DNA of 64,000 bases, taken from the NCBI GenBank assembly GCA_016934535.1, contig JAFGSQ010000019.1, positions 2,342 through 66,341 on the forward strand, given 5' to 3'. Positions within the stretch are counted from its first letter, which is position 1. Every line of letters begins with the position of its first letter. This document shows, one piece after another, positions 1-64,000 of the stretch. The notes under the pieces are model-generated. The model made no database searches and was not told the DNA's origin. It saw only the letters and a program-made list of their open reading frames with translations. This stretch comes from a candidate division WOR-3 bacterium. GTDB taxonomy: Bacteria; SDB-A. Position numbers and translations under genes: made by a program.

Positions 1-1
1 A

Positions 2-187
2 GCACGTATTGATCGATTTAGAGTTGTTATATTCGACTTTAAGGGAGTCGAAACAATAGGACAAGCTTTTACTGATGAGATATTTCGTGTATTTCAAAAT
101 AAACATTCCGATGTTGAACTAGTTTATATCAATGCGAATTCAACGGTATCACAGATGATAAAAAGAATAATTATTTCTAATAAGTGA
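2..187 (+). CDS. C-terminal fragment of a hypothetical protein (runs off the left edge). The frame-2 translation is ...DFKGVETIGQAFTDEIFRVFQNKHSDVELVYINANSTVSQMIKRIIISNK*, which has a STAS-like or DUF4325-like flavour.
   Basis: The open frame runs from position 2 to TGA at 185-187. The region is AT-rich and differs in composition from the rest of the window. There is no start codon inside the window. Confidence 0.3.
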   Translation, partial: ARIDRFRVVIFDFKGVETIGQAFTDEIFRVFQNKHSDVELVYINANSTVSQMIKRIIISNK

Positions 188-390
188 AAAGGTGGATATA
201 ATAATAAATTTTTTGACCAGAGTATCTTCGTTTATACGGTATAATCTTATAGGTAATATTTGTTTTAAATATTGTACAAAAAGTATTGTCTTTTTGTTAA
301 CCACCCTGTTGTTGAAATATTTTACAACATACCGATATTAAACAAGATAGGCAGAACCTCAAATATTGAAGTTCTGCCTTTTATACAAAC

Positions 391-466
391 TGGCTGCTCG
401 GGTGGGACTCGAACCCACGACCTAGTGGTTAACAGCCACCCGCTCTGCCAATTGAGCTACCGAGCA
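391..466 (-). tRNA. tRNA-Asn (anticodon GTT)
   Basis: The minus-strand sequence is TGCTCGGTAGCTCAATTGGCAGAGCGGGTGGCTGTTAACCACTAGGTCGTGGGTTCGAGTCCCACCCGAGCAGCCA. It has a 7-bp acceptor stem, a D-arm, an anticodon loop CTGTTAA with GTT at positions 34-36, a T-arm GTGGG/CCCAC with TTCGAGT loop, and an encoded CCA. Total length is 76 nt. Confidence 0.9.
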
Positions 467-528
467 GTGCAGGTTAAAATTCTATCTCATTTAATCTTTT
501 TGTCAAGAAATATCGAAAAGGCACGAGT

Positions 529-1578
529 TCAGGGAAGAATGAGCATGGCGTCCCCGTAAGAAGCGAAGCGGTAACCGCTGTCCAGCGCTTTCCTGTATGA
601 ACGCAATATGTTTTCCCTGCCGGCAAACGCCGAAACCAGGCACAAAAGAGAAGTTTTTGGAAGATGAAAATTAGTAAGTAGACCGTCAACGGTTTTGAAT
701 TCGTAAGGCGGGTATATAAAAATACTTGTCCACCCGCTCGACTTTCCTACTAATCCCCTCGATTCGGCGCAGGATTCCAAAACTCTGACTGTCGTCGTTC
801 CCACGGCGAAAATCCTCCCTCCCTTTTTTTTAGCCGTATTTATTTTTTCAGCAGCAATTTCCGGCAGTTCGTAATATTCGGCGTGCATTCTGTGTTTTTT
901 AAGGTCTTCAGAAAGATACGCGAATGTCCCGGGACCGACGTGCAGTAAAAGATAAACGGCTTCAACGCCTTTTTCCTCTAGATTTTCGAGGATTTCTTCG
1001 GTTATGTGAAGGCCGGCAGTCGGCGCGGCCACAGCTCCCGGAACGCCGGCGTAAATTGTCTGATACCTTTCTTTGTCAGAATTCTCGGCTTTTCTTTTTA
1101 TATACGGCGGAAGAGGAGTTCCGCCGATTTTGTCTATCTCTTCCCAGGAAATCTCCTTTTCAGTGATGAATCTCACTGTTCTGAAAGAACCTTCTCTTCG
1201 GGTTTCGATGAGGATTTCAGTGTCAGAGTTGTCTAATTTTATCAGGTCATTCACTCTTATTCTCTTCGACGGCTTGACAAGGGAGTTGAAAACATTTTTT
1301 TCGGAAGTTTTCTCTGTCAGAAATATCTCCGCCGCTCCGCCCGTGGCTTTTTTTCTGCCCAGAAGTCTCGCCGATACGACTTTAGTGTTGTTCATAACGA
1401 GAACGTCGCCTTTTGATAAAAATGAAGGAAGATCAGAAACCAAATAATCGCGGGATATAGAGTTTTCGGATTTAGAGACGACGAGCATTTTAGAAGCGTC
1501 TCTTTTTTCAAGAGGAAACTGGGCTATTCTTTCCGGAGGAAGCTCGTAATTGAAATCTTCGGCTTTATAGTGAACCAC
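529..1578 (-). CDS. queA: S-adenosylmethionine:tRNA ribosyltransferase-isomerase (queuosine biosynthesis)
   Basis: A 349 aa ORF. It begins MVHYKAEDFNYELPPERIAQFP and ends ...FASYGDAMLILP, which are hallmark QueA termini. Confidence 0.9.
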   Translation of the reverse strand: MVHYKAEDFNYELPPERIAQFPLEKRDASKMLVVSKSENSISRDYLVSDLPSFLSKGDVLVMNNTKVVSARLLGRKKATGGAAEIFLTEKTSEKNVFNSLVKPSKRIRVNDLIKLDNSDTEILIETRREGSFRTVRFITEKEISWEEIDKIGGTPLPPYIKRKAENSDKERYQTIYAGVPGAVAAPTAGLHITEEILENLEEKGVEAVYLLLHVGPGTFAYLSEDLKKHRMHAEYYELPEIAAEKINTAKKKGGRIFAVGTTTVRVLESCAESRGLVGKSSGWTSIFIYPPYEFKTVDGLLTNFHLPKTSLLCLVSAFAGRENILRSYRKALDSGYRFASYGDAMLILP

Positions 1579-1771
1579 TTGAAATGAATTTTTTCAGTGT
1601 TCTTCTCGCCTTGACCTTGTCTTTGACGCTGACATATACCGAGTAAATACCGTCTGCCGCTTCGGGATTTTCGACAGAAGAAGCTATCAATTCGGCGCTC
1701 AGGGCGTTCATCAGCCTGTAAGCCGGATTTCTGCCGGGGAACTCAGCAAGTTTGAAAACCTCAGTTTTCAT
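1565..1771 (-). CDS. Small hypothetical protein (about 68 aa) between ruvB and queA
   Basis: An ORF fills the 180-nt gap between the two genes, overlapping both ends. No recognisable motif was found; it may simply be an intergenic artefact. Confidence 0.2.
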   Translation of the reverse strand: MKTEVFKLAEFPGRNPAYRLMNALSAELIASSVENPEAADGIYSVYVSVKDKVKARRTLKKFISSGSL

Positions 1772-2774
1772 CGAACAATCTGCCGTCAATTTTGACTCCA
1801 ACGTAGGAATACGCCGCCGATGTGGCCATTCTGCCTCTCGGCGTTCTTTTTATCATGCCTTTTTTAATCAAAAAAGGTTCGTAAACCTCTTCAATCGTGT
1901 CGTCGCTTTCGCCGAGAGCGAGCGCGAGAGTTGAAAGGCCGACCGGCCCTCCTTCAAATTTCTTTATAATTGTTTCGAGGATGTCCCTGTCTATTTTTTC
2001 AAGTCCGAGCGAGTCAATGCCGTGGTTGTCCAGAGCCTGACAGGTTCTTTTGACTGAAATTCTGTTCTCCTTGCTCACCTGCGACCAATCTCTGACCCTC
2101 CTCAGGAGCCTGTTTGCTACTCTCGGCGTGCCGCGCGATCTTTTTGCTATTTCCACTGCCGCTTCCCTGTCAATTTCAATGCCGAGTATGGATGAAGATC
2201 TTTCGATTATAGTCGAGAGCTCCCGCACGTCGTAATAATCGAGCCTGAAAGTCATCCCGAATCTGGCCCTGAGAGGAGGCGTCAAAAGCCCGGTTCTCGT
2301 TGTAGCCCCAATCAGAGTAAAAGGTTTGAGTCTTATTTTTATAGTTCGCGCCGCAGGTCCTGAATCAATAATTATGTCCAGAGCAAAATCCTCCATCGCT
2401 GAATAAAGGTATTCCTCGACTATTTTGTTCATTCTGTGTATCTCGTCAATGAAAAGAACGTCTCTGAAAGAAAGGTTCGTCAGAATTCCGGCAAGATCTC
2501 CCGCTTTGTCAAGCACCGGCCCCGAAGTTGAAAAGAACTTCACTCCCATTTCCCTGGACACGATGTTCGCCAGAGTCGTTTTACCAAGCCCCGGAGGGCC
2601 GACAAAAAGGGTATGCTCAACCGCTTCTTCCCTGCCTTTAGCGGCGCTTATTGCAATTTTAAGGTTCTTTTTCAGGTCTTCCTGGCCCGGAAATTCTTCG
2701 AAAGTCTGCGGTCTTATAAGCTGTTCTGTCTTTCTGTCGCCTTCCTGAACTTTTGGATCGGTGTTTTCTTTCAT
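1761..2774 (-). CDS. ruvB: Holliday junction branch migration DNA helicase RuvB
   Basis: Walker A motif LFVGPPGLGKTTLANIV; AAA+ domain plus winged-helix C-terminus; 337 aa. Confidence 0.95.
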   Translation of the reverse strand: MKENTDPKVQEGDRKTEQLIRPQTFEEFPGQEDLKKNLKIAISAAKGREEAVEHTLFVGPPGLGKTTLANIVSREMGVKFFSTSGPVLDKAGDLAGILTNLSFRDVLFIDEIHRMNKIVEEYLYSAMEDFALDIIIDSGPAARTIKIRLKPFTLIGATTRTGLLTPPLRARFGMTFRLDYYDVRELSTIIERSSSILGIEIDREAAVEIAKRSRGTPRVANRLLRRVRDWSQVSKENRISVKRTCQALDNHGIDSLGLEKIDRDILETIIKKFEGGPVGLSTLALALGESDDTIEEVYEPFLIKKGMIKRTPRGRMATSAAYSYVGVKIDGRLFDEN

Positions 2775-3352
2775 ATTTTCGCCAGGCTTTTTCTAATGAG
2801 CTCTTCGACGTCTATTCCGGGTTCTTTCGAAACAACCGATGCGACGGCCTTGTACGCGGCGATTCTCGAATAACCCAGTGTAACCAACGCGTTGACGGCG
2901 TCTTCTGACGAAGAAGACTCGAATTTCGCGGTTTTTCCTCCCTGAATTTTATCTTTCAGTTCAATTATCATCCTCTGAGCGGTTTTTTTCCCGATTCCTT
3001 TGAGCGTCTCCAGAAAACCGAGTTCTTCTGAACCAATGGCTTCTCTCAATCTGTCGGGATTGGATGCCGAAAGCATGGAAAGTGCCATCTTTGGACCGAT
3101 TCCTTTTACTGTAGTCAGGAGAGAAAACAACTCTCTTTCATTTTGTGAAAAAAAACCGTACATCTCTATGTTCTCCCTGCCCTGCGAGGCCGAGAAGCAC
3201 AGTTTTGTCCACAAAAAGGCTTCCGATCCCTCTTCCGGAAGGCTTTCAAATGAAGTGACTGAGGTAAGGACTTTGTATCCGATGCCCTGTATTTCAAGAA
3301 CAGCGAAAGCAGGAGTCTTTTTTAGGAGCTTCCCCTTTAAAAATTCAATCAC
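2771..3352 (-). CDS. ruvA: Holliday junction DNA helicase RuvA
   Basis: Starts MIEFLKGKL...; helix-hairpin-helix region GIGKKTAQRMIIELK; 193 aa. It overlaps ruvB and ruvC by 4-8 nt. Confidence 0.9.
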   Translation of the reverse strand: MIEFLKGKLLKKTPAFAVLEIQGIGYKVLTSVTSFESLPEEGSEAFLWTKLCFSASQGRENIEMYGFFSQNERELFSLLTTVKGIGPKMALSMLSASNPDRLREAIGSEELGFLETLKGIGKKTAQRMIIELKDKIQGGKTAKFESSSSEDAVNALVTLGYSRIAAYKAVASVVSKEPGIDVEELIRKSLAKI

Positions 3353-3824
3353 TGCAAAAAGACCTCTTGTTTATGTGAGTCAAAGCGATTGCTATGGCGT
3401 CGAATACGTCAAAAGCATATTCGTCTATTTCGCCTAAAATGCTTTTCACCATGTACTTGACCTGTTCTTTTCCGGCGTTTCCGTTTCCAGTGAGCGATTT
3501 TTTTATCTCCCGAGGGCTGTATTCGAAAACGCTTATTTTCTTCTCAGCAAAAAGCTCGAATATCACTCCCCTCGCGTGTGACATCATCATGGACGAACGA
3601 AAATTTTTTGACAGGAAAACAGTTTCGCACGCGGCTTCAGTGACTTTCGATCCGTCAATTACAGTTGACAAACCCTCCCGTATCAGTCTGAGCCTGTTAC
3701 CCAGGGAATCGTCAGGTTTCGTTCTTATCATGCCGCAATTTTCCAGTCCGAGTCTGTTTCCGTCAGAAAAAACGAGACCGTAACCCGTAACGGTGAGACC
3801 GGGGTCTATCCCCATGACAATCAC
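3345..3824 (-). CDS. ruvC: Crossover junction endodeoxyribonuclease RuvC
   Basis: N-terminus MIVMGIDPGLTVTGYGLV, an RNase H-like fold signature; 159 aa. Confidence 0.9.
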   Translation of the reverse strand: MIVMGIDPGLTVTGYGLVFSDGNRLGLENCGMIRTKPDDSLGNRLRLIREGLSTVIDGSKVTEAACETVFLSKNFRSSMMMSHARGVIFELFAEKKISVFEYSPREIKKSLTGNGNAGKEQVKYMVKSILGEIDEYAFDVFDAIAIALTHINKRSFCSD

Positions 3825-4573
3825 TGATTTTCCAGCGCTCCGAGAATCTCGTCAGATATGTCGAAATTGGCGTGGACGTTTTGAACGTCGTCCTGATCTT
3901 CAATACTGTCCATGAATTTCAAGATTTTTTGAGCTTTTTCCTGATTCGGGATTTTTACGGGATTGTCAGAAATCCATGCTATTTTTGCCGACAATACGCG
4001 GAATGTTTTATCAATTTTTTCCCTGACGGAATTGAAACTCTCGAACGAGGTGTATATGAAATACGAGTTTTCAGCGGGTTGAAAATCTTCGGCTCCCGCG
4101 TCGAGAGCCGCCTCCATGGTTTTGTCCTCGTCCAGACCCGAAGAATCTATTTCAATTATCCCTTTTCTGACAAACATCCATGCGACGCAGTTCGGCGAAC
4201 CTAGGTTTCCGCCGTATTTTGTAAACAGGTGCTTCAGTTCGGAAGATGTCCTGTTTTTATTGTCTGTGGCAGTTTCTACAAGGACCGCGACTCCCTCAGG
4301 TCCGTATCCTTCATACAAGACCTCTTCATACACCACACCGGGCATTTCGCCAGTTCCTTTTTTTATTGCCCTGTCAATATTGTCCTGGGGCATGTTCGCG
4401 CTTTTCGCCGCGATGACGGCCGTTCTCAGTCTGGCGTTGCCGTTCTGATCGCCGCCGCCTTCTCTTGCCGCCAGAGTTATTTCCTTTATCAGTTTTGTAA
4501 AAATCTTGCCCTTCTTGGCATCGATTTTTTCTTTTTTCCTCTTTATCGTGCTCCACTTGGAATGCCCGGACAT
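3821..4573 (-). CDS. yebC: YebC/PmpR-family transcriptional regulator
   Basis: The internal start MSGHSKWSTIKRKKEKIDAKKGKIFTKLIKEI is the canonical YebC N-terminus. The ORF-track start at 4645 adds 24 implausible residues. Confidence 0.85.
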   Translation of the reverse strand: MSGHSKWSTIKRKKEKIDAKKGKIFTKLIKEITLAAREGGGDQNGNARLRTAVIAAKSANMPQDNIDRAIKKGTGEMPGVVYEEVLYEGYGPEGVAVLVETATDNKNRTSSELKHLFTKYGGNLGSPNCVAWMFVRKGIIEIDSSGLDEDKTMEAALDAGAEDFQPAENSYFIYTSFESFNSVREKIDKTFRVLSAKIAWISDNPVKIPNQEKAQKILKFMDSIEDQDDVQNVHANFDISDEILGALENQ

Positions 4574-4575
4574 CG

Positions 4576-5178
4576 TCACCTCCTTAAAATCTCTTCTCCG
4601 GTTTTTGGATTTAGAAGCGGAACATTGGCCGCACACTGGGGACATTCTTCGGGCGCGTAATCTTCGCCCTGGGCGCTGTGAAGAGCTAATATCGGGGATT
4701 CGGAAGTTTTGTTTTTTCTCCTGTCAATCATTACTGCGTTGAGAACAATTATTCCGCCGGCATTTATTACCGCTTTCTCAGCCGCCTGGATCGATTTTCC
4801 AGTCGTCAGGACATCGTCAACTATTACAGTTCTCGCTCCCTGAGGTATTTTCATGCCCCTCAGAAGGCAGAATTCATCACCATTCTTCTCAAGATACACA
4901 CAGCCCAAACGGAGTGTTTTTGCAACTTCGAATGCGAGTATCATTCCTCCCGTCGCGGGACCGCAAACAATGTCAATGTCTCCTGAATGTTCTTTTATTA
5001 TCATCTCGGCGATCCTTCTGCACAGGATCGAGGTCATCTCTGGTTTTTCGAGAATCCTGAATTTTTCAAAATAAAATGAAGAATGCCTTCCCGAAGTCAG
5101 AACGAAGTGACCCTTTTTAACAACACCGAGATCGCGCAGAATCTCTTCGGTGCTCTTTTCAATGTTCTCTTTGATCAA
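4576..5178 (-). CDS. pyrE: Orotate phosphoribosyltransferase
   Basis: PRTase motif VIVDDVLTTGKS. A TTG start at 5178 lies 8 nt after an AAAGGAG RBS and overlaps the pyrF stop (TTGA). The upstream 80 codons of the track ORF lie inside pyrF. The C-terminus carries a CPQC tail. Confidence 0.8.
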   Translation of the reverse strand: MIKENIEKSTEEILRDLGVVKKGHFVLTSGRHSSFYFEKFRILEKPEMTSILCRRIAEMIIKEHSGDIDIVCGPATGGMILAFEVAKTLRLGCVYLEKNGDEFCLLRGMKIPQGARTVIVDDVLTTGKSIQAAEKAVINAGGIIVLNAVMIDRRKNKTSESPILALHSAQGEDYAPEECPQCAANVPLLNPKTGEEILRR

Positions 5179-5855
5179 TTCAAAATCTCCTTTATGCTTT
5201 CTACGAACGCGCGCGGATCGGGCGACTTGATTACGGGTCTTCCCATGACAATGCCGTTCACTTTGGCAAGTTTTGCTTCTTTTGGCCCGTAGGCTCTGCG
5301 CTGATCGTCGGAAGTTTCCGTCAATCTTATTCCGGGAGTTATTATAAGAAAATCTTCGCCGTGGCGTTCCCGCAAAAAGGCAGCTTCTCCCACCGAACAA
5401 ACAACGCCGTCCGCGCCGGATTCCCGGGCGGCATCAGAAAGCTTCAAAGCGTGCTCTTTAATATTCCCTGTTCCGGAAAAGCACTCTTTGAAAGATTTAT
5501 CGTCAATACTCGTCAAAATTGTAATAGCGAGAAGCTTTGTCTTCGATCCCGAAATCGCTTCAGAAGCGACCCTGATCATCTCTCTGCCGCCGGAAGAATG
5601 AGCCGTCAGATATTTTACTCCAAAAGCCGCGGCTGCCTCCGCCGCTTTTCCGACGGTGTTCGGTATGTCGTGAAGTTTTAAGTCGAGAAAAACTTTCTTT
5701 TTCTGCGAAATAAATTTTTTGACCGCATCGGGACCTTCACGGCTGAAAAGCTGAAGCCCGACTTTGTAAACATCGACGGAATCGTCCAAAACTCCGACCC
5801 ATTTTTCAGCTTCTTGTAAACTGTCAAAATCCAGCGGAAATATGAATTCGATCAT
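5175..5855 (-). CDS. pyrF: Orotidine 5'-phosphate decarboxylase
   Basis: Contains DLKLHDIPNTVG and the LTAHSSGG motif; 226 aa. Confidence 0.85.
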   Translation of the reverse strand: MIEFIFPLDFDSLQEAEKWVGVLDDSVDVYKVGLQLFSREGPDAVKKFISQKKKVFLDLKLHDIPNTVGKAAEAAAAFGVKYLTAHSSGGREMIRVASEAISGSKTKLLAITILTSIDDKSFKECFSGTGNIKEHALKLSDAARESGADGVVCSVGEAAFLRERHGEDFLIITPGIRLTETSDDQRRAYGPKEAKLAKVNGIVMGRPVIKSPDPRAFVESIKEILN

Positions 5856-6313
5856 CTAAGAATCTCAATTTTGACTCTGCCTTTGGAAAGCAGGTCGATT
5901 CTCCTAGCTGACTCGTAACTGAGATCGATTATTATACTCTCGTCCACAGGTCCTCTGTCGTTGATTCTGACGACGACGCTCTTTGAATTTTCCAAGTTGG
6001 TCACTCTCACCAAAGTTCCGAAAGGAAGGGTTCTGTGGGCGGCCGTTAAAGCGTACATGTTGAAAGTTTCGCCGCTCGCCGTCCTTTTACCGTGAAAAGC
6101 TTCTCCGTAGTAAGTCGCGTATCCGGTCGTCGAATTGTCTGTGTCCGTTCTGTCATTTTGACCGGAAGACGTGTCCCTGTCGTCTGTTTCAACATGCTGA
6201 TTTAATCCGTTTTCCCTGTTTATATGCGTTGTCGACGAATTGAACATGGCGGTCGCGCATCCGGCCGCCGCAAGCACTGAGGCAACGAGTGTGAAAATTA
6301 TGATTTTATTCAT
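5852..6313 (-). CDS. rlpA: RlpA-like lipoprotein with a double-psi beta-barrel domain (septal ring lytic transglycosylase family)
   Basis: Signal peptide MNKIIIFTLVASVLAAAGC, followed by the DPBB motif GYATYYGEAFHGKRTASGETF...VRINDRGP. Confidence 0.75.
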   Translation of the reverse strand: MNKIIIFTLVASVLAAAGCATAMFNSSTTHINRENGLNQHVETDDRDTSSGQNDRTDTDNSTTGYATYYGEAFHGKRTASGETFNMYALTAAHRTLPFGTLVRVTNLENSKSVVVRINDRGPVDESIIIDLSYESARRIDLLSKGRVKIEILR

Positions 6314-7214
6314 GTTCCAATTTTATATCATTTAACGATTTTAATCCATGTCTTGAACAGTATTTTTTCAATCCATTAAAAATTTTTTTAGGAGAATCAG
6401 GATCTGAAAACAAAACTGTTCCAAGGGATATGGCGTCGACTCCGGCGAGAAAAAACTCGACCGCGTCATTGTAATCCGTGATGCCTCCGCCGCCTATTAT
6501 CGGAAGTGAAGTTGATTGCCTCAGACAATAAACGGCATAGAGCGCGAGCGGTTTTATGGCAGGTCCGCTAAGTCCGCCGGTTTTGTTGCCTATGGCAAAA
6601 GTTCTTTTTTCAGTGTCGAATAGCATTGCGGGAAAAGTATTTACAAAAGACAACGCGTCAATGCCGGTGTCTTCAGCCGTCCTGGCTATCTGAGTGTACG
6701 CGTCGCCCTGGGGAGTGAGTTTGAGTATGAGAGGTTTTTCAGTGGCTTTTCTCACTGAGTCAATCAACTGTTTCGCGGACTCTTTGTCTTTTCCGAAAGA
6801 AATGCCGCCTTTTTTAACGTTCGGACAGCTGATATTTATCTCAAAAGCCGCAACTGTTTCGCTTTCGTTCAGTTTCTCAACGACTTCGACATAATCTTCA
6901 GTTTCTTCGCCGGCGACGTTGACTACTATTTTGACAGGAAAATCCTTGAGTCCGGGAAGAATTTCATTTCTGAAAATTTCCAGGCCCGGGTTGGCAAGAC
7001 CTATTGAGTTGACAAGTCCGGAATGACATACTGCAAGCCTCGGAGGGGGATTTCCCTCTCTCGGTTCTGGGGTCACTGCTTTCGTGATTACGGCTCCGAC
7101 GAATGAAAAATCAGTCAAACCTTCCAGTTCAGGTCCGTTGCCTGCCGTGCCTGAAGCCAAAAATACAGGTGGACTGAATTTTACTCCCCTCAGCAACAGG
7201 GCCGATTCTTTCAA
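6306..7214 (-). CDS. pyrD: Dihydroorotate dehydrogenase catalytic subunit (class 1B)
   Basis: Contains NSIGLANPGLE and the TIM-barrel DHOD motifs; 302 aa. Confidence 0.9.
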   Translation of the reverse strand: MKESALLLRGVKFSPPVFLASGTAGNGPELEGLTDFSFVGAVITKAVTPEPREGNPPPRLAVCHSGLVNSIGLANPGLEIFRNEILPGLKDFPVKIVVNVAGEETEDYVEVVEKLNESETVAAFEINISCPNVKKGGISFGKDKESAKQLIDSVRKATEKPLILKLTPQGDAYTQIARTAEDTGIDALSFVNTFPAMLFDTEKRTFAIGNKTGGLSGPAIKPLALYAVYCLRQSTSLPIIGGGGITDYNDAVEFFLAGVDAISLGTVLFSDPDSPKKIFNGLKKYCSRHGLKSLNDIKLEHE

Positions 7215-7945
7215 TTCAGATCCTCTAGCCTGAAAACAGGCCCTTCAGCACAGACTTTTTTGCGCTCTTTCAGAAGAGGGGACACACAACCGGCGCATGC
7301 TCCTATTCCGCATACCATGTATGCTTCAAGACAAAAATAGGAATCTATTTTCTTTTCTCTGCAGATTCCGGCCAGTTTTTCGAGCATGACCGGGGGTCCG
7401 CACGCGAAAACAATTTCCTCAGGATTTCTGTATTTACTAAAATTATCCGTCACGAGGCCTTTTCCTCCCTGGCTTCCGTCTTCCGTTACAACGAGAGTTT
7501 TCCCTGGCGGCAGGTTATAACCTGGAACGGACATTGAATTTTTGGCCCCTACAAGATACCTCGCGTTAAAACCACAGCTTTCGAAAACTGCCAGAGGGGC
7601 GCATCCAATACCTCCTCCGACAGCCAGGATTTTCTGTCCGCGATCAGGATTGAAACCGTTGCCCAGGGGTCCAGTCAAGTCGGCGGTTTTCCCCTCCTCA
7701 AGACGCGCGAGAGATGCACTGAAGGCTCCTCTTTCTTCGACGAGAAACTCTATCTGTTCGCCGGAATACCTGTGAACAGAAAACGGATGCCTGAATCCGA
7801 AGTTTTCATCGATTTTTATCATAAAAAAATGCCCGGGAAGGATCTGAGTCAGACCTTGCATTTCGAAAACGAGATGCCAGGTTTTTTCCGACGCTCTATT
7901 TTTATTCTTCAGTACCGCTCGTGTCCGCATATCCGAGTTTTCCAA
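7211..7945 (-). CDS. pyrK: Dihydroorotate dehydrogenase electron-transfer subunit
   Basis: FAD/NAD-binding fold plus the C-terminal Fe-S motif CGIGACAGC; overlaps pyrD by 4 nt. Confidence 0.85.
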   Translation of the reverse strand: MENSDMRTRAVLKNKNRASEKTWHLVFEMQGLTQILPGHFFMIKIDENFGFRHPFSVHRYSGEQIEFLVEERGAFSASLARLEEGKTADLTGPLGNGFNPDRGQKILAVGGGIGCAPLAVFESCGFNARYLVGAKNSMSVPGYNLPPGKTLVVTEDGSQGGKGLVTDNFSKYRNPEEIVFACGPPVMLEKLAGICREKKIDSYFCLEAYMVCGIGACAGCVSPLLKERKKVCAEGPVFRLEDLN

Positions 7946-9149
7946 AAGCGTATTGAGAATAATCGGTTGACGGAAAAAACTCGATCACAGATCTGTATAT
8001 CGAATCCGATTTTGAATAATCCCCTTTTTCTCTCAGGATATTCGCATACATAAGCAGGGCTTTCGGATAATATTCGGATTCAGGATAATTGACAATGATG
8101 CCCAAAAATTTCTGTTCGCCTATTTCGGAATTGTTGAGTTCGAAGTTGTAAAGCTCTGCGAGAAAAAATTCTATTTTGTCTTTTCCTTCGCCCGTCATTG
8201 TCTCCGCCTGAGCTTCGTAAACGAAAATCCTTTCGAGTGAAAGAGCTCTTCTCATCGAGAGTGAAGCCGTCAGATCATCAGGATTCGAAAGCCTCGCCTG
8301 ATCATAAAGCTCCTTGGCTTTTGCAAGATCGAAAAGGTCTTCTTCGTATATTTCCGCCGAAAGGTACAACGCCTTGGCGGCTTCTCTTGTCCTGGCGTAT
8401 GTTTTTACAATTTCGTCGTACATAGAAATTGCCTGCTGATATTCGCCTTTTTCTCTAAGGCATTGCGCAATTTCAATCGCAACTTCAGCGTCGTTCGAAC
8501 CTGTCGTCATGCGCGATCTGAGAGATTGGAGAACTTCTATCGCTTCGTCGGTTCTGTCGAGGTGTCTCAGCGCCTGGGCGAATCTCAAATTTGTCCTGTA
8601 GTAAAGAGGAAAATTCTTTTCGTCAAGAACTTCGTGTATCTGCTGTTGCAAAAGAAACAACTGGGTCCAGTCCTCATTTTTAAAATATATTTCCGATTCT
8701 TCAAGAAGAACGGGCAGGTAAAAAGAGCTTCTTGGATATTTATCCTTGAACTCAGAAATCTTCGAAACTGCTATAGAATGTTCTCCCGACAAAACGTAAA
8801 CTTTTATCTCGTTGTAAAGCGCTTCGGGCATAACATGCCTGTCTCCGGTCATGTATGCCTTGATAAAATAACTGAGCGCGTTTTCGTACTCGCCTTTCAG
8901 CGTGTAAGCCACACCAGTCTTCAGAAGCGCCATCGCGTGAAAAGAACTGCCGGGATAGAATTGCACGATTTCCTGGAATTTCCTTATGGCCATCTGATAC
9001 TCGCCTTTGAGCAGAAATGCATTTCCCATCATGTAAAGCGCGTCATCAACGAACGGACTTGAGGAATTGTACTTCACTATTTTTCCGCATCTTATTATCG
9101 CCGAATCGAGTTCAATGATACCCACAAGGAGGGTGTCTCTGCCTGACAA
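7902..9149 (-). CDS. TPR-repeat protein. The true start is probably further upstream (to about 9293), and the product is probably a lipoprotein.
   Basis: Multiple TPR motifs. The first canonical start is TTG at 9149, but the same frame stays open back to 9319 and encodes KERIIKLSAVLVFSAVFFSCGY, a lipoprotein signal peptide. See the finding for 9150-9293. Confidence 0.6.
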   Translation of the reverse strand: MSGRDTLLVGIIELDSAIIRCGKIVKYNSSSPFVDDALYMMGNAFLLKGEYQMAIRKFQEIVQFYPGSSFHAMALLKTGVAYTLKGEYENALSYFIKAYMTGDRHVMPEALYNEIKVYVLSGEHSIAVSKISEFKDKYPRSSFYLPVLLEESEIYFKNEDWTQLFLLQQQIHEVLDEKNFPLYYRTNLRFAQALRHLDRTDEAIEVLQSLRSRMTTGSNDAEVAIEIAQCLREKGEYQQAISMYDEIVKTYARTREAAKALYLSAEIYEEDLFDLAKAKELYDQARLSNPDDLTASLSMRRALSLERIFVYEAQAETMTGEGKDKIEFFLAELYNFELNNSEIGEQKFLGIIVNYPESEYYPKALLMYANILREKGDYSKSDSIYRSVIEFFPSTDYSQYAFGKLGYADTSGTEE

Positions 9150-9277
9150 AGCGGCGCTTTGTCTAAGTCTCAGCGCCGCACCGTAGTATTTCTTCGCGTT
9201 GTAGTACGTGTTGAAATAAGCCCTGTAGCCGCAGGAAAAAAAGACGGCTGAAAAAACAAGAACAGCTGACAGTTTTA

Positions 9278-10312
9278 TTATTCTTTCCTTAATTCCATTC
9301 CCCTTATGAAATCAAGTTTCGCGTTGTCCCTTTCTCCGAGCTTTTCTTCGCAAATAGCCCTGTTCGTGTATGCGTCGGGGCTATACGGGTCTATCGCTAT
9401 GGCTTGAGTGAAAATATTTTTCGCCTGAGTGTAGAGTCCGCTTTCCATAAGCATAACACCGTAATTGAAATACAGAAGAAATGAAGTACTGTCCAAAACC
9501 GTCGCTTCAGAAAAGCATTTCAGCGCATTTTCCTTGTCGCCGGTCATCATTTCAAGCATCGCGCGGTTGTATAATGCCGAGGCTTTTATCTCGGAGGAGG
9601 TGTCTTCGAGCGCAAAATCCAAACAGGATCCAATTTCAGCTTTGTTTATCAGGACCGTTTCCTCGTCAAGAGACATCAGCATTGAAGTTCCTAACATGTA
9701 ATACTCGGCCGGTTTTAAAGACGAGTAATTTTTCAAAAAAGCCGTCACTTCAGCGTATTCACCCGATCTGAAAAGAGCGATACAATAGTTTTGTCTCGCC
9801 TCTTCGTAAAGGTTGTCCGCTTCGAGAGACTTCTCCAGGTAAACGACCGCCTGGACATTGTTATCCTCTTCCAGCATGGAAAAGCCGGCTAAATTGTAAT
9901 AATAAGACGCCTCGCCGGATACAGACGCCGCAGCGACAAAACATCTCGCGGCGTCTTCGAAAAGATTTTGTCCGAGGTATTGAAAACCGGCTTCGGCGTA
10001 TATTGCTTCGACTGAAAATCCGGCTTTTTCAGCATCTCTCCGAGCCTGGGTTTCCCCAAGACCCAGCGCAAAAGAAGTGTCCGCCTCAAAGGCCGCTTCC
10101 AGATATTTTCCGCTCGCATGCAGGATCAATGCGTACCTGTATCTGACAACCGCATCGCCGGGCTTTTTCGACACTTCTTTTTCCATCGTAGTCAGCGCTT
10201 CGGAATATTTCCTTTCGCTTACAAGTCCGAGACTCTTGTCCCAATATCCCGAAAAGCTCAGACAGCCCGTCAAAAAAATTGAAACGGCGAGAAGATATAA
10301 ATTCCTTTTCAT
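9278..10312 (-). CDS. TPR-repeat lipoprotein
   Basis: The N-terminus MKRNLYLLAVSIFLTGCLSF has a lipobox (LTGC). TPR repeats follow. Confidence 0.6.
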   Translation of the reverse strand: MKRNLYLLAVSIFLTGCLSFSGYWDKSLGLVSERKYSEALTTMEKEVSKKPGDAVVRYRYALILHASGKYLEAAFEADTSFALGLGETQARRDAEKAGFSVEAIYAEAGFQYLGQNLFEDAARCFVAAASVSGEASYYYNLAGFSMLEEDNNVQAVVYLEKSLEADNLYEEARQNYCIALFRSGEYAEVTAFLKNYSSLKPAEYYMLGTSMLMSLDEETVLINKAEIGSCLDFALEDTSSEIKASALYNRAMLEMMTGDKENALKCFSEATVLDSTSFLLYFNYGVMLMESGLYTQAKNIFTQAIAIDPYSPDAYTNRAICEEKLGERDNAKLDFIRGMELRKE

Positions 10313-10317
10313 TTATC

Positions 10318-11403
10318 TCAATCGCCTAATTCCAGAGCCCTTCTGAGATCGTCCTGAGCCTTATCCCTCATATCGAGGTTGTTGTAGCTATCCGCCCTGA
10401 GGTTGTAGTATTTTGCTTCTTCTTTGATCTCTATTGCCAGGGTGATCGCATCGACGGCTTCCTGGTGCCTTCCCAGTTTGTTGTAGCTCAAACCGAGATT
10501 GTAGAGAAGTTTATCCTTGTTGGGGTCAGTATCTTCAAGTAATTCGACCGCTTCATTGATCACCGGTATTGCATCCTCGTATCTCTCAAGATTGACAAGG
10601 CATATCCCCCTGTACAGGGCTATTTCGCTTATTCTCGAAGAAGGATCAATTTGAACTGATTTCGCGAAGGCTTTTTCAGCCATGTCCATGTTTGCCGTTC
10701 TGCCTTCGATGTCGCCTTCAGAACCGAGTTTATTGGCGTTTTGAATGTAAGCAAGCCCCAGGTAGTAATTGAGCGAAGCCGACGTGTCATGAAATACCTG
10801 AGCGTTGTTAAAGGTTTGTATCGCGTTTTCGTAATCGTTAACTTCCGTAAGGTAATAAAGTCCGAGATTTCTCAGAGCCGGGAAATTGTCAGCGTCCAGA
10901 GAGAGAGCGTAATCATAGTATTTCATCATTGAATCGAACTGTTCAGATTCCTTGAAAATCGAACCCAAAATTGCATAAGGAGTCGCCGAATCCGGTTCCA
11001 TCTCAATACTGTATTTCAAAAAAGAAGCGGCTTCATCGTATTTCTTTTCTCCGAGTGATTGGACGCCTCCAGCCAGAAACACCTGAAAAAAGTTCCACGC
11101 ATCGATACCTTCGCCTTTGCCCCTCTTTTCTATTTCCTGAATATCAAGTCCTCTGTCCATGGCTTTTTCGAGGTAACGGCATGCTGTTGCATAGTCCTGT
11201 TTTTCCACGTAGGCAACACCCGTCCAGTAATACGGTTCCGGATTGTTGGGTTCCATTGAAATTGCCGCTTCACCTTCTCTTATGGCTTCGGGAATTCTTT
11301 TTTGCTGAAGATAAACTTTGAGGGCTGTCAATCCGCTGCTTTCACACGCAAAAGATCCAATAATTACCGCGGTCATTACCGCGCCCAATAACGCCTTTTT
11401 CAT
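10318..11403 (-). CDS. TPR-repeat lipoprotein
   Basis: The start chosen is MKKALLGAVMTAVIIGSFAC at 11403, which has AGGAG 5 nt upstream and a lipobox. TPR repeats fill the rest of the protein. Confidence 0.6.
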   Translation of the reverse strand: MKKALLGAVMTAVIIGSFACESSGLTALKVYLQQKRIPEAIREGEAAISMEPNNPEPYYWTGVAYVEKQDYATACRYLEKAMDRGLDIQEIEKRGKGEGIDAWNFFQVFLAGGVQSLGEKKYDEAASFLKYSIEMEPDSATPYAILGSIFKESEQFDSMMKYYDYALSLDADNFPALRNLGLYYLTEVNDYENAIQTFNNAQVFHDTSASLNYYLGLAYIQNANKLGSEGDIEGRTANMDMAEKAFAKSVQIDPSSRISEIALYRGICLVNLERYEDAIPVINEAVELLEDTDPNKDKLLYNLGLSYNKLGRHQEAVDAITLAIEIKEEAKYYNLRADSYNNLDMRDKAQDDLRRALELGD

Positions 11404-11486
11404 ATTTTCTCCTTTCATGATTTCCATTTTTCTGAACGCTGAACACAGCAATATATCATAAGCGCTTTTTCCGTTCCAGTTCAAAG

Positions 11487-13994
11487 TCAAAAAAAGAAGC
11501 GCCTGACTTTTTCTTTAAAACTTTTTTCAGTCCGGGTCTTTTTCTCTCCTTCATGTCCGTAATGGTACTGATAATAATATTTGTAATAATAACCGTAGCC
11601 GTATTTTCCCGTTATGTCGACGTTGTTGAAAACAGCTCCTTTGACATCAGCTCCGATGTTTCTGAGCGCTTTCAGAGCCGCTTTTGCCGCGTCTTTATCC
11701 GTTTTTTCCGAACGGATTACAAGAATTGCTCCGTTTGTCTTTTTTGACAGTATTACGGCGTCCGTCACCGCAAGGATCGGAGGCGAATCAAAGACAATAA
11801 AACCGAAATCCGACAGCTCGTTATTAATTAAAAAATCCATTTTTTCCGAGGAGATTACCTCGGAAGGATTGGGGGGTATCGTTCCGCATGGTATAAGAAA
11901 CAGGTTGTCAACTCCGGCGGGTTTAATAATTTCACCTATCTCTCTCATTCCGAAAAGGTAATCAACCAGACCAGGCGTTCTATCTGCCGAAAAAACGTTG
12001 TGCAAAACAGGTTTTCTCATATCTGTGTCAATCAGAACCGTTTTTATGTTCTGCTGGGCAAACGCTACGGCAATATTTGCTGCGGTCGTAGATTTTCCCT
12101 CTTTCGGCAAAGCGCTCACCACGGTTATCGATTTTACTTTCTTGTCAACCGAACTGAAAGTTATGTTGGTTCTGACTGTCCTGTAGGCCTCCGAAACCGG
12201 CGATTTCGGCGATACATGAGTGATCAGGCTTCTCTCAATGGCTTTTTCAGGAGCAAACTGAATTTTCGGACCGGTCTTTTCAACGTCAGCAATGAAAGGA
12301 ATGATGCCGAGAAGTTTTATCTTCAGAACATTTTCGATTTCTTCCGGATCACGGATTGTAGTGTCAAGCTTGTCGAGTGCGAAGGCAATGGCGAATCCCA
12401 GAACCGCCCCTATAAAACCCGCAATGATTACGTTTTTTTTCTTCTTGGTGCCGATTGGCCTGACAGGGGTCATCGCGCTGTCTATCAGAGATAAGTTGCC
12501 AACCTGTGTTGCTTCAGAAATTTTAGCCTCCTGAAGTTTCTGAAGGAGCATTGTGTACGTCTGTTTTTCCACCTCGACCATCCGGTAAACGCGTTCAAAT
12601 TCGGCTATTTCACCGGGGAGGCTTTCAAGTTCAGATTGAATCGAATAAACGGTTTTTTCCAGCGCGGAGTAACGCGCCCTCGACGACGCAAGTTCGACTT
12701 CGGTCAGGACGTAATCTTTAACTATAGCCGACCATACCGGATCTACAGGACCGGAGCCGTAAGTTTCCATCATGATCTGGGTTTCTGCTGCAATTTGTCT
12801 TTTGAGGTACTCTATTACGGAATCGAGATGCCTTACTGAAGGATGGTTTTCAGTGTATTTTCCGAGAAGTTCCGATTTCTGAATTTCGTAATTGTTTATC
12901 TGATCCTGAATTGAACGAAGCGTCGGATTTGAACTTAATTCGGGGATTGCCTGTGATTCACCGTAAAGGCTAAAAGCCCCGTTCCCTTCAAGCTGTGACC
13001 TCAGAGCGCTGATTTTCTGTTCAAGCACCCTCACTTCAATCATTGTGTTGACTCTCGCCTTTATCAGTTCCGAAAGCTGTTGTTCCACTCTCACTTTTTC
13101 TGTCTGCGCCGTAAGCCAGCCGTATTCCTCCTGAAGTTTTTTAAGATTCTTTTCGGCGTTTTCCAGACTGCTGTTCGTTATCAGCAATTGACCTTCGATG
13201 AATTCCCTGACATTCTTTGCCGTTTGTCTTCCGCTTTGAATGTCGAATTCAACCATGACTCCCGCAAAAGCGTTTGCCATTTTTCTCGCTTCTACAGGAT
13301 CTGAATGATTGACGGTTACGAGCAGTATGTTTGTTTCCTCCACATTCGTTATATAAACCAGCCTCCTGAGAACATCCGCCATAACGTTTACGGGCAGTAA
13401 CCTTACGTGAATTGTTCCGGTGTCGCCTTCGTCTGTTCTCAAGGTAAAAGAGACTAAATCGAGCCTGATTGTGTCTCCTAAATGAAAGGTTTCTGTCGTG
13501 TGAGACCCCGACGAATCGAACATGATTATTTCGGCGGAGTCATTTTCTTTTACTTTCAGAGAAAAAGAATCAGTTTCAATAATCTCGGCCATCCATAGAA
13601 CATGTATCCCGACGTCATTTGGCCGTTCAAAACCCGTTGTATTATACATGAAGTTTTTATTAAGTTTTCTTACAACTCCTTCGGCGACAGACCTTGAACT
13701 GAGAAGCGCTATTCTGTCGTTAATCGGATTTATGTGGTAGGAATAACCCTGAAATACGTTTCCCCAAAGACCCAGGTTCTGAGTGGCGACAGACATTTCA
13801 TAGTCTATCCTCAGCGCCGCTGTGGCGCTGTATACGTTTACGGATTTAGTAGTCGAGTAAACGGAAATCAGAAGTGACAACAAAAAGACAACAAATATAA
13901 GCCATCTGAAGCGCACGGCTGATTTCACCAACGCGTTGTCAAAAAGATTTATCTGCTCTGTAGCATTTTCAGTTATACCGTCAGGTTCCTGCAT
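11487..13994 (-). CDS. Polysaccharide co-polymerase / tyrosine autokinase (Wzc/GumC-like BY-kinase)
   Basis: An N-terminal TM segment and Wzz-like periplasmic coiled coil. The C-terminal P-loop VSALPKEGKSTTAANIAVAFA is followed by a terminal tyrosine cluster GKYGYGYYYKYYYQYHYG; 835 aa. Confidence 0.8.
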   Translation of the reverse strand: MQEPDGITENATEQINLFDNALVKSAVRFRWLIFVVFLLSLLISVYSTTKSVNVYSATAALRIDYEMSVATQNLGLWGNVFQGYSYHINPINDRIALLSSRSVAEGVVRKLNKNFMYNTTGFERPNDVGIHVLWMAEIIETDSFSLKVKENDSAEIIMFDSSGSHTTETFHLGDTIRLDLVSFTLRTDEGDTGTIHVRLLPVNVMADVLRRLVYITNVEETNILLVTVNHSDPVEARKMANAFAGVMVEFDIQSGRQTAKNVREFIEGQLLITNSSLENAEKNLKKLQEEYGWLTAQTEKVRVEQQLSELIKARVNTMIEVRVLEQKISALRSQLEGNGAFSLYGESQAIPELSSNPTLRSIQDQINNYEIQKSELLGKYTENHPSVRHLDSVIEYLKRQIAAETQIMMETYGSGPVDPVWSAIVKDYVLTEVELASSRARYSALEKTVYSIQSELESLPGEIAEFERVYRMVEVEKQTYTMLLQKLQEAKISEATQVGNLSLIDSAMTPVRPIGTKKKKNVIIAGFIGAVLGFAIAFALDKLDTTIRDPEEIENVLKIKLLGIIPFIADVEKTGPKIQFAPEKAIERSLITHVSPKSPVSEAYRTVRTNITFSSVDKKVKSITVVSALPKEGKSTTAANIAVAFAQQNIKTVLIDTDMRKPVLHNVFSADRTPGLVDYLFGMREIGEIIKPAGVDNLFLIPCGTIPPNPSEVISSEKMDFLINNELSDFGFIVFDSPPILAVTDAVILSKKTNGAILVIRSEKTDKDAAKAALKALRNIGADVKGAVFNNVDITGKYGYGYYYKYYYQYHYGHEGEKKTRTEKSFKEKVRRFFF

Positions 13995-14001
13995 GCGCTT
14001 T

Positions 14002-14583
14002 TTATTGGGAAAGTTTGTAAAGAGTTATCATGAAAGTCATCGTCGTCATAATGGTCCCCCATTCGGTCCAGGAAGGCCACCAGACTTTGGGTACGTATAT
14101 CACGTCACCTGATTTCAGTTCCACGTCCTTTTCAGTTCCCGACATTGCGAGACATTCTTTGAGATTCAGATGGATTTCATTTCCATCCCTGTACAAAGCT
14201 GCTCTTACAAGATCCGCTCTCTGAGCCGGACCTCCCGAAAGAGACAGAAGTCTGGAAGCGGTTATAGATCCTTCGACGTCATAAACCCCGGGAGATTTCA
14301 CTTCTCCCAGAATAGTTATATTCCAGACAGGTATGACATATACCGTCGGGTCCCTGTATATATCCCTCAGGTAACGGGAAATTTCATTCTGTGCCTGTTC
14401 GATCGTCAGTCCTTCGACCATGATCCTGCCTACGACAGGAAGGATGATCGTTCCGTCACTCTGAATCGTGTAAAGATTTTCTCTGCTTTCGGCTGATTCG
14501 GCGACAAGTATCACTTTTAGCTGGTCGCCTTTGGCGAAGACCTGAGAGACGGAACATAAAACAATTAAAATGAGGGAATTCAT
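14002..14583 (-). CDS. Polysaccharide export protein (Wza-like Poly_export/SLBB)
   Basis: Signal peptide MNSLILIVLCSVSQVFA; Poly_export motif GDQLKVILVAE...YTIQSDGTIILPVVGRIMVEGLT. Confidence 0.7.
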   Translation of the reverse strand: MNSLILIVLCSVSQVFAKGDQLKVILVAESAESRENLYTIQSDGTIILPVVGRIMVEGLTIEQAQNEISRYLRDIYRDPTVYVIPVWNITILGEVKSPGVYDVEGSITASRLLSLSGGPAQRADLVRAALYRDGNEIHLNLKECLAMSGTEKDVELKSGDVIYVPKVWWPSWTEWGTIMTTMTFMITLYKLSQ

Positions 14584-14942
14584 CTGAGAAACTTGTAATA
14601 CAGGTATGCGAAGGCGGAAAGAGCGGACACCGCCGACAGCAGTTTGAACATCAGCGTTTTTTTAAGCTGGATAGTTAAAAAATAAATAACTGAAATTGCA
14701 GTTAGAAAAAATCCCGCTTTTACCGACGCTCTCACAAAAATGAAGAGAGAACGCGGTACGAGATCGACTGAAAACACCGAAATAACGAAAAGGAACGCCA
14801 TCAGAATGAATGGAAAAAGCACTCTCAATGGAAATTTACTCAAAAAACCAGTTTCGTCGAAATTTTCATGCACGGTAAATTTTTTTCGCAGATTCATTTT
14901 CTCTCTTGCTTGATAAAGAGTTAAAATTCCGAAATATTGCAT
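14580..14942 (-). CDS. Hypothetical small membrane protein (first gene of the exopolysaccharide export operon?)
   Basis: A 120 aa ORF with three hydrophobic segments. It overlaps the Wza-like gene by 4 nt. It has no homology signal that I can name. Confidence 0.35.
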   Translation of the reverse strand: MQYFGILTLYQAREKMNLRKKFTVHENFDETGFLSKFPLRVLFPFILMAFLFVISVFSVDLVPRSLFIFVRASVKAGFFLTAISVIYFLTIQLKKTLMFKLLSAVSALSAFAYLYYKFLR

Positions 14943-14964
14943 TATTCTGAATCGTAATTATAAT
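14937..14964 (+). promoter_or_regulatory. Candidate sigma70-type promoter for the moxR-bat operon (TTGCAT-N16-TATAAT)
   Basis: TTGCAT at 14937-14942, TATAAT at 14959-14964, an AAAGGAG RBS at about 14998, and ATG at 15015. Confidence 0.35.
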
Positions 14965-15014
14965 ATAATGGTACATTCTTCGCCATAATAAAATTTCAAA
15001 GGAGAAAGACTGTC

Positions 15015-16001
15015 ATGAGTGAAATAAAAGAAATTACAGAAAAAATCAAACGGAACCGCCAGATCATCGACCAGATAACTATTTCAATAAGGAAAAGAAT
15101 AGTTGGACAGGACAAGATGATAAACAGGATACTGGTTTGCCTTTTGGCTGACGGGCACATATTGATAGAAGGCGTGCCCGGCCTCGCCAAAACTCTTACT
15201 GTTTCAACTCTGGCGGAATCAGTCAGAGCCATCTTTCACAGAATTCAGTTCACTCCCGATCTTCTGCCTGCGGACATAATTGGCACGCTGGTTTACAATC
15301 CAAAAGAAGGCACTTTTTCGACAAAAAGGGGGCCCGTCTTCGCCCAGATAATACTGGCTGACGAAATCAACAGGGCTCCCGCCAAAGTTCAGAGCGCCCT
15401 TCTCGAAGCAATGCAGGAAAGACAGGTGACCATAGGCGAGACGACTTTCCCTTTACCAAAGCCTTTTCTTGTACTGGCGACCCAAAATCCTATCGAACAG
15501 GAGGGGACTTATCCTCTTCCGGAAGCTCAGGTCGACAGATTCATGCTCAAAATAAATCTTGACTACCCGACTCCCGAAGAAGAACTGGAAATCCTGGACC
15601 GTATGACACAGCCCGACGACATAGTGATAGAACCGGTCGTCAATTCAGAGACAATAATAGAACTCATGAATCTCACAAAAAAAGTCTACGTCGAAAAATC
15701 AATAAAAGAATACGCCGTCAGGATAGTCGCCTCTTCGAGATGGCCCTCAAAATACAAGTTAAACGAATTGAACGGCCTGATATCATACGGAGCTTCCCCC
15801 AGAGCGTCCATTTACATAATAAAAGCCGCGAAAGCCCTCGCCCTCATTGAAGGCAGAGGTTACGTCTCCGATTACGACATCAAAGAGATCGCCCGGGACG
15901 TTCTCAGGCACAGAATAATAATCACTTACGAAGCTGAAGCTGAAAAAATTACAACAGACCAGATAATTTCGACCATACTTTCTAAAATTCCCACGCCATG
16001 A
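15015..16001 (+). CDS. moxR: MoxR-family AAA+ ATPase
   Basis: Walker A motif LIEGVPGLAKT; arginine finger and sensor regions typical of MoxR; 328 aa. Confidence 0.9.
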   Translation: MSEIKEITEKIKRNRQIIDQITISIRKRIVGQDKMINRILVCLLADGHILIEGVPGLAKTLTVSTLAESVRAIFHRIQFTPDLLPADIIGTLVYNPKEGTFSTKRGPVFAQIILADEINRAPAKVQSALLEAMQERQVTIGETTFPLPKPFLVLATQNPIEQEGTYPLPEAQVDRFMLKINLDYPTPEEELEILDRMTQPDDIVIEPVVNSETIIELMNLTKKVYVEKSIKEYAVRIVASSRWPSKYKLNELNGLISYGASPRASIYIIKAAKALALIEGRGYVSDYDIKEIARDVLRHRIIITYEAEAEKITTDQIISTILSKIPTP

Positions 16002-16918
16002 ACAAGACGCTCGAAAAAAGAATCGCCGGAAAAATAAGAAACATCGAGATAAAAACAAAAAAACTCGTCGAATCGGCCATCGGCGGAAAATACACCAGTG
16101 CGTTCAGGGGATTGGGGATCGAATTCAACAAAGTGAGGGAGTACGAACCAGGAGACGACATCACTTCCGTTGACTGGAACGTCACGGCGAGAACAGCTGA
16201 CGACAGACTGTACGTCAAGGAATTCATCGAAGAAAGGGAACTGCAGGTCTTTCTTGTCGTCGACACTTCGGCTTCGATGGTCTATTCAAGCCTGAAAACA
16301 GGTGAAGATGACCTCGCGCCGCTTAAAATTGACATTGCCGCTGAAATAGCGGCCGTCCTCGCGCTCAGCGCCATTAAGAACAACGACAAAGTCGGTCTCA
16401 TGACTTTCTCGGGCGCCGTTCAGGAATACATTCCGCCGAGAAAAGGCAAAAGGCATGTTCTTCACATAATCCGGGACATTCTTTCCAATACAGAAGCCGT
16501 GGGACAGACAAAGCTTTCAACGACCCTTGAAAACCTTTACAGGGTCATAAACACCAAGGCAGTGATTTTCATTATCACCGATTTCATGCTCGGACAAGAC
16601 GACGATTACGCAAAACCTCTGGCTGTCCTTTCAAGGAAACACGACTGTATCGTAGTCAGGATCTCGGATCCTTACGAAGAAGAATTTCCTGACGTTGGTC
16701 TTGTCAATCTGATAGACCCTGAATCGGGCAAAGAAATACTTGTGGATTCATCCTCCGGTTCTTTTCGCAGGACATTCAAAGCAAGAATGGAATCCGAAAG
16801 AGAATTTCACAGAAAGATATTAAATAAAACGGCCGTTGACGTCATTGACGTCAAAACCGACGCGGATTACATTCCAATTCTTTATAATTTCTTTAAATTG
16901 CGGACAAAAAAGAGATGA
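15998..16918 (+). CDS. DUF58 (VWA-like) domain protein, partner of MoxR
   Basis: Its position immediately after moxR with a 4-nt overlap, plus a DUF58-style region VFLVVDTSASM. Confidence 0.8.
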   Translation: MNKTLEKRIAGKIRNIEIKTKKLVESAIGGKYTSAFRGLGIEFNKVREYEPGDDITSVDWNVTARTADDRLYVKEFIEERELQVFLVVDTSASMVYSSLKTGEDDLAPLKIDIAAEIAAVLALSAIKNNDKVGLMTFSGAVQEYIPPRKGKRHVLHIIRDILSNTEAVGQTKLSTTLENLYRVINTKAVIFIITDFMLGQDDDYAKPLAVLSRKHDCIVVRISDPYEEEFPDVGLVNLIDPESGKEILVDSSSGSFRRTFKARMESEREFHRKILNKTAVDVIDVKTDADYIPILYNFFKLRTKKR

Positions 16919-17865
16919 ATTTCATCCTGTTTCAGGTTTGCCTTTTATCGCAGTTTTGCACGTTGAATCCCTCGAAAGACAGCGTTTACCTTGGTGAAAT
17001 CTTCCAAATTGAGATCTCTTACTCACACCCGAGAAATTGTTCGGTAACGGTATCGGGAGACAGTGCCGAATGGCACCCTTTCATTATGAACGAAGCGCCC
17101 GCCAAATTCCTTCTGACAAACGGAGAAGACAGCCTTTCCACGGTTTTCACTTTATCAGGCGCCGTATACACCGAAATAGACTCGGTGTCGATTCCCATAC
17201 CGCCGGCGAGTTTCCATTTACCGGACACTTCCTGGACAGATTCTCTCAGAACATTGGACATGACAATGCTTTCTAGCCTCACCGGACCAGACGACACGAT
17301 TTTGTCACCTTTGAGGCCGAGGCTTGACTTCCCTCCGAAACCTCCGGAACCCCTATACAAAAGACTTTTCAGAATGACACTGCGGTTCTGGTATATCCCT
17401 TTGCTGATTATCTCGATTATATTGATTGCCTCAGCAGCTTATCTGCTTATTAAAAAATCAGCTAAAAAAGGATTCTTTGTTTTGTCTCCAAAAGAAAAAG
17501 CCATGGATGAGCTGTCTAAGATATTCAATTCATATTTGAAAGAAAAATCTCCGGTTTCAAAAGAGTTTTACGAAGAACTGACTGAAGTTTTCAAAGATTA
17601 TTCGGAAAATGTTTCTACGCTTAAAACGAAAAAGATGACTGTCAGGGAAATAAGGGATGTCTTCCTTAAATCATTTTACGTTTCAAAAGATGTTGAAAAA
17701 TCCCTGTCCTCTTTCAACATGACGTCTGAATTGGCAAAATTCTCCAAAAAAACCTTCGATTCCGAAAAAGGACAGGAAGATTACGAAGCCGTAAAAAACT
17801 TTGTCTGGGTCTTCCCTCTTTTTAAAAAAGACGAGAACGGAAAAAAAGGCGGAAAAAATGTTTAG
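16915..17865 (+). CDS. Hypothetical membrane protein of the Bat operon
   Basis: A single TM segment (YIPLLIISIILIASAAYLLI). It occupies the position of the conserved hypothetical gene that follows DUF58 in Bacteroides bat operons. Confidence 0.5.
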   Translation: MNFILFQVCLLSQFCTLNPSKDSVYLGEIFQIEISYSHPRNCSVTVSGDSAEWHPFIMNEAPAKFLLTNGEDSLSTVFTLSGAVYTEIDSVSIPIPPASFHLPDTSWTDSLRTLDMTMLSSLTGPDDTILSPLRPRLDFPPKPPEPLYKRLFRMTLRFWYIPLLIISIILIASAAYLLIKKSAKKGFFVLSPKEKAMDELSKIFNSYLKEKSPVSKEFYEELTEVFKDYSENVSTLKTKKMTVREIRDVFLKSFYVSKDVEKSLSSFNMTSELAKFSKKTFDSEKGQEDYEAVKNFVWVFPLFKKDENGKKGGKNV

Positions 17866-18817
17866 GTTTTCCCATCCCTGGCTTCTTATATTCATCCCCC
17901 TGGTAATCGGTTTAGGCTTCTACCTCCAATTTTCGAAAAAGCCTTCCGTCATCTATTCGGCTTCATCTTTTTTTGGAGAAAAAACCACTTTTAGGATTTT
18001 TGTAAAAAAATCGCTCCTCTGGCTTTACGTAGCAAGTGCAATCGCGGCTATATTCGGCGCTGCGGAACCTCTGGGAAAACCCATAATAATTAACAGGGAA
18101 AAAATCGGAATAGACATAGTGCTGGCTCTCGATTTATCGACGAGCATGGAGGCGCCCGATTTTTCACCGACAAGATTCGAAGCCGCCAAAAAAATTGCCA
18201 TCGATTTCATCAAATCACGGGAAAATGACAGAATAGGTCTGGCAGTTTTCGCCTACGACGCATATCTTCTCGTCCCGCCCACCCTCAATCATTCATTCCT
18301 CGTCAACAGTATTGAAGATCTGTCTCCGGGTATAATAACCGACGGGACAGCAATCGGTATGGGCCTGGCACTCGCTGCGAACGGTCTTCGCGATTCGGAC
18401 AGCCCGAGCAAGGTGATAATACTGATCACCGACGGCGCCAACAATGCCGGATACGTGGACCCGGTAACGGCCGCTGAAGCGGCGAAAACACTCGGAATGA
18501 AAATATACACAATAGGCATCGGGACAGAAACGTCTTTCACTTACAACAGCCCGACTTACGGATATGTTTATGCGTCGACAGCCGATTACGAATTACTTTC
18601 AAAAATAGCCTCTTCCGAAAACACCTCCTTCAGGGCGACGGACAAAGGAGCCCTTAAAAAAGCTTTCACGATGATAGATCAACTTGAAAAAACAAGGGAA
18701 AGCGGCGAAATTCTGGCGTTGAGTCCGTCAAAGGCTCATTTTTGGGTTGCAATGTCCATTATTTTGCTCACAATCCCGTTTATTCTCGACAGGACTTTTT
18801 TCAGGAGCATACCTTGA
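17858..18817 (+). CDS. batA: VWA domain membrane protein BatA
   Basis: Start MFRFSHPWLLIFIPLVIGLGF with an RBS-like AAGGCGG. VWA MIDAS motif DLSTSM. Confidence 0.8.
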   Translation: MFRFSHPWLLIFIPLVIGLGFYLQFSKKPSVIYSASSFFGEKTTFRIFVKKSLLWLYVASAIAAIFGAAEPLGKPIIINREKIGIDIVLALDLSTSMEAPDFSPTRFEAAKKIAIDFIKSRENDRIGLAVFAYDAYLLVPPTLNHSFLVNSIEDLSPGIITDGTAIGMGLALAANGLRDSDSPSKVIILITDGANNAGYVDPVTAAEAAKTLGMKIYTIGIGTETSFTYNSPTYGYVYASTADYELLSKIASSENTSFRATDKGALKKAFTMIDQLEKTRESGEILALSPSKAHFWVAMSIILLTIPFILDRTFFRSIP

Positions 18818-19827
18818 TATTTACAAGACCCATATTCCTCTATTTGATCCCTGCCGTTGTTTTACTTTCTGTCATACTCCAGACCATCAATCTTATCAAA
18901 AAGAAAAAGCTGGTCGGCAGACTTCTCGCCACCGGTCATAAATCGAGGTTGTCGCTGTCCGATTTGAGAGTGGAAATAGTCAAAGAGTCTCTCATAGCGC
19001 TCGCTTTGACTTCTTTTCTTTTCGCCGCCGCAGGTCCCGCGAATGAATCAGAAATATCGTCTCTGACAAAAAAAGGCATTGATATAATTTTTCTCTGCGA
19101 TATCAGCCGCAGTATGGAAGCTTCGCAACCGGTGAAAAAAATTGAAATAGCAAAAAAGATTATGACCGGAATCATAGAAAGGAGAACCGACGACAGGATT
19201 TCTCTTGTTTTGTTTTCCGGAAGCGCGACAATCGCAAGCCCGTTGACTTTTGACCACAGAAGTCTCAGGAACTCCATTAAACAGCTGTCAACAAGAGCTA
19301 CTACCAGCACCGGCACTTCATTTTTAGGAGCTTTCACGGCTGTTGAAAGAGTGATAGAAAAAGAGGCAAGCCGTTCGACAGTTGTCGTTTTACTGTCCGA
19401 CGGAGAAGATTTCGGACCTGAAATATCGAATGAACTTGACTGTCTTTCCGGAAAAGGAATACCTGTTGTTTCCGCGGGAATAGGCAGTGTCAAGGGAGAC
19501 CCTGTCCCTGAAATTAATTTTGAAGGTGAAATTGAGGGATACATAATGCTTTCCTCATACGACACCGCGAAAACTTATCTGGAAGAAGAAAATTTGATGT
19601 CGATATCGGACAAGACCGGCGGTGTATATTTAAGGGCGGAAAATCCGTCGAGAACCGCGGAAGAGATAGCCCGGTTTCTTGAAACCGTTCGAAAACAGGC
19701 CATAACTCAAAAACAGGACGCCATGTATGTTTACCATTATGAAATACCGCTTGCTATAGGCGCGGTTTTGATTGCCCTGTCAGTCACTGTGGAGAAAAAA
19801 AGAAGGTCATCAAAATGGTACTTTTGA
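18742..19827 (+). CDS. batB: VWA domain protein BatB (the start may be the TTG at about 18815)
   Basis: VWA MIDAS motif CDISRSM; N- and C-terminal TM segments. The ORF-track start overlaps batA by 76 nt, so a later start is likely. Confidence 0.75.
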   Translation: MGCNVHYFAHNPVYSRQDFFQEHTLIFTRPIFLYLIPAVVLLSVILQTINLIKKKKLVGRLLATGHKSRLSLSDLRVEIVKESLIALALTSFLFAAAGPANESEISSLTKKGIDIIFLCDISRSMEASQPVKKIEIAKKIMTGIIERRTDDRISLVLFSGSATIASPLTFDHRSLRNSIKQLSTRATTSTGTSFLGAFTAVERVIEKEASRSTVVVLLSDGEDFGPEISNELDCLSGKGIPVVSAGIGSVKGDPVPEINFEGEIEGYIMLSSYDTAKTYLEEENLMSISDKTGGVYLRAENPSRTAEEIARFLETVRKQAITQKQDAMYVYHYEIPLAIGAVLIALSVTVEKKRRSSKWYF

Positions 19828-20675
19828 TTTCATTGTTTTTAACATTTTCGATTCCTCCCGACAAAGCATACGAAGGAGCACTGTCACAAGACGCTGGAAA
19901 TTTCAGCAAAGCCATTGAACTTTACAGTAAAGCACTCGAAGAATCTCCTGGAAATTTTACAATTATCTACAATCTCGCTTGCGCTTATTACGACAACGGT
20001 GAACCTGAAAAAGCCGCTCTATTTTTCGATTCGATCCTGTCTCCGGATTCTGTTTTCGCCGATATGAAACCCGACATTTTATACAACGCGGGAACATCAT
20101 ATCTCAGATCCGCGCAATCCGGAACAGACTCCAGTTCGTCTTTTTTGGATTTATCAATAGAAAGGCTCATACAATCTCTCGTTTTAAACCCTTTCGATAA
20201 CGAATGCCGGCGTAATCTTGAAATTGCCCTAAAAATGAAAAATGATCAGCAACAACAGAATCAGGATCAGCAAGATCAGCAGGACCAACAGGACCAGCAG
20301 GACCAGCAGGATCAGCAGGATCAACAAGACCAGCAGGACCAGCAAGACCAACAAGACCAGCAGGATCAGCAGGATCAGCAGGATCAACAAGACCAACAGG
20401 ATCAGCAGGATCAACAGGACCAACAAGATCAGCAGGATCAACAAGACCAGCAGGATCAGCAGGATCAGCAGGATCAACAAGACCAGCAGGATCAGCAGGA
20501 TCAGCAAGACCAACAGGATCAGCAGGATCAACAGGACCAACAACAGCAGGACGATTTACCTCCCATGTCCAGTGAACAAGCTGAAAGGATTCTCGACGCG
20601 GCTCTGAACTCGCCCGGTCAAGATTCGATTCTCCCTCAAAGTAACGGTAAGTCGAATCCCAGCGGCCAATGGTGA
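19815..20675 (+). CDS. batC: BatC-like TPR protein containing a roughly 100-residue (DQQ)n low-complexity tract
   Basis: N-terminal TPR motifs (YNLACAYYDNGEPEKAALFF); positional equivalence to batC; an internal (DQQ)x34 tract. Confidence 0.6.
   Translation: MVLLISLFLTFSIPPDKAYEGALSQDAGNFSKAIELYSKALEESPGNFTIIYNLACAYYDNGEPEKAALFFDSILSPDSVFADMKPDILYNAGTSYLRSAQSGTDSSSSFLDLSIERLIQSLVLNPFDNECRRNLEIALKMKNDQQQQNQDQQDQQDQQDQQDQQDQQDQQDQQDQQDQQDQQDQQDQQDQQDQQDQQDQQDQQDQQDQQDQQDQQDQQDQQDQQDQQDQQDQQDQQDQQDQQQQDDLPPMSSEQAERILDAALNSPGQDSILPQSNGKSNPSGQW
20244..20552 (+). repeat. 9-bp tandem repeat (GAYCARCAR)n with about 34 copies, encoding (DQQ)n inside the batC-like gene
   Basis: The units gatcagcag, gaccagcag, gatcaacaa and gaccaacag alternate and differ only at synonymous third positions. 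Confidence 0.9.
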
Positions 20676-20679
20676 TATT

Positions 20680-22365
20680 ATGATGAAAAACGCCCTCATG
20701 ATCATTTTTCTTGTTTTCGCTTCTTGTCTTTACGGAGCTGAATTGACTGTCAGGCCGGACAAATTAGAGACGGTTGTCGCCGGATCCTGTATTTTTTCTG
20801 TTGAAATAAAGACGTCGGGTTCCGAAATTCTGACGGATATTCAAATTGACGCAGACAAAACATTTCAGCTGTCAATGCCGTCGATCTCAACGAGCACAAT
20901 AATTGTCAACGGCCAAAAAAGTTCTTTTCATATTTACGCTTATTCAATCTACCCGATATCCGGCGGTACTTACACAATATCCGTAAAAGCAGTCGTCTAT
21001 GACGGAAAAACAACAAGAAATATAACAGGAACTCTGCCGGTTTTTGTCAAAGGAGACTCGGTTCCTCTTTATTCATACGACAGGACAAGCTCAGGAATAC
21101 CGGTTTTGACGGCTATAAATCCCGTCAAGATGGCAATGACTGTTAGCGATCCTGAACCCTACGTCAACGAACAGCTGGTCGCCGAACTTTCGATTTACTC
21201 GAAATTCAAACTTTTAAAATACCCGGACTTCATTTATTATCCCTCCTTCAATGGATTCTGGACCGAGACCGGCGACAGTTATTTCACGGCATCTCAAATA
21301 CATACGGAATTCGGCACAGTTTATAAATACTCCGTCAAATGGATACTTTTCCCTGTTCAGGCTGGAACGGCAACTATCGGCGGTGCGGGGACCGAAATCG
21401 TCATTTCTTCTTACCCGTTGCTGCCGCGAAAATTGAATCTGTATTCAGACTCCATAATTCTATTTGTCAAACCATTGCCGAATAATTGTGTGCCTGCTTC
21501 ATTCAAGGGAAGCGTCGGTAATTATTTAATTTCCATGGAAGCTCCGCGGTATATTGACTCTACCGCTGAAATATGCGTCGTCGTTTCAGGAACCGGCAAC
21601 ATAAAAGGTATCGAAGAAATTGAGATCCCTGAAATAAATGGTGCGGACATATACTTCGCGTCTTCTGAAATCGAAATAGAATCACGGGAACCGCATCTAA
21701 CGGGCAGAAAAATATACAGATGGACAATAATACCCTACTCTGACGAAGAGATAATCATTCCACCTCTGCAATTTTCCTATTTTGATCCTGATCTTTCCAG
21801 TTACGTCACGAGTCAAACACCTGTTTGCACTCTTGGGATCACAGGATGCGCGTCTTCATCACCTGTTCCGTCTCTGACAGACACCTTGCCCCTGAATTCT
21901 GAAATAAGCGTATTGAAATTCCCTGGCCTGCCTGACAAGGTCTTGTTTGCCGCCTTCGTTTTTTCTGCTTCAGTTTTCACTCTGGGTACCGCGCGATACC
22001 TCGCAAAAAACAGCAAAGTTTTTACAAGAAAAAGAAATCGCTCGAACAGATATAAAACATACTTGAAAAATGCCATCAAATACGCCCACGCAGAAGATTA
22101 CGACAAGTCTTTTGACTTTCTTAAAAAAAGTCTTCAGTCGTTCTTTTCTGAAAAAGAATCGGAAAAAATGAGTTTGAAGGAAATTTCGGAAGCCGTTTTC
22201 GAACTGACCGGCGACAGATCCTACGAAGAAATCTTTGCCAGGCTCGAAGAGATTGATTTCACTGAAAAGACGGCCGTAAAAAGCATAATCTACGACATCA
22301 AAGCAGTGGAGAGGCTTTATAAAAGAATCGAGAAAGCCGGAATTACAATCAGTCGACGGTTATAG
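20680..22365 (+). CDS. batD: BatD-like oxygen-tolerance protein
   Basis: Signal peptide MMKNALMIIFLVFASCLYG, a large periplasmic beta-rich region, a C-terminal TM segment (VLFAAFVFSASVFTLG) and a cytoplasmic tail; 561 aa. This matches BatD size and topology. Confidence 0.7.
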   Translation: MMKNALMIIFLVFASCLYGAELTVRPDKLETVVAGSCIFSVEIKTSGSEILTDIQIDADKTFQLSMPSISTSTIIVNGQKSSFHIYAYSIYPISGGTYTISVKAVVYDGKTTRNITGTLPVFVKGDSVPLYSYDRTSSGIPVLTAINPVKMAMTVSDPEPYVNEQLVAELSIYSKFKLLKYPDFIYYPSFNGFWTETGDSYFTASQIHTEFGTVYKYSVKWILFPVQAGTATIGGAGTEIVISSYPLLPRKLNLYSDSIILFVKPLPNNCVPASFKGSVGNYLISMEAPRYIDSTAEICVVVSGTGNIKGIEEIEIPEINGADIYFASSEIEIESREPHLTGRKIYRWTIIPYSDEEIIIPPLQFSYFDPDLSSYVTSQTPVCTLGITGCASSSPVPSLTDTLPLNSEISVLKFPGLPDKVLFAAFVFSASVFTLGTARYLAKNSKVFTRKRNRSNRYKTYLKNAIKYAHAEDYDKSFDFLKKSLQSFFSEKESEKMSLKEISEAVFELTGDRSYEEIFARLEEIDFTEKTAVKSIIYDIKAVERLYKRIEKAGITISRRL

Positions 22366-23065
22366 CTGCAACAGCCGCGTATATACTTTTAGCCCCGCTT
22401 TTTTTCAAAACCCTGTGAGCTTCTTTTAAAGTCGCCCCGGTGGTCATGACGTCGTCTATCAATATTACGGTTCTGTCTCTCAAAAACCGGAATTCTTCAC
22501 CTTCGGACATTTTTCCCTTCATGTTTTCAGCTCTTTCTTCCCTGTTCAATCCCATTTGATTTTTTTTCTTCCCCTTTAACTTGAGGACTTTGCGTCGGCA
22601 TTCACCGTCCAGTAGCCGGGCGGCGGATTCCGCCATCAACCGTGCCTGGTTGAAACCTCTCTGCCTCAAACTCTTTCTCGAAGAAGGTACCGGCACAAAA
22701 ACAACGGATTCCTCAAAAGCCGGTATTTTTTTTGACAGCTCCTCTCCCAATCTCTTAGCGAGTCTGGAATACCCGTTGAATTTCATGGCCAATATGCTTT
22801 CTTTAAGAGGGCTTCTGTAGGGCCCCAAATAGAACAAGCCGGCAAAAGGCAGTTTCAGTTTTTCTGCACAGTGCTGGCATTTGCCTTCACCGGGCAAGGG
22901 AAGAGAACAAAAAGGGCACTTGTCAAATATTCCGCACAGCTTCAGGCAATCATCGCAAAGAAAAACTTCTTCGTACCCGAGCATTTTACCGCAGAAGCGG
23001 CATTTGGAAGGCAGAAAAAATGAAAATACGGCAGAAACGAATCTTGCCGTGGAAGGGAATATCAT
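22349..23065 (-). CDS. comF: ComF-family protein (double zinc ribbon plus phosphoribosyltransferase domain)
   Basis: N-terminal C-x2-C...C-x2-C pairs; PRTase motif VILIDDVMTTGATLKEA. It is convergent with batD, with tail-to-tail overlap. Confidence 0.75.
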   Translation of the reverse strand: MIFPSTARFVSAVFSFFLPSKCRFCGKMLGYEEVFLCDDCLKLCGIFDKCPFCSLPLPGEGKCQHCAEKLKLPFAGLFYLGPYRSPLKESILAMKFNGYSRLAKRLGEELSKKIPAFEESVVFVPVPSSRKSLRQRGFNQARLMAESAARLLDGECRRKVLKLKGKKKNQMGLNREERAENMKGKMSEGEEFRFLRDRTVILIDDVMTTGATLKEAHRVLKKSGAKSIYAAVAAITVD

Positions 23066-24396
23066 TGTCCCGACGATGTCAGATTGAACAGAACGCCCAG
23101 CAAAAAGAACGACATCAACATCGAAGACCCTCCGTAGCTTATAAAAGGAAGAGGGATACCTACAATTGGCAGAGAACCGAGAGTCATCCCGACGTTCACT
23201 GTAATCTGAAAAGCGAAAAGACTGCTTATTCCTATTATCACCAGATGCTGACTCATTGCTTTGGTTTTGTACGCGAGAGTGATGGTTCTGACCAAAAACA
23301 GAAAATACAAGATCAGCAGAAAAACAGATCCGACGAAACCGCTCTTTTTTGCTATTACAGGAAAAATAAAATCCGTGTGTTGTTCCGGAAGAAAAGACAA
23401 TTCCCTTTTTTCAAGATGCAGGATACCCTCTCCCCATATTCTTCCGGATCCTATGGCCATCTTCGATTGAAGTATATGCCATCCGGCTCCGGTTGGGTCT
23501 TCGTTGGGATCAATAAATGTCATTATCCTTTTTCTCTGATACTCTTTCAGAGTTCCATTCCATATGAGAGGAGCCGAAATCATCATGACAATATTCACAG
23601 TCAGCACAATGAAGACAACAGACCATTTTATCCTGAAAATAACAAAAGTCGCAATCAGAACTGTGTACAAAGCCGCTATCAGCGCGGTATTGAGAACGGA
23701 ATAGGAGTTTATAACAAGAAGAATAGCCAGAATAACGGACACAAACGGCGAAATCAGGTAAACAATCGCCGTCAAACTTACACCGGAAAAGTACAACATT
23801 GTAAGAAAAATAAAAATGTAAATCACCGAAGTCCCAAGGTCCGGTTCCGCCATTACAATCAAAAAAGGCAGGAATGTTATGAGGAATGCTTCAAAAATTA
23901 TCAGGGGATCGTTTGATTTGCGCCTTGTCGCTGCGGGAAGTTTGTAAAACTTGTCTTTTTTTGAATGTTTCCATTTCAAAAAATTTCTTTTGACCGCGTC
24001 ATAAAAACTGTATCTTTCTGAAAGATACCTTGCCAAAGCAAAAATCAGACCCAGCTTGGCTATGTCCGACGGCTGAGCTTTAAAAAGTCTGAAATCTACC
24101 CACCTGTTCGCCTGTCCCGCGCCCAAACCCGGAATGAGGGGAAAAAGAAGAAAAAGGACAGTCAGAGCGTAGAATATGTATGAATACGACATGACAAAAG
24201 ACATTTTAAGATTCAACGAAATCAAGAACATCACGACAATCGACACGGCTATCCAAATTATCTGTTTGAGTAAAAATGAAGGCCCCGCCCACAAAGTAGC
24301 CTGATTCAGAGCGAACAATCCGAACAGTATTATCAGGGCTGTTACTGTTATCAGCGCGGCGTCGGGCGCGTTTTTTTCTTTTACTTTATAATCCAT
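23062..24396 (-). CDS. SEDS-family peptidoglycan glycosyltransferase (FtsW/RodA/SpoVE)
   Basis: C-terminal ISYGGSSMLMSF motif, a QPSD(IAKL) motif and 10 TM segments. The start chosen is MDYKVKEK at 24396, which overlaps miaA by 10 nt. Confidence 0.8.
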   Translation of the reverse strand: MDYKVKEKNAPDAALITVTALIILFGLFALNQATLWAGPSFLLKQIIWIAVSIVVMFLISLNLKMSFVMSYSYIFYALTVLFLLFPLIPGLGAGQANRWVDFRLFKAQPSDIAKLGLIFALARYLSERYSFYDAVKRNFLKWKHSKKDKFYKLPAATRRKSNDPLIIFEAFLITFLPFLIVMAEPDLGTSVIYIFIFLTMLYFSGVSLTAIVYLISPFVSVILAILLVINSYSVLNTALIAALYTVLIATFVIFRIKWSVVFIVLTVNIVMMISAPLIWNGTLKEYQRKRIMTFIDPNEDPTGAGWHILQSKMAIGSGRIWGEGILHLEKRELSFLPEQHTDFIFPVIAKKSGFVGSVFLLILYFLFLVRTITLAYKTKAMSQHLVIIGISSLFAFQITVNVGMTLGSLPIVGIPLPFISYGGSSMLMSFFLLGVLFNLTSSGQ

Positions 24397-25303
24397 TGTC
24401 TTTCCAGTGTTCCATTGCTCTTTCAGCCGATTCAGAAACGCTAATATTATCACAATCTATCCAAAACACGTCCTTAATTTTTTTCAGCCACACAATCTGT
24501 TTTCTCGCGTACTGCCAGGTGAGGGTAGATATCTTTTTGAGAGTTGTCCCAAAATCGGCGACTCCTTCATAATATTCGAGGGCTTCCCTGTAACCTATTG
24601 AATTCATCGGCCAGGTTTCGATTCCGTGTCTATCCCTCAGAAGAGCGGCTTCTTCAGGCAAGCCTCCTTCAATCATTCTTCGGGCTCTTTTTTCTATTCT
24701 TTCCCTGAGTTTTCCGGCCGTCATTGTCAATCCGACATACTGAGCACTAAAAGTATTTTCCTTTTTTTTTTCTTTCCAAAGCGTCCTCATCGGTTTGCCT
24801 GTCTGATAATAGATTTCGAGCGCTCTAATTATTCTAACGGCGTCATTCTTATGTATTGACATAGCAGATTCACGGTCGAACCGACCGAGTTCGGTCCAAA
24901 GTTTTTCAAGTCCCTCTTTTTTTATCCTTTCTTTCAGTTGTTTTCTCAGTTCGACGTCGACAGGCGGAGCGTCAAACAGGCCTTCGAAAAGGGCTCTCAG
25001 ATAAAGACCGCTTCCGCCTTCGGCAAGGGGATTCCCTTTTTTAAAAGTTAAAATTTCAAATGCCCGTCCGGCAAACTCTTTCGCCGAAAAAATTTCGCTG
25101 GGCTCGCATACGGCGACCATTTCGTAGGAAAATTCTTTTATTTCTTTCTCTCCGGGAGAAGCGCTTCCTATTGTCAGCCCTTTGTATATCTTTCTCGAAT
25201 CGGCGCTGATTATGTAATCGGCAAAACCCCTTTTCACAGCAGTCTCGGCGACTTCAGTTTTCCCGACAGCAGTCGGGCCGACAATCACCGGTACGATTTT
25301 CAT
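24386..25303 (-). CDS. miaA: tRNA dimethylallyltransferase
   Basis: The start MKIVPVIVGPTAVGKTEVAE carries a P-loop; 306 aa. Upstream codons of the track ORF overlap mutL. Confidence 0.9.
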   Translation of the reverse strand: MKIVPVIVGPTAVGKTEVAETAVKRGFADYIISADSRKIYKGLTIGSASPGEKEIKEFSYEMVAVCEPSEIFSAKEFAGRAFEILTFKKGNPLAEGGSGLYLRALFEGLFDAPPVDVELRKQLKERIKKEGLEKLWTELGRFDRESAMSIHKNDAVRIIRALEIYYQTGKPMRTLWKEKKKENTFSAQYVGLTMTAGKLRERIEKRARRMIEGGLPEEAALLRDRHGIETWPMNSIGYREALEYYEGVADFGTTLKKISTLTWQYARKQIVWLKKIKDVFWIDCDNISVSESAERAMEHWKDNGL

Positions 25304-26994
25304 TTTGTCCTTCCGAATCTTTTTTCCAATTCCCTCGTAGTTATTCGTACAATAGTCGGCCTTCCGTGCGGACAAACGTGCGGACAACGGCAAAGAAACA
25401 ATTTCCCGATCAGGCTCTCTATTTCAGACGGCTGAAGCCTGTCTCCAGCACGAATGGAAGCCTTGCAAGCTATCGCCCGGGCTGTCTTTTCTGCGGTGTC
25501 GTTTTTCCCGTTCTGAGAAAGTATGTCCTTTACAAGAGAAGAAATTTCCCGGGGTGAATTGTTTTCTATACCGGACGGGACTCCTTCCACTGAAACAGCA
25601 TGACTTAACAGTTTGACGCGGAATCCGGCTGAATACAGCATGTCCCCTTTTGTTTTTTCGAACTTGTCCCAGAGTTCATCGTTTAAATTCACTATTACGG
25701 GGAACAAAAGATTCTGAACTGTCAGATCTTTGTTGAAAAGGATTTCCTCGTACAGAATTCTCTCGGCGGCGGCGTGCTGATCTATCAGCATTATGCCTCC
25801 TTTAGTCTCTGCAATTATGTACGTGTCATGTATCTGGAAAAAAGCCGCGCCTGAGATTGCTATTTTTTCCGGATTATAAAATACTGTTTCCGGTTCCTTA
25901 AGAATTTCGAAAATCTCACTTTCGCCGGTATTTATTATGGCTGTTTCCTGAGTTTTTTCACTTGCAGGAGAGTCGTAGGAATCATTGAACGCTGTTTTTG
26001 ACGATTTATAAATCCGGGCGGGAGATATAGCGTTTGAAACTGCTCTTTTTATTTCTCTGAAAACAAATCCCGGATCACTGAATTTCACATTCTCTTTTGA
26101 AGGATGGACGTTGACATCAACAAGGGAAGGATCTATTTCAACGAAAACTGCAAACAAAGGAAGTCTGTCAAAAACCAGAGGTCCGTACCCGATCCTCACA
26201 GCGGCGCTGAGGCTTTTGTCTGTCACCGCCCTTTTGTTGACGAATAACGGACTGAACGGCTTTTTCGAAGCGATCGAGGGTTCTCCGAGAATTCCGTGAA
26301 CCCTGAGATCGGGCAGTGCATGTTCAAACGGGACGAAATGATCGCGCAGGTCGCCTGAAAAGAAAGCGCAGTATCTTTCGATGATGTCGTCCTCAGGGGA
26401 AACGGATAAAGGCTTTTTCCCTTCGTCGTTCCACAAAAAACTGACACCGGGATTGGAAAGACAGAGGCAGGCAAACGCTTTTTTCGCCCGAAGAGCTTCT
26501 CCTGAAGCCGTTTTAAGAAATTTCCTTCTGGCCGGGACGTTAAAAAAAATGTCCTGAACTTTGACAGACGTCCCCTTCCGGAATACAGAAGGAAATGTCT
26601 CCGTTATTTTTCCTCCTTCGGCGGTCAGGGTGAAGCCTGACAAACCTTGTACGGAACTGGTCAGTTCGAACCTTGAGACCGAGCAAATTGAAGCGAGAGC
26701 TTCACCCCTGAAGCCGTACGATTCGAGCTCGAAAAGGCAATCAAAACTGTCTATCTTGCTCGTCGCATATCTGGTCACGGCGAGTTCCATGTCTTCGGGA
26801 AGTATTCCGTCTCCGTCGTCTTTTACCAGTATCTTTCCTAATCCGCCGTTTTCGAGAAAAACTTCAATTTTTAAAGCGCCTGAGTCTATGGAATTTTCCA
26901 CGAGTTCTTTGACGACCGAATGAACTCCGCCAAGAACTTCTCCGGCGGCTATCTTCGAGACGAGATAACCGTCGAGTTTCTTTATATTTCCCAT
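25300..26994 (-). CDS. mutL: DNA mismatch repair protein MutL
   Basis: GHKL ATPase N-terminus MGNIKKLDGYLVSKIAAGEV...NSIDSGA, plus a C-terminal dimerisation domain; 564 aa. Confidence 0.9.
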   Translation of the reverse strand: MGNIKKLDGYLVSKIAAGEVLGGVHSVVKELVENSIDSGALKIEVFLENGGLGKILVKDDGDGILPEDMELAVTRYATSKIDSFDCLFELESYGFRGEALASICSVSRFELTSSVQGLSGFTLTAEGGKITETFPSVFRKGTSVKVQDIFFNVPARRKFLKTASGEALRAKKAFACLCLSNPGVSFLWNDEGKKPLSVSPEDDIIERYCAFFSGDLRDHFVPFEHALPDLRVHGILGEPSIASKKPFSPLFVNKRAVTDKSLSAAVRIGYGPLVFDRLPLFAVFVEIDPSLVDVNVHPSKENVKFSDPGFVFREIKRAVSNAISPARIYKSSKTAFNDSYDSPASEKTQETAIINTGESEIFEILKEPETVFYNPEKIAISGAAFFQIHDTYIIAETKGGIMLIDQHAAAERILYEEILFNKDLTVQNLLFPVIVNLNDELWDKFEKTKGDMLYSAGFRVKLLSHAVSVEGVPSGIENNSPREISSLVKDILSQNGKNDTAEKTARAIACKASIRAGDRLQPSEIESLIGKLFLCRCPHVCPHGRPTIVRITTRELEKRFGRTK

Positions 26995-27000
26995 TTCAGA

Positions 27001-27462
27001 TCAAATCGCTTCTACGTCTCCGATTTGTTCTCTTACATGTTTTTTGTATTCTTCATCCTGTGATATTTCAAGGATCTTGTTGAGAAGAGCGAGAGCGTCG
27101 TCTTTCTGATTTCTTTCCGCGTAAAGGGTTGCCAGATTCCTCATGGCATGAATATTCCTCGGATCCAGTTCAACAGCCGTCTGATAGGCGATTTCCGCTC
27201 TTTCAAACCAAATCTCGCTGTCAGTACTTTCTTCCCAGAGTTCTTCGAAGGTCAGGTCCTTGAGATATACCATTCCGTAAAGGACTCCGAGGTTGTAATG
27301 AGCTTCCGACGAACCGTTTTCCCCGGCTCTTTTGAAAAGTTCTTCCGCTTCCTTGTACCTGTTCTCTTCTGTTAAAAGCAGACCCAGGTTTATCATTGCG
27401 TCAGTATCTCCGGGATTCTTTCCCAATCTTTCTTCGAGTCCTCTTATCTCTTCAGACGGCAT
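27001..27462 (-). CDS. Small TPR-repeat protein
   Basis: A 153 aa ORF containing 3-4 TPR-like helices (AHYNLGVLY, AIHAMRNLATLYAE). Confidence 0.55.
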   Translation of the reverse strand: MPSEEIRGLEERLGKNPGDTDAMINLGLLLTEENRYKEAEELFKRAGENGSSEAHYNLGVLYGMVYLKDLTFEELWEESTDSEIWFERAEIAYQTAVELDPRNIHAMRNLATLYAERNQKDDALALLNKILEISQDEEYKKHVREQIGDVEAI

Positions 27463-27606
27463 TTTTTCTCCTTTTTTTTATGTCTAAAACCGCTTGTCCT
27501 TTCAAATTAATATTCTATATTATATGGGCTGACGGAATTTTGCTCAAGATGTATAATTTCAATCTCTAAAAAAGCGGCTCTTTGGAACTATTCGAAACAA
27601 AGGATT

Positions 27607-28266
27607 TTGATGAACGCAAAAATAAAGGTTGAAACTCACCTTCACACGGAAGTTTCAAAAGACGGAAAAATAAGATTGAAGGACATTGTCCGCGCGATAG
27701 AATCCGGTATAATAGATAAAGTTATCGTAACGGACCACGACGAGACTTCAAACGCGCTGTTTTTCGCCGGAAAATTCCCTGAGAACATCTTCCCCGGCGA
27801 AGAGGTCATGACACTGTCGGGTGAACTCCTTCTCTTATTCGTCAAAGAAAAAATACCCGGAGGACTTAGCCTGTCAAAGACACTGGAAATTGCTAAAGAA
27901 CAGGGATGCTTCATAACTATACCTCATCCTTTTGACAGGTTCAGGAACTCGAGAATAAAAGACGCCATAGAAGAGGCCTCTCAGGCGGCGGACGCTATAG
28001 AAATATTCAATTCAAGATGTCTGCTGGCCTCCGACAATGAAAAAGCCCGGATTTACGCCCTCGGAAAAGGTTTTTTTTTCACCGCGGGCAGTGATGCTCA
28101 CGTCCCCTCGGAGATTGGCACGAGCGGCCTTTTGATGCCTGACTTCAAGGACTCAGTTTCATTCAGGGAATCCCTGAAACGTGCGGAAGTTTTCGGCAAA
28201 CTCAGCCCTTTTTTGGTGCACGCGCTTTCCACATGCGAAAAATGGCGAAAAAAAACCCGTTCCTGA
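27607..28266 (+). CDS. PHP-domain metal-dependent phosphoesterase
   Basis: Motifs HLHTEVSKDG, VTDHDE and GSDAHV, the characteristic PHP histidines and aspartates. Confidence 0.7.
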   Translation: MMNAKIKVETHLHTEVSKDGKIRLKDIVRAIESGIIDKVIVTDHDETSNALFFAGKFPENIFPGEEVMTLSGELLLLFVKEKIPGGLSLSKTLEIAKEQGCFITIPHPFDRFRNSRIKDAIEEASQAADAIEIFNSRCLLASDNEKARIYALGKGFFFTAGSDAHVPSEIGTSGLLMPDFKDSVSFRESLKRAEVFGKLSPFLVHALSTCEKWRKKTRS

Positions 28267-29495
28267 AATCCGCAGTCAACGTCGGTATGATATGTCCTGG
28301 CGGGAACGCCGCGACTTTTTCCTCTCTCAGCCTTCACTACATGAAACAGGAACTGGCCGAAGAACCGGGCGTTTTCGCCGATTTCCTGTCAGAAGAAAAG
28401 GGCGTGCTAAAAGGTTTCGAAAGCGGTTTTGATCTAGGTAAATTTGACGTTTTAGCCGTCACTGCCAGCTGGCCGGGAGATTTTTTCAGCCTCAGGAAAA
28501 TCCTCGACGCGACTCCTCCTGAAAAACGCAGATTCAGGATACTGTGCGGCGGGCCAGGCGTATTGACGGCGCCTCATTCGTTTCTCGGAATATGCGACGC
28601 AGTATTTTTCGGCGATGCGGACTATATTTTTACAGACATCGTCGGAGACTTTTTGGCTGAAAAAACCGAAATGCCGTGGCTTATATTCGCCGGAGAAAAA
28701 AGAGCGCCGAAAATAAGGTTCAGCAAAATTGGAACAGGCAAAATGACACTGCCGGGAAATTCTTCAAGTTTCGGCGAGACCGGACTCGTCGAAATTTCCA
28801 GAGGGTGTCCATTTTCTTGCAGGTTCTGCTGGCTCAGCGGCGTGAGGAAAAATTTTCAACCCAGAGACACAGGAGAGATTCTCCGCGACGTGGAGAGTTT
28901 CCCTAAAGGAAAAATAGGCCTCGTCAGCGCGGCGTTTTTGAGCCACCCCGATATAACAAAAATCATTTCTGTTTGTCCTTCCGTCTCTCCACCCTCGTGC
29001 AGAGTAGATCTTGTCACTCCCGAAATATTATCGCTCCTCGCTGAAAAAAATGTCAGAGCGCTAACACTCGCACCCGAGACCTGTTCGGAAAAGCTTTCAA
29101 TTCAAATCGGCAAACCTTTCGACAAGAGAAAATTCTTTGAAACGGTCAAATTCGCCGGATTGAAAGGAATAAGGAAAATAAAGCTTTACATGATGACTGG
29201 TCTTCCCGGAGCGTCCCAGGACGACGCAAAAGAGACAGTTGAAACTCTTTTTGAACTGGCGGCTCTGACTAAAATCAGAATTGAAGCTTCCTTCAGCCAA
29301 TTCATACCGATGCCTTTTTCTGAATTCAATTCTATGCCCCTCGCCGAGGGGCAATGTTATTCAGACGAGATCAATACACTAAAAGACGGGCTTAAAAAAT
29401 GCAGAATTGCTACGAGGTTTTCATCTGACAAAACACAGAAAAAAATTTTCGATCTTATAATAAACAGTCAAAAGTATGTGACATGGTCAAATTAG
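28233..29495 (+). CDS. Radical SAM domain protein (the start is uncertain: 28242 or 28287)
   Basis: CxxxCxxC in VEISRGCPFSCRFCW; an N-terminal Rossmann-like region (B12-binding-like); 420 aa. Confidence 0.7.
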   Translation: MRKMAKKNPFLKSAVNVGMICPGGNAATFSSLSLHYMKQELAEEPGVFADFLSEEKGVLKGFESGFDLGKFDVLAVTASWPGDFFSLRKILDATPPEKRRFRILCGGPGVLTAPHSFLGICDAVFFGDADYIFTDIVGDFLAEKTEMPWLIFAGEKRAPKIRFSKIGTGKMTLPGNSSSFGETGLVEISRGCPFSCRFCWLSGVRKNFQPRDTGEILRDVESFPKGKIGLVSAAFLSHPDITKIISVCPSVSPPSCRVDLVTPEILSLLAEKNVRALTLAPETCSEKLSIQIGKPFDKRKFFETVKFAGLKGIRKIKLYMMTGLPGASQDDAKETVETLFELAALTKIRIEASFSQFIPMPFSEFNSMPLAEGQCYSDEINTLKDGLKKCRIATRFSSDKTQKKIFDLIINSQKYVTWSN

Positions 29496-29539
29496 ATATT
29501 GATCTTTTCAATTTATTCGCATGGATAAGTTATATCGTG

Positions 29540-29568
29540 TTGATTTATGACAGCTTTAATATTATAAT
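29540..29568 (+). promoter_or_regulatory. Candidate sigma70 promoter TTGATT-N17-TATAAT for the downstream secreted-protein gene
   Basis: TTGATT at 29540-29545 and TATAAT at 29563-29568. An AGGAGG RBS sits at 29607-29612 and the ATG at 29617. Confidence 0.4.
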
Positions 29569-29616
29569 CTATTATTAACCTTGTGCAATGTTGTACAACA
29601 AATAACAGGAGGTGCT

Positions 29617-31212
29617 ATGATGAGAATGTTTTTAGTGCTGTCTCTGGCACTGCTGACGCTCGCCTCGGCTGCTTTTACCGAGAATTTTTCCAGAGCCGGG
29701 AATCCCGACCCTGAAATACTTCCCTCTATAACCGGAACCATGTTCAGACAGGGCTCCAGGGCCGGCGACGTACTTTTCGTCGAGGCTTGCGGTCAGCCAG
29801 GTTTCGGCCCGGCTACAAAACCCGACCCGAGATGGACGATGTATCTCGACTCGACTCTCGGTCCCGGCAACTACGACTGGTACGGACCGATAAACGACAC
29901 CGGCGACGGCCCGACGGTCGACACGATGCTTATGTACGATCTGGTCATCTGGAACACTTACGATTGGTGGTGGACAAGTCCGACTTATCCGTCTACGACC
30001 TCTCTCAACAACATGGCGTTGTACATGGATCAGGGCGGAAAGGTCTGGTTCATAGGCCAGGACGCGCACTGGAGCACGGGCACAGGTATGAACGCCTGGC
30101 TGCTTTCATATTTTGAAGTCCAGAGCGTCACAGACGATGTCATAAACGGCGTCTCTCCAATAACCTGCACCGGCGAAAATTTCCTCACCGGATTCAGCTA
30201 CTCGAACGCTTCCGATTTTGCTTCGAACGATTTTTACTCCGACGGCCTGACTATGACCGCCAACGGACAAACCGTTACAGCGTCTTCCGGCTATCACATC
30301 AACTCCCTGGCCAACGACTCTAATGCAGCATACTGGACTAACGACCTGAGAACAATATCTCCAAACTCCACACCGATAGCCATAGTAGATACAATGCTGG
30401 ATTACCTTTTGGGCACCGGCACAGGTCCCGACTACTGTGACACCATCACTTACTGGAACTGGGGAGACATTGAAAACGGAATAAACTACGGAGATCCGCC
30501 GGAATGGATGGCGATGGCGATCAAACTGACCCAGACAGAACTCTCTCCCTACACCGGAAGATACATCCGCAATGTGTGGTTCCAGCTCAGAACGGGCACC
30601 AACCCTGCCGCTGACGCCAGGGTAATCGTCTTGGGCGATACTGCTGTGGGCGACACACTCGCAGTAGTTCCTTTCACGGTTACCGGAGATTCCGGATGGT
30701 ATTACATATCTCTCGGAGATGATTCCGTTCTTATCAACCCGACTGACACTCTCTGGATAATGGTCGGATTCACTTATGCTTCCGGAAATTATCCCTTCCC
30801 CTGCAACGCCGGATCTCTTATAGCTCAGAAGAGCGATTGGGCCTGGACAAACTCCGGAGGATGGGAATATCTCAGCGCTTACGGTCTCAACTACGGTTGG
30901 TGCATAGTCGCGACGACGTGCGCCGCCAACTCCGTCGAAGAAGAGATAATCGGTTCGCCGATATATCCTTTTGACGTCAGAGCAGTGACACCCATAGGAA
31001 GAAAGACTGCGATAAGCTTCTCGAGTCCTTTCATGGTCGGCGTCAATGTCAACGTATTTGACGTCACCGGAAGAATCGTCGAGAACCTCTTCTCGGGATC
31101 AATTCAGGGACAGAGGACTTTTGAGTTCACTTCAGACGTTCCGGGGACCTATTTCTATCAGGTCAACGCTTCGGGTGTAAACTACACGGGTAAACTGACG
31201 ATCATAGACTGA
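29617..31212 (+). CDS. Secreted protein with a T9SS-type C-terminal sorting domain
   Basis: Signal peptide MMRMFLVLSLALLTLASAAF after AGGAGG. The C-terminus ...GTYFYQVNASGVNYTGKLTIID matches the Por_Secre_tail pattern. The track start at 29581 lacks an RBS. Confidence 0.65.
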   Translation: MMRMFLVLSLALLTLASAAFTENFSRAGNPDPEILPSITGTMFRQGSRAGDVLFVEACGQPGFGPATKPDPRWTMYLDSTLGPGNYDWYGPINDTGDGPTVDTMLMYDLVIWNTYDWWWTSPTYPSTTSLNNMALYMDQGGKVWFIGQDAHWSTGTGMNAWLLSYFEVQSVTDDVINGVSPITCTGENFLTGFSYSNASDFASNDFYSDGLTMTANGQTVTASSGYHINSLANDSNAAYWTNDLRTISPNSTPIAIVDTMLDYLLGTGTGPDYCDTITYWNWGDIENGINYGDPPEWMAMAIKLTQTELSPYTGRYIRNVWFQLRTGTNPAADARVIVLGDTAVGDTLAVVPFTVTGDSGWYYISLGDDSVLINPTDTLWIMVGFTYASGNYPFPCNAGSLIAQKSDWAWTNSGGWEYLSAYGLNYGWCIVATTCAANSVEEEIIGSPIYPFDVRAVTPIGRKTAISFSSPFMVGVNVNVFDVTGRIVENLFSGSIQGQRTFEFTSDVPGTYFYQVNASGVNYTGKLTIID

Positions 31213-31226
31213 GGATCTTTTCCTTA

Positions 31227-31259
31227 TAAAGAGGGGGGCCCTGCTCCCCTCTTTTTTTT
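31227..31259 (+). terminator. Rho-independent terminator
   Basis: Stem-loop aagagggg-ggccctgct-cccctctt followed by a T8 run, 15 nt after the stop codon. Confidence 0.7.
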
Positions 31260-31307
31260 ATTCACTTTGCGGTAGAAGTTATTTTTTTCATACTAGTTTT
31301 TAAGATA

Positions 31308-31895
31308 AAGAAATTTCTACCACGAAGTATAAAATTTTGGGACAAATTTTATATGACACTGTTTTATTTCTTCCTGCTTCGTGTAGGAGGATTGCTTGCA
31401 ATCCTCTTTTCGTGCAGGTGGGAAGCGATGCTTCCCACCCTTCGTGGTTGATATCTCTTGTTCTTTCTCTTTATATTAAATACAAAATACAATTTTTACC
31501 ACGAAGCAGAGGCATGTTAAATTACATTCAGCATGCCTCTTACACGAAGGTCTGCTTATTTGCACAGAGCAAATAAGCAGCCTACACGAAGTATAAAATT
31601 TGTGAAACAAATTTTATATGAAAAAGTTCTTTGGATTAATTTTCTTCACCTTCGTGAAGATGGATTGTTTACAATCCATCCTTCGTGAAGCCGCTAATAT
31701 TCGCGGCCTTCGTGGTGGATATCTCTTTTTGTTTTTATTTCTAAGTTTAATTAAAGAAATAAGAGAATTTCTACCACGAAGCAGAGACATGTTAAATTAC
31801 ATTCAGCATGCCTCTTACACGAAGGTCTGCTTATTTGCACAGAGCAAATAAGCAGACTACACGAAATATAAAATTTGTGAAACAAATTTTATAAA
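31308..31895. repeat. Array of 13 small hairpins, each preceded by the 7-mer CACGAAG in either orientation. It is organised as two higher-order units of about 254 and 284 bp.
   Basis: CACGAAG or its reverse complement CTTCGTG occurs 13 times in 590 bp. Five hairpin types (A-E) are present. Types D and E are 95 bp near-identical between the units, while B and C differ in sequence but keep their base pairing. See the findings. Confidence 0.85.
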
Positions 31896-31938
31896 TAAAC
31901 CTCTTTCTGCTTTCTTTCCTTTGTGTTCCAATTTTTGT

Positions 31939-31966
31939 TTGCAAAAATTGTATCCGCGGTTATATT
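31939..31966 (+). promoter_or_regulatory. Candidate promoter TTGCAA-N16-TATATT for the zinc-ribbon/lipid A operon
   Basis: TTGCAA at 31939-31944 and TATATT at 31961-31966. A second TATAAT lies at about 32027. Confidence 0.3.
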
Positions 31967-32057
31967 CTTTTTCTTAAACTTCATAATGAAATCCCAAGTT
32001 GTGATTTCAGCCGACGAAAGTTTTATGTTATAATAGTTTTTTTTGAAAAGGCGGAAA

Positions 32058-32645
32058 ATGGTATCTGTTTGCCCGCAATGCGGAGGAAAGGTAACACAGC
32101 GGATTTCCCCCCAGGTGGTCCTTTGCCCTTACTGCGGCAGTTCAGTCGAAGTTGAGGCGCTCTCATCTGAAGTCTGGACTCTGAACCCCGTGATAGAGAA
32201 AAAGGCGGCGTGGAATCTTGCCTCGTCCTGCATCGGTGAAATAAGTTTCATCAAAGGATATCTAGTGCCTTTTTCCTCTCCTCCGATAAGCGTTCCGCTC
32301 AACGAAAAAGCGCCGCGGGGTCTCAAATTGAGCTTCGGCGACAGAATTTTCAAGGACAGACTGGACGGATTCGAGACCTTGTCTTCAAAGAACAAACCTT
32401 ACGCCTACATACCTTTCTGGCAAGCAAAAAAAGACGGAGCCTGCGTATGGATTTCGGCATCCGACGGTTCTAGGACAGTGATAAAAGATGAAAAAAAACC
32501 GTCCAAAACTTTCCTGCTTGAAACAGTAGCGCTGGCATTATCGATAGCGGCGGGAACCGTCTGGAAATTGAGTTTCGCGCTTTCCGTACTCGCATTTTCC
32601 GCGATTTTCACGTTAAGTCTTTTTATAAGACCGGGAAAAAAATGA
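32058..32645 (+). CDS. Zinc-ribbon membrane protein of unknown function (paralog 1)
   Basis: ATG at 32058 after AAAGGCGGA. An N-terminal CPQC...CPYC ribbon; two C-terminal TM helices; an IPFW motif. Confidence 0.6.
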   Translation: MVSVCPQCGGKVTQRISPQVVLCPYCGSSVEVEALSSEVWTLNPVIEKKAAWNLASSCIGEISFIKGYLVPFSSPPISVPLNEKAPRGLKLSFGDRIFKDRLDGFETLSSKNKPYAYIPFWQAKKDGACVWISASDGSRTVIKDEKKPSKTFLLETVALALSIAAGTVWKLSFALSVLAFSAIFTLSLFIRPGKK

Positions 32646-33586
32646 ACGTATCAATATCATGCCCGTCATGCGCTTCGCCGGTTTCATACGCGTCAGGCAA
32701 CAAAGTCTGCAGGTGCCTGTCATGCGGAACGGTGCTGAAAATATTACTGACTGGCGGGATATTCAGTTACAGGAAGGAAATTCAGGAATCAATCCTGGAA
32801 AAAGCCGTGAAAACTTCTCTCGACGACTTCTGCCAGAACAATGATTACAGAATCATAGACAGAGATGTTATATTCCTGCCGATTTGGTGTGCAGAAGGAA
32901 GAGTTACCGGCTGGGTTTCCGGAAAAGTGAACAAAAAAAGGACACCTTATTCAGTGGAGGACGGAAAAGGAAAAAAAAGGGTTTTGTTCAGGACCGAGGG
33001 AGGAGAAGTACTCAGGAGGATAATTGACGTCCCTTTGACCTTTTTCGACGTAGACAACTCATTTTTCAGGGAATATTTTCCATCAGTCGATTTATTCTCC
33101 GGCGCCCGAGAAGACAACCTTCTTCTTTTCGATGAAGATAAAATGAAAGATTCCGGAAAAATATATTTTCCGGAAAAGGAAATTGAAGAAGCGAAAGCGG
33201 TTTTTGTAAAAAAAATGAAAGAAACCGCACTTTCGCATTGGGACGCGAAAAAATTCGACTTTTTCAGATCAGTTTCTGAAGTTTTGAATTTCAACCTGAC
33301 CCTGATATTCTATCCTGTCCTGTTAGTCAGGTTCGTTCTTTCAAAAAGAGAAGGATTTGTAATAATCGACTGTACGACCGGAAAAACAGCGGGCAGGAAA
33401 ATGACAGTGCTCAAATCCGGAGAAGAGAATTTCCTTGCCAAAAAAGGGCTTTTTTGCCTTGCCTCCTCTGTTGTGGGCTACGTCTCGGGGATACTGATAT
33501 CTAGAGGCGGTTTTTTTGCCGGCGTGGGGATTTTTCTCGCTCTCCTAGGCGCTGTTTTCCTGTTCAGGAAGAATTATGGCGATTAG
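32642..33586 (+). CDS. Zinc-ribbon membrane protein of unknown function (paralog 2)
   Basis: ATGA overlap with the previous gene. CPSC...CRC/CLSCG ribbons; an LPIW motif; two C-terminal TM helices; 314 aa. Confidence 0.6.
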   Translation: MNVSISCPSCASPVSYASGNKVCRCLSCGTVLKILLTGGIFSYRKEIQESILEKAVKTSLDDFCQNNDYRIIDRDVIFLPIWCAEGRVTGWVSGKVNKKRTPYSVEDGKGKKRVLFRTEGGEVLRRIIDVPLTFFDVDNSFFREYFPSVDLFSGAREDNLLLFDEDKMKDSGKIYFPEKEIEEAKAVFVKKMKETALSHWDAKKFDFFRSVSEVLNFNLTLIFYPVLLVRFVLSKREGFVIIDCTTGKTAGRKMTVLKSGEENFLAKKGLFCLASSVVGYVSGILISRGGFFAGVGIFLALLGAVFLFRKNYGD

Positions 33587-34286
33587 AATCGTTCCGCTCG
33601 TATGCGGTATATGCGGCAACAGCCTTAAAGCGAAAGATTCAGACCAGGTGTTTTTGTGCTCTCACTGCGTCAAGGCATTTGAACCGCAGGAAACGACTGA
33701 CAATGTTTTTAATGTATTGTCGTCTTCTTCTGAAGACTCCAGCGTTTTTCTTCCCTATTTCCTTATCAGGGGCACCGTGACAGAAAATGAAATTGAAATC
33801 ATAGACCTTGACGATCTCGCCGAACTGAGCGCCTCTGATTATTTCGGGACACTTAATCCTTTTCATGACAACGAAAAGACAAAAGAAGAAATTGTCATCA
33901 GCGCCGGCAAAAAAATGATAGAGGCAAAGATCCTCAAAAAACCATACTCATTATCAGTAGCCGTACCGGCTTTTAAGTCCAAAAACGCGATTCAATACGG
34001 TATGGAATACGGCAAAATTTTTCCCGCTGAACCAAGGTTTGAAAAAAAATACGCCGAACCGTCCCTTTCCCTGCAAATGTCTTCAGGCGGCGCGGTTTTA
34101 ACGGCAAAAAACCTTATTCTGAACGCGAGAGCTAAGGAAAACTCCTACATTCTCAGCATTGACTTCGACTGGAGAATTGATATTATAAGCGTCGTGATAC
34201 TCGGTTTCAAAGAAACCGGCGGTGTTTTGGAAAACGAAGAAACCGGCCTGAAGATTCCGAAGACAGCCCTGAAAGAGGACAAATGA
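33576..34286 (+). CDS. Zinc-ribbon protein of unknown function (paralog 3, soluble)
   Basis: 11-nt overlap with the previous gene. CGICG...CSHC ribbon; an LPYF motif; 236 aa. Confidence 0.55.
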   Translation: MAIRIVPLVCGICGNSLKAKDSDQVFLCSHCVKAFEPQETTDNVFNVLSSSSEDSSVFLPYFLIRGTVTENEIEIIDLDDLAELSASDYFGTLNPFHDNEKTKEEIVISAGKKMIEAKILKKPYSLSVAVPAFKSKNAIQYGMEYGKIFPAEPRFEKKYAEPSLSLQMSSGGAVLTAKNLILNARAKENSYILSIDFDWRIDIISVVILGFKETGGVLENEETGLKIPKTALKEDK

Positions 34287-35914
34287 CAGAAAAAACAAAA
34301 TTTTCAATAAAACGGGGACAAATCCCTTTTGAAGTGTTCAAATCTTCCGGCCTCAATCTTGAAAACGTCATAGCCTGCCGCCTGAACGGTTTTCCCGCGG
34401 ACCTGCTTCTGCAGGTAAAGGATTCATTCAATGTCACTCCTATAACCGCTTCCGATACTGATTGGCTGAGGATATACAGAAACTCGATGACCTTTCTCCT
34501 TTTCAGGGCGGTCAGCGAGATATTCAGAAACACTCGTGTGGTAGTCAACCATTCCATTTCTTCGGGATATTATTACGAAATTGTGTCGTCAGTTCTCCCG
34601 AGGGCCGACGAAATTACGGCCATCGAATCGAGAATGAAAAAAATCGCCGAAAACGACGAAGAAATCCAGCGGGAAGTAATTTCAAAAGAAAAAGCCGTCA
34701 AACTTTTTGAGAATAAAGGCAGAAAAGACACGGCCGGCCTTTTAAAAAATTACGACCGTGACGAAATCGTCCTGTACAAATCCGGCCCCGTTTTTGATTT
34801 TTATAATTCTCCTCTCGCTCCCAAAACCGGCATTCTCAAACATTTCGCTGTAAAATCATATCCGCCTGGAATCGTCGTTCAGTTTCCGTCTGCCAATAAC
34901 CCGTCAAAGCTCGGTCCGTGGAAAGAACAGAAAAAGCTGTTTAAAATATATCACGAACAGAGGAGATGGAATCAGATACTCGATATAATCAATGTCAGAG
35001 ACCTGAATCAGGCTATTGCCCGAGGAAAGGGAGGAGAAATTATCCGGGTCGCTGAAGCCCTGCACGAAAAGAAGCTTTCCGCTATAGCCGACGAAGTTTC
35101 CCACGACCGCCAGAAAAGGGTCATTTTGATTTCCGGACCGAGCTCGTCAGGAAAGACGACTTTTTCGCGCAGACTGACAATAGCCTTGCAGGTAAACGGA
35201 CTCCGGTCGGTGACTCTCTCGCTTGACAACTACTTCGTCGACAGAGAACAGACTCCCCTCGACGAAAAAGGGAATCCCGATTATGAGTCTCCTAAAACAA
35301 TTCAGACCGATTTATTCCGTGAACAGCTCCTGAGCCTCCTAAACGGCAAAAAGGTCCGGGTTCCCAAATTCGATTTCACGACGGGAAAGAAAAAAGTCAA
35401 TTCGGTCGAGACGTCCATAGAACCGGGTCACCCGATAATAATCGAGGGCATCCACGCCCTGAACGAAGATCTGACTGATATGCTCGAACCCGAAGTGAAA
35501 CTGAAACTTTACGCAAGTCCGTTGACGCAGGTCAACATGGACGATCACAACAGAGTAACTACGTCCGACTGCCGTATACTGAGAAGGATTGTCAGGGACA
35601 GCCAGTTCAGAGGCTACAGCCCCACGGACACAATTAACAGATGGCAGAGCATCTCCCGCGGCGAAGGAAGATGGATCTACCCTTATCAGGAAACCGCCGA
35701 CATCATGTTCAACACTTCTCTCATATACGAGATACCGGCCTTAAAAAGAAAAGCCGTCGAAATGTTAAAAACAGTAAAAGAATCTGAACCGGCGTACATG
35801 GAAGCAGTCAGGCTTCTATCAATTCTCGAATTTTACTCCGAGATGGAAACAGATGAAATACCATTCACTTCCGTCCTCAGGGAGTTCATTGGCGGAAGCG
35901 TTTTTAAATACTGA
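34283..35914 (+). CDS. Fusion of a threonyl-tRNA synthetase N-terminal (TGS plus second additional domain)-like region to a uridine/cytidine kinase-family P-loop kinase
   Basis: The N-terminal TGS-like region resembles the ThrRS N-terminus. The P-loop LISGPSSSGKTTFSRRL and the IIEGIHAL motif are typical of Udk/PRK kinases; 543 aa. Confidence 0.7.
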   Translation: MTEKTKFSIKRGQIPFEVFKSSGLNLENVIACRLNGFPADLLLQVKDSFNVTPITASDTDWLRIYRNSMTFLLFRAVSEIFRNTRVVVNHSISSGYYYEIVSSVLPRADEITAIESRMKKIAENDEEIQREVISKEKAVKLFENKGRKDTAGLLKNYDRDEIVLYKSGPVFDFYNSPLAPKTGILKHFAVKSYPPGIVVQFPSANNPSKLGPWKEQKKLFKIYHEQRRWNQILDIINVRDLNQAIARGKGGEIIRVAEALHEKKLSAIADEVSHDRQKRVILISGPSSSGKTTFSRRLTIALQVNGLRSVTLSLDNYFVDREQTPLDEKGNPDYESPKTIQTDLFREQLLSLLNGKKVRVPKFDFTTGKKKVNSVETSIEPGHPIIIEGIHALNEDLTDMLEPEVKLKLYASPLTQVNMDDHNRVTTSDCRILRRIVRDSQFRGYSPTDTINRWQSISRGEGRWIYPYQETADIMFNTSLIYEIPALKRKAVEMLKTVKESEPAYMEAVRLLSILEFYSEMETDEIPFTSVLREFIGGSVFKY

Positions 35915-36282
35915 TGATTCAGGGAATTGGCATAGACATAGTCGAAAAGAGAAGAATAGCGTCCGCTTTGAGCAAATTCGGCGTCAGATTCGCTGAAAAG
36001 ATATTGTCTGAATCCGAACTTGCCGAATTTACGTCGAGAGAATATGATATCGAATGGCTTGCGGGAAGGTTTTCCGCCAAAGAAGCGGCTTCCAAAGCTA
36101 TCGGCACCGGAATGAGAGACGGGATATGGTTCAAGGATTTTTGTGTTGCCTCTTCGGATGGAAAACCAGCAATAATATTGAATGGCAATGCTAAAAAACG
36201 CGCAGGCGACGGATTTTTTCATCTTTCAATAAGTCACGAAAGAGAATACGCAGTTTCAGTAGTAATATTCGAGAAAGGATAA
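35914..36282 (+). CDS. acpS: Holo-[acyl-carrier-protein] synthase
   Basis: N-terminus MIQGIGIDIVEKRRI...; 122 aa; 4'-phosphopantetheinyl transferase motifs. Confidence 0.85.
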   Translation: MIQGIGIDIVEKRRIASALSKFGVRFAEKILSESELAEFTSREYDIEWLAGRFSAKEAASKAIGTGMRDGIWFKDFCVASSDGKPAIILNGNAKKRAGDGFFHLSISHEREYAVSVVIFEKG

Positions 36283-36288
36283 AAGTGA

Positions 36289-37260
36289 ATGAACGACATA
36301 AGAACGGGAGTAATCGGCGTCGGCCACCTCGGAAGACACCACGCGAGAATCTACAAACAGCTTGGCTGCCTGGAAGGAGTTTACGACCTTAACCAGGACA
36401 GAATGAATGAAGTTGCCGCCGAATTTTCCTGCAAACCTTACCCTGACATGAACGAACTTATAAAAAAAGTAGACGCGGTCTCTCTCGCGACGACAGCTTC
36501 AACCCATCACACAATAGGCATGAAAGTGCTTGACAACAAAAAACATCTTCTCGTAGAAAAACCTGTAACAGTCCTGACCTCTCACGCCGAAGAAATGATT
36601 AGATCCGCTTCAAAAGGAGGCGTTGTACTTCAGGTCGGGCATTCTGAACGATTCAATCCGGCTTTTCTTTACGTCAAAGACAAAATACGGGATCCCTTTT
36701 TCATTGAGAGTCATCGAATCGGTTTCCCCTCGGAACGTGGCCTCGACGTAGCCGTCGTTTTCGACTTGATGATCCACGATATAGACATCGCGCTTCAATA
36801 CATAAAAAGTCCCATAAAGGAGATATCCGCAATCGGCGGACCGATTTTCTCAAGAGAAATCGACATTGCAAACGCGCGTGTCGAATTTGAAAACGGAGCC
36901 ATAGCAAATCTGATGGTCAGTCGGGCGGCTCAGAAATCAAAAAGAAAAATCAGATTTTTCCAGATGGACGCTTACATATCACTCGATTTTCAGGAAAGAA
37001 TCGTCGAGATTTACAAGCGGACTCTGGAGAACGGAAAATACAGCATTTCCGTGGATAAATCCGAGCAGAAAGAAGGAGAGCCTCTCATGCTCGAGATCAG
37101 TTCTTTCATAAACTCCGTAAAAGAGGGTAAAAAGCCTGAAGTCAGCGGTGAAGACGGCATGAGGTCGCTTGAAGTCGCCTGGAAAATTATTGAAAAGATA
37201 AAAACGAGATATTCAAGCATGATAGGTTTTTATGCGCAAGATACTCATAGTAACCGGTGA
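36289..37260 (+). CDS. Gfo/Idh/MocA-family NAD(P)-dependent oxidoreductase (GnnA-like candidate)
   Basis: Rossmann N-terminus GVIGVGHLGRHHARI with the typical C-terminal alpha/beta domain. It is embedded between acpS and lpxB. Confidence 0.8.
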   Translation: MNDIRTGVIGVGHLGRHHARIYKQLGCLEGVYDLNQDRMNEVAAEFSCKPYPDMNELIKKVDAVSLATTASTHHTIGMKVLDNKKHLLVEKPVTVLTSHAEEMIRSASKGGVVLQVGHSERFNPAFLYVKDKIRDPFFIESHRIGFPSERGLDVAVVFDLMIHDIDIALQYIKSPIKEISAIGGPIFSREIDIANARVEFENGAIANLMVSRAAQKSKRKIRFFQMDAYISLDFQERIVEIYKRTLENGKYSISVDKSEQKEGEPLMLEISSFINSVKEGKKPEVSGEDGMRSLEVAWKIIEKIKTRYSSMIGFYAQDTHSNR

Positions 37261-38344
37261 ACTTTCCGGAGACATTCACGCCTCCGAATTCATAAGGGAA
37301 TCACTGGCCTTTGACAGCGATATCGAATTTTTTGCTATCGGCGGAAGCAACATGGAAAAAGCCGGCGCCGCTATAATAATGCCTTATGACTCCCTGACGG
37401 CCATGGGTTTCGTCTCTCCGGTTCTGAACATATTTCACTACAGGCGAATACTCGACAAAATACACAAATGGATGAAGACCGAAAAACCGGATGCCGTCGT
37501 ACTCGTCGATTTTCCCGGTTTCAACCTTCAGGTCGCGATGTTCGCTCATTATCTTAACATTCCGGTTGTCTACTATATTCTGCCTCAGGTGTGGGCGTGG
37601 GGAACATGGCGAATCAGACAAATTAAAAAATATGTAGACCTTGCCCTGGTCATACTCCCATTCGTACCGAAGTTTTTTTCCCAGTACGGTGTAAGATCCG
37701 TATACGTGGGGCATCCGGTCCTCGACACTGTTGTTAAACGCGGGAACTACCCTGAAACCGCAGACGAAAAAAATACCGCTACTGTAGGTCTTTTCCCCGG
37801 TTCGAGAAAGTCGGAAATCAGAAGGCATATCCTGGTAATGTTAAAAGTAGCGGAATTAATAAGAATCCGGCATCCAGAAGTCAATTTCCTCGTCGCCTGC
37901 GACCCGAAAAACGCAGACACGGCATACTTGCCAGGTTACATAAACTTCGTGCCAGACGATCCATACGGCGTCATGAAAAGATCCAGTATCCTCATAGCCG
38001 CTTCAGGTACAGTGACACTTGAGGGAGCCTTTTTTGAAAAACCCATGATCGTCATATACAAAACCGAGGCTCCGACCTATTTTCTAGCAAGGCTTCTCGC
38101 AAAAGTACCTTACATCAGCCTCGTAAATATAACGGGAGGGGAAAAAATATTACCTGAGTTCATTCAGAAAAACGCCGACCCGGAAAAAATAGCTCAAAGC
38201 GCCGAAAGCCTTCTGTACGATAATGCTGTGAGAGAAAAGATGATAAACAAAATTAAAACCGTCAAGAAAAAACTCGGCTCTCCAGGAGCGTCAAAAAGAG
38301 CGGCCGAATATTTTTTGAGATTCATAAATGAAAATAAAAGATAA
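37232..38344 (+). CDS. lpxB: Lipid-A-disaccharide synthase
   Basis: N-terminus MRKILIVTGELSGDIHASEFIRE plus the GT-B fold; 370 aa. Confidence 0.9.
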   Translation: MRKILIVTGELSGDIHASEFIRESLAFDSDIEFFAIGGSNMEKAGAAIIMPYDSLTAMGFVSPVLNIFHYRRILDKIHKWMKTEKPDAVVLVDFPGFNLQVAMFAHYLNIPVVYYILPQVWAWGTWRIRQIKKYVDLALVILPFVPKFFSQYGVRSVYVGHPVLDTVVKRGNYPETADEKNTATVGLFPGSRKSEIRRHILVMLKVAELIRIRHPEVNFLVACDPKNADTAYLPGYINFVPDDPYGVMKRSSILIAASGTVTLEGAFFEKPMIVIYKTEAPTYFLARLLAKVPYISLVNITGGEKILPEFIQKNADPEKIAQSAESLLYDNAVREKMINKIKTVKKKLGSPGASKRAAEYFLRFINENKR

Positions 38345-38984
38345 ACTTTTTCTCGGCCCCGGCGTGTACATTGGTTATCTGTTCATACTTTTGTGGGGCA
38401 AAACTCTTTCCATTGTCAAAAGGAACATCGAAGAAACACTGTCCGATAAAAGCAATTACCCGGCCGTCTATCTTCTTTGGCACAGAGACCTTCTGGTCCC
38501 GGCTTTTTTCTTCAGAAACAAAGGGTATAAAGTACTCATCGGAAAGCACAGGGACGCAGAATATATTTCGAGGATATCGCTGAAACTCGGTTACAGAACA
38601 CTGAGGGGTTCTGCAACCAGGGGATCCGCTTCGGCGATGAGAAACATCGTCAAATCTCTCAAAAAAAATGAAATCGTCGTTATCACTCCTGACGGCCCGA
38701 CTGGTCCGCCTCAGGAAATAAAAGAAGGCTCCCTCCTGGCCGCCGTCAAAATAGGGGCTCCCGTGATACCTGTTGTACTTTCGTACAAAAAATTTTACTC
38801 TTTCAAATCGTGGGACAAGTTCCGTCTCGCAATTCCATTTTCAAAAGTGTGCATTCTGTTCGGCAAGCCTGTTTTAATGAAGGATTGCGGGTCCAGGGAC
38901 AACGTCCGCAGAATAAAACCGATCCTCGAAAAAAAAATAATCGGACTCGAAAAAGTTGCAGAGAAGGCGTTGTGCTCAGCGTAA
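38328..38984 (+). CDS. DUF374-family lysophospholipid acyltransferase-like protein
   Basis: A 218 aa ORF with an N-terminal hydrophobic helix. This family is commonly adjacent to waaA. Confidence 0.65.
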   Translation: MKIKDKLFLGPGVYIGYLFILLWGKTLSIVKRNIEETLSDKSNYPAVYLLWHRDLLVPAFFFRNKGYKVLIGKHRDAEYISRISLKLGYRTLRGSATRGSASAMRNIVKSLKKNEIVVITPDGPTGPPQEIKEGSLLAAVKIGAPVIPVVLSYKKFYSFKSWDKFRLAIPFSKVCILFGKPVLMKDCGSRDNVRRIKPILEKKIIGLEKVAEKALCSA

Positions 38985-40219
38985 TCGCGTACAATATCTT
39001 TCTTGCTATATTTTTCCCCTTTCTGGCTCTTGTCATTTTTGCGAAAATACTGCAAACACGCAGAGAATGGATGAACAGATGGGGATTTTTGCCAAAATTC
39101 AAGAAAAGATACGTAATCTGGATCCACGGTTCATCTGTCGGAGAAATAAATTCTCTCAAATCAATTTGCGCGGACCTGAGTGTCAAACACCCCCGCTTCA
39201 GGTTTCTGGTGACCTCCTACACAAGGACAGGTGTCATTCGCGCAGAAAATATAATGAACAAAAAGAACATCAAAACGGCTTTTTTCCCTTTCGATTTTCC
39301 TTTGAGCGTAATCAACGCGGTCAACAGAGTAAAACCTTCATGTGTCCTTTTCACGGAAACAGAAATATGGCCGAATTTTCTTTTTTACTGCAGGCTTAGA
39401 AAGATACCGGTATTCCTTTTGAGCGCAAGAATATCCGACAGGACTTATCCCCGATACAAATCCTTCCGGAGATTTTTGAAAAGGGTCCTTTCCTCCTACA
39501 CATTCGTTTTCGCCCAGGACGAATTAAACGCCCGGCGCTTTATAGAAATCGGCGTGCCCAAGGACAGAATATCCAGGTCAGGCTCTCTGAAAGCTTCTTA
39601 TGAAATACAGTCGCCTCCTCCTTTACCAATCCGGCCCGGAACAATTCTATGGACAGCCGGCCCTTTGAGAAAAGGCGAATTCGAGCAGATTTTAGAGGTT
39701 TTCTCTTCCCTGAAAAACAGGTATTCTTCCCTCGCTCTTCTTTTGGCTCCAAGATATCTCGACATGACACAGGATATTCTGCGGTGTGCCCGATCAAAAA
39801 GCCTCGAACCGACTCTTAGGTCTCATTCTGCGGAGATATTGCCGGGACTGACCATACTTGACAGCCTTGGCGAGCTTTCTCGTTTCTACAAAGAGGCTAA
39901 AATAGCTTTTATAGGGGGTTCTTTTGTCAACGCGGGAGGTCACAATCCCCTCGAAGCGGCTTTTCAGGGAGTACCCGTGCTGATGGGACCGCATTATCAG
40001 AACGTCGAAGACACGATGAACAAACTCGCCGAGGCAAAAGGAGCCTGGATAGTCGAATCTCAACAGGATCTTGAAAAAGCGCTCGATAAGTTACTCTCCA
40101 ACGAAGACATGAGACGATCGGCCTCGGAAAATATACAAAAAGCCGCACTGTCGCAGCTCGTTTCAAAAAATGAAATATACGAGATGATTGAGAAGAAAAC
40201 TCCCGGATTCCCATGTTGA
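38972..40219 (+). CDS. waaA: 3-deoxy-D-manno-octulosonic acid (Kdo) transferase
   Basis: GTG start at 38972 (VLSVIAYNIFLAIFF...) and the WIHGSSVGEINS motif. The track start at 38810 lies inside the previous gene. Confidence 0.85.
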   Translation: MLSVIAYNIFLAIFFPFLALVIFAKILQTRREWMNRWGFLPKFKKRYVIWIHGSSVGEINSLKSICADLSVKHPRFRFLVTSYTRTGVIRAENIMNKKNIKTAFFPFDFPLSVINAVNRVKPSCVLFTETEIWPNFLFYCRLRKIPVFLLSARISDRTYPRYKSFRRFLKRVLSSYTFVFAQDELNARRFIEIGVPKDRISRSGSLKASYEIQSPPPLPIRPGTILWTAGPLRKGEFEQILEVFSSLKNRYSSLALLLAPRYLDMTQDILRCARSKSLEPTLRSHSAEILPGLTILDSLGELSRFYKEAKIAFIGGSFVNAGGHNPLEAAFQGVPVLMGPHYQNVEDTMNKLAEAKGAWIVESQQDLEKALDKLLSNEDMRRSASENIQKAALSQLVSKNEIYEMIEKKTPGFPC

Positions 40220-41172
40220 AATTCCTTTTAGTTCCTCTCGTTCCTCTGTATTTCTCACTTTACTGTTTAGACAAAAAAATAAAGACCTCCAAAAAAACAA
40301 GATTTTCAGCAAAGACGATAAGCGTCGGAAATATCGAAGCAGGAGGCACCGGTAAAACCCAGTTTGTATCTTACATTCTTTCTATTCTGGAAAGAAAGAA
40401 TGTCCGTGCGGCTGTGCTGGCGAGAGGATACGGGGGATCTCACAGAGGTTTCGTGAGCCCAAACACTCCTGAAGCGGGTGACGAAGTAAGAATGATCTCC
40501 AGGAAATTCAGCAATTTTCCTGTCGTCGCTTGCGGCGACAGACAGAGAGGTTATAAAATGCTGATCAAAGAAAATCCGGGAGTCGAAGTCATTATACTCG
40601 ACGACGGATATCAGCAATACGGAATTGCCAAGGATCTCGATATCCTTCTTCTCGACTGGGAAAATCCCAAAGCCGGAGGTCTCATTCCCATGGGGAGCCT
40701 GAGAGAACCTCTATTGGCTTCAAGAAGGGCAGACCTTATAATTTTCACAAGAACCAAAGAACCTGTTTTACCGGCAGGTTTGGCAAGATTCCCGGATTCA
40801 CTCAGTGTTCCATGCCTTTTTTGCGATTTCGAGACAACAGGAGTTATAAAGAAAGGCGTCTCTCTGTCGCGAAGGGAAAAATATTTTTTTGTAAGTTCCA
40901 TAGCAAAACCCGAAAGACTGCTCAGACATCTGAACTCCTCAGGATTCGACATCACAAATTTCATGTTTTTCAGGGACCACCATTCCTTTTCTGACAGAGA
41001 CGCCGATAAAATCATTTCGAGCACAAAAAAAAGCGGATGTAAGGAAGTGCTTTGCACAGAAAAAGACGCTGTGAAACTGCCCTTCGAATGCGCAATAATA
41101 GAATCTGAAATAAAATGGTTCGGCAATTCGGGAGACATTTTTATTAAAAAGCTCACGGAGACTGTACTTTGA
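40213..41172 (+). CDS. lpxK: Tetraacyldisaccharide 4'-kinase
   Basis: P-loop SVGNIEAGGTGKTQFV; 319 aa. Confidence 0.85.
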   Translation: MLKFLLVPLVPLYFSLYCLDKKIKTSKKTRFSAKTISVGNIEAGGTGKTQFVSYILSILERKNVRAAVLARGYGGSHRGFVSPNTPEAGDEVRMISRKFSNFPVVACGDRQRGYKMLIKENPGVEVIILDDGYQQYGIAKDLDILLLDWENPKAGGLIPMGSLREPLLASRRADLIIFTRTKEPVLPAGLARFPDSLSVPCLFCDFETTGVIKKGVSLSRREKYFFVSSIAKPERLLRHLNSSGFDITNFMFFRDHHSFSDRDADKIISSTKKSGCKEVLCTEKDAVKLPFECAIIESEIKWFGNSGDIFIKKLTETVL

Positions 41173-42122
41173 AAGCGGGAATCATTGAAGGAGGGGGCGG
41201 CGGACTTCGCTTTTTCGTATTCAATGGCTGGAAAATAGTGGAAAAAGTGTCGCTTCCCGAGGGCAATTATATGAAGATAAAAGAAAATTTACCGGATTAT
41301 TTAAAAGATCTCCTTACAAAAAGCTCTTCATACGATCCTGTCTCCCCTATCGGCGCCGCCCTTGCAGGTCTTTATACTGATTCTGAAAAAGAGCATTTTA
41401 AAACTTCGCTCAAAAAAGCCGGGCACCTGGGCGAAGCTTACATAACCAACGACGCATTCGCAGCTTATCATGGAGCTTTCAAGGAATTCGGGAATATACT
41501 AACACTGTCCGGAACGGGTTCGATAGTTTTTTCCGTTTCAAAAGAAGGATTTCTTAAAAGACGCGGCGGTTGGGGACATTTGCTGGGAGACGAGGGCAGT
41601 GGATTCTGGATAGGCAGGCAGGCTCTCAGGAAAGTCACCGGATTATACGACAAAAAGATCCAAAGCTCTTCTCTCGTTTCATTTCTCCTGAACAACAGAC
41701 GGTTCGAAACAATGGATTTTGTCAGGCAGTTTTTGTCTTCGAGCAATCCGGTCAAAGATATTTCACTTCTCACATACGATCTGAATAATGCCGCGGAAAA
41801 TGGCCTCGTTGAGGCGGCGGATATTTTCCGGGAAGCGGCCGATAATATCGCGGAAGAAGTATTGAGCCTGTCCATTGAAACAAAATCACATTTTTATGCC
41901 CTGCGCGGCGGAGTGGCGATGAACTGCCCTGTTTTTTATGATAGAATTACGGAAATACTTGAAAAAAAGGGAATGGAAATGAAAGACGAAAAGTTGACTG
42001 CCGTCGGAGGATTATTGGCGATAATCTTCGGCGACGAAACTTTTCAAGAACTCAGGAGGCATAATGATAAAGAAGTCGTTCTTATTGTTAATCCTTATGA
42101 TTCCCGCAGTGGCGTTTTGTGA
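41169..42122 (+). CDS. BadF/BadG/BcrA/BcrD-type ATPase (ASKHA superfamily, N-acetylglucosamine-kinase-like)
   Basis: Glycine-rich N-terminus IIEGGGGG; motifs SGTGSIVF and GGWGHLLGDEGSG. Confidence 0.7.
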   Translation: MKAGIIEGGGGGLRFFVFNGWKIVEKVSLPEGNYMKIKENLPDYLKDLLTKSSSYDPVSPIGAALAGLYTDSEKEHFKTSLKKAGHLGEAYITNDAFAAYHGAFKEFGNILTLSGTGSIVFSVSKEGFLKRRGGWGHLLGDEGSGFWIGRQALRKVTGLYDKKIQSSSLVSFLLNNRRFETMDFVRQFLSSSNPVKDISLLTYDLNNAAENGLVEAADIFREAADNIAEEVLSLSIETKSHFYALRGGVAMNCPVFYDRITEILEKKGMEMKDEKLTAVGGLLAIIFGDETFQELRRHNDKEVVLIVNPYDSRSGVL

Positions 42123-44847
42123 CGACTCCTGCTGGATAAACACATACAGGTTCACTGACATAGAGATCATACCGGAATACGATTCCGTTATTGGCATGGC
42201 TGTGGAAGATTTTGTTTGTTTGGATGCGTCGGACACTATAAGATTGGACTGCGTCTCCCCGGTTGCAGACAGCGTAAAAATAGCGACTCAGAACAGGTAT
42301 TTCTACCAAACTGACAGCCTGCTCGTCATCTCTTTGGACAGGACATACAATCCTTCAGAAACGCTTGAAATTGCAGTGTACTTCAGAGCGGTGCCGGTCA
42401 ACATACCCATTCCTTTCGCAACCGGAGGAATATTCATTACTCCCACTCTTATTTATTCGTGTCACGCTCCTTTCGGACTAAAGACGTGGGTGCCGTGTCT
42501 GGATAATCACAGACATAAAGCCGCTGTGAGACAGTATTACACTGTCCCTGAAAATCTGTACGTCGTCTCTAACGGCGTACTCGACTCAGTGATCCAGCTT
42601 TCGGGAAACAGGAAAAAATATTTTTGGAGGGAGACGGAACACCTGTCACCGTACCTGCAGGGACTGGCCGCTTACGACTATTCGCTGAGCAGTTATTCTG
42701 TCGGCGGAGTTCCAGTTCTGCTCGCCGCGTTCCCTCAGGACTCATCCGCCTTGGCCTATGATTTGAGAAGACTCGACACAATGCTTTTGGCCTACGAAGA
42801 AAGATACGGAGATTATCCGTTCGAAAAAATCGCTTACGCTGAAGTCAACCTGCCGGGAGCCATGGAGAATCAAAACTGCATACTGGCCGGCTCTTCAGTA
42901 ATAACAGGAACTGGCGCCAATGAAATTCTTTTCGCTCATGAACTTTCACACATGTGGTGGGGAGATTATGTCACCACGGAAAGCATAAAAGAGGTCTGGT
43001 TCAACGAAGGAATGGCGACTTTTTCCGAAGGAATTTTTGTTGAAAAGATTTCAGGCGTTCAGGCAATGCACAATTACATGCATCAGCGCAGAACCCAATA
43101 CATCGGATGGGAAGGCACGAACGGAATTTATCCGATGTACGACCCGCCGTGGGAGCATTATTATTCGGAATTGACCTACGAACGCCCCGGAACCGTATTT
43201 TACGCTCTGAGGTATATGATCGGCGATTCCGCTTTTTTCGCTTCTTTGCAGAACTTAACAGCAATTTTCGGCTCTTCGACGGTTACATGGCAGGACGTCG
43301 ATTCAATATTTTCCGACGTATCCTGTGAAGATTTGACCTGGTTTTTCGAGCAATGGGTTCTAGGTTCAGGGACTCCATGGATGCGCTGGACAGCTTTAAG
43401 TAAAAGTGCCGGAACTGACAGCGTTCTTGTCAGGGCCTGGACATTTTCAAATTCTTCGACAGACTTCACAATAAAAGCGCCCCTTTTTATCTATCAGGGC
43501 AACGACACTGCTTTTTACAAAGTAACGGCCTCAAGAGACACTTTTGACAATTTTTTCGCATTTGCGCCCGATTCAGTTTGTCTCGATCCCCTAGGAACTC
43601 AGTTCACCTCTTCTACGGCCAGAGAAAACCCTGAAATATCAGCGCTACTGGCACTCGACGAAGCGATTCTGGTTCAATGGTCTCCGTGTTTTTTTGGCGA
43701 TCTGACTGGCTACAATGTATACGGAGCCCCGTACGGAACAACCTTTTTTGAAAAGCTGAACCCGGCTCTTCTCACTGACACGACATTCCTGGCTCAAAAT
43801 TTAACAAACGGCGTAAAATACACTTTCTTTGTGACGTTCGAGATTCAAGGGGGCTGGGAAAGTTATCCATCGGACACTTCTTCGACAACTCCGGTGCCTT
43901 TTCCTTTCGACAGGAGAATTCTTGTTGTAGATGAAACCGAGGGCGGAAACGGGACTCAGCCTCATTTACCCACAGACGCTCAGGTGGATTCCGCTTACGC
44001 CGCCCTTTTGATTGGCATTAACCATGACGTATATCACTGCGACACATCATTGCCCGACTTGACTTTACTCGGACATTACCAGTGTGTAGTATGGCACAGC
44101 GACGAATACACATCGACAAGTCTGATAAAAAACCAATCACAACTGATAAGGTCATACATCACAGCCGGCGGTAAGATTATCCTGTCAGGCTGGAGAGTGT
44201 TCGAATTGTCGCCGCCGGATTTCCTTGCGCTTTTCGGAGTCACTCAAGCCTCCGTCGTCACTCAAAAGAACTTCGAAGTCTCAGTCGGAAAAAACGGTTT
44301 TCCCGACGTTTACGTCAATTCCTCCCTCATGCCCCCGTCTTGGAACGGAAAAATGGACAGAGCAACTTATTTTGAGACTTTTGGGTCAGATACGTTGGGA
44401 GTTTGGGGCAACGGTTATCCCCAGACGGGGAAAACGACAACCGCGGGAAGTAATGACTCCATCAAGTTTGTCGTCAACGGGTACCCTCTTTATTTTATGG
44501 AACATCAAAACGCGAGAGATTTTCTTGTTTCCTGTTTTACATACCTTGGTCAGGTCGGAATAGACGAAAACTTCTCTGGTCAGGAACCGGCGATTCTTCC
44601 CGTCCTGAGACTGTGCCCTGAAGGCGTCGAAATTCTTCTTTCTTCAGGTCTCGCCGGCAGTAACTTTGACCTAATGATCTATGACGTCGCGGGAAGGCTT
44701 GTTTTCAGGAGAGAATTCGGGTTCTCGGAAAGAACTGTCTATCACTGGACGGATTCCGAAGGAAAATTACTGCCTCAAGGCAACTATTTCATCAATGTCG
44801 AATACAACGGTACAACCGTTTCGGGCAAGTATTTTTACATTCAATAA
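42064..44847 (+). CDS. Secreted M1-family (gluzincin) aminopeptidase fused to additional domains and a T9SS-type C-terminal sorting domain
   Basis: Signal peptide MIKKSFLLLILMIPAVAFC. HEXXH plus E: FAHELSHMWWGDY...WFNEGMATF. The C-terminus is ...GNYFINVEYNGTTVSGKYFYIQ; 927 aa. Confidence 0.75.
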   Translation: MIKKSFLLLILMIPAVAFCDDSCWINTYRFTDIEIIPEYDSVIGMAVEDFVCLDASDTIRLDCVSPVADSVKIATQNRYFYQTDSLLVISLDRTYNPSETLEIAVYFRAVPVNIPIPFATGGIFITPTLIYSCHAPFGLKTWVPCLDNHRHKAAVRQYYTVPENLYVVSNGVLDSVIQLSGNRKKYFWRETEHLSPYLQGLAAYDYSLSSYSVGGVPVLLAAFPQDSSALAYDLRRLDTMLLAYEERYGDYPFEKIAYAEVNLPGAMENQNCILAGSSVITGTGANEILFAHELSHMWWGDYVTTESIKEVWFNEGMATFSEGIFVEKISGVQAMHNYMHQRRTQYIGWEGTNGIYPMYDPPWEHYYSELTYERPGTVFYALRYMIGDSAFFASLQNLTAIFGSSTVTWQDVDSIFSDVSCEDLTWFFEQWVLGSGTPWMRWTALSKSAGTDSVLVRAWTFSNSSTDFTIKAPLFIYQGNDTAFYKVTASRDTFDNFFAFAPDSVCLDPLGTQFTSSTARENPEISALLALDEAILVQWSPCFFGDLTGYNVYGAPYGTTFFEKLNPALLTDTTFLAQNLTNGVKYTFFVTFEIQGGWESYPSDTSSTTPVPFPFDRRILVVDETEGGNGTQPHLPTDAQVDSAYAALLIGINHDVYHCDTSLPDLTLLGHYQCVVWHSDEYTSTSLIKNQSQLIRSYITAGGKIILSGWRVFELSPPDFLALFGVTQASVVTQKNFEVSVGKNGFPDVYVNSSLMPPSWNGKMDRATYFETFGSDTLGVWGNGYPQTGKTTTAGSNDSIKFVVNGYPLYFMEHQNARDFLVSCFTYLGQVGIDENFSGQEPAILPVLRLCPEGVEILLSSGLAGSNFDLMIYDVAGRLVFRREFGFSERTVYHWTDSEGKLLPQGNYFINVEYNGTTVSGKYFYIQ

Positions 44848-44880
44848 TCATAAATTTTCTCGGGGTAGAAGAATTTTAAT

Positions 44881-44915
44881 AAAAAAGGGCGGATTTAAAA
44901 ATCCGCCCTTTTTAC
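44881..44915. terminator. Bidirectional rho-independent terminator between convergent genes
   Basis: aaaaaagggcggatttaaaaatccgcccttttt: a GC stem flanked by an A-run and a T-run. Confidence 0.75.
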
Positions 44916-44936
44916 TGACAACTAAACCGGATTACT

Positions 44937-45899
44937 TTATTCGGCTACGATTATCTTGCCCGAGAAAACGCTTCCCGAAGCTTCTAATCTGTAAAAATAT
45001 GTTCCCGTGCTGAGGTTCTGATCAAGAGAAACGGTGTGAGTTCCCGCTCCGGCATTGAGGTTTTTGGAACCGATCGTCCTTCCCGTGACGTCCATTACTC
45101 TGAATGAAACATCTGACGAGGAAGGAAGAGCCAATTCAACGGCTACTTTGCCAGAGAAAGCCGACACGAGTCTGCACTGCAATAAGGAAGGAATCTGCAC
45201 GGGATTTTCTTCAACCGCATTGGGATTTCCGTAGAGAATGAATCCGGCTTCGGATCCCGCGTAGCCCTGAGCACTGGCAGAAGTCCATTTCGTTATTCCG
45301 AGAAGGACAAACGCCTGGTACCATTCCTGGCCGTTGCCTATGCCGACTGAGCACTGCCAGCCCGTCTGGCCGTTGGCCGCGAAAGAGGTCGAAGGCTGAG
45401 CGACAATCCACCATCTGCCGACGGGGATCTGCATTCCGAGTCCCGTCAGGTTCATGTGAACGCTGTAAGGATTCGCGCCGTATGCCGTGTAATTGGCCGC
45501 TTCGACTATGATCGTCTGCGTCGGCGTCATTTTGGGCATGGGTGTCGCTATTCCGCTGTCTTCGTAAACCAGTACGCGGATGTTGGGAACGAGGGTCCAG
45601 CTTGAAAATCCGTTCCAATTGCTCCACCAAGTCGTCATTGAATCAATATTCCATGCCGAACCTGAATTGTTCTCGACGTCGTCTACAAGTTCAGATTCGA
45701 AAGGATAGACTGAATCTATCTGACTGGACATACCCGCTCCTGATATTGAATCTGGAATCTGGGACCACAACGTCGCAAGAGGCAATGCCAGATCCTGATT
45801 TGGAGCGGTTGTATTGTTTATCTGACTGTGAGTTTGCAATCCCGCAAAAAGTCCCGTCGCAATCATCATTGAGCACAGTACCAACATACTTCTCTTCAT
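44937..45899 (-). CDS. Secreted protein, comprising a domain of unknown function plus a T9SS-type C-terminal sorting domain. It is a paralog of the N-terminal part of the 46101-48869 gene.
   Basis: Signal peptide MKRSMLVLCSMMIATGLFA. About 75% identity to residues 70-300 of the next gene. It ends GTYFYRLEASGSVFSGKIIVAE. Confidence 0.6.
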   Translation of the reverse strand: MKRSMLVLCSMMIATGLFAGLQTHSQINNTTAPNQDLALPLATLWSQIPDSISGAGMSSQIDSVYPFESELVDDVENNSGSAWNIDSMTTWWSNWNGFSSWTLVPNIRVLVYEDSGIATPMPKMTPTQTIIVEAANYTAYGANPYSVHMNLTGLGMQIPVGRWWIVAQPSTSFAANGQTGWQCSVGIGNGQEWYQAFVLLGITKWTSASAQGYAGSEAGFILYGNPNAVEENPVQIPSLLQCRLVSAFSGKVAVELALPSSSDVSFRVMDVTGRTIGSKNLNAGAGTHTVSLDQNLSTGTYFYRLEASGSVFSGKIIVAE

Positions 45900-45927
45900 T
45901 GAGTCTCCTCCTTGTAAAATTTAATAC

Positions 45928-45956
45928 ATTTTAATAAATTCCTTATAATTTGTCAA
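45928..45956 (-). promoter_or_regulatory. Candidate sigma70 promoter TTGACA-N17-TAAAAT for the 45899 gene
   Basis: On the minus strand, TTGACA lies at 45956-45951 and TAAAAT at 45933-45928. A GGAGGAG RBS at 45913-45907 precedes the ATG at 45899. Confidence 0.45.
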
Positions 45957-46035
45957 TTGTTATCGTCTCTGACATTATCCGTTTTCCCAAACCATATGAT
46001 TCGTTATCTTTTTGCTGAAAACCTTACAAGAGAAG

Positions 46036-46080
46036 GGACGGGTTTTGAAGCCCGTCCCATGAAGGCGATTGCCCGCCTTC
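46036..46080 (-). terminator. Tandem hairpins downstream of the 46101 gene (putative terminator)
   Basis: gggacggg-ttttgaag-cccgtccc and gaaggcg-attgcc-cgccttc, located 20-65 nt after the stop codon. The U-tract is weak. Confidence 0.35.
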
Positions 46081-46100
46081 GTATTTCGAGGATAATTCGC

Positions 46101-48869
46101 TTATTCGGCTACGATTATCTTGCCAGAGAAAACGCTTTCCGAGGCTTCGAGCCTGAAGAAATACGTTCCGGCAGATACTTCGTCGCCGTTAGTGTCCCTG
46201 CCCTGCCACACGAGATTGTGCGCACCGGCTCCGACATTGCTGTAATTATCCAATGTAACTGTTCTTCCCGTCACGTCGTAAACCGTGAACCTGACGTTCG
46301 ACGACATAGGAAGATTGAACTCTACCCTTAGCTCGCCTCTGAAGATGTTCGAAGACACGAGTTTAGCCGTGAAGACTTCCGAAATCTCTCCGGGAACTTC
46401 TTCTATGTAGTTGAAAGAATTCGTGTGCAAACATCCGAATGCGGCAGAATAAGGAGTGTATCCGCCGGCGGCGAATATAAGACCCTCAGCCATGTCCGTG
46501 AATGAAGTGTCCACCCAAGCTGCGCATCCGCCGACGTTCGATCTTCCCGGGCCGAACATGTTGGGCATCTGAACCCAGCCGTCTGAAGTCCTGTATCTCC
46601 AGCAGTCATTGACATAGGTTGTACCGTAACCGCCGTACAGATAAAGTGCGTCGCCGAGATCGGCGTAACCGCATCTGTAACGAATTCCTCCGGGGCAGTC
46701 CGTTGCCGCCGACCATGTTATCGTCGTGGGTGTGACAGGGTCTATCACTCCGAAAAGTGAAGTCGCCACGTAAGCAGCTCCCGAACGTCCGCATGATATA
46801 AACAGCGTGTCATTGCCAAGATAAGCTGCTGCCCCTGACATCCACGTCGCGGGTAATGCTGTTCCGTCGGTGATCGTCAAAGTATTTATATCGAAAACCT
46901 GAACGTAATTTACCTCAGTCCAGGATCCATTGTCTCCTCCGCCCATGATGTATATGAGCTCTCTGCCTTCATCGAGCGCGCACATCGCGTCGTTGACAGG
47001 ATGGTTCAAAGCGACTGTGTTCGTGTAGAAAGTGTCTCCGTCGCAGTCGTATATCATTATATGAGTGGGGCTCGACCATGATCCGATGAGATATATCTTA
47101 TTCTCATACGATATGCATCCGCCGTAATGTTTCGGATACGGCATCGTGACAGGTCCTGACCATGTCTTCGTCCCGTAGTCGAAAGAATACATTATTGTGT
47201 TCTGAGCCGCCGGATTTCCGCCGAAAACGTGGATAATCGCGTTACCGGTCACTCCATCCCATTCCCAGCCTACGAGCGGTCCGCTGATGGCTACCGCCAT
47301 GTCAGTCAGAACTTCCCAGAACACCGCAGTGCAGACAGTCGTTCCGACGGCAGTGTCGTTGGCGGGATTAACGTCGCCTGCAAGAAGCGTCGCCATCGTC
47401 ATTGTGTATGTCTGACCGTCCTGCATAGCGACCTGTCCAAAGTCGAGCGTGTCACGTCCCCCTATAAGCGTCGTCGCGTTGACAGTCGTGTCGAGAACGA
47501 CGGCGTCAGTAAGGTCTGTCACAACGCAGTGGACGTCGAACGTCTCATCAAATCCACCGAAGTTTCTGACTACACCGATAATGTCCTGGTTCGAAGGAGC
47601 GACTGTCGCTGCTGGTGACAAAAAGTCGACGCTGGCGACATCATGGAAAGTGACGGGAGGAAGTACGACGGGTCCTATGTTGTCAAAAACGCCGTACCAA
47701 GCGTAAGAAGAAGAATCGCTGTAATATATTCCCATCTGAAGAGTGTCAAAAGTCAGCCATGCCGAAACGTCAGCTGAATCCCATCTCGAGGGGACGTCCA
47801 CTCCGTTGGGGTAGTAGTAAATAGTGTCCCATGCGCCCCAAGAAGTTCCGTTGTGGCCTCTCATGATGAGATAAAGTCTTTCGTTCGCGCTTATAAAATT
47901 GAAAGCTATTCCCCATTTGAGCCATCCGCCGGGGACGTCTGTAAATACAGGAGATACGGCAGTGTCGCGTATATCCACACCAGAACCTGCTGCGTCCGAA
48001 TCTACCCAAAGAGAAGAATCGCCGTGATCGGGAGTTACCCAGGTTGTTCCGTTTTCATTCCAGCCCCTGACTGACCAGCCTGCCGGCCATGGATTGCCTG
48101 TGTGAGTCCATCCCTGCCAGCCATCTTCGAAGTCCCAAGTTGTTCCTGAAGAAGCTTCTTCTCCGTAGAGAATGAATCCGGCTTCGGAACCTGCATAGCC
48201 CTGGGCACTGGCTGAAGTCCACTTCACTATTCCGAGAAGAACAAAACACTGATACCATTCCTGGCCGTTGCCTATGCCGACAGATGTCTGCCAGCCGGTC
48301 TGGCCGTTGGCCGCAAATGAAGTCGAAGGCTGTACAACCAGCCACCATCTGCCGGCGGGAATCTGAAATCCGAGACCCGTCATGTCAAGGGTGACCTGAT
48401 AGGGACCGGAACCATAAGCCGTGTAATTGGCCGCTTCGACTATGACAGTCTGAGAAGGATTCATCTTCGGCATTGTCAATGTTCCGCTGTCCTCGTATAG
48501 CATAACGCGGAAATTGGGAACGAGAGCCCACGAAGAAAATCCGTTCCAGTTAGCCCAGTATGTGTGTATCGAATCTATGTTCCATGTTCCATCGCTGTTG
48601 TTTTCGACATCGTCAGCCAGCTCCGAAACGAAAGGATAAACCGAGTCCAACTGACAGGACATGCCTGCGCCCGCGACAGAGTCGGGAATCTGAGACCACA
48701 ATACGGCTCTGTTGCCTGTAAATTCCATTCTTGTTCCGTATGTCGAGACACCCGGAGATGACACGGTCATTGTGCGGATGTTTCCGCTGTTGTCCTGATC
48801 CGCATTCGACGCGAACAAACACGCCGATGCGAGCATTGCTGTCAGGGCCAATACTGTTAGCCTTTTCAT
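46101..48869 (-). CDS. Large secreted Kelch/beta-propeller protein with a T9SS-type C-terminal sorting domain
   Basis: ATG at 48869 after AAAGGAGG (MKRLTVLALTAMLASACLFA). The N-terminal domain is shared with the 45899 gene. The central Kelch-like propeller is about 80% identical to the 49171 gene, and the C-terminal sorting domain is identical. Confidence 0.7.
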   Translation of the reverse strand: MKRLTVLALTAMLASACLFASNADQDNSGNIRTMTVSSPGVSTYGTRMEFTGNRAVLWSQIPDSVAGAGMSCQLDSVYPFVSELADDVENNSDGTWNIDSIHTYWANWNGFSSWALVPNFRVMLYEDSGTLTMPKMNPSQTVIVEAANYTAYGSGPYQVTLDMTGLGFQIPAGRWWLVVQPSTSFAANGQTGWQTSVGIGNGQEWYQCFVLLGIVKWTSASAQGYAGSEAGFILYGEEASSGTTWDFEDGWQGWTHTGNPWPAGWSVRGWNENGTTWVTPDHGDSSLWVDSDAAGSGVDIRDTAVSPVFTDVPGGWLKWGIAFNFISANERLYLIMRGHNGTSWGAWDTIYYYPNGVDVPSRWDSADVSAWLTFDTLQMGIYYSDSSSYAWYGVFDNIGPVVLPPVTFHDVASVDFLSPAATVAPSNQDIIGVVRNFGGFDETFDVHCVVTDLTDAVVLDTTVNATTLIGGRDTLDFGQVAMQDGQTYTMTMATLLAGDVNPANDTAVGTTVCTAVFWEVLTDMAVAISGPLVGWEWDGVTGNAIIHVFGGNPAAQNTIMYSFDYGTKTWSGPVTMPYPKHYGGCISYENKIYLIGSWSSPTHIMIYDCDGDTFYTNTVALNHPVNDAMCALDEGRELIYIMGGGDNGSWTEVNYVQVFDINTLTITDGTALPATWMSGAAAYLGNDTLFISCGRSGAAYVATSLFGVIDPVTPTTITWSAATDCPGGIRYRCGYADLGDALYLYGGYGTTYVNDCWRYRTSDGWVQMPNMFGPGRSNVGGCAAWVDTSFTDMAEGLIFAAGGYTPYSAAFGCLHTNSFNYIEEVPGEISEVFTAKLVSSNIFRGELRVEFNLPMSSNVRFTVYDVTGRTVTLDNYSNVGAGAHNLVWQGRDTNGDEVSAGTYFFRLEASESVFSGKIIVAE

Positions 48870-49120
48870 CAGCAAACCTCCTTTGATTTGGTTAAAAATC
48901 GGGCGATCGGACGACCGCCATTGCAAAAAAACACTTTTGCCATAGAACCATAATTTAACCATTTATTATTGTTCAAGTCAAATATTCTTCAATGATTACT
49001 TTTCGAACTTTTTTACAATGCCCGTCAAGTAGTCCACGCCAATAAATGATAAAATTTTGATCTCATAAATTTTCTTCACATTCTCACTAGACGGGTTTCA
49101 GCACATCTACGAAAATGAGT

Positions 49121-49150
49121 AAAAAAAGGGCGGGAAATCCCGCCCTTTTT
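49121..49150 (-). terminator. Rho-independent terminator downstream of the 49171 gene
   Basis: aaaaaaagggcgggaaatcccgcccttttt, located 20 nt after the stop codon. Confidence 0.7.
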
Positions 49151-49170
49151 CATCAATGAGTAGAAAAAAC

Positions 49171-51093
49171 TTACTCAGCTACGATTATCTTGCCAGAGAA
49201 AACGCTTTCCGAGGCTTCGAGCCTGAAGAAATATGTCCCGGCAGATACTTCGTCGCCGTTTGTGTCTCTGCCTTGCCACACGAGATTATGAGCGCCGGCT
49301 CCGACATTGCTGTAATTATCCAGAGTTATTGTTCTTCCCGTCACGTCGAATACCATGAAGTTGACGTCCGTAGTCGCAGGAAGATTGAATTCAATTCTGA
49401 ATTCTCCGTTAAATACGGAAGACACGATATTGGCTTCGAAGACATCGGATATCTCTCCGGGAGTCTCCTCGATGTAGTTGCATGTAATCCCCGTGTGAAG
49501 GCATCCGAACGCAGCAGAATATGGAGTGTATCCACCAGCAGCAAAAATCAATCCTTCAGCCAGGTCTGTGTATGAAGTGTCAATCCACGCCGCACATCCG
49601 CCGACATTCGATCTTCCGGGTCCGAACATGTCGGGCATCTGCTGCCAGCCGTCTGCAGTACTGTATCTCCAGCAGTCGGACACGTACGTCGAACCGTAAC
49701 CGCCGAAAAGATAAAGCGCGTCGTCCAAATCAGCGTAACCGCACCTGTAACGGATTCCTCCGGGACAGTCCGTCCCTGCAGTCCACGTTATCGTCGTGGG
49801 CGTGCCGGCATCGATCGTTCCGATGTACGAAGTCGCTACGTATCCGCCAGATTCGTATCCGGATGAAACAAACAGCGAATTGCCGCCCAAATAAGCCGCA
49901 GCACCTGACATCCTCGCTGTCGGGAAAGGAGTACCGCTTGCAAGTGTCAGGGCGTTTATGTCGAATACCTGAACGTAGTTCGTCATCGTCCATGAACCGT
50001 TGCTTCCTCCGCCGATGATGTATATGAGTTCCCTGTCTTCGTCAAGCGCGCACATGGCATCGTTGACCGGATTTATAAGAGCTATAGTGTTGGTGTAGAA
50101 AGTATCTCCGTCGCAGTCGTATATCATTATGTGCGTCGGACTCGACCACGAACCGATTAGATAGATCTTGTTCTCGTAAGATATGCATCCGCCGTAATGT
50201 TTGGGATAAGGCATCGTGACAGGTCCCGACCAAGTCTTCGTCGCGTAGTCGAACGAGTACAGAAGGTTGTTCTGCGCCGCCGGATTTCCGCCGAACACGT
50301 GGATTATCGGATGACCGCTGCCGTCTATTCCCCAGCCTACGAGCGGTCCGCTCTTGGCTTCGGGTATGTCTGTCAGTACTTCCCAGAAAGTGTCGGGAGG
50401 AACTACTCCGGCGATTGTGTCTATTTGCACATCGTCGATCGCACAGTCAGCGCCGTCGTTGTGGACGTTGTGGAAACTGATTATGAGGTTGTTACCGGCA
50501 TAAGCGTCGAGGTTCAAAGTTGCCTGGTACCATGTCCAGTTTTCCCACGGCCATACTCCGCCTGAATTGACGACATCCGCCGAGTCTCCTAACGTCCAGA
50601 GCTGGGTCCAGTTTGAACCGGCGTCGGTGCTGACTTCGACAAAAAGATCGCCGTTGTCATTAGGATCCACGAACCAATAGTAGCTGGCGTCCCACCAGAA
50701 TGAAAGGGTGCAGTTTGTCGCAGATGTCAGGTTAAGACTCATGGTGTTAAGCCTGACGTCTACCGTGTAGCCCCAGCCGACCAAAGCCGCAGAAGAGCCT
50801 GTATGCTGATAGCTTGTGGAAAGATGCCAGTAACAGGGGGTTGTTCCACCCATTGTTCCGCTCGTAATTGTTGTGTCCCACCCTGTCGGAGGCACTGCTG
50901 TTTCAAAGCCTTCGGCCAGCATTACTCCGAAAGGAGAAAACGCAGAGGAATGAGTGCCGGAACTGAGCGTTGCAGGCATTGTCTTGCTGTCGATAGCAAT
51001 GCCCTCCTGAATCTGTAACGGTGCGAAATCCGCTGAAGCGAATATGGCGGCCGACAGCAGAGCAAAAGCACAGAAAAAAAGTACTTTCTTCAC
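49171..51093 (-). CDS. Secreted Kelch/beta-propeller protein with a MAM/choice-of-anchor-like N-terminal domain and a T9SS-type C-terminal sorting domain
   Basis: GTG start at 51093, 7 nt after AAAGGAGG (VKKVLFFCAFALLSAAIFA). It ends RLEASESVFSGKIIVAE, identical to the 46101 gene. Confidence 0.7.
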   Translation of the reverse strand: MKKVLFFCAFALLSAAIFASADFAPLQIQEGIAIDSKTMPATLSSGTHSSAFSPFGVMLAEGFETAVPPTGWDTTITSGTMGGTTPCYWHLSTSYQHTGSSAALVGWGYTVDVRLNTMSLNLTSATNCTLSFWWDASYYWFVDPNDNGDLFVEVSTDAGSNWTQLWTLGDSADVVNSGGVWPWENWTWYQATLNLDAYAGNNLIISFHNVHNDGADCAIDDVQIDTIAGVVPPDTFWEVLTDIPEAKSGPLVGWGIDGSGHPIIHVFGGNPAAQNNLLYSFDYATKTWSGPVTMPYPKHYGGCISYENKIYLIGSWSSPTHIMIYDCDGDTFYTNTIALINPVNDAMCALDEDRELIYIIGGGSNGSWTMTNYVQVFDINALTLASGTPFPTARMSGAAAYLGGNSLFVSSGYESGGYVATSYIGTIDAGTPTTITWTAGTDCPGGIRYRCGYADLDDALYLFGGYGSTYVSDCWRYSTADGWQQMPDMFGPGRSNVGGCAAWIDTSYTDLAEGLIFAAGGYTPYSAAFGCLHTGITCNYIEETPGEISDVFEANIVSSVFNGEFRIEFNLPATTDVNFMVFDVTGRTITLDNYSNVGAGAHNLVWQGRDTNGDEVSAGTYFFRLEASESVFSGKIIVAE

Positions 51094-51163
51094 ACTAACC
51101 TCCTTTAATTGGTTAAAACAGAACAATCACTATTACATAAACCGCTTATGCAATAGAACCTTC

Positions 51164-51192
51164 ATTAAACCACTTTTTGTTCACTAAGTCAA
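51164..51192 (-). promoter_or_regulatory. Candidate promoter TTGACT-N17-TTTAAT for the 51093 gene
   Basis: On the minus strand, TTGACT lies at 51192-51187 and TTTAAT at 51169-51164. The downstream leader (GGTTCTATtGCA) is conserved with the leader of the 48869 gene. Confidence 0.35.
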
Positions 51193-51217
51193 ACAATTCT
51201 GTATAAATAACACTATT

Positions 51218-52009
51218 TTACCTTCTCGCCCTTCCGGCGAGCCCCATTTTGCTTTCTGACCCAATAAACGAGAGGAGATTTTCTATCTCAGGAATTTTCC
51301 TGCACTCCTCTTCTATCTTTTTCACTCTGTCGTCGAAAAGAGGAATTTTACCCGAGAATAAAAAACCGTAAGCCTTCTTGAGCTCCTCTAATGTCTCTTT
51401 CTTGAAATTTGCCCTTCTCAGAGCGACGAGATTGAGCCCCAGCATGCCTATGGGTTCTCCCACCGCTTTTCCGTATGGCAGAACGTCTTTGTTTATTCTG
51501 TAGCCTCCGCCTACGAAAGAAAATCGTCCTATCCTCGTGAACTGGTGAATCGGACAGAGTCCGCTGATGAAAACGTTGTCTTCGACGACTACATGCCCCG
51601 AAAGCGCCGATTCGTTTGCTATCGTTATATTGTCTCCCAAAAGGCAGTCGTGGGCTATGTGGACAAACCCCATAATGAAACATCCGCTGCCTATGACTGT
51701 TTTTTTGTATCCGAGATTCGTACCCCGGTGAACCGTGACATATTCCCTGAGGACGTTGTTGTTCCCGATAACAGTCAGGCAACCCTCTCCCGGATCCTTG
51801 AGGTGTTGGGGATTTCCTCCGATGAGACAGCCTTTGCCTATCTGGCAGTTACTTCCTATCTTTGTTCCGGGCATTATCTCGGCGCAGGAACCTATGTACG
51901 TGTTGTCTCCTATTTCAACACCCTCGTGTATTATAGCAAAAGGCGATATATCAGCATCTTTTCCCAGGACTGCTTGTTTCGAGACTATTGCCGTTTCGTG
52001 AATTTTCAT
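51218..52009 (-). CDS. lpxA: Acyl-ACP--UDP-N-acetylglucosamine O-acyltransferase
   Basis: Left-handed beta-helix hexapeptide repeats from the N-terminus [27 protein letters not shown]...; 263 aa. Confidence 0.9.
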
Positions 52010-52449
52010 CTGTCCGCCAGTTTAGCTTTTAAAACACCTTCACAGGCGAGCTCTCCTTCTACTGTGCTTCTGGCCTTCATCACGCATACCCCGTGCCTGT
52101 AGCTTTCGAGGTAAAGTTCGTGCCGGAGAGTATCACCCGGGACGACGGCTCTCCTGAACTTTACAGCGTCTATTCCGAGAAAAAGAAGTATCTTTCTATC
52201 GGGATTTTCCACTTTTCTAAGTAGCAGAAATCCGCCGGTCTGAGCCATTGATTCCACTATGAGAACTCCGGGCATGATGGGATTGCCGGGAAAATGACCC
52301 TGGAAAAAAGGTTCGTTCATTGTGACGTTCTTTATTCCGACGACCCTGTCGTCTGAAATCTCAATTATCCTGTCTACGAGCAAGAACGGATACCTGTGAG
52401 GTATCAGCCTCATAATTTCCTCAATTTTCAGCGAGTTCTGATCAGGCAT
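52006..52449 (-). CDS. fabZ: 3-hydroxyacyl-ACP dehydratase
   Basis: Start MPDQNS... after GAAAGGAGG. Hot-dog motifs [13 protein letters not shown] and [13 protein letters not shown]. Confidence 0.9.
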
Positions 52450-53293
52450 CTTTCCCCTCCTTTCGGCCGTTATATGATAGAGACAGTTTTTGAACAAAAT
52501 CAAGATGTAACGAGTGTCCCGGACAAAACGCGAAAATTCTTCCTCTCAGTTTTTTCGGAAAAAGCATGAGGTCTCCGAGAAAATCGAGGGCTTTGTGCGC
52601 ACAGAGTTCGTCTTCGACCCTGAAAGAGCAGCCCTCCAGTAATTTTCCATGTTTTCCGACTACGAGCGCGTTCTCGAGGGATCCCCCGTTGATGAGGCCG
52701 CGCTCTCTGAGAGAGTCCAACCAGCTTTCGAAAGCAAAAGTCCTGGCCCCAGCGATTCTTGTTCCCAAGTCTTTTGAGAAGGCGTCGAATGTGAGATGTT
52801 CGCAATTGACTCCCTCTTCGGGGAACGATATCAATACTGTTATCACAAGGCTTTCTTCTCGCCAGGGTGCGAAAAGAATCTCGGAAAAACCTTTTTTTAC
52901 GTAAACAGGCATTTCTTCTTCATATTCGTCTCTGAAATTTTTCGTGTCTTTTGTTCCGGACCCGTTAATAGCTTCGACAAAGGGAAGAGCGCTTCCATCG
53001 AGAAATGGTACCTCTTCACCCACGACTTCAATTCTCACATCCGTAATACCGGTAATAAAGAAAGCAGACATGACGTGTTCTATCACCTCTATCTGCGTAC
53101 TTTTACCTTTCAGCGCCGTACATCTTCTAGACGAGTCCGCATTTTGCGGAAGCGCTTTAATTTCCTCACCTCTGGAAAAAAAAACTATCCCTCCGTCATC
53201 GGATGGCAAGATTTTCAAACTGCATTTTCCGCCATTGTGAAGACCGGTCCCAGAGATTTTTATCGTTTCTTTAAGCGTTCTTCTATTAGTCAA
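52442..53293 (-). CDS. lpxC: UDP-3-O-acyl-N-acetylglucosamine deacetylase
   Basis: N-terminus [22 protein letters not shown]; 283 aa; two-domain LpxC fold motifs. Confidence 0.9.
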
Positions 53294-54272
53294 GTTTCCT
53301 CAATTTTTTAGCCATCTGAGGTAGGAATTTCAAAGAAGCTATCACTCTCCTTGCCAGGGATATGTCCATGGCAGGTATCCAAAGATATACCGCACCGTCC
53401 GGAACGTTTCCGGAAACTCCGCTCTTTGCCATTATGACGGCATTTTTCCCGATTTTGGCGTGATCCGCGATACCTACCTGCCCTGCCATCATAGTTCCGG
53501 ATCCGACTTCGACGCTGCCGCTTATACCTGTCTGTGATGCTATGAGACAGTTTTCTCCTATGCTGACGTTATGTCCGACCTGTACGAGATTATCAATTTT
53601 CGTCCCTTTTCCCACTACTGTTTCGTCGAGCATTGCCCTGTCTACTACGGCATTGGCGCCAATTTCCACGTCATCCTCAATGATTACCCTTCCTATCTGA
53701 GGTATTTTTATCGCTTTCCCGCTTTCACGAAGATATCCGAAACCGTCGCTCCCGATGACGGTTCCCGGATGAACGATGACCCTGTTGCCGATAGAACAGT
53801 TCCTCAAAACAGTGACGTTAGGATAAATGGTGCAATCTGAACCGATTTGAGAGGATTCGCCGACATAACAGTTGGCGCTGATGACCGTGTTGTTGCCGAT
53901 GACGGCATTATCCGAGATGACTACGTTTGGTCCGACCGATACACTGTCGCCCAAAACAGCGTCTTTTGATATCACGGCCGTCGGATGGATTCCTTTGTCC
54001 GTATTGATTACAGCGAAAAACTCTCTCATGACCCTGACGAAAGAAAGATAGGGATTCTCGGCCTCAATTCCTTTTTCAAGACCAAGACCCGGCATGCAAA
54101 TTATCGCCGCCCCTTTTTCCGAGGCTTTGGCCAATTCATTTTCGTCTTTTTTGTCAAGGAAAGTCAGAGAACCTTTTCCTGCTTTTACGATAGAGGAAAG
54201 TATTTGTATCTCAAAATCCGGATCTCCGATTAACTTGCCGCCTGCTATTGCAGCGGCTGAAGAAAGTTTCAA
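53286..54272 (-). CDS. lpxD: UDP-3-O-(3-hydroxyacyl)glucosamine N-acyltransferase
   Basis: N-terminal domain followed by extensive hexapeptide repeats; 328 aa; positioned between skp and fabZ. Confidence 0.9.
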   Translation of the reverse strand: MKLSSAAAIAGGKLIGDPDFEIQILSSIVKAGKGSLTFLDKKDENELAKASEKGAAIICMPGLGLEKGIEAENPYLSFVRVMREFFAVINTDKGIHPTAVISKDAVLGDSVSVGPNVVISDNAVIGNNTVISANCYVGESSQIGSDCTIYPNVTVLRNCSIGNRVIVHPGTVIGSDGFGYLRESGKAIKIPQIGRVIIEDDVEIGANAVVDRAMLDETVVGKGTKIDNLVQVGHNVSIGENCLIASQTGISGSVEVGSGTMMAGQVGIADHAKIGKNAVIMAKSGVSGNVPDGAVYLWIPAMDISLARRVIASLKFLPQMAKKLRKLD

Positions 54273-54284
54273 GTGTTCCCCCTT

Positions 54285-55229
54285 CTACAGCTCTGTCGCA
54301 ATGTCCGACACAAGGAGCTCTACGGCTCTTTCGAGGTTCTCTGATTTTTCGAAATTCTGCTCTACGGCGAGTAATTCTCTAAAAAGCTCCGCAGAATAAA
54401 GGAAAAGCTTTAAATTGTACTGTTCCCCGGTTTGAGTTATCTGCCCCCTGACAATGTAATCGGCGCCAAGGAAAGAAGCGAGCGCGGCGAGCTGGGATTC
54501 TGTTACTGATTCTATAGAAGTAATCGCGTTCTGGGTCATCCCCTGGGACACGTCGTCTCCTTTGGACATCTCTACGTTTGCAATGTTCATAAGAGCCGTA
54601 TTGACCATTGAGGAAGCCGTCAAAGCTATACCTGACGCTCTGGCGTCGGCTGTAGTTGCCACGACAGATAAAAACGCAAGTATTGTCTTTTCTGCCTCCG
54701 TTGTGTCGACGACGGTAATGTATTCGGCGTTGAGTCTCGTAAGTATTTCGGATGTAATGTCAAGTCCGGGTTCAGCGTAAAGTATGACTCCCGACGAGAC
54801 GTCCAAAACAACGGAGAGATTCTTTAATTCCGAGACTTCTTCTATGGTCCTGTTTATCTGAGCCACTGGAGATTCCGTCAATTCTTCGGTTTTGTTTTTC
54901 AACAAACCGTCCTCTCCCCACACAGATTGAATAAAAGACTCGTAATCAGTCTTTTTTTGATTTATGAGATCCCTCCTGCGGGCGATCTCTTCCTCGGAGA
55001 GTGTCACGGCTTCAGTTTCAAGTTCGGATTGAAGAGTCAGCCATTCCCTCTTTTTTGTTTCGGCTTCGTTCGTCCAGTTGTTTTCAAGTATCTGAAGCTG
55101 GGATCTTAGATCGTTCATCGCCGTATACTCTCTGAAAATCCTCTCTATGTCCACGTATCCGATTTCTCCGGCCGACAAAGTCCCGTAAAGAAAAAACGCG
55201 ACAAATAATTTGAAAATTGCTTTTTTCAT
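54285..55229 (-). CDS. skp: OmpH/Skp-family periplasmic chaperone with a roughly 140 aa C-terminal extension
   Basis: Signal peptide MKKAIFKLFVAFFLYGTLSA, then a coiled-coil Skp region of about 170 aa (VVLDVSSGVILYA). Canonical bamA-skp-lpxD placement. An extra C-terminal domain of unknown function is present. Confidence 0.7.
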   Translation of the reverse strand: MKKAIFKLFVAFFLYGTLSAGEIGYVDIERIFREYTAMNDLRSQLQILENNWTNEAETKKREWLTLQSELETEAVTLSEEEIARRRDLINQKKTDYESFIQSVWGEDGLLKNKTEELTESPVAQINRTIEEVSELKNLSVVLDVSSGVILYAEPGLDITSEILTRLNAEYITVVDTTEAEKTILAFLSVVATTADARASGIALTASSMVNTALMNIANVEMSKGDDVSQGMTQNAITSIESVTESQLAALASFLGADYIVRGQITQTGEQYNLKLFLYSAELFRELLAVEQNFEKSENLERAVELLVSDIATEL

Positions 55230-55244
55230 TCAAGCGCCCCTTGC

Positions 55245-57608
55245 TCAAAAGTTTGTGCCGAACTGTATATGCGGTTTCCAGTCTCCCGATGAAAAACCGT
55301 ACGCGTAATCTACGCCGATTATGCCAAGCATGGGTATATTCAGCCTGAAACCCACTCCCGCGCTTTTGTAAAAGTCGCCGAAGCTTCTCGAACCGCCGAC
55401 CGAATACGGGTCCGGCCAGGTATTCCCGGCATCTGCAAACAATGATACGTTCGCCATGTCGCCAAGATTGACGGAATACTGAGCGTTCAAAAGGATCGCC
55501 GTCGCGCCGCCCTTTACGTCTCCGTCCCTTACAGGGCCTATTGTGTATTCGTCATATCCTCTGACGCCCCAATCTCCGATGCCGCCGAGTCTGTATAACT
55601 CATACACGGGGACATCGGCGCCTCCCGTCGAATAAAAATCCGAAATCACTCCAGTTTTATTTCTGAACATGAGAGAAGTCGACGGCATATTGGATCCCGG
55701 CATTTTCGTAGTCACCGGAATAAAATATTTGAACTCGAACACGTGTTCCCTGAAATTGACATCTCCCTGCATGAAGCCGCCCGTTAGATTGGTGGCAAGT
55801 GAAAAATACGACCCGCGGGACGTGTTGAAATATTTGTCCCTTGAATCCCTGACGAAAGTCAGACCGAAACGGCTTATATACTTGAGCCCCTCCTGCGACT
55901 TCAGGTAGTCGCTCGCGCTGTCCTGATCGAATATGTCAACTTCGACCCGCTCGATTGTGTAGGAATTGTAGATTTTGGAAAAGTTTATCCAGGGCAGTTG
56001 TCTCGCAGTGTTTATCTGGAATCCTTCTTTTCTGTATTTGTAGTTGTCCATTTCGTAAGTCGTCGCGAAAAATCTCACTCCTCCGGCCCAGTTTGTACCG
56101 AAAATCCACGGTTCGAAATAACCTATGTCAAAATTCCACATTTTTGAGTTTATATCGAATTCAAGGTCGAACGATTCACCTTTTCCGAGAAGATTGGGAA
56201 CGGCGAACTTGGCGTAGGCACCCACTCCGCCGTAATGTGAATATGTCGCTCCTCCCCTTATTTCCCCGGATTTCTTTTCGAAGACCTCAATTATCAGATC
56301 CGCGTAAGCGATACTGTCGTTTGAGCTGTCGACAGGCGATATATCGGGTATTATATTGTCGAAAAAACCCAGGTTGAAAATTTTCTGTGAAGTCAGTCTC
56401 AATCCCGAGACAGAAAAATAATCTCCGGGCAACTGCGTTATCTCTCTTCTTATCAGTCTGTCTCTGGTCCTGTAATTTCCTATAATCTCGACGAGTCTTA
56501 TCTTCACTCTCGGACCTTCCCTCAGCTGCCATTTTATGTCAACAAAACTGTCCCTTCTCGTCTGAACAGGATTGAACTGCACGTAAATGAAGCCGCTGTC
56601 GGCGTAAATTTCGCTCATCACCCGCTGGGTTTTTTCCAATTTTACAATGTCATAAGGCTTCCCTTCGCTGTAGGATATTAATTTGCGAAGAAATTCTTCG
56701 TCGAGAAACACCTGCCCTTCGAAAGAAGTCGAACCGAAAAATTTTTCTTCGCCTTCTGTCAGATAGACGTCAATGGAGACCAGCGTCGATTCTTCGTTGA
56801 AAGTGTAGTTGAAACTGTCCACTATTGCGTCGGGAAATCCTCTGCTTTTCAGCGCTCTTTCTATTGATTCTATGTCGGAGGATTCAAAAATGTTTTGATT
56901 GAAACCGCCTTTTCTGAAAAGACCGAATCTGTAAAAACTCCGGAAACCGCTCCAGCCGTAAAAACCCCATTCTCTGTTCTGAAGTCCGGTTTTTATATTT
57001 TCGGCCTCCAATGAATAAAGCCCGTTCAGATATATTGATGCGATCGTGATTTTTCTTCCTTCGGCAATGTCTATAACGACCGATACCCGGTTTTTGGAAT
57101 CAGGTTCGCTTGCGATCACATCTACGACGGTCCCTATGTATCCTTCCCTTCCGTAGGAATCCAGAACAAATTTCTTCCAGATCGCGATCTTTCTCGGTGT
57201 GACTGTTCTTCCTCTGAAAGGCCCCTCCGCCCAACCTCTGAGAACAGCTGTGTCTGCAGAACCGTGAGAAAGCCATTTTCTCATGTCTTCCTCGGATATT
57301 CTTCCGCACCCTCTTAATATCAGAGAATCGAGGACGGGATTTTCAGTGACATCGATGATCAGAGTCAGCTGGTCCAAGTCTTCTGTAAAAGTGTCGAGGG
57401 ACACATCGCTGAATAGATCCGTGGCGTAAAGATTTTTGATTATCATCGCAGAGACAAAGGGGGAAAATTCAGCGCCTTCCGCAAGACCGGCCATTTGAAT
57501 GACCTGATCCTCGCTCGATCTGTCGTTTCCGGTGATTCTTACAGCCGAAATCGTTTTAGCCCAGACGCAGACGGGCAATAAAAGAGCCAAAAATAATAAT
57601 TTTTTCAT
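55245..57608 (-). CDS. bamA: Outer membrane protein assembly factor BamA
   Basis: Start MKKLLFLALLLPVCVWA. Multiple POTRA domains, and a C-terminal 16-strand barrel ending ...HIQFGTNF; about 787 aa. Confidence 0.85.
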   Translation of the reverse strand: MKKLLFLALLLPVCVWAKTISAVRITGNDRSSEDQVIQMAGLAEGAEFSPFVSAMIIKNLYATDLFSDVSLDTFTEDLDQLTLIIDVTENPVLDSLILRGCGRISEEDMRKWLSHGSADTAVLRGWAEGPFRGRTVTPRKIAIWKKFVLDSYGREGYIGTVVDVIASEPDSKNRVSVVIDIAEGRKITIASIYLNGLYSLEAENIKTGLQNREWGFYGWSGFRSFYRFGLFRKGGFNQNIFESSDIESIERALKSRGFPDAIVDSFNYTFNEESTLVSIDVYLTEGEEKFFGSTSFEGQVFLDEEFLRKLISYSEGKPYDIVKLEKTQRVMSEIYADSGFIYVQFNPVQTRRDSFVDIKWQLREGPRVKIRLVEIIGNYRTRDRLIRREITQLPGDYFSVSGLRLTSQKIFNLGFFDNIIPDISPVDSSNDSIAYADLIIEVFEKKSGEIRGGATYSHYGGVGAYAKFAVPNLLGKGESFDLEFDINSKMWNFDIGYFEPWIFGTNWAGGVRFFATTYEMDNYKYRKEGFQINTARQLPWINFSKIYNSYTIERVEVDIFDQDSASDYLKSQEGLKYISRFGLTFVRDSRDKYFNTSRGSYFSLATNLTGGFMQGDVNFREHVFEFKYFIPVTTKMPGSNMPSTSLMFRNKTGVISDFYSTGGADVPVYELYRLGGIGDWGVRGYDEYTIGPVRDGDVKGGATAILLNAQYSVNLGDMANVSLFADAGNTWPDPYSVGGSRSFGDFYKSAGVGFRLNIPMLGIIGVDYAYGFSSGDWKPHIQFGTNF

Positions 57609-57652
57609 TTTTGTTTTCGCACCCCTGACATGAATTGTTTCTTCCGGGCAGC

Positions 57653-60214
57653 TCACCCGCCGGCGGAACTCTCTCCCGGCATTCCTGCCAAATCTTCGGT
57701 TTTTTCAACTGGTATATTGAGCATGCACTTAACGTCTTTTACTACAAATCTCAATTCTTTACCGGACCTCTCTATTACAACTACATCGTTGACCTTTACC
57801 GAACCCTGCAGAAATTCCTCGACAAGAGGGTCTTCGACGTATCTCCTGAACGCCCTCCTCAAAGGCCGGGCTCCGAAGGAAGGGTCGTATCCTTCTTCGA
57901 CGAGAAGTTCTTTGGCGCTTTCAGAAAGCTCAATTCCGATTTCTTTTTCCTTCACCCTCTCTTTGACCTCTTCGAACACGAGTTCTATTATCTTTTTCAT
58001 GTCTTCTCTCGTAAGTCTTCTGAATACGACCACTTCGTCAATTCTGTTTATGATTTCCGGATTTATTATTCTTTTAAGCTCCGAGAGAATGTTTTCTTTC
58101 ATTTTATCGTAATCAATATTTTCCGGTGTAGAACCGAATCCCATCGGTTTCGAACGGGTTATGTCTTTTGTGCCAATGTTCGAAGTCATTATTATCACAC
58201 TGTGCCTGAAACTTATTTTTCTGCCGAGGCTGTCGGTGATTTCGCCTTCTTCCAAAAGCTGAAGCAATATGTTCAGGACGTCGATGTGGGCTTTTTCAAT
58301 CTCATCAAAAAGAACGACCGAATAAGGTTTGACGCGGATTTCTTCAATCACGGGATTTTGTTCGCCGTATCCTATGTAACCGGGCGGAGAGCCGATGAGT
58401 CTTGACACGGAATACTTTTCCATGTATTCGCTCATGTCAATCCTTATGAGGTTGCTCTTGCTTCCGAAAAGGATTTCAGCCAGGGATCTCGCCAGTTCCG
58501 TTTTACCCACGCCCGTAGGTCCGAGAAAAAGAAACGATCCAAGAGGTCTTTTTGGGTCTTTTAAACCCATCCTTCCCCTTCTGATCGCTCTGCTGACTGC
58601 TTTGATTGCTTCAGTCTGGCTTATGACTTTGGCCGCAAGCAAATCTTCGAGATTGACGAGTTTGTCGTGTTCTTTTTCCTGAAGCCTCTGAATGGGTACA
58701 TTCGTCCACATGCTGACCACTTCCCTGACATCTTCTTCGGTCACTACCGGAGTGACCTTGTCAGACATCTTGAGCCATTCTTTCTGCTTGGTGTCAATCT
58801 CTGCTCTTATTTTGGCTTCCTTGTCCCTGAATTCCGCGGCTTTTTCGTATTGCTGATCCGATACGGCTTTTATCTTGACTTCGAGGATATTTTTAAGCCG
58901 TATTTCGTCTTCCACAAGATCAGGATACGGGGGCACGGAGGATAATTTGACTCTGGCTCCGGTTTCATCGATGACGTCTATTGCTTTATCGGGAAGCTGT
59001 CTGTCCGTTATGTATCTGTCGGCGAGGATAGCCGCTGCTTTTAGAGCGCTGTCTTCGTAACTGACACCGTGATGCTCTTCGTATTTTTCCCTGAGACCTT
59101 TAAGTATGTTTATTGCTTCTGAAATCCCCGGGGATTCAACAAGTATCGGTTGAAATCTTCTCTTCAGAGAACCGTCTTTTTCAATGTGTCTGTGATATTC
59201 AGCCACGGTCGTGGCTCCAATGCATTTAATTTCACCTCTCGCCAGAGAAGGTTTCAGAATGTGGGAGGCGTCGAGGGAACCTTCCGCTGAACCCGCCCCA
59301 ACAATCGTGTGCAGTTCGTCAATAAAAAGAACTATGTCATCCCTGTTCTTTATAGTTTCAATTATTGATTTCATCCTGCTTTCGAACTGACCTCTGTATT
59401 TCGTTCCGGCTACAACCGAAGCGAGATTGAGCTGATAAAACTTTTTACCTATGAGAGAAGGAGGAACGTGTCCCTGAACTACTTTTTGCGCGAGACCTTC
59501 GACAATGGCTGTTTTTCCGACACCGGCTTCTCCTATCAGCACCGGATTGTTTTTCCTTCTTCTGGAAAGGACTTGTATGACTCTTTCGATTTCTTTGTCT
59601 CTGCCGATTATCGGATCAAGCTTTCCTTCTTCCGCGAGACTCGTAAGATCTCTGCAGAAATCTTCGAGTGCGAACTTATCTTCTTCCTCGTCGTCGATGT
59701 TTTCGCGGGAGCGTCCAATCTTCCTCTTGTCCTCTTCTTTCACGGAAAAATCACTCTCTTCTATGAGGTTCTGCAGTCCTGCACTGAATTGGACATAAGT
59801 AATATCAAGGCTTTTCATCACTTCTCCGGCCGCAGAATGTATGTTGTCGAGAACGGACAGCACAAGGTGTTCTGTGCCGATGAACATGTGTGAAAGCTCT
59901 TCCGCTTTTTTCATGGAACCCTGAATCACGCTCTCGACCTCTATTGTCGGGACGGGATCTTTGAAATTCGGCGGATATCTCGGAGTCTCTCTGTATAAAT
60001 CATTTTTGTAGATTCTTGCGGCAATTATCTTTTTCATCAGTGAAATATCAACGCCGAGTTTTTGAAATATCTTTACTGCAAAGCAGTTCGTCTCTGTCAA
60101 AATCGCGTAGAGAATATCCAGTGTCGTGTAATAGCCTCTCTTGTGAAGCTTCGAATTCTTCTGCGCAGACATAATTATTTTTCTGTATCTCAATGTAAAA
60201 TTTTCGCTGTTCAT
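57653..60214 (-). CDS. clpC: ClpC-type Clp/Hsp100 ATPase (double Clp_N, two AAA+ modules, UVR-like linker, ClpP-docking loop)
   Basis: Walker A motifs [15 protein letters not shown] and [16 protein letters not shown] short linker bearing [15 protein letters not shown] (UVR-like, not the long ClpB M-domain). A PMGFG loop; 853 aa. Confidence 0.85.
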
Positions 60215-61254
60215 GCCTTTCTCGCAGTCATTTCGACAAACATCGCCAGACTGAGATCTTCCCCTCCTTCTGTTTGCTCAATTATAGCATCTCTGTGTCC
60301 TCTTCTCAAAATAAAGAAGAGATCCGAAACCGTCTCTTCGGAATACCTTTCTTCCAATCCCAAATCGAATCCGAGCCTGAGGACAGAAGCCGCGTTTGCG
60401 TATTCCGAGAATTTCAAAGAGCTGACTTTCTTCTCTCCGAAAATCTCAAATCCGCTTTTTAAATAGTTTTCAACGGCTTTTTTATTGTACATTACAAAAT
60501 ATTCCCGCGCAAACAATTCATTTTCGGCAAAACAGTCAGAGAAATAATCAACTTCGTCCATTGCCTTTGATTCTTTTTCAGATGTTTTCTGATTCGATAT
60601 CTGACAGAATGAACCGGCTGTTTTCGTCCCTTCTCCGAAAATGCCTCTCAAAGCCAATCCGCATGCTTTTGCCGCACGGACTATTTTTTTTTCATTTCCC
60701 GACAAAAACACGCACGGAGCGTGAAAAAGGTTAGAGTACCTCATTCCTGTTCCTCTGTTCGTAGGGCAGGCTGTCTCGAAATCGCCTTCAGCCGTTCTGG
60801 CAAAAGGAAATGCACTTTCAATTTCACCGCTAAGTGAAAGAGCTTCTGAAAGACAGGACTGGCCTTTTCCGGGGACTGAAATGATCTGTATTCTGACATC
60901 GTCTTCGTCGTTGACGAGGATTGATGTCTTTTCATCAGGGCTGACAAAAAGACATAGTCCGAAAGACGGGGAGGAATTCAGAAGATGCCTTTCGGCAAGT
61001 ATCCTGCAGTGAGACTCGCTCGCTTCCCAAAGATTAATTCTTATGAAGTCTCTTCCGGAAACTGCTTTTTCAACTATTCCGGCTATCTCTTGCGCATCCT
61101 TTTTTTTGACGTCAAAATTTCGAGCCAGCCTGACTCTTGTGCTGAATACGACTTTTCTGTAATCGGCTCTGAACCATGAAGGCGCTTTTTGCCTGATCCT
61201 TTCGACGAAACTCAAAGCGTTTTCAGTGTTATTTTTTCGAGTCGTAAATGTCAA
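60211..61254 (-). CDS. mcsB: Protein arginine kinase McsB (ATP:guanido phosphotransferase family)
   Basis: Motifs STRVRLARNF, CPTNRGTGMR and RGIFGEGTKTAGSFCQISNQ align with the B. subtilis McsB motifs SSRIRLARNF, CPTNVGTGLR and RGIYGEGSEAVGNIFQISNQ. There is a 4-nt overlap with clpC. Confidence 0.85.
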   Translation of the reverse strand: MTFTTRKNNTENALSFVERIRQKAPSWFRADYRKVVFSTRVRLARNFDVKKKDAQEIAGIVEKAVSGRDFIRINLWEASESHCRILAERHLLNSSPSFGLCLFVSPDEKTSILVNDEDDVRIQIISVPGKGQSCLSEALSLSGEIESAFPFARTAEGDFETACPTNRGTGMRYSNLFHAPCVFLSGNEKKIVRAAKACGLALRGIFGEGTKTAGSFCQISNQKTSEKESKAMDEVDYFSDCFAENELFAREYFVMYNKKAVENYLKSGFEIFGEKKVSSLKFSEYANAASVLRLGFDLGLEERYSEETVSDLFFILRRGHRDAIIEQTEGGEDLSLAMFVEMTARKA

Positions 61255-61929
61255 TTATACCAGAATCCCCTGATTCAATCGCAGAATACGGTCGCACAGA
61301 GCGCTTATACCGGGGTTGTGAGTGACGACTATGACTCCGCAATTGTTATTCCGCGCAAGCTTCAAAAAGACGGAAAGAACAATCCGGGCCGTTTTGCCGT
61401 CGAGATTTCCCGTTGGCTCATCGGCGAGAATTACTTTCGGATAGTTGGCCACCGCCCTTGCTATGGCTACCCTCTGTTTTTCGCCCCCCGAAAGCTGGGA
61501 AGGGTGATGGGCAATACGCTCGGACAAGCCCACGTCATCCAGTATTTCTTTTGCTCTTTCTTTGGACTTGTTTTTTTTCATACCGGCGACTAGCATAGGC
61601 AACATTACATTTTCCAGAGCGCTCAGCTCGGATATGAGGTTGTGAAACTGAAAGACAAATCCGATTGTGCTGTTTCTCAATTTTGAGAGCTCGTGGTCTC
61701 TGTGTTCGCGGATGTTTTTTCCGTTCAGATAAAGATTTCCGGAGGTCGGTTTTTCAAGAGTTCCGAGTATGTGAAGAAATGTCGTTTTGCCGCTCCCGGA
61801 CGGACCTTCTATTGCAGCGATCTCTCCGCCTTCAAGAGTGAAATCAATACCTCCCAGGACTTTTATCGTGTCCGTTCCGCTTTCAAAGTTTTTTACTATG
61901 CTCTCGGCTCTTATAATGACTTCATTCAT
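61255..61929 (-). CDS. lolD: Lipoprotein-releasing system ATP-binding protein (MacB/LolD family ABC ATPase)
   Basis: Start [15 protein letters not shown] at 61929. Walker A GPSGSGKTT, signature LSGGEKQRVAIARA and Walker B ILADEPTGNLD. Confidence 0.8.
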   Translation of the reverse strand: MNEVIIRAESIVKNFESGTDTIKVLGGIDFTLEGGEIAAIEGPSGSGKTTFLHILGTLEKPTSGNLYLNGKNIREHRDHELSKLRNSTIGFVFQFHNLISELSALENVMLPMLVAGMKKNKSKERAKEILDDVGLSERIAHHPSQLSGGEKQRVAIARAVANYPKVILADEPTGNLDGKTARIVLSVFLKLARNNNCGVIVVTHNPGISALCDRILRLNQGILV

Positions 61930-63163
61930 AACGCAAAGCCTCCACGGGCAACAGCCTAGAAGCCCTGTAAGCCGGATATATGGCCGAAATAAACGATATT
62001 CCAAGAGAACAAAGAGATATGACCACAACATCGATAGGGTTTACTGTTATAGGAAGAGAGGATATCACATAAACGTCGGTGTCTATAGGAAACTCGTATC
62101 TGCCAAGAGCAAAGCAAATGGCAAGGCCGACGAGAATTCCCAGAGCCGTCCCTACAAAACCCATGATGGTCCCCTGAAGGACGAATATTCTCATGACGTC
62201 AAAGCGCGTCAGACCTATGGACCTCAATATTCCTATTTCACGGGTCTTCTGAATCACTATCATTATCAAAGTGGAAACTATGTTGAACGCGGCCACAATT
62301 ATTATCATAAAAAGGATCAGCGTCATTGCAGTCTTTTCGAGTTTTAATGCGGCGAAAAGATTCTTGTTCAATACAAGCCAATCCTGAACGGAATAAGAAA
62401 AACCGAGTTTGTCCTGCAATCTTTTCGATATTCTTCTGACTTCCATCATATCCTTAACTGCAATTTGAAATCCGGTCACTTTTCCTTCAAGTTTGACAAT
62501 TTTCTGAGCGTCTTCGAGCCTAACAAAAATCCACGAACTGTTGTATTCGTAAAGGCCCGCGTCTATTACACCGACGACTTCACCCTTGTATATCTTTGGA
62601 ACAGGTCCCACGGGGGTTATCGTGCTCGAAAGCACGGAAAAGATTTCAATTACGTCTCCCGTTTCCACCTCGAGATTTTCTGCGAGCATGTTTCCAATAA
62701 CTACCGGAATGACGTTCTCATTGACGGGATCCACCAAAAAAGCACCTTCAATTATTTTCTCTTCTATGTCGCTGACTTGTCTTCCTGAAGCCATGTCGTA
62801 TCCCCTGAGAAGGACACCGTCGATGGCATTCTTTTTCCTTATCATCACCTTCGAAATGACGAATGGAGAGATACCGGTTATCTCTTTCGTCAGGATATCG
62901 TCGGAAGCTATCGCGGCGTTGATTTCTTTAAGGCTGGTATCGGGAGAGCTGATTCCCTGAGTGACAATTATGTGAGCGTTGACACCGACAATTTTCTTTT
63001 TTATGTCTGTGTGGAGACCGTTCATAACCGACACGACGGCTATCAGCGTCGCCACCCCGACCATGACCCCTCCTATTGACAAGATCGTTATGAAAAGCTG
63101 AAATTTATTGGTTTTCGGCGGTTTCAGATATCTTTTAGCGAGCATCGAATGATAGCGCGTCAT
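61922..63163 (-). CDS. lolE: Lipoprotein-releasing system permease (LolC/LolE, FtsX-like)
   Basis: A 413 aa protein with four TM helices and a large periplasmic loop. There is an 8-nt overlap with lolD. Confidence 0.8.
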
Positions 63164-64000
63164 ATTTCCTCATTAGTCTTCTGAACGGGCTTCAGCTGAG
63201 GGAAAGTGATTACCTCCCTTATGTTTTCAGAAGAGGTGAAAAGCATCGCCAATCTGTCTATTCCGAGTCCGAGCCCTCCGGCCGGCGGCATTCCGTAAGA
63301 CATCGCAAGAAGAAAATCCTCATCGACCGGTTCGTATTCTTTTTCACCCTGCTTTCTGAGTTCGTTCTGGTATTCGAGCCTCTTTCTCTGCTCAACAGGA
63401 TCGTTTAGTTCGGAAAAACTGTTCCCGAGTTCCATGCCGAGTACGATCGGTTCGAATCTTTCGACGAGAAGCGGATTTTTCCTGTGAGTCTTTGCAAGGG
63501 GAGATATTTCGAGAGGATGGTCCATGACGAACGAAGGTTCAATGAGGTTTGGCTGGACGAGAGCCGAGAAAAGGGCATCGACTATCTTGCCTCTGTGGTT
63601 TTTTTTGTCAATCTCGATGTTCTTTCTGCGGCAGAAGTCCAAGAGCGCTTCTTTGGAGAGGTTTTTCATGTCCTCTCCGGTCGCTTCTTCGAGGGAATCC
63701 CAGTAATCCAATCTTTTCCAGGATTTCGAAAAATCAATTTCTCTCTCTCCTGTTATCAGGACAGGTGTTCCGAACAGTTCGATACAAACCTCGCGGAATA
63801 TGGCTTCCGTAAGGTCCATCATCGCGAAATAATCCACGTATGACCAGTAGATTTCGACCTGAGTGAATTCGGGATTGTGATCCTTGTCCACTCCTTCGTT
63901 CCTGAAATCCTTGGCGAACTCGTAAACTCTCTCAAATCCTCCTATGAGAAGTCTTTTAAGATAAAGCTCGTTGGAAACCCTGAGATAAAAATCAGTTCCC
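63160..64000 (-). CDS. lysS: Lysyl-tRNA synthetase (class II), C-terminal catalytic part. The gene continues beyond the right edge of the window.
   Basis: Motif 2/3 region ([19 protein letters not shown]...[14 protein letters not shown]) and a C-terminus ...FPQLKP. The N-terminal anticodon-binding domain is not in the window. Confidence 0.85.

Follow-up and report, generated by a model that had tools for sequence, protein, structure and literature searches.

Inverted arrays of a CACGAAG heptamer with interspersed hairpins in an intergenic region of a candidate division WOR-3 bacterium

Anatomy of the intergenic repeat cluster

We analyzed a stretch of 64,000 nt (the window) from a candidate division WOR-3 bacterium; the current NCBI name of this phylum is Caldifarciminota. 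The gene for a T9SS-tail protein (29581–31212) is followed on the plus strand by an intrinsic terminator at 31228–31256 with a 12-pair stem and a T run. This terminator had been noticed in the first-pass annotation, is present in all four syntenic loci, and marks the left boundary of the variable region. The gap between the genes is 845 bp, and the zinc-ribbon gene of the zinc-ribbon/lipid A operon starts with an ATG at 32058. The promoter of the operon (TTCAGC, 17 nt, TGtTATAAT; 32006–32034, plus strand) was read from the sequence, since a consensus scan did not list it because its −35 hexamer matches at only three of six positions. It belongs to a block found in all four syntenic loci and lies outside and downstream of the array. 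The array itself is a non-coding stretch of about 600 bases, and closer analysis confirmed that it is a real repeat cluster.

The heptamer CACGAAG or its reverse complement CTTCGTG was found in 11 exact copies within 31321–31824 (504 bp), where 0.04 copies are expected from the local base composition (Poisson P(≥11) = 4e-24). Four more copies are present in the remaining 63.5 kb of the window. Together with four one-mismatch copies, CTTCCTG at 31370, TTTCGTG at 31408, CACGAAA at 31860, and CTTTGTG at 31919, there are 11 exact and four degenerate heptamers over about 600 bp. The proposal that the heptamer density is far above chance was thus borne out; the accompanying count of 13 is reached only when the variants at 31408 and 31860 are added to the exact copies. 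The CTTTGTG of the window reads CTTCGTG in the related locus L013.

Each of the 11 segments between heptamers folds into a hairpin of 20–35 nt (−4.1 to −21.9 kcal/mol, z −2.8 to −8.2), and every hairpin has a heptamer on both sides, 0–2 nt before and 2–4 nt after it. This agreed with the association of heptamers and hairpins that had been described, and also with the five hairpin types A to E (A three times, B, C, D, and E twice each), but the number of hairpins was 11 and not thirteen. As in REP/BIME elements, these are short (20–40 bp) imperfect palindromes outside genes, with no credible ORF over them. The two small ORFs predicted here have only their last 33 residues in common, which are encoded by near-identical D/E DNA, and their N-terminal parts are read in different frames. 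A Pfam search gave no match for either. A coding role of the array was rejected because the small ORFs are not conserved in frame, and their earlier description as repeat artefacts is supported by these results.

On the plus strand, the array starts with a solo forward heptamer CACGAAG (31321–31327) after the leader AAATTTCTAC, which is found again at 31484 and 31759 (repeat family D4). Then follow hairpin A1 (31328–31353, plus strand; 10-bp A/T stem, −4.1 kcal/mol, z −3.8), the sole hairpin kept in L013, and a gap. The reverse arm of unit 1 (31370–31446, minus strand) comprises the degenerate CTTCCTG, CTTCGTG, hairpin B1 (31386–31407), the variant TTTCGTG, hairpin C1 (31417–31439), and CTTCGTG(G), the last within CTTCGTGG. 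An A/T-rich central loop of 53 nt (31447–31499), closed by CTTCGTGGT...ACCACGAAG, separates it from the forward arm (31500–31591, plus strand), which is opened by CCACGAAG and consists of CACGAAG, D1 (31508–31540), CACGAAG, E1 (31552–31580), and CACGAAG. Hairpin A2 (31592–31618, plus strand; −7.8 kcal/mol, z −6.8) and another gap stand between the units. In unit 2, the reverse arm (31643–31714, minus strand) contains CTTCGTG, B2 (31659–31680), CTTCGTG, C2 (31690–31707), and CTTCGTG(G). The A/T-rich central loop of 60 nt (31715–31774) is 80% identical to loop 1 (repeat family D5), and the forward arm (31775–31866, plus strand) contains CACGAAG, D2 (31783–31815, with one A.C mismatch), CACGAAG, E2 (31825–31857), and the variant CACGAAA. 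The right end (31867–31925) is formed by hairpin A3 (31867–31893), a 25-nt gap, and the single degenerate reverse heptamer CTTTGTG, and matches a forward-A-reverse remnant in L013.

The unit of about 275 bp is present twice, with 172 nt at 87% identity and other blocks at 64–80%. The D/E part is near-identical between the two copies and the B/C part is 71–80% identical, in line with the two higher-order duplicated units reported before. Each unit has the order (CTTCGTG ×3–4)-loop-(CACGAAG ×3) with an A/T-rich loop of 53–60 nt. The orientation of the heptamers was as originally described, one forward, three reverse, three forward, three reverse, and three forward, and the degenerate copy at the right end adds a final reverse block. 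Such regular alternation of orientation within clusters is characteristic of BIMEs. The linkers alternate as well, one type being hairpin A plus gap and the other the A/T-rich loop. The two heptamer arms, reverse and forward, form inverted repeats and correspond in this respect to the terminal inverted repeats of MITE/foldback elements. In the minimum free energy fold of unit 1 (−103.8 kcal/mol, z −11.5), the three reverse heptamers pair with the three forward heptamers, and B1/E1 and C1/D1 are branches at two four-way junctions. The DNA fold of the whole array had a z-score of −20.7.

The heptamer in WOR-3 relatives and in other genomes

Homologues of the neighboring 314-aa protein fell into only four clusters, each of them from candidate division WOR-3. 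We compared the intergenic region of four syntenic WOR-3 loci and the start of a fifth contig, L012. Across the four syntenic loci, only the terminator and the promoter block were conserved. In L013, the leader is followed only by CCCGAAA, hairpin A, a gap, and CTTCGTG, which equals the window minus about 540 bp. L004, with a neighboring protein 94% identical to that of the window, contains different hairpin repeats, and of the loop it has only the left end, TTCGTGGTTATATCTCTTTTT. Four exact heptamers are present in L015 in the same forward-x-reverse ... reverse-loop-forward order, and the loop end AATACAATTnnTACCACGAAG is conserved there. L012 begins with two hairpins, followed by CCACGAAA. 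Heptamers are thus present at the same intergenic site in five diverged WOR-3 lineages, with a number and a promoter distance that vary by lineage, and between close relatives the array has been acquired, lost, or exchanged for other sequence. The repeats of the array are also the exact end points of many short-read contigs. The best-supported reading of this variation is a BIME-like one, with an array that is unstable between strains. The persistence of heptamers at one site in five lineages could instead mean a locus-specific function.

One earlier suggestion, which was not supported, was an RNA leader or sRNA cluster that controls the downstream 12-gene operon. A cis-regulatory leader is part of the 5' UTR and conserved upstream of homologous operons. 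The array is located upstream of the promoter and downstream of the terminator, L013, L004, and L015 lack it or have a different one, and it has no Rfam match. Since it lies outside the 5' UTR of the operon and is not conserved, a leader or riboswitch role was ruled out, and the array probably does not regulate the genes downstream.

We scanned 596 Gb of species-representative genomes for the pattern TTCGTG, 15–45 nt, CTTCGTGG, 40–70 nt, CCACGAAG. At least 120 loci matched, and the taxa named here are a sample from the matches listed. Most of the 120 matches listed were three-copy chance matches inside genes. Among them, at least 27 loci had six or more heptamer copies within 500 bp, and at least 33 had copies 8–11 nt apart, with 9 nt dominant. 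The arrays in the matches listed came from Acidobacteriota (Vicinamibacterales, Blastocatellia, Versatilivorator), Chloroflexota (Roseiflexaceae, Oscillochloris), Balneolaceae (Balneolota), Bacteroidales, Cytophagales, four Psychromonas species, an alphaproteobacterium, Syntrophobacteraceae, another delta MAG, Binatia, Phycisphaerales, Spirochaetaceae, and Thermodesulfovibrio. The heptamer, the end sequences, and the grammar were the same in at least 12 unrelated lineages. The GC content of the array loci ranged from 0.35 to 0.71 and the loops were lineage-specific.

The order common to the phyla is reverse ×3–4, a loop of 30–70 nt, and forward ×3, with the ends ACCACGAAG / CTTCGTGGT. The extended ends ACCACGAAG and CTTCGTGGT (A-C and G-T), purine-rich flanks, and many extra copies were common although the search pattern did not ask for them, and the same applies to the reverse ×3–4, loop, forward ×3 order of the single units L137, L176, and L177. 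The arrays elsewhere are intergenic, mostly between convergent or co-directional genes, and several genomes have two or three array loci. Their heptamers are usually separated by 1–4 nt and not by hairpins, and mostly have no conserved hairpin next to them, whereas the spacers in the window are hairpins of 20–36 nt. A long hairpin between two forward heptamers in the Binatia locus L182 indicates that hairpin-filled spacers are not unique to WOR-3. The two arms usually have spacers that are not complementary to each other (L176 is an exception), and variant heptamers (CACGAAA, CACAAAG) have no compensation in the partner arm. Both observations argue that the word is kept and not the helix.

In the best-supported reading, the building block of the family is the heptamer (A)(C)CACGAAG(R). 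By our own working definition, an array is intergenic and has at least three (A)(C)CACGAAG copies per arm in inverted orientation around a 30–70 nt loop, CTTCGTGG(T)...(A)CCACGAAG. The units at 31370–31591 and 31643–31866 have this form (compare L137, L176, L177, L196, L204, L224, and L230). The 7-mer grammar therefore recurs in other genomes, but hairpin types B to E were found nowhere else in the window or in the fetched loci. No heptamer clusters besides the array were present in the 64-kb window or in the other 28 kb of related loci. With one cluster in 64 kb and B to E nowhere else, dispersal, which defines REP and MITE families, is not shown for WOR-3. The link between the heptamer arrays of different phyla is suggested by sequence likeness and is not yet proven.

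Alternative readings of the array

The changes between the two unit copies bear on the question of whether the array acts as RNA. Over nine pairs, B1 and B2 differ in two pairs on both sides and in one pair on one side. For C1 and C2, three of five outer pairs are changed on both sides when the stems are aligned from the base, and otherwise they are unalignable. D2 has an uncompensated A.C mismatch. Judging from the B and C stem changes that keep pairing, palindromy has been maintained. The first-pass annotation had concluded from these changes that selection acts on the structure; hairpin-templated repair of DNA palindromes could yield the same covariation without selection on an RNA. With two copies only and this alternative, the covariation is no proof of RNA.

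The units may nevertheless be small structured RNA genes, with divergent promoters in each A/T-rich loop and transcripts that start from (C)CACGAAG and contain three heptamer-hairpin modules, and that serve as multi-site sponges or seeds, with an RNA-binding protein or target mRNAs as partners. The preserved pairing in B and C and the very stable folds agree with this. Loop 1 also holds the sigma-70-like hexamers TTGATA-18-TATATT, and in the window, L013, and L015 the −10-like sequences TACAAT, GAGAAT, and AGAAAT stand 6 nt ahead of the forward heptamer that comes first. However, the number of promoter-like sites (5) was not above that in shuffled sequence (2.9 ± 1.9), the loops of high-GC lineages have no −10-like box, and no hairpin is followed by a U run. 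Asymmetries between G.U wobble and A.C favored both strands about equally. Rfam scans by gathering and E-value thresholds, applied to the window region and to 11 + 7 array loci, returned tRNAs and sub-threshold generic hairpin (miRNA-precursor) matches only. Close relatives do not have the array, and the heptamer variants are uncompensated across the arms. Among the protein-sponge sRNAs of the CsrB/RsmZ type, CsrB is a conserved gene with promoter and terminator and presents its GGA motif in hairpin loops. The array resembles this type in its many hairpins and one short repeated motif, but its motif is located between the hairpins and on either strand, and conservation of the locus is lacking. 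We consider small RNA genes an unlikely explanation.

The array could also be a private duplication of this lineage, with a coincidental likeness to the heptamer arrays of other phyla. The 596-Gb genome scan was selected on the motif and the matches listed numbered at least 120. A WOR-3-specific loop pattern gave one chance match inside a gene in metagenomes and nothing real. No other heptamer formed inverted arrays of at least eight copies in about 0.65 Mb of non-array loci, a control that bounds the background only weakly. Coincidence would not explain, however, why features that were not part of the search are common (the ends A-C and G-T, the arm sizes of 3–4 and 3, the loop length, the purine-rich flanks, and the extra copies), nor why at least 12 independent lineages have the identical 7-mer out of 8192 possible. 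A coincidence of this kind appears quite improbable.

A locus-specific double-stranded DNA site, that is an operator, iteron, or centromere-like array, would have a protein on the heptamers that controls the zinc-ribbon/lipid A operon or marks a chromosomal site. The occurrence of heptamers in the same intergenic region of five diverged WOR-3 lineages fits with such a site, as does the conservation of heptamer identity and not of pairing. Direct and inverted orientations are also found in heptad operators. Ribbon-helix-helix proteins such as omega of pSM19035 and MetJ (metboxes) bind promoter-proximal arrays of heptad or 8-bp sites next to the regulated genes. Like these operators, in which one site is read per protein dimer, the array has several short direct and inverted sites, but the heptamer family consists of dispersed extragenic units and no such protein is linked to it. 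The variation of heptamer number and promoter distance between lineages, with only a partial copy in L004, speaks against an operator, and so does the position of the arrays in other phyla, mostly at the 3' ends between convergent genes of unrelated function. Cooperative binding is hard to reconcile with site spacings of 27–43 bp, except where the hairpins are extruded. No GC-skew switch was seen, and a replication origin or terminus was rejected. We regard a locus-specific site as very unlikely, while the protein-binding array of the first-pass annotation survives in part, as a heptamer that may be recognized by a protein.

Insertion of tiny palindromic elements into CACGAAG with a 7-bp target-site duplication would explain the heptamers on both sides of every hairpin and the lack of relation among the hairpins, but it is highly improbable, with heptamers in tandem with 1–4 nt spacers and nothing inserted in most lineages, no recurrence and hence no sign of a mobile family for hairpins B to E, and arm sizes (3–4 and 3) that match those of arrays without hairpins.

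Relation to known repeats and proposed model

The array is not a CRISPR, as had been stated before. A constant repeat of 23–50 nt with unique spacers of similar length was not found; the constant element has only 7 nt and is found on either strand, and the "spacers" are palindromes, each with a duplicate in the other unit. Integron attC sites are imperfect palindromes between promoterless cassettes, with an inverse core RYYYAAC and a core GTTRRRY at their ends. They were rejected, since the ends are CTTCGTG...CACGAAG and the sequences that follow CTTCGTG, GTTGATA and GTGGATA, differ from GTTRRRY. A cassette-like gene layout was seen only at L136. We know of no sequence fit to DnaA boxes, parS, sigma-54 promoters, IHF sites, attC, res sites, the RSS heptamer, or the ends of known IS families.

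Among the three readings offered by the first-pass annotation, REP/BIME-like elements are the best supported, while the analogy to the GTAG handle and its RAYT was supported by no test. REP and BIME elements are short palindromes outside genes, and one of their ends bears a conserved, unpaired tag (PMC3733652, PMC2817692), and a survey of REPs recognizes the GTAG and CGTC tag super-families only (PMC3733652). The tag of the array, CACGAAG, is neither GTAG nor CGTC and is not among the tags in REP catalogues. As in REP/BIME, there are clusters of alternating orientation with two alternating linkers, located between convergent or co-directional genes and with a copy number that varies between strains. 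The dense, inverted, intergenic, and often multi-locus 7-mer arrays in many other genomes back this reading. Unlike in REPs, the tag is a 7-mer that is itself repeated and forms inverted arms, the adjoining hairpins are all different and without a family consensus, no RAYT was found in the window or the loci searched, and the 64 kb of this genome contain a single cluster instead of many copies.

With REPINs and foldback MITEs the array shares two inverted arms around a short loop, which can form a long hairpin, and non-coding units of about 100–220 bp that are dispersed or in tandem and polymorphic for presence. It differs from them in arms made of three to four copies of one heptamer with variable spacers, and in having no target-site duplication and no visible autonomous partner with the same ends. 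The heptanucleotide repeats (STRR) of cyanobacteria were reportedly described by Mazel et al. in 1990. STRRs have a contiguous 7-nt period, are restricted to a lineage, and show no arm-loop-arm organization. The array is likewise intergenic, with a 7-nt unit, without a known function, and common to related genomes, but its register is 8–11 nt or set by hairpins, and one and the same heptamer is found across phyla.

We searched for a partner of the array. A tblastn search for Y1 transposases/RAYT with an E. coli RAYT query, which is a weak test, gave no hit in the window or in 120–135 loci. A tblastn search of the array loci revealed no general association with a GxxExxY nuclease, and an all-against-all BLASTP of the ORFs from 27 array loci showed no shared neighboring gene. 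At the ends of single units (L137, L176, L177, L145, L161), no target-site duplication was visible. The pair of a target-site duplication and a related autonomous element, as expected for MITE/foldback elements, was thus not found. In L216, heptamer arms 1.9 kb apart enclose an ordinary symporter-like transporter gene, and this candidate for an autonomous element was rejected. In viral contigs, a same-strand triple pattern matched coding tandem repeats only, and a mixed-orientation pattern gave two chance coding matches and no arrays. BLAST of plasmids with a synthetic arm produced coding noise only and no arrays. A literature search for the 7-mer and for 8-mers retrieved primer sequences only, so that the array family was described nowhere that we found, and a search on Psychromonas repeats returned nothing relevant.

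The reading that we favor, with somewhat more confidence than doubt, is that the array is a locally amplified BIME-like mosaic of a REP/foldback-MITE-like non-coding family with a putative heptamer-binding protein, and that it is selfish or structural rather than an operon regulator. The two units and the flanking forward-A-reverse remnant would have arisen by tandem duplication of a block of about 275 bp. In the WOR-3 lineage, the short spacers seen elsewhere would have been replaced by the self-folding hairpins B, C, D, and E. Every spacer in the WOR-3 arms is self-complementary, and the heptamers would therefore be adjacent only when the palindromes fold, which suggests that the recognized form would be a folded single strand or a cruciform. 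Single-stranding or cruciform extrusion would bring the heptamers side by side and allow them to pair arm to arm, and the predicted product is a stack of 7–9 bp helices joined by four-way junctions. The heptamer would be the recognition site of a trans-acting protein, which could resemble a transposase/recombinase or be a structural DNA-binding protein, and the cluster would persist as a selfish or structural extragenic element. The data show the anatomy, the enrichment, the folds, the absence of the array from syntenic relatives, and the recurrence of its grammar in other phyla; recognition by a protein, the functional form as DNA or as RNA, and the way of spreading are inferred.

We tentatively propose, as a possibility that we hold with less than even confidence, that CACGAAG foldback arrays are an undescribed family and form a third tag super-family beside GTAG and CGTC. 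A conserved trans-acting protein or mobilization machinery would then keep the identical 7-nt recognition word in place across at least 12 phyla, and the WOR-3 array would be a hairpin-expanded variant, from which the family would be seen to act as a folded single strand or as a cruciform.

For the zinc-ribbon/lipid A operon the result is deflationary, as the array is probably not its regulator. In practical terms, the arrays disrupt assembly from short reads, and at this locus they give rise to spurious small ORFs. Psychromonas isolates carry arrays and are cultivable, which makes pull-downs and transcript mapping feasible. If the cross-phylum link holds, one 7-nt word would organize arrays of extragenic palindromes in groups as different as Gammaproteobacteria, Chloroflexota, Acidobacteriota, and WOR-3. 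This would imply a widespread, unnamed recognition system and a new class of tagged bacterial repeats.

Genes around the array and a coding repeat in the window

The gene for the T9SS-tail protein, upstream of the array of CACGAAG/CTTCGTG heptamers and hairpins, had a GC content of 0.53-0.58 at positions 29600-30100 and 30500-30700, compared to about 0.44 in the surroundings. The N-terminal part of this protein differed among the relatives (543 aa in the window, 530 aa in the WOR-3 locus L013).

The downstream operon starts with three successive zinc-ribbon/membrane proteins of 195, 314, and 236 aa (32058-34286), followed by genes for PRK-like, ACPS, and lipid A proteins (LpxB, LpxK, KDO transferase). 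No Pfam family scored above the threshold for any of the three proteins. A search of 5.8 billion proteins revealed only four homologue clusters for the 314-aa protein, and these were from WOR-3 in every case.

A tandem repeat elsewhere in the window (20262-20536; 30.6 copies of the 9-nt unit CAGGATCAG) is coding: it encodes a (QDQ)n low-complexity tract within a TPR-like protein of 286 aa (19815-20675), the gene of which is followed by a BatD-like gene.

Repeats at the same site in WOR-3 relatives

In the relative L004, a strain in which the protein next to the site is 94% identical to that of the window, the intergenic site of the array harbored different repeats (1300-1640). The hairpin GTTAATTTGCTTTATGCAAATTACCATA occurred there twice, and AAAATAC(C/T)GGCGTTTTTTTT-like units three times. 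When the starts of loci L002-L011 were examined, the second copy of the hairpin was the exact start point of nine short-read contigs. In locus L012, a related hairpin (GCTAATTTGCttcGCAAATTAGC) preceded CCACGAAA.

Heptamer loci of other lineages

In a Binatia MAG (L182, 2680-2760), a hairpin of about 80 nt (CCCCGTGAAATA...TATTTCACGGGG) was inserted between two forward heptamers. This is an independent instance of a hairpin-filled spacer as in the WOR-3 array.

A stretch of a Balneolaceae MAG contig (L136, JBHJOO010000162.1, 100-3130) carried small, mutually unrelated genes on the same strand, encoding GxxExxY nuclease-like, 203-aa, cupin-like, and 161-aa proteins, with one CACGAAG heptamer unit between each. 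Heptamer units were present at both flanks of the GxxExxY gene (205-624). This arrangement looks like a cassette array.

The Acidobacteria gp4 MAG locus L247 (sites at 7240-7340, 2244-2526, and 4907-5025) contained a near-perfect palindrome of 72 nt bounded by CTTCGTG and CACGAAG. The variant heptamers CACGAAA and CGCGAAA formed small clusters apart. CACGAAA was the predominant form in the Spirochaetaceae locus L225. The variant heptamers in L247 and the prevalence of CACGAAA in L225 suggest that the heptamer family has a degenerate consensus, CACGAAR.

What the first reader, a model, noticed from the sequence alone, without database searches (positions are those of the whole stretch)
32058..34286. 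Three consecutive paralogous zinc-ribbon proteins of unknown function, translationally coupled to the late lipid A/Kdo operon
Three ORFs of 196, 314 and 236 aa each begin with a C-x2-C ... C-x2-C zinc ribbon within the first 30 residues: CPQCGG..CPYCG, CPSC..CRCLSCG and CGICG..CSHC. Each then carries a conserved aromatic motif (IPFW, LPIW, LPYF) 50-110 residues downstream, suggesting distant paralogy. Two of them end in paired TM helices and the third is soluble.

Their junctions overlap (ATGA, 11 nt, ATGA). They lead directly into the ThrRS-N/Udk fusion, acpS, lpxB, waaA and lpxK genes with no intergenic gap.

I cannot assign them to any named family. A membrane-anchored Zn-ribbon trio at the head of the lipid A disaccharide/Kdo operon could be a novel envelope-assembly or regulatory module for that operon.
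Basis: partly seen in the sequence, partly recalled or inferred. Interest (0 to 1): 0.62.

Follow-up and report, generated by a model that had tools for sequence, protein, structure and literature searches.

The report
Three SamG/YdjG-like zinc-ribbon membrane proteins
The three zinc-ribbon genes are real, diverged copies of one another and relatives of Bacillus subtilis YdjG/SamG, a membrane protein that tethers a stomatin-like (SPFH) protein and PspA to the membrane, so they look like a membrane-stress docking module and not a new lipopolysaccharide factor.

Summary
Three overlapping ORFs (195, 314 and 236 aa) each start with C-x2-C-x14-C-x2-C. They are the only 3 of 113 window ORFs of at least 100 aa with that pattern. 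ORF1 and ORF2 end in a two-helix hydrophobic hairpin; ORF3 has none.

No Pfam, NCBIfam or PADLOC model covers them beyond weak zinc-ribbon hits. A 22-sequence profile of the ORF2 family matches B. subtilis YdjG/SamG (hhalign 97.6%, E 3.6e-12). It still matches without the zinc ribbons and the membrane segment (94.5%, E 7e-8; shuffled controls E >= 0.036).

ORF1 and ORF3 share the zinc-ribbon module with ORF2 (98.9% and 96.2%). In Nitrospirota, Methylomirabilota and other phyla, ORF2-like and ORF3-like halves are fused into one protein. That protein follows a YdjI/SamI-type SPFH (Band_7_1) plus zinc-ribbon gene in 37 of 42 loci.

The same three-gene order recurs in four lineages, in unrelated operons. 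The link to lpxB-waaA-lpxK holds only within one WOR-3 clade.

Best reading: a cytoplasm-facing, membrane-anchored complex of three paralogues of the SamG type. No SPFH gene lies in the window, the function is inferred, and structure prediction failed. It is a new variant of a known but poorly understood kind. A lipopolysaccharide-specific role is not supported.

The parts
31228..31256 (+). Intrinsic-terminator-like hairpin plus T-run that ends the upstream T9SS-tail protein gene and separates the trio from upstream transcription
   Evidence: 12-bp stem, 7 GC pairs, T-run; the same element is present in relatives L001 and L003
32026..32034 (+). TGTTATAAT, an extended -10-like promoter element about 24 nt before the ORF1 ATG (an AAGGCGG Shine-Dalgarno sequence follows at 32048-32054); likely operon promoter (inferred)
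   Evidence: sequence; conserved in the otherwise diverged spacers of L001 and L003
32058..32645 (+). ORF1, 195 aa: short SamG/YdjG-like paralogue. It has an N-terminal C4 zinc ribbon (aa 5-26, nt 32070-32135), a conserved helix, two P-aromatic beta-hairpin motifs and a C-terminal two-helix hydrophobic hairpin (aa ~152-190, nt ~32511-32627)
   Evidence: identical protein P0010 annotated in a candidate division WOR-3 MAG
32642..33586 (+). ORF2, 314 aa: full-length SamG/YdjG-like protein. It has a zinc ribbon (aa 7-28, nt 32660-32725), a central alpha/beta domain homologous to YdjG residues ~85-310 and a C-terminal two-helix hairpin (aa ~269-308, nt ~33446-33565)
   Evidence: the ORF2-family HMM hits B. 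subtilis YdjG at E 8e-17
33576..34286 (+). ORF3, 236 aa: soluble paralogue with a zinc ribbon (aa 10-31, nt 33603-33668). It is equivalent to the C-terminal half of fused ORF2+ORF3 proteins of other phyla
   Evidence: 99.7%, E 2.3e-25 over 188 columns
34283..42122 (+). Tightly packed downstream genes, probably co-transcribed. They are context, not part of the module: ThrRS-N-like/uridine kinase, acpS, Gfo/Idh/MocA oxidoreductase, lpxB, DUF374, waaA, lpxK, BcrAD_BadFG ATPase
   Evidence: the same order occurs in WOR-3 relatives

Best explanation
What it is: the three genes encode diverged paralogues of the YdjG/SamG family. Members have an N-terminal C4 zinc ribbon, then an alpha/beta domain. 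Ravi et al. 2024 describe that domain in YdjG as YpeB-related with an NTF2-like fold. Most members also carry a C-terminal membrane anchor.

Proposed arrangement: ORF1 and ORF2 sit in the inner membrane through C-terminal helical hairpins. Their zinc-ribbon and alpha/beta domains face the cytoplasm. Soluble ORF3 docks onto ORF2, because the two are one polypeptide in other phyla. Together they would form a heteromeric platform just under the membrane.

Proposed function: by analogy with B. subtilis SamG/SamH, and from the near-obligate pairing of relatives with a SamI/YdjI-type SPFH-plus-zinc-ribbon gene, the platform most likely recruits or regulates an SPFH scaffold at the membrane. Through that scaffold it may act on PspA/ESCRT-III-like membrane repair, as part of sensing or maintaining membrane integrity. 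In this WOR-3 clade the module is transcribed from its own promoter at the head of an operon that also carries late lipid A genes. That fits co-regulation with envelope biogenesis but does not show a role in lipopolysaccharide synthesis.

Shown here: the ORFs, motifs and hydrophobic tails; paralogy; homology of ORF2 to YdjG; the ORF2+ORF3 fusion; the SPFH neighbourhood in relatives; and conservation of the trio order.

Inferred: topology, complex formation, the SPFH or PspA partner in this organism, and the physiological role.
For: Homology to YdjG/SamG
- ORF2-family profile vs B. subtilis YdjG: 97.6%, E 3.6e-12, 241 columns.
- YdjG core 85-310, without ribbons or membrane segment: 94.5%, E 7.4e-8. 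Twenty shuffles gave E >= 0.036.
- A plain HMM of the ORF2 family hits YdjG at E 8e-17.
- The ribbon spacing is the same in YdjG (sequence).

Paralogy within the trio.

Fusion of ORF2 and ORF3
- 24 proteins of 420-565 aa with two ribbons and no hydrophobic segment.
- Their N half matches the ORF2 family (100%, E 9e-40).
- Their C half matches the ORF3 family (99.7%, E 2e-25).

SPFH neighbourhood
- 37 of 42 genome loci have a Band_7_1 plus double zinc-ribbon gene immediately upstream on the same strand; 2 of the 5 without it start too close to the contig end to show an upstream gene (local HMM; Pfam 37/37).
- The unfused trio of L011 follows the same kind of gene.
- A two-ribbon, membrane-anchored relative (L067) has a Band_7 fragment 1.6 kb downstream.

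Trio order: conserved in four lineages at 18-28% identity.

Published experiments on the B. subtilis homologue
- YdjG and YdjH are required for membrane foci of YdjI and PspA, and they interact in two-hybrid tests (PMC8581546, read).
- SamI restrains SamGH signalling (bioRxiv 10.64898/2026.02.06.704340).
- Domain description of YdjG (PMC11237479).
Against: - No Band_7_1, PspA or TPM (YdjH-like) gene lies in the 64-kb window or in any WOR-3 locus fetched. The PspA and TPM searches used single B. subtilis sequences and are insensitive.
- The fused relatives have no membrane segment, so membrane anchoring is not universal in the family.
- No PspA or TPM gene was found next to the SPFH-linked cassettes either, so the link to PspA rests on B. 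subtilis alone.
- For ORF1 and ORF3, only the zinc-ribbon-plus-helix module is statistically supported as homologous to ORF2. The remainder aligns at low confidence.
- AlphaFold models were unusable (pLDDT 36-39), so the fold and the complex are untested.
- Within the WOR-3 clade the trio stays linked to the udk-acpS-lpx genes down to 37-41% identity while the upstream gene changes. That leaves room for a clade-specific envelope-biogenesis role.
Confidence: 0.55

Rival explanations
1. One reading: the trio is a dedicated envelope-assembly or regulatory module for the late lipid A/Kdo pathway. For example, it could scaffold or sense LpxB, LpxK and WaaA at the cytoplasmic face of the inner membrane.
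For: - The trio heads the operon with lpxB-DUF374-waaA-lpxK.
- This linkage persists in WOR-3 relatives down to 37-41% protein identity, even where the upstream neighbour differs.
- In the 28%-identity lineage L007, lpxB-DUF374-waaA lies about 5 kb away on the opposite strand.
- LpxB, LpxK and WaaA act at the cytoplasmic face of the inner membrane (general knowledge), where the trio is predicted to sit.
Against: - There is a homologue in B. subtilis, which has no lipopolysaccharide.
- In L007 the trio is co-directional with the rib, nusB and ispD genes, and in L011 with SPFH and DUF1015.
- The 42 fused-family loci show no lpx neighbours among the families recovered.
- The operon also holds udk and acpS, so it is functionally mixed.
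- There is no similarity to any Lpx, Lpt or Waa family.
Confidence: 0.12
2. The trio is a self-contained membrane stress sensor or signalling complex that works without any SPFH or PspA partner in this lineage. It would resemble the proposed signalling activity of SamGH, and the zinc ribbons would mediate protein or nucleic-acid contacts.
For: - Trios in the WOR-3, L007 and L066 lineages have no SPFH gene nearby.
- In B. subtilis, SamGH is proposed to signal on its own when SamI is absent.
- YdjG's first ribbon matches the TFIIB-type Pfam model above threshold.
Against: - Absence from a locus is not absence from the genome.
- No DNA-binding domain, kinase or other output domain is present in any of the three proteins.
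- The window proteins' ribbon matches to named families are all below threshold.
Confidence: 0.2
3. The ORFs are unrelated small zinc-finger proteins, or annotation artefacts, that happen to be adjacent. The resemblance would be limited to a generic CxxC...CxxC motif.
For: - Direct pairwise BLASTP and shallow profile comparisons align only the ribbon.
Against: - Each ORF has orthologues at 37-95% identity.
- The trio order is conserved in four lineages.
- The ribbon spacing is identical and unique within the window.
- Deeper profiles extend the match beyond the ribbon.
- ORF1-position proteins of other lineages hit the ORF2 HMM at up to 5e-30.
- ORF2 and ORF3 are fused in other phyla.
Confidence: 0.02

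Closest known systems
[quoted passage not shown]
   Same: - N-terminal C4 zinc ribbon with the same C-x2-C-x14-C-x2-C spacing.
- A homologous central alpha/beta domain with the two 'hydrophobic-P-hydrophobic-W' and 'D/N-G-x-T/S-G-K' hairpin motifs.
- A C-terminal membrane anchor.
- No curated domain model beyond the ribbon.
- Relatives of the trio are encoded next to YdjI/SamI-type Band_7_1 plus zinc-ribbon genes, as ydjG is.
   Different: - YdjG has two tandem ribbons and one C-terminal membrane helix. ORF1 and ORF2 have one ribbon and a two-helix hairpin, and ORF3 has no anchor.
- Here three paralogues occur together.
- There is no TPM-domain partner (YdjH/SamH), no PspA and no SPFH gene in the locus.
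- The host is a diderm candidate phylum, and the genes sit in a lipid A operon.
Fused double YdjG-like proteins (420-565 aa) encoded after a Band_7_1 plus zinc-ribbon gene in Nitrospirota, Methylomirabilota, Acidobacteriota, Deltaproteobacteria and others. None of the papers read here describes them.
   Same: - The N half is homologous to ORF2 and the C half to ORF3, over nearly their full lengths.
- The ribbon spacing is the same.
   Different: - They are a single polypeptide with no membrane segment and no ORF1-like partner in the locus.
- They are almost always preceded by the SPFH gene, and often by a conserved ~165-aa helical protein. Both are absent from the window.
PspB/PspC or LiaI/LiaF-type membrane anchors of PspA systems
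   Same: They are small inner-membrane proteins proposed to recruit or sense for a membrane-repair scaffold. The resemblance is a functional analogy only.
   Different: There is no sequence relationship, and none of those Pfam families was hit. The domain make-up also differs.

Membership tests
YdjG/SamG-like zinc-ribbon membrane proteins | N-terminal C4 zinc ribbon(s), C-x2-C-x14-C-x2-C | tested here: met
   All three ORFs have it. The spacing is the same in both YdjG ribbons (sequence) and in nearly all 52 relatives. All four Cys are invariant in the ORF2 and ORF3 family alignments; in the ORF1 alignment only the second pair is.
YdjG/SamG-like zinc-ribbon membrane proteins | Central alpha/beta domain homologous to YdjG residues ~85-310 (described as YpeB-related with an NTF2-like fold in PMC11237479) | tested here: met
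   Met for ORF2: hhalign 97.6%, E 3.6e-12 for the full length; 94.5%, E 7.4e-8 for the core alone, against shuffles at E >= 0.036; HMM E 8e-17. For ORF1 and ORF3 only the ribbon plus following helix is significant, and the rest aligns in register at low confidence. The fold itself was not verified because the AlphaFold models were poor.
YdjG/SamG-like zinc-ribbon membrane proteins | C-terminal transmembrane anchor | tested here: met
   ORF1 and ORF2 have a two-segment hydrophobic hairpin flanked by K/R residues, where YdjG has a single helix. ORF3 has none, like the fused relatives. This is a hydropathy result only; insertion and topology were not tested.
YdjG/SamG-like zinc-ribbon membrane proteins | Encoded with a YdjI/SamI-type SPFH (Band_7_1) plus zinc-ribbon protein | tested here: not met
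   No Band_7_1-like ORF lies in the 64-kb window or in the WOR-3, L007 or L066 loci. The feature is met in relatives: L011, L015 and 37 of 42 genome loci. The rest of this genome could not be searched.
YdjG/SamG-like zinc-ribbon membrane proteins | Encoded with PspA and a TPM-domain membrane partner (YdjH/SamH) | tested here: not met
   phmmer with B. subtilis PspA and YdjH finds nothing in the window or in any fetched locus (low sensitivity). The Pfam survey of outer neighbours of the fused family recovered no PspA or TPM family.
YdjG/SamG-like zinc-ribbon membrane proteins | Recruits the SPFH protein and PspA to membrane foci; interacts with its partner proteins | not testable with these tools
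   Known only from B. subtilis experiments (PMC8581546).
Lipid A/Kdo (Lpx, Waa, Lpt) biosynthesis or assembly proteins | Sequence membership in a known LPS family | tested here: not met
   No Pfam or NCBIfam hit other than sub-threshold zinc ribbons.
Lipid A/Kdo (Lpx, Waa, Lpt) biosynthesis or assembly proteins | Gene linkage to lpx genes conserved across distant relatives, and distribution restricted to LPS producers | tested here: not met
   Linkage holds only in one WOR-3 clade. Other trios lie in rib/ispD and SPFH/DUF1015 contexts. A homologue exists in B. subtilis.
TFIIB-type zinc-ribbon transcription factors (PF08271) | Match to the family model above its gathering score | tested here: not met
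   The window proteins have no above-threshold ribbon family; the best hit is 17.8 bits against a cut-off of 27. YdjG itself passes PF08271 at 41 bits.

The most novel reading that the evidence does not exclude
In this WOR-3 clade a SamG-type trio has been uncoupled from its usual SPFH partner and wired into the late lipid A operon. There it would act as a cytoplasmic-face membrane scaffold or sensor that couples lipid A disaccharide/Kdo synthesis (LpxB, LpxK, WaaA) to the state of the inner membrane. That would be a previously unknown control layer for lipopolysaccharide synthesis in a diderm that may lack the canonical regulators.
Probability: 0.12. Interest if true: 0.65.

Novelty: new variant of a known kind. 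Interest (0 to 1): 0.4.

Why it matters
- **A handle on three hypothetical proteins.** SamG/YdjG is so far studied only in B. subtilis, and no curated domain model covers its non-ribbon part. This locus ties three 'hypothetical' WOR-3 proteins to that system.
- **The family is broader than described.** It is widespread across phyla. It exists as a conserved three-paralogue module and as a fused two-module protein. Outside Firmicutes its steady partner is the SamI-type SPFH protein, not PspA or the TPM protein.
- **Testable predictions.** The fusion predicts an ORF2-ORF3 contact. The neighbourhood data point to the SPFH protein as the conserved partner and to a ~165-aa helical protein as a further candidate partner.
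- **For annotation.** The alignments made here could seed a family model for several hundred 'hypothetical' proteins.
- **For lipopolysaccharide biology.** The result is mostly negative, because operon position alone does not support a lipid A role.

Tried and rejected
- **Curated libraries.** Pfam, NCBIfam and PADLOC scans gave only sub-threshold ribbon hits or nothing.
- **Solved structures by sequence.** Only generic ribbon proteins such as Rpo12, eS27 and LysW came up.
- **Shallow comparisons.** Direct BLASTP and shallow profile comparisons between the three ORFs aligned only the ribbon. Paralogy became visible only with deeper alignments.
- **Structure prediction.** AlphaFold2 on ORF2 and ORF3 with 5-6 close orthologues gave pLDDT 35.7 and 38.7. 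The models were unusable, so no fold search was run.
- **Word-indexed homologue search.** It found only 4-5 close WOR-3 orthologues per protein.
- **Concatenated queries.** A single concatenated ORF1+2+3 query was accepted and gave the distant relatives.
- **Locus scans.** A narrower fused-family alignment worked, so the large context survey covers the fused form and not the split trio.
- **Literature.** Searches for WOR-3 zinc-ribbon/LPS links and for Band_7_1/COG4260 found nothing relevant.
- **Partners in the window.** Searches for PspA, TPM and SPFH genes were negative.
- **Considered and rejected.** A zinc-binding anti-sigma factor, because there is no adjacent sigma factor gene (Pfam on the flanking genes; the lack of an HxxxCxxC motif is from reading the sequences, not a formal scan). 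An anti-phage defence system, because PADLOC found nothing and the context is housekeeping.
Full report
**1. Observation**

The region holds three co-directional ORFs: 32058-32645 (195 aa), 32642-33586 (314 aa) and 33576-34286 (236 aa). They overlap by 4, 11 and 4 nt (ATGA, 11 nt, ATGA into the next gene).

Each begins with C-x2-C-x14-C-x2-C: ORF1 Cys 5/8/23/26, ORF2 7/10/25/28, ORF3 10/13/28/31. Of 113 window ORFs of at least 100 aa, only these three carry that pattern.

ORF1 and ORF2 end in two adjacent hydrophobic segments flanked by basic residues. ORF3 has none.

A strong terminator-like hairpin (31228-31256) closes the upstream gene. A TGTTATAAT box (32026-32034) and an AAGGCGG ribosome-binding site precede the ORF1 ATG. 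Both are conserved in relatives whose spacers are otherwise different. The trio therefore heads its own transcription unit.

Downstream, overlapping or within 6 nt of each other, lie:
- a ThrRS-N-like/uridine-kinase fusion
- acpS
- a Gfo/Idh/MocA oxidoreductase
- lpxB
- DUF374
- waaA
- lpxK
- a BcrAD_BadFG ATPase

**2. Source and close relatives**

ORF1 is identical to a protein annotated in a candidate division WOR-3 MAG. Word-indexed searches found only 4-5 orthologues per protein, all from WOR-3-type assemblies at 44-95% identity.

The loci of those orthologues share the whole gene order from the trio to lpxK. More distant members at 37-41% identity (GCA_001412365.1 and a related contig) keep the order trio, udk, acpS, oxidoreductase, lpxB, DUF374, waaA, lpxK. 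In them the upstream neighbour changes to a divergent DegT gene.

Inside this clade, then, the trio really is part of the operon that holds the late lipid A genes.

**3. No curated family, and failed structures**

Pfam, NCBIfam and PADLOC give nothing except sub-threshold zinc-ribbon matches. PDB sequence searches return only generic ribbon proteins.

AlphaFold2 with the shallow orthologue alignments gave pLDDT 35.7 (ORF2) and 38.7 (ORF3). I did not use those models, and I ran no fold search.

**4. Distant relatives**

An exhaustive phmmer search with ORF1+ORF2+ORF3 concatenated gave 55 hits at E <= 1e-3. Apart from orthologues and fragments of the trio proteins, the distant hits fall into two classes.
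- Class (a): proteins of 286-399 aa with an N-terminal ribbon, sometimes two, and a C-terminal hydrophobic hairpin. These resemble ORF2.
- Class (b): proteins of 420-565 aa with two ribbons about 250-380 residues apart and no hydrophobic segment.

Profile comparisons of class (b) show two things.
- The N half is homologous to the ORF2 family (100%, E 9e-40, 242 columns).
- The C half is homologous to the ORF3 family (99.7%, E 2.3e-25, 188 columns covering almost all of ORF3).

ORF2 and ORF3 are therefore fused into one chain in other phyla. That is classic evidence that the two proteins act together physically.

**5. Paralogy within the trio**

With shallow alignments only the ribbon aligned. 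Deeper family alignments (A6, A7, A8) give stronger results:
- ORF1 vs ORF2: 98.9%, E 1.5e-17, covering the ribbon plus the following helix
- ORF3 vs ORF2: 96.2%, E 2.2e-9
- ORF1 vs ORF3: 95.9%, E 5.6e-9

A greedy alignment places the remaining motifs and the membrane hairpins in register, though at low confidence.

Plain HMM searches agree.
- ORF1-position proteins from other lineages hit the ORF2-family HMM at 4e-13, 4e-12 and 5e-30.
- The window's ORF1 hits it at 4.9e-6.

One correction: ORF1's IPFW probably corresponds to ORF2's second hairpin, and ORF1's YLVPF to the LPIW/LPYF position.

**6. Identification with YdjG/SamG**

Two distant loci had a Band_7_1 (SPFH) plus zinc-ribbon gene directly upstream. 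That recalled the B. subtilis pspA-ydjGHI operon.

I recovered that locus from a metagenome contig, using a published ydjG primer sequence as the search pattern. It encodes:
- PspA
- YdjG, 341 aa, with two ribbons of the same spacing, a 'YIPFW' and an 'LLPVWMVSY...NGQTGKVVG' motif, and one C-terminal helix
- YdjH, with a TPM domain
- YdjI, with Band_7_1 plus a ribbon

The ORF2-family profile matches YdjG at 97.6%, E 3.6e-12, over 241 columns. With the ribbons and the membrane segment removed, the YdjG core (85-310) still matches at 94.5%, E 7.4e-8. Twenty shuffled cores and the reversed core gave E >= 0.036. An ordinary HMM of the ORF2 family hits YdjG at E 8e-17.

ORF2 is thus a YdjG/SamG homologue, and ORF1 and ORF3 are more diverged members of the same superfamily.

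[quoted passage not shown] YdjG and YdjH are needed for membrane foci of the SPFH protein YdjI and of PspA, and they interact in two-hybrid assays (PMC8581546). A 2026 preprint renames the proteins SamGHI and proposes that SamI restrains SamGH signalling.

**7. Gene neighbourhoods**

*Split trios.* The order short anchored paralogue, long anchored paralogue, soluble paralogue, with overlapping junctions, recurs in four lineages at 18-28% identity.
- The WOR-3 clade.
- L007-L010, where the order is ribD-ribE-ribBA-ribH-nusB-metallophosphoesterase-trio-ispD. There, lpxB-DUF374-waaA lies about 5 kb away on the other strand.
- L011-L014, where the order is a ~165-aa helical protein, Band_7_1 plus ribbon, the trio, then DUF1015.
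- L066.

*Fused form.* A scan of one genome per species returned 42 loci from Nitrospirota, Methylomirabilota/Rokubacteria, Acidobacteriota, Deltaproteobacteria, Binatia, Verrucomicrobia and others.
- 37 of the 42 have a Band_7_1-like gene immediately upstream on the same strand; 2 of the 5 without it start too close to the contig end to show an upstream gene.
- Pfam confirms Band_7_1 in 37 of 37 and double zinc ribbons in 34 of them.
- 22 of them, plus L011/L012, also carry the conserved ~165-aa helical protein, which has no Pfam match.
- Outer neighbours share no family. No PspA, TPM or lpx family was recovered.

A two-ribbon anchored relative (L067) has a Band_7 fragment 1.6 kb away.

The window itself has no Band_7_1, PspA or TPM gene.

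**8. Interpretation**

The shown facts are these:
- There are three paralogues of the SamG type.
- Two of them carry membrane hairpins.
- ORF2 and ORF3 are fused elsewhere.
- The family is strongly and repeatedly linked to a SamI-type SPFH gene.
- The trio is an evolutionarily mobile unit found in unrelated operons.

From these I infer a heteromeric platform anchored in the inner membrane and facing the cytoplasm. It would dock or regulate an SPFH scaffold, and possibly an ESCRT-III-like PspA, in membrane-integrity sensing or maintenance.

A cytoplasmic location for the N-terminal domains follows from three points. There is no signal sequence. Both ends of each hairpin are basic. The inter-helix loops are very short (SRGG in ORF2, WK in ORF1). 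It has not been tested.

It has no support outside it. A B. subtilis homologue exists, other trios sit elsewhere, and the operon is functionally mixed.

**9. Novelty and score**

The family has been described, but only in Firmicutes and only briefly. None of the papers I read describes the following:
- the three-paralogue module
- the two-helix anchors
- the fused form
- the near-obligate pairing with SPFH across many phyla
- the helical 165-aa companion

I rate this a new variant of a known kind, of moderate interest (0.4). It gives a functional lead for a set of hypothetical proteins and testable partners for a poorly understood system. It is not a surprising new mechanism, and its function in this organism is inferred.

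**10. Limits**
- The structure predictions were wasted on shallow alignments.
- The large context survey covers the fused form, not the split trio.
- PspA and TPM detection in neighbourhoods was insensitive.
- The rest of the source genome could not be searched for an SPFH partner.

Noticed in passing
window 31300-31900 (spacer between the terminator at 31228-31256 and ORF1): A hairpin-rich repeat. 11 of the window's 15 CACGAAG/CTTCGTG words fall within 31321-31824, arranged as runs of three CACGAAG then three CTTCGTG with perfect hairpins between them, and a 172-nt unit is repeated at 275-nt spacing. The 281-nt stretch 31480-31760 folds at -102.7 kcal/mol (z = -11.5). No Rfam family matches. 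Relative L001 has the same flanking sequence but only one basic hairpin (309-nt spacer), so the window carries a ~550-nt expansion or insertion; L003 has four such words. It could be a mobile hairpin repeat or a structured RNA.
   Followed up: partly
L011:4824-5303 and 22 of loci L019-L060 (e.g. L025:2644-3141, L036:5377-5877): A conserved ~165-aa, apparently all-helical protein with no Pfam match (motifs VPGVAGYQDRE...RGYxGLFDL...LYAFDL) sits directly upstream of the Band_7_1 plus zinc-ribbon gene in SPFH-linked cassettes. It is a candidate additional partner of the system and is absent from the window.
   Followed up: partly
L023:2756-3235, L025:5735-6220, L027:8481-8960, L035, L040, L043, L051: In Methylomirabilota-type loci, a ~160-aa protein follows the fused YdjG-like gene with an 8-nt overlap. 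It has one N-terminal hydrophobic segment and a conserved Cys-rich motif (CGPSLLGGMTCRARY) and has no Pfam match. It may supply the membrane anchor that the fused protein lacks.
   Followed up: no
window 36289-37260 and 38328-38984: A Gfo/Idh/MocA oxidoreductase lies between acpS and lpxB, and a DUF374 protein lies between lpxB and waaA. Both positions are conserved in all WOR-3 relatives. From general knowledge, the oxidoreductase may be a GnnA-like UDP-GlcNAc 3-oxidase, which would hint at a diamino-sugar lipid A; this was not tested.
   Followed up: no
window 22349-23065 (- strand): A 238-aa ORF with a Cys-rich N-terminus (several CxxC pairs at residues 22-66). It is the only other ORF in the window with paired CxxC motifs, and their spacing differs from the trio's.
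   Followed up: no
window 29581-31212: The 543-aa protein upstream of the trio has only a weak, sub-threshold match to the type IX secretion C-terminal sorting domain (Por_Secre_tail, 20 bits against a cut-off of 27) and no other domain. The M1 peptidase downstream of the operon in a relative (L063) also carries a weak Por_Secre_tail match.
   Followed up: no
L003:1372-1959: The annotated ORF1 orthologue P0013 (184 aa) starts after the first CxxC. The ORF is open 33 nt further upstream (1372), so the database start is probably called too late.
   Followed up: partly
L034, L036, L041, L045, L047, L054, L058: In several high-GC loci the longest ORF containing the fused YdjG-like gene extends upstream to 790-890 aa and overlaps the Band_7_1 gene region. 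This is probably start-codon over-extension in another frame and not a true SPFH fusion, but it was not checked.
   Followed up: no

Follow-up and report, generated by a model that had tools for sequence, protein, structure and literature searches.

Gene order at the locus

We analysed a 64-kb stretch of a candidate division WOR-3 genome (the JXL83 MAG), hereafter called the window. Its minus strand carries the string lysS-lolCE-lolD-mcsB-clpC-bamA-skp-lpxD-lpxC-fabZ-lpxA, as judged from Pfam and NCBIfam matches and from synteny:

63160-63891, minus strand: lysS, 3' part as listed by the ORF finder (Pfam tRNA-synt_2); the full gene extends further upstream
61922-63163, minus strand: lolC/E permease gene (TIGR02212, E 3e-100)
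61255-61929, minus strand: lolD (TIGR02211, E 4e-80), its stop codon abutting the mcsB ORF
60211-61254, minus strand: mcsB-like gene, protein arginine kinase homologue, 347 aa counted from the first TTG
60281-60309, minus strand: sigma-70-like promoter match TTGAGA-17-TATAAT in the last part of mcsB (3' end), ~95 nt ahead of the ATG of clpC
60211-60214, minus strand: ATGA overlap of mcsB stop and clpC start, read in the sequence
57653-60214, minus strand: clpC, 853 aa, ClpC-type double-ring AAA+ unfoldase (Pfam and alignment to PDB 3j3s)
55245-57608, minus strand: bamA (TIGR03303, 392 bits, above the cut-off of 297); ORF open from 57656
51218-55229, minus strand: skp-lpxD-lpxC-fabZ-lpxA, tightly packed downstream genes (Pfam OmpH, and Pfam matches of the syntenic genes in the related loci L001, L087 and L089)

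NCBI places the start of the mcsB-like gene at the TTG at 61215, giving 334 aa. The likely start of bamA is the ATG at 57608, which opens a signal peptide (MKKLLFLALLL). A full-length lysS was seen in locus L006. An earlier reading of this DNA, made from the sequence only, had described the same envelope genes on one strand; their presence and common orientation held, while the order it gave (lpxD-fabZ-lpxC-lpxA) had to be corrected to lpxD-lpxC-fabZ-lpxA.

The window and the loci L001, L087 and L089 (relatives' genomes GCA_016926475.1, GCA_016929715.1 and GCA_964397545.1) form a small group, to which we refer as the clade. The overlap of mcsB and clpC, already recognized in the sequence-only reading, is called with the same 4 nt in all three relatives and is consistent with translational coupling of the two genes. 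The promoter match inside mcsB likewise recurs in each of the four clade loci, where it coincides in part with the codons of the invariant peptide HRDAII. Conservation of synonymous sites there is only mildly above the mcsB background; an internal clpC promoter within mcsB is thereby a hint only.

The position of the mcsB-clpC pair between lolCDE and bamA had been linked to this lineage, and the occurrence of McsB in an LPS-producing diderm put forward as noteworthy. Neither proved to be peculiar. Among the matches listed, McsAB-ClpC was common in diderms (Planctomycetota, Verrucomicrobiota, Gemmatimonadota, Lentisphaeria, Omnitrophota-like bacteria and WOR-3), and the 80 canonical loci examined include many diderm ones. 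The string lysS-lolCE-lolD-[mcsA]-mcsB-clpC-bamA-skp-lpxD was also present in Gemmatimonadota and in the MAG L077, and in Planctomycetota/PVC loci mcsAB-clpC is likewise preceded by lysS-lolCE-lolD. In L077 and the Gemmatimonadota L032 (Longimicrobiales) and L038 (Gemmatimonadales), gene string and orientation are identical to those of the window, and L077 gives the highest-scoring matches for the BamA, Skp and LpxD of the window. Unlike the window, these three loci encode a full-length McsA (167-176 aa, NF053706), and their McsBs have lambda1 and NEEDH intact and keep R341. By these comparisons, the placement of the pair between the lol genes and bamA is of old origin. A literature search on McsB with Lol or PVC phyla returned nothing relevant, and no discussion of a recurrent linkage of McsAB-ClpC to lolCDE/bamA was found in the literature searched.

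The McsB-like protein and its ClpC partner

The product of the mcsB-like gene matches Pfam PF00217 (ATP-gua_Ptrans, E 1.9e-26), its best PDB matches are B. subtilis McsB structures (8wtb/6tv6, E 3e-34), and it contains the motifs STRVRLARNF (residues 38-47), CPTNRGTG (163-170) and RGIFGEG (203-209). All this speaks for the assignment to McsB, which had been rated as strong from the three motifs. The call is less straightforward than this rating, though: against the NCBIfam McsB models the protein reaches 146 and 151 bits and fails every cut-off (385 for NF002194, 500 for NF053707), and NCBI lists this exact protein as hypothetical protein JXL83_04045 of candidate division WOR-3. Canonical diderm McsBs obtain 398-401 bits (398 for the canonical WOR-3 protein P0047, and 401 for L077, measured there and thus above the cut-off of 385). 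The bit score to B. subtilis McsB is 122, versus 344 for a PVC McsB, and McsB_C (PF27454) is absent from all clade proteins in the precomputed Pfam annotation. An AF2 model was confident over both domains (pLDDT 86) and aligned to McsB 6tv6/6fh3 with a full-length TM of ~0.8 (Foldseek), the model leaning to the canonical fold because canonical McsBs were in its input alignment. With the same leaning, it predicts a C-terminal helical dimerisation domain of McsB type.

The catalytic domain PF00217 is shared with phosphagen (arginine/creatine) kinases. The enzyme might have turned from general protein quality control to a small guanidino compound, in the manner of a bacterial phosphagen kinase, or to narrow envelope-biogenesis clients; its altered active-site motif and lost regulatory sites (see below) would fit this, as would retention of the gene between lolCDE and bamA-skp-lpx across phyla. 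We hold such a switch to be highly unlikely. The protein does not have the helical domain that forms the N-terminus of phosphagen kinases and has a C-terminal domain of McsB type instead, and TM to arginine kinases is ~0.5 as opposed to 0.8 to McsB. Its coupling to ClpC points to proteins as substrates, and since the synteny predates the divergence of the protein, it does not explain it.

In B. subtilis, McsA docks on lambda1-3 of McsB, with lambda1 contacts to E37, H38, F41, T43 and R44; it raises McsB activity five- to six-fold, so that McsB alone has basal activity, and it also blocks McsB self-assembly (PMC11046695). The pArg receptor site of McsB consists of R337, D338, R341 and S285 (PMC8370763). 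Alignments located the corresponding sites in the window as follows:

61102-61122, minus strand: shortened lambda1, RNFDVKK, ~7 residues in place of the canonical 14 with a conserved Phe-Pro in contact with McsA
60898-60912, minus strand: NDEDD for NEEDH, catalytic Glu (B. subtilis E121) retained, His changed to Asp
60745-60768, minus strand: CPTNRGTG with catalytic Cys (B. subtilis C167)
60244-60264, minus strand: GEDLSLA, degenerate pArg receptor site (canonical ERDIRRA), both Arg (B. subtilis R337 and R341) gone

Among 85 McsBs, only the four clade members combined a short lambda1 without Phe-Pro (7-10 residues instead of 14), NDEDD, and absence of R337/R341. NEEDH was invariant in the 81 canonical McsBs compared, with R341 invariant and R337 nearly so in the alignment. 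At the same time, none of the four clade proteins, which are 55-60% identical to each other, has lost the ATP-binding Arg, E121, C167, RGxFGEG or QISN. The conserved Arg of the SxRxRLARN, xxRIQ, GMR and LRG motifs correspond to those that bind the nucleotide in phosphagen kinases. The careful alignment proposed earlier as a check on the kinase residues thus upheld Glu, Cys and Arg, but not NEEDH, and the NDEDD variant could mean reduced or altered catalysis. R194, the autophosphorylation site in B. subtilis, is Lys in the window protein; this was not counted as evidence, the position being unconserved among canonical McsBs.

The adjacent ClpC aligns colinearly with B. subtilis ClpC 3j3s (799 bits, aligned 5-826) and contains the Pfam domains Clp_N, AAA, AAA_lid_9, UVR, AAA_2 and ClpB_D2-small. 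Its two AAA+ modules carry Walker A/B motifs GEAGVGKT with FIDELH and GPTGVGKT with LFDEIEKA. The middle domain is short (Pfam UVR at residues 447-471), not the long coiled coil of ClpB. The ClpC-type assignment, with a UVR-like short linker and a PMGFG loop, was thus corroborated by both Pfam and the alignment. The following sites were located:

60116-60127, minus strand: TTLD for GTEH in the first N-domain repeat, E32 of the pArg2 site changed to Leu
59867-59878, minus strand: GTEH in the second N-domain repeat, pArg1-site Glu (B. subtilis E106) kept
58823-58855, minus strand: middle-domain tip, UVR-like motif of 11 residues, Tyr at the position of F436 in B. subtilis and S. aureus (Bs/Sa)
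58133-58147, minus strand: PMGFG, ClpP-docking loop, aligned to YVGFN (VGF) of B. subtilis ClpC

Of the two pArg sites of ClpC, E32 and E106, the latter (pArg1) matters most for activation (PMC12583610). Within the 56 ClpCs readable at the first repeat, GTEH was present in all 52 from canonical loci and was replaced by TTLD in the clade; two intermediate loci described below have TTLD or TTMD. At the second repeat GTEH persists throughout, save for GAEH in one canonical ClpC. As for the pArg-receptor residues that were to be looked for in the N-domain, the E106 equivalent is therefore retained and E32 is not.

B. subtilis McsB acts as a ClpC adaptor too. The clade protein could accordingly be a weak kinase or none, serving as ClpC adaptor or activator or decaying as a relic in an essential operon. 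Besides that adaptor role, its extreme divergence, the failure at the curated NCBIfam thresholds, the change of NEEDH to NDEDD and that of CPTN to CESN in two clade members would agree with such a state. We nevertheless regard it as unlikely: four species whose proteins are 55-60% identical all have the catalytic Glu and Cys and the conserved Arg unchanged, each has an undamaged ORF translationally coupled to clpC, and the AF2 model is confident across both domains. Moreover, ClpC keeps its principal pArg pocket, which counts against a lost kinase since the pocket would have no ligand without one.

Presence and absence of mcsA

In the window and in its three relatives, no mcsA lies between lolD and mcsB; the stop codon of lolD directly adjoins the start of mcsB, so that there is no room for it. 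The McsA profile found no mcsA in these four loci (~115 kb in total, comprising ~64 kb of the WOR-3 genome and 11-21 kb per relative). Homology search thus agreed with the earlier statement that neither mcsA nor ctsR is adjacent: both were absent from the whole 64-kb window. A weak tblastn match to McsA (E 0.17) came from zinc-ribbon ORFs at 32043-34286, which had no Pfam or McsA-profile match and were rejected. Clade McsBs were also considered as possible fusions with an N-terminal McsA remnant; this was dropped, as the extra ~13 residues contain no Cys and this part matches the usual N-terminal helix of McsB in the alignment. Neither clpP nor ywlE (arginine phosphatase) was detected among the scanned ORFs of the window. 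The missing ctsR had been taken as telling, which it is not: among the loci examined, CtsR was seen only in 21 Bacillota/Veillonella loci.

A McsA homologue was located directly upstream of mcsB in 77 of 80 loci (54/57 from non-Bacillota and 23/23 from Bacillota), these being the loci with enough upstream DNA, fetched among the matches listed. McsA identity in canonical loci was checked by NCBIfam NF053706 (E 1e-36 to 4e-54). The genome-contig scan for McsB returned only canonical McsBs (27-36% identity) among the matches listed and no clade member, and thus carries no information on the clade's own genomes; metagenome contigs scanned with clade-specific peptide patterns yielded no relatives.

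In a simple neighbour-joining tree, which is prone to long-branch effects, the clade McsBs grouped with those of L091 (Logan SRR27456861) and L092 (GCA_049975185.1). The distance from the clade to canonical McsBs is at least 0.75, the largest distance between canonical McsBs being 0.70. A McsB phylogeny had been suggested as a way to see whether this copy groups with diderm lineages; in it the clade is a long-branch outlier among McsBs, joining L091/L092. L091 and L092 share the synteny of the clade and its divergent McsB subfamily; they also resemble it in that the receptor-site Arg is already lost and their ClpC already reads TTLD/TTMD. Unlike the clade, they encode a mini-McsA of 84-94 aa with Z1 and Z2 zinc fingers and without the L3 loop and the CC/UVR domain, which matches NF053706 in the Z2 region (E 1e-8 and 7.6e-5). 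Their McsBs also differ from those of the clade in a lambda1 of full length (14 residues) that includes Phe-Pro, and in the retained His of the motif, N(D/Q)EDH. Based on these sequences, full McsA, mini-McsA and no McsA appear to form a stepwise reductive series.

The simplest objection would be that this is an ordinary McsAB-ClpC system whose mcsA merely moved elsewhere in the genome. The DNA covered is a part of each genome, and Chlamydia, a diderm that also has ClpC and a homologue of McsB, demonstrates that unlinking happens: there mcsA adjoins mcsB and clpC is separate (PMC10128030), as opposed to the window, where mcsB is coupled to clpC without mcsA. In addition, two canonical loci (L056 and L066) have no detectable adjacent McsA either. 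On the other hand, mcsA and mcsB were adjacent in 77 of the 80 loci, even Chlamydia keeps them together, and no McsA-like ORF was found in the window or the three other clade loci. A word-indexed search with a mini-McsA profile also brought up no NCBI-sourced mini-McsA relative, which is a weak negative with 18 candidates seen. Finally, the shortening of lambda1 coincides with the absence of mcsA: it is confined to this one lineage, while the sisters with mini-McsA keep the loop. A relocated mcsA is thus very unlikely in our view.

A possible McsA-independent module

Arginine phosphorylation as a degradation tag was worked out almost entirely in Bacillota, where its control layer comprises McsA, pArg-driven self-assembly of McsB and two pArg pockets on ClpC. 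With the B. subtilis and Geobacillus stearothermophilus McsA-McsB-ClpC(P) systems (6tv6, 6fh1-3, 8wtb, 3j3s), the window shares a two-domain McsB with catalytic Glu, Cys and Arg, an mcsB that immediately precedes clpC, and a ClpC with short UVR middle domain, ClpP loop and E106 pocket. It differs from them in having neither ctsR nor mcsA, in NDEDD, the shortened lambda1, the loss of R337/R341 and of the ClpC E32 pocket, the envelope-gene setting, and an identity of only ~25-28%. In the diderm Chlamydia trachomatis, ClpCP degrades arginine-phosphorylated casein; purification of the Chlamydia Mcs proteins did not succeed (PMC10128030).

On balance, we favour, with some reserve, a streamlined arginine-phosphate degradation module, most likely an McsA-independent variant of the known system. 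As extrapolated from homology, the McsB-like kinase would phosphorylate Arg on substrate proteins, and the co-translated ClpC would bind pArg via the kept pArg1 pocket (the E106-equivalent Glu), unfold the substrates and feed them to ClpP via its MGF loop. Comparative sequence analysis shows the regulatory layer stripped stepwise in the WOR-3 clade: mcsA has dropped out of an operon that is conserved in other respects, lambda1, on which McsA docks, is cut by ~7 residues, the receptor site driving McsB self-assembly and allosteric activation has lost both Arg, and ClpC has lost its E32 (pArg2) pocket. Part of the activation of McsB by McsA in B. subtilis comes from keeping McsB from pArg-dependent self-assembly (PMC11046695); once the receptor site is lost, McsA would become partly dispensable, and on this reasoning the clade kinase is most likely a constitutive, McsA-independent enzyme. 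McsA independence had been raised in the sequence-only reading as one of two options, and it is now the best explanation, as lambda1 is shortened only in the clade and not in its mini-McsA sisters.

As part of an ancient diderm gene string, the module probably shares a transcript with lolCDE and bamA-skp-lpx, and McsAB-ClpC is widespread in diderm phyla with recurrent linkage to lolCDE and bamA. Functional coupling to outer-membrane biogenesis may follow by guilt-by-association, to which the linkage across phyla gives some footing. In its full form, this would make the pArg kinase-ClpC pair a part of an outer-membrane biogenesis operon (lolCDE-mcsAB-clpC-bamA-skp-lpxD) in several diderm phyla, clearing lipoprotein or outer-membrane-protein precursors or Lpx enzymes that do not get out of the cytoplasm or have to be eliminated from it, with the WOR-3 kinase as an autonomous unregulated tagger. 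We consider this decidedly doubtful; if true, such envelope quality control would be a role of arginine phosphorylation never described in Gram-positive models.

Returning to the streamlined module, nothing established is overturned by it: it would be a lineage-restricted reductive variant in uncultured bacteria. The clade appears to run a pArg system without the Bacillota control layer, with intermediates still extant, and would offer a natural minimal McsB-ClpC pair for dissecting what McsA and the receptor site are for. The loss of mcsA together with the shortening of lambda1 can be read as a signal of co-evolution, lending independent support to the McsA-lambda1 interface seen in crystals.

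Gene string around mcsB-clpC

All genes of the string containing the mcsB-clpC pair are located on the minus strand (ORF listing of the window). Their identities were assigned with Pfam and NCBIfam, synteny and the precomputed Pfam annotation of syntenic contigs; in the order of transcription they are:

63160 and upstream, minus strand: lysS
61922-63163, minus strand: lolC/E
61255-61929, minus strand: lolD
60211-61254, minus strand: McsB-like ORF
57653-60214, minus strand: ClpC-like ORF
55245-57608, minus strand: bamA
54285-55229, minus strand: skp
53286-54272, minus strand: lpxD
52442-53293, minus strand: lpxC
52006-about 52449, minus strand: fabZ
51218-52009, minus strand: lpxA

Neighbouring genes either overlap or leave gaps no longer than about 45 nt. 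The lolD stop directly abuts the mcsB ORF, and the stop codon of mcsB overlaps the start of clpC in an ATGA, confirming the pair proposed in the sequence-only reading; gene content and mcsB-clpC coupling are direct observations. The downstream order given there was slightly wrong, as lpxC precedes fabZ (lpxD-lpxC-fabZ-lpxA). A consensus scan revealed no excess of terminators or promoters. One near-consensus sigma-70 match (TTGAGA-17-TATAAT, 60281-60309, minus strand) lies inside the mcsB 3' end, a candidate promoter some 95 nt ahead of the clpC start codon that is conserved in 4/4 loci of the WOR-3 clade described below; it coincides with the codons of the invariant peptide HRDAII, where synonymous sites are only slightly more conserved than the background of the gene.

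The window McsB is identical to NCBI "hypothetical protein JXL83_04045" of a candidate division WOR-3 MAG. It matches PF00217 (E 1.9e-26), all guanidino-kinase motifs named earlier are present in it, and its nearest solved structure is B. subtilis McsB (8wtb/6tv6, E 3e-34), with arginine kinases well behind. Its AF2 model (pLDDT 86, pTM 0.86) superimposes on complete McsB structures with a TM of about 0.8, C-terminal helical domain included, and on phosphagen kinases with only about 0.5, a fold match to be read with the caveat that the input alignment contained canonical McsBs. The protein is an outlier: its scores with the NCBIfam McsB models are 146-151 bits, where the cut-offs lie at 385-500, and it reaches 122 bits against B. 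subtilis McsB, compared to 344 bits for a PVC-group McsB.

Hosts and neighbourhoods of canonical McsB loci

For comparison, 80 canonical McsB loci were collected by a scan with an McsB alignment (one genome per GTDB species; the best 80 of at least 600 matches rather than a random selection), and their six-frame ORFs were searched with the window proteins and two McsA sequences. Taxon names follow the records; in the neighbour-joining tree, two labels beginning "Bifidobacter" are placed within Verrucomicrobia. In the literature searched, the system is still described as Gram-positive, with Chlamydia as an intriguing exception (PMC10128030). Among these best 80, however, the loci span Planctomycetota, Verrucomicrobiota, Gemmatimonadota, Lentisphaeria, Veillonella and Bacillota, so that an McsB in an LPS-producing diderm, previously regarded as unusual, is ordinary. 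The same holds for the missing ctsR: with the ORF preceding mcsA in a Paenibacillus locus as seed, a search detected CtsR in 21 of the loci examined, all of them Bacillota/Veillonella, and its absence from the window is as expected outside Bacillota.

Embedding among envelope genes is not specific to this lineage either. The string lysS-lolCE-lolD-mcsA-mcsB-clpC-bamA-skp-lpxD is complete in L032 (Longimicrobiales), L038 (Gemmatimonadales) and the MAG L077, and lysS-lolCE-lolD-x-mcsA-mcsB-clpC-mlaEFD occurs in the PVC/Planctomycetales loci L003, L010, L044 and L052. In 12 of 47 non-Bacillota loci, a LolD-like ATPase is encoded on the same strand no more than 3.5 kb upstream. Linkage of lysS-lolCE-lolD to mcsA-mcsB-clpC across phyla was observed in all seven of these named loci, in L045 and L063, and, mcsA apart, in the window (51218-63891); downstream of this block, Gemmatimonadota, L077 and WOR-3 have bamA-skp-lpxD, and the PVC/Planctomycetales loci have mlaE-mlaF-mlaD. 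In the literature searched, we found neither a discussion of this cross-phylum linkage nor a paper linking McsB with Lol.

An McsA homologue is located directly upstream of mcsB in 23/23 Bacillota loci and in 54 of the 57 non-Bacillota loci whose upstream sequence was long enough (best-80 sample), and these proteins match the NCBIfam McsA model NF053706 over its full length (E 1e-36 to 4e-54). In L056 (Verrucomicrobiia) and L066 (Planctomycetota), no McsA ORF was detected immediately upstream of a canonical McsB with intact lambda1, the loop that docks McsA; this could reflect an unlinked mcsA, an assembly problem or, in L066, high-GC ORF noise. The coupling of mcsB to clpC is not universal in diderms, because clpC is not directly downstream in 21/59 non-Bacillota mcsAB loci, some of which merely end at a contig edge. 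Such loci include L007, L019, L022, L024, L040, L057, L058, L061, L067, L072, L079, L081 and L083, and many are from Phycisphaerae/Planctomycetota.

Loss of McsA and matching changes in McsB and ClpC

The earlier interpretation is partly supported. Diderm host, missing ctsR and envelope neighbours proved ordinary; the clade described here has truly lost McsA, and its McsB and ClpC show corresponding changes. This combination is rare, and we found no description of it in the literature searched. Among 5.8 billion clusters, the window McsB has only three close relatives (L001, L087 and L089; 55-60% identical, all WOR-3 MAGs), which share the window's synteny, with lolD abutting mcsB and mcsA absent. 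The clade's genomes are GCA_016926475.1, GCA_016929715.1, GCA_964397545.1 and the JXL83 MAG. The proposed lack of an adjoining mcsA was borne out, as a profile combining full-length and mini McsA sequences had no match in the window or the clade loci. Three McsA-less clade members (P0001, P0003, P0004; 55-58% identical McsBs) were assembled from one sequencing run, Logan sample SRR13394437 (L006, L088, L090), indicating that several clade species co-occur in one habitat.

We aligned 85 McsBs, numbered on B. subtilis, with residue roles taken from PMC11046695 and PMC8370763; McsA contacts within lambda1 are E37, H38, F41, T43 and R44 (PMC11046695).

Table. McsB features in 81 canonical and four clade proteins
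Feature; canonical; clade
lambda1; 14 residues, Phe-Pro conserved; 7-10 residues, Phe-Pro gone
Catalytic motif; NEEDH invariant; NDEDD, E121 retained
pArg receptor site; R341 in all, R337 in nearly all; GEDLSLA-type sequence without arginines instead of ERDIRRA
Catalytic Cys, SxRxRLARN, RGxFGEG, QISN; retained; retained

The catalytic residues are conserved: the Glu E121, the catalytic Cys, SxRxRLARN and RGxFGEG persist, and NEEDH has become NDEDD. A kinase-dead adaptor or relic, to which the altered motif might point, is unlikely given the residues retained. Clade and canonical McsBs are separated by distances of at least 0.75, compared to a maximum of 0.70 among canonical McsBs of different phyla. 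A change in the substrate class of the kinase seems very improbable. R194, the B. subtilis autophosphorylation site, was given no weight because it is not generally conserved among McsBs.

When a four-protein clade profile was searched against 1.84 billion cluster representatives, P0121 (252 bits) and P0122 (232 bits) came next after the clade, with canonical McsBs at 171 bits or less. The contigs encoding these two proteins, L091 (Logan SRR27456861) and L092 (GCA_049975185.1), represent two intermediate lineages and have the gene order prfB-lysS-lolCE-lolD-[small ORF]-mcsB-clpC, which continues on the longer contig L092 with bamA-skp-lpxD-lpxC-fabZ. The small ORF, between lolD and the divergent mcsB, encodes a mini-McsA:

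L091:4942-5226: mini-McsA ORF, 94 aa
L092:7742-7996: mini-McsA ORF, 84 aa

Both McsA zinc fingers are present (Z1 CxxC...CxxC, Z2 CxxC...GCxxCY), the inter-domain linker, L3 loop and coiled-coil/UVR domain are missing, and the Z2 region of the NCBIfam McsA model is matched at E 1e-8 and 7.6e-5. In a neighbour-joining tree the accompanying McsBs join the clade; they retain a 14-residue lambda1 with Phe-Pro and the His of the catalytic motif (NQEDH and NDEDH), and their receptor-site arginines are already gone. A word-indexed profile search of 5.8 billion clusters, in which 18 candidates were scored, yielded only four mini-McsA proteins, one of them named McsA by JGI and none from the clade's NCBI MAGs.

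Table. Reductive evolutionary series
Stage; loci; McsA; McsB
1; L077, L032, L038; full length; canonical
2; L091, L092; mini-McsA limited to Z1 and Z2; receptor-site arginines absent, lambda1 still intact
3; window clade; none; lambda1 shortened, NDEDD

The docking loop follows the presence of an McsA remnant, which is the best evidence available that this clade can really do without McsA instead of encoding it at an unlinked site; an mcsA residing elsewhere in the genome, as might be the case at L056 and L066, is quite improbable.

The ClpC-like protein is colinear with B. subtilis ClpC (799 bits), with both Walker A/B pairs, a short UVR-type middle domain carrying Tyr at the F436 position of its tip, and PMGFG as the loop corresponding to the ClpP-docking VGF. 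In B. subtilis/S. aureus ClpC, E32 (pArg2) and E106 (pArg1) are key residues of two pArg pockets, E106 mattering most for activation (PMC12583610). The pArg residues of the N-domain were partly preserved: the second GTEH (E106 site) is kept in all ClpCs compared (GAEH in one canonical), whereas the first (E32 site), GTEH in 52/52 readable ClpCs of canonical McsB loci, is TTLD in the four clade ClpCs and TTLD/TTMD in the two intermediates, and in no canonical one.

We consider the window McsB to be probably, albeit with considerable reservation, a functional, McsA-independent tagging kinase. It would phosphorylate arginines, and ClpC would recognise pArg via the remaining pocket and pass substrates to ClpP. 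In B. subtilis, McsA raises McsB activity 5-6 fold, changes the arrangement of the catalytic loop and keeps McsB from self-assembling in a pArg-dependent manner (PMC11046695). An McsB unable to self-assemble via its receptor site might depend less on McsA, and the order of the losses in the series agrees with this. The McsA-less McsB-ClpC represents a variant form of the known system.

Other genes in the window

Three consecutive plus-strand ORFs at 32043-35914 (200, 314 and 236 aa) each start with a CxxC...CxxC zinc ribbon; they had no Pfam match and were rejected as McsA. The next gene encodes a 543 aa protein containing a domain of the PRK/uridine-kinase family. A polysaccharide export pair, Wzc-like (GNVR and P-loop tyrosine-kinase-type) and Wza-like (Poly_export/SLBB), is located at 11487-14583 (minus strand), and ordinary housekeeping genes (queA, ruvCAB, yebC, pyr genes) are found elsewhere.
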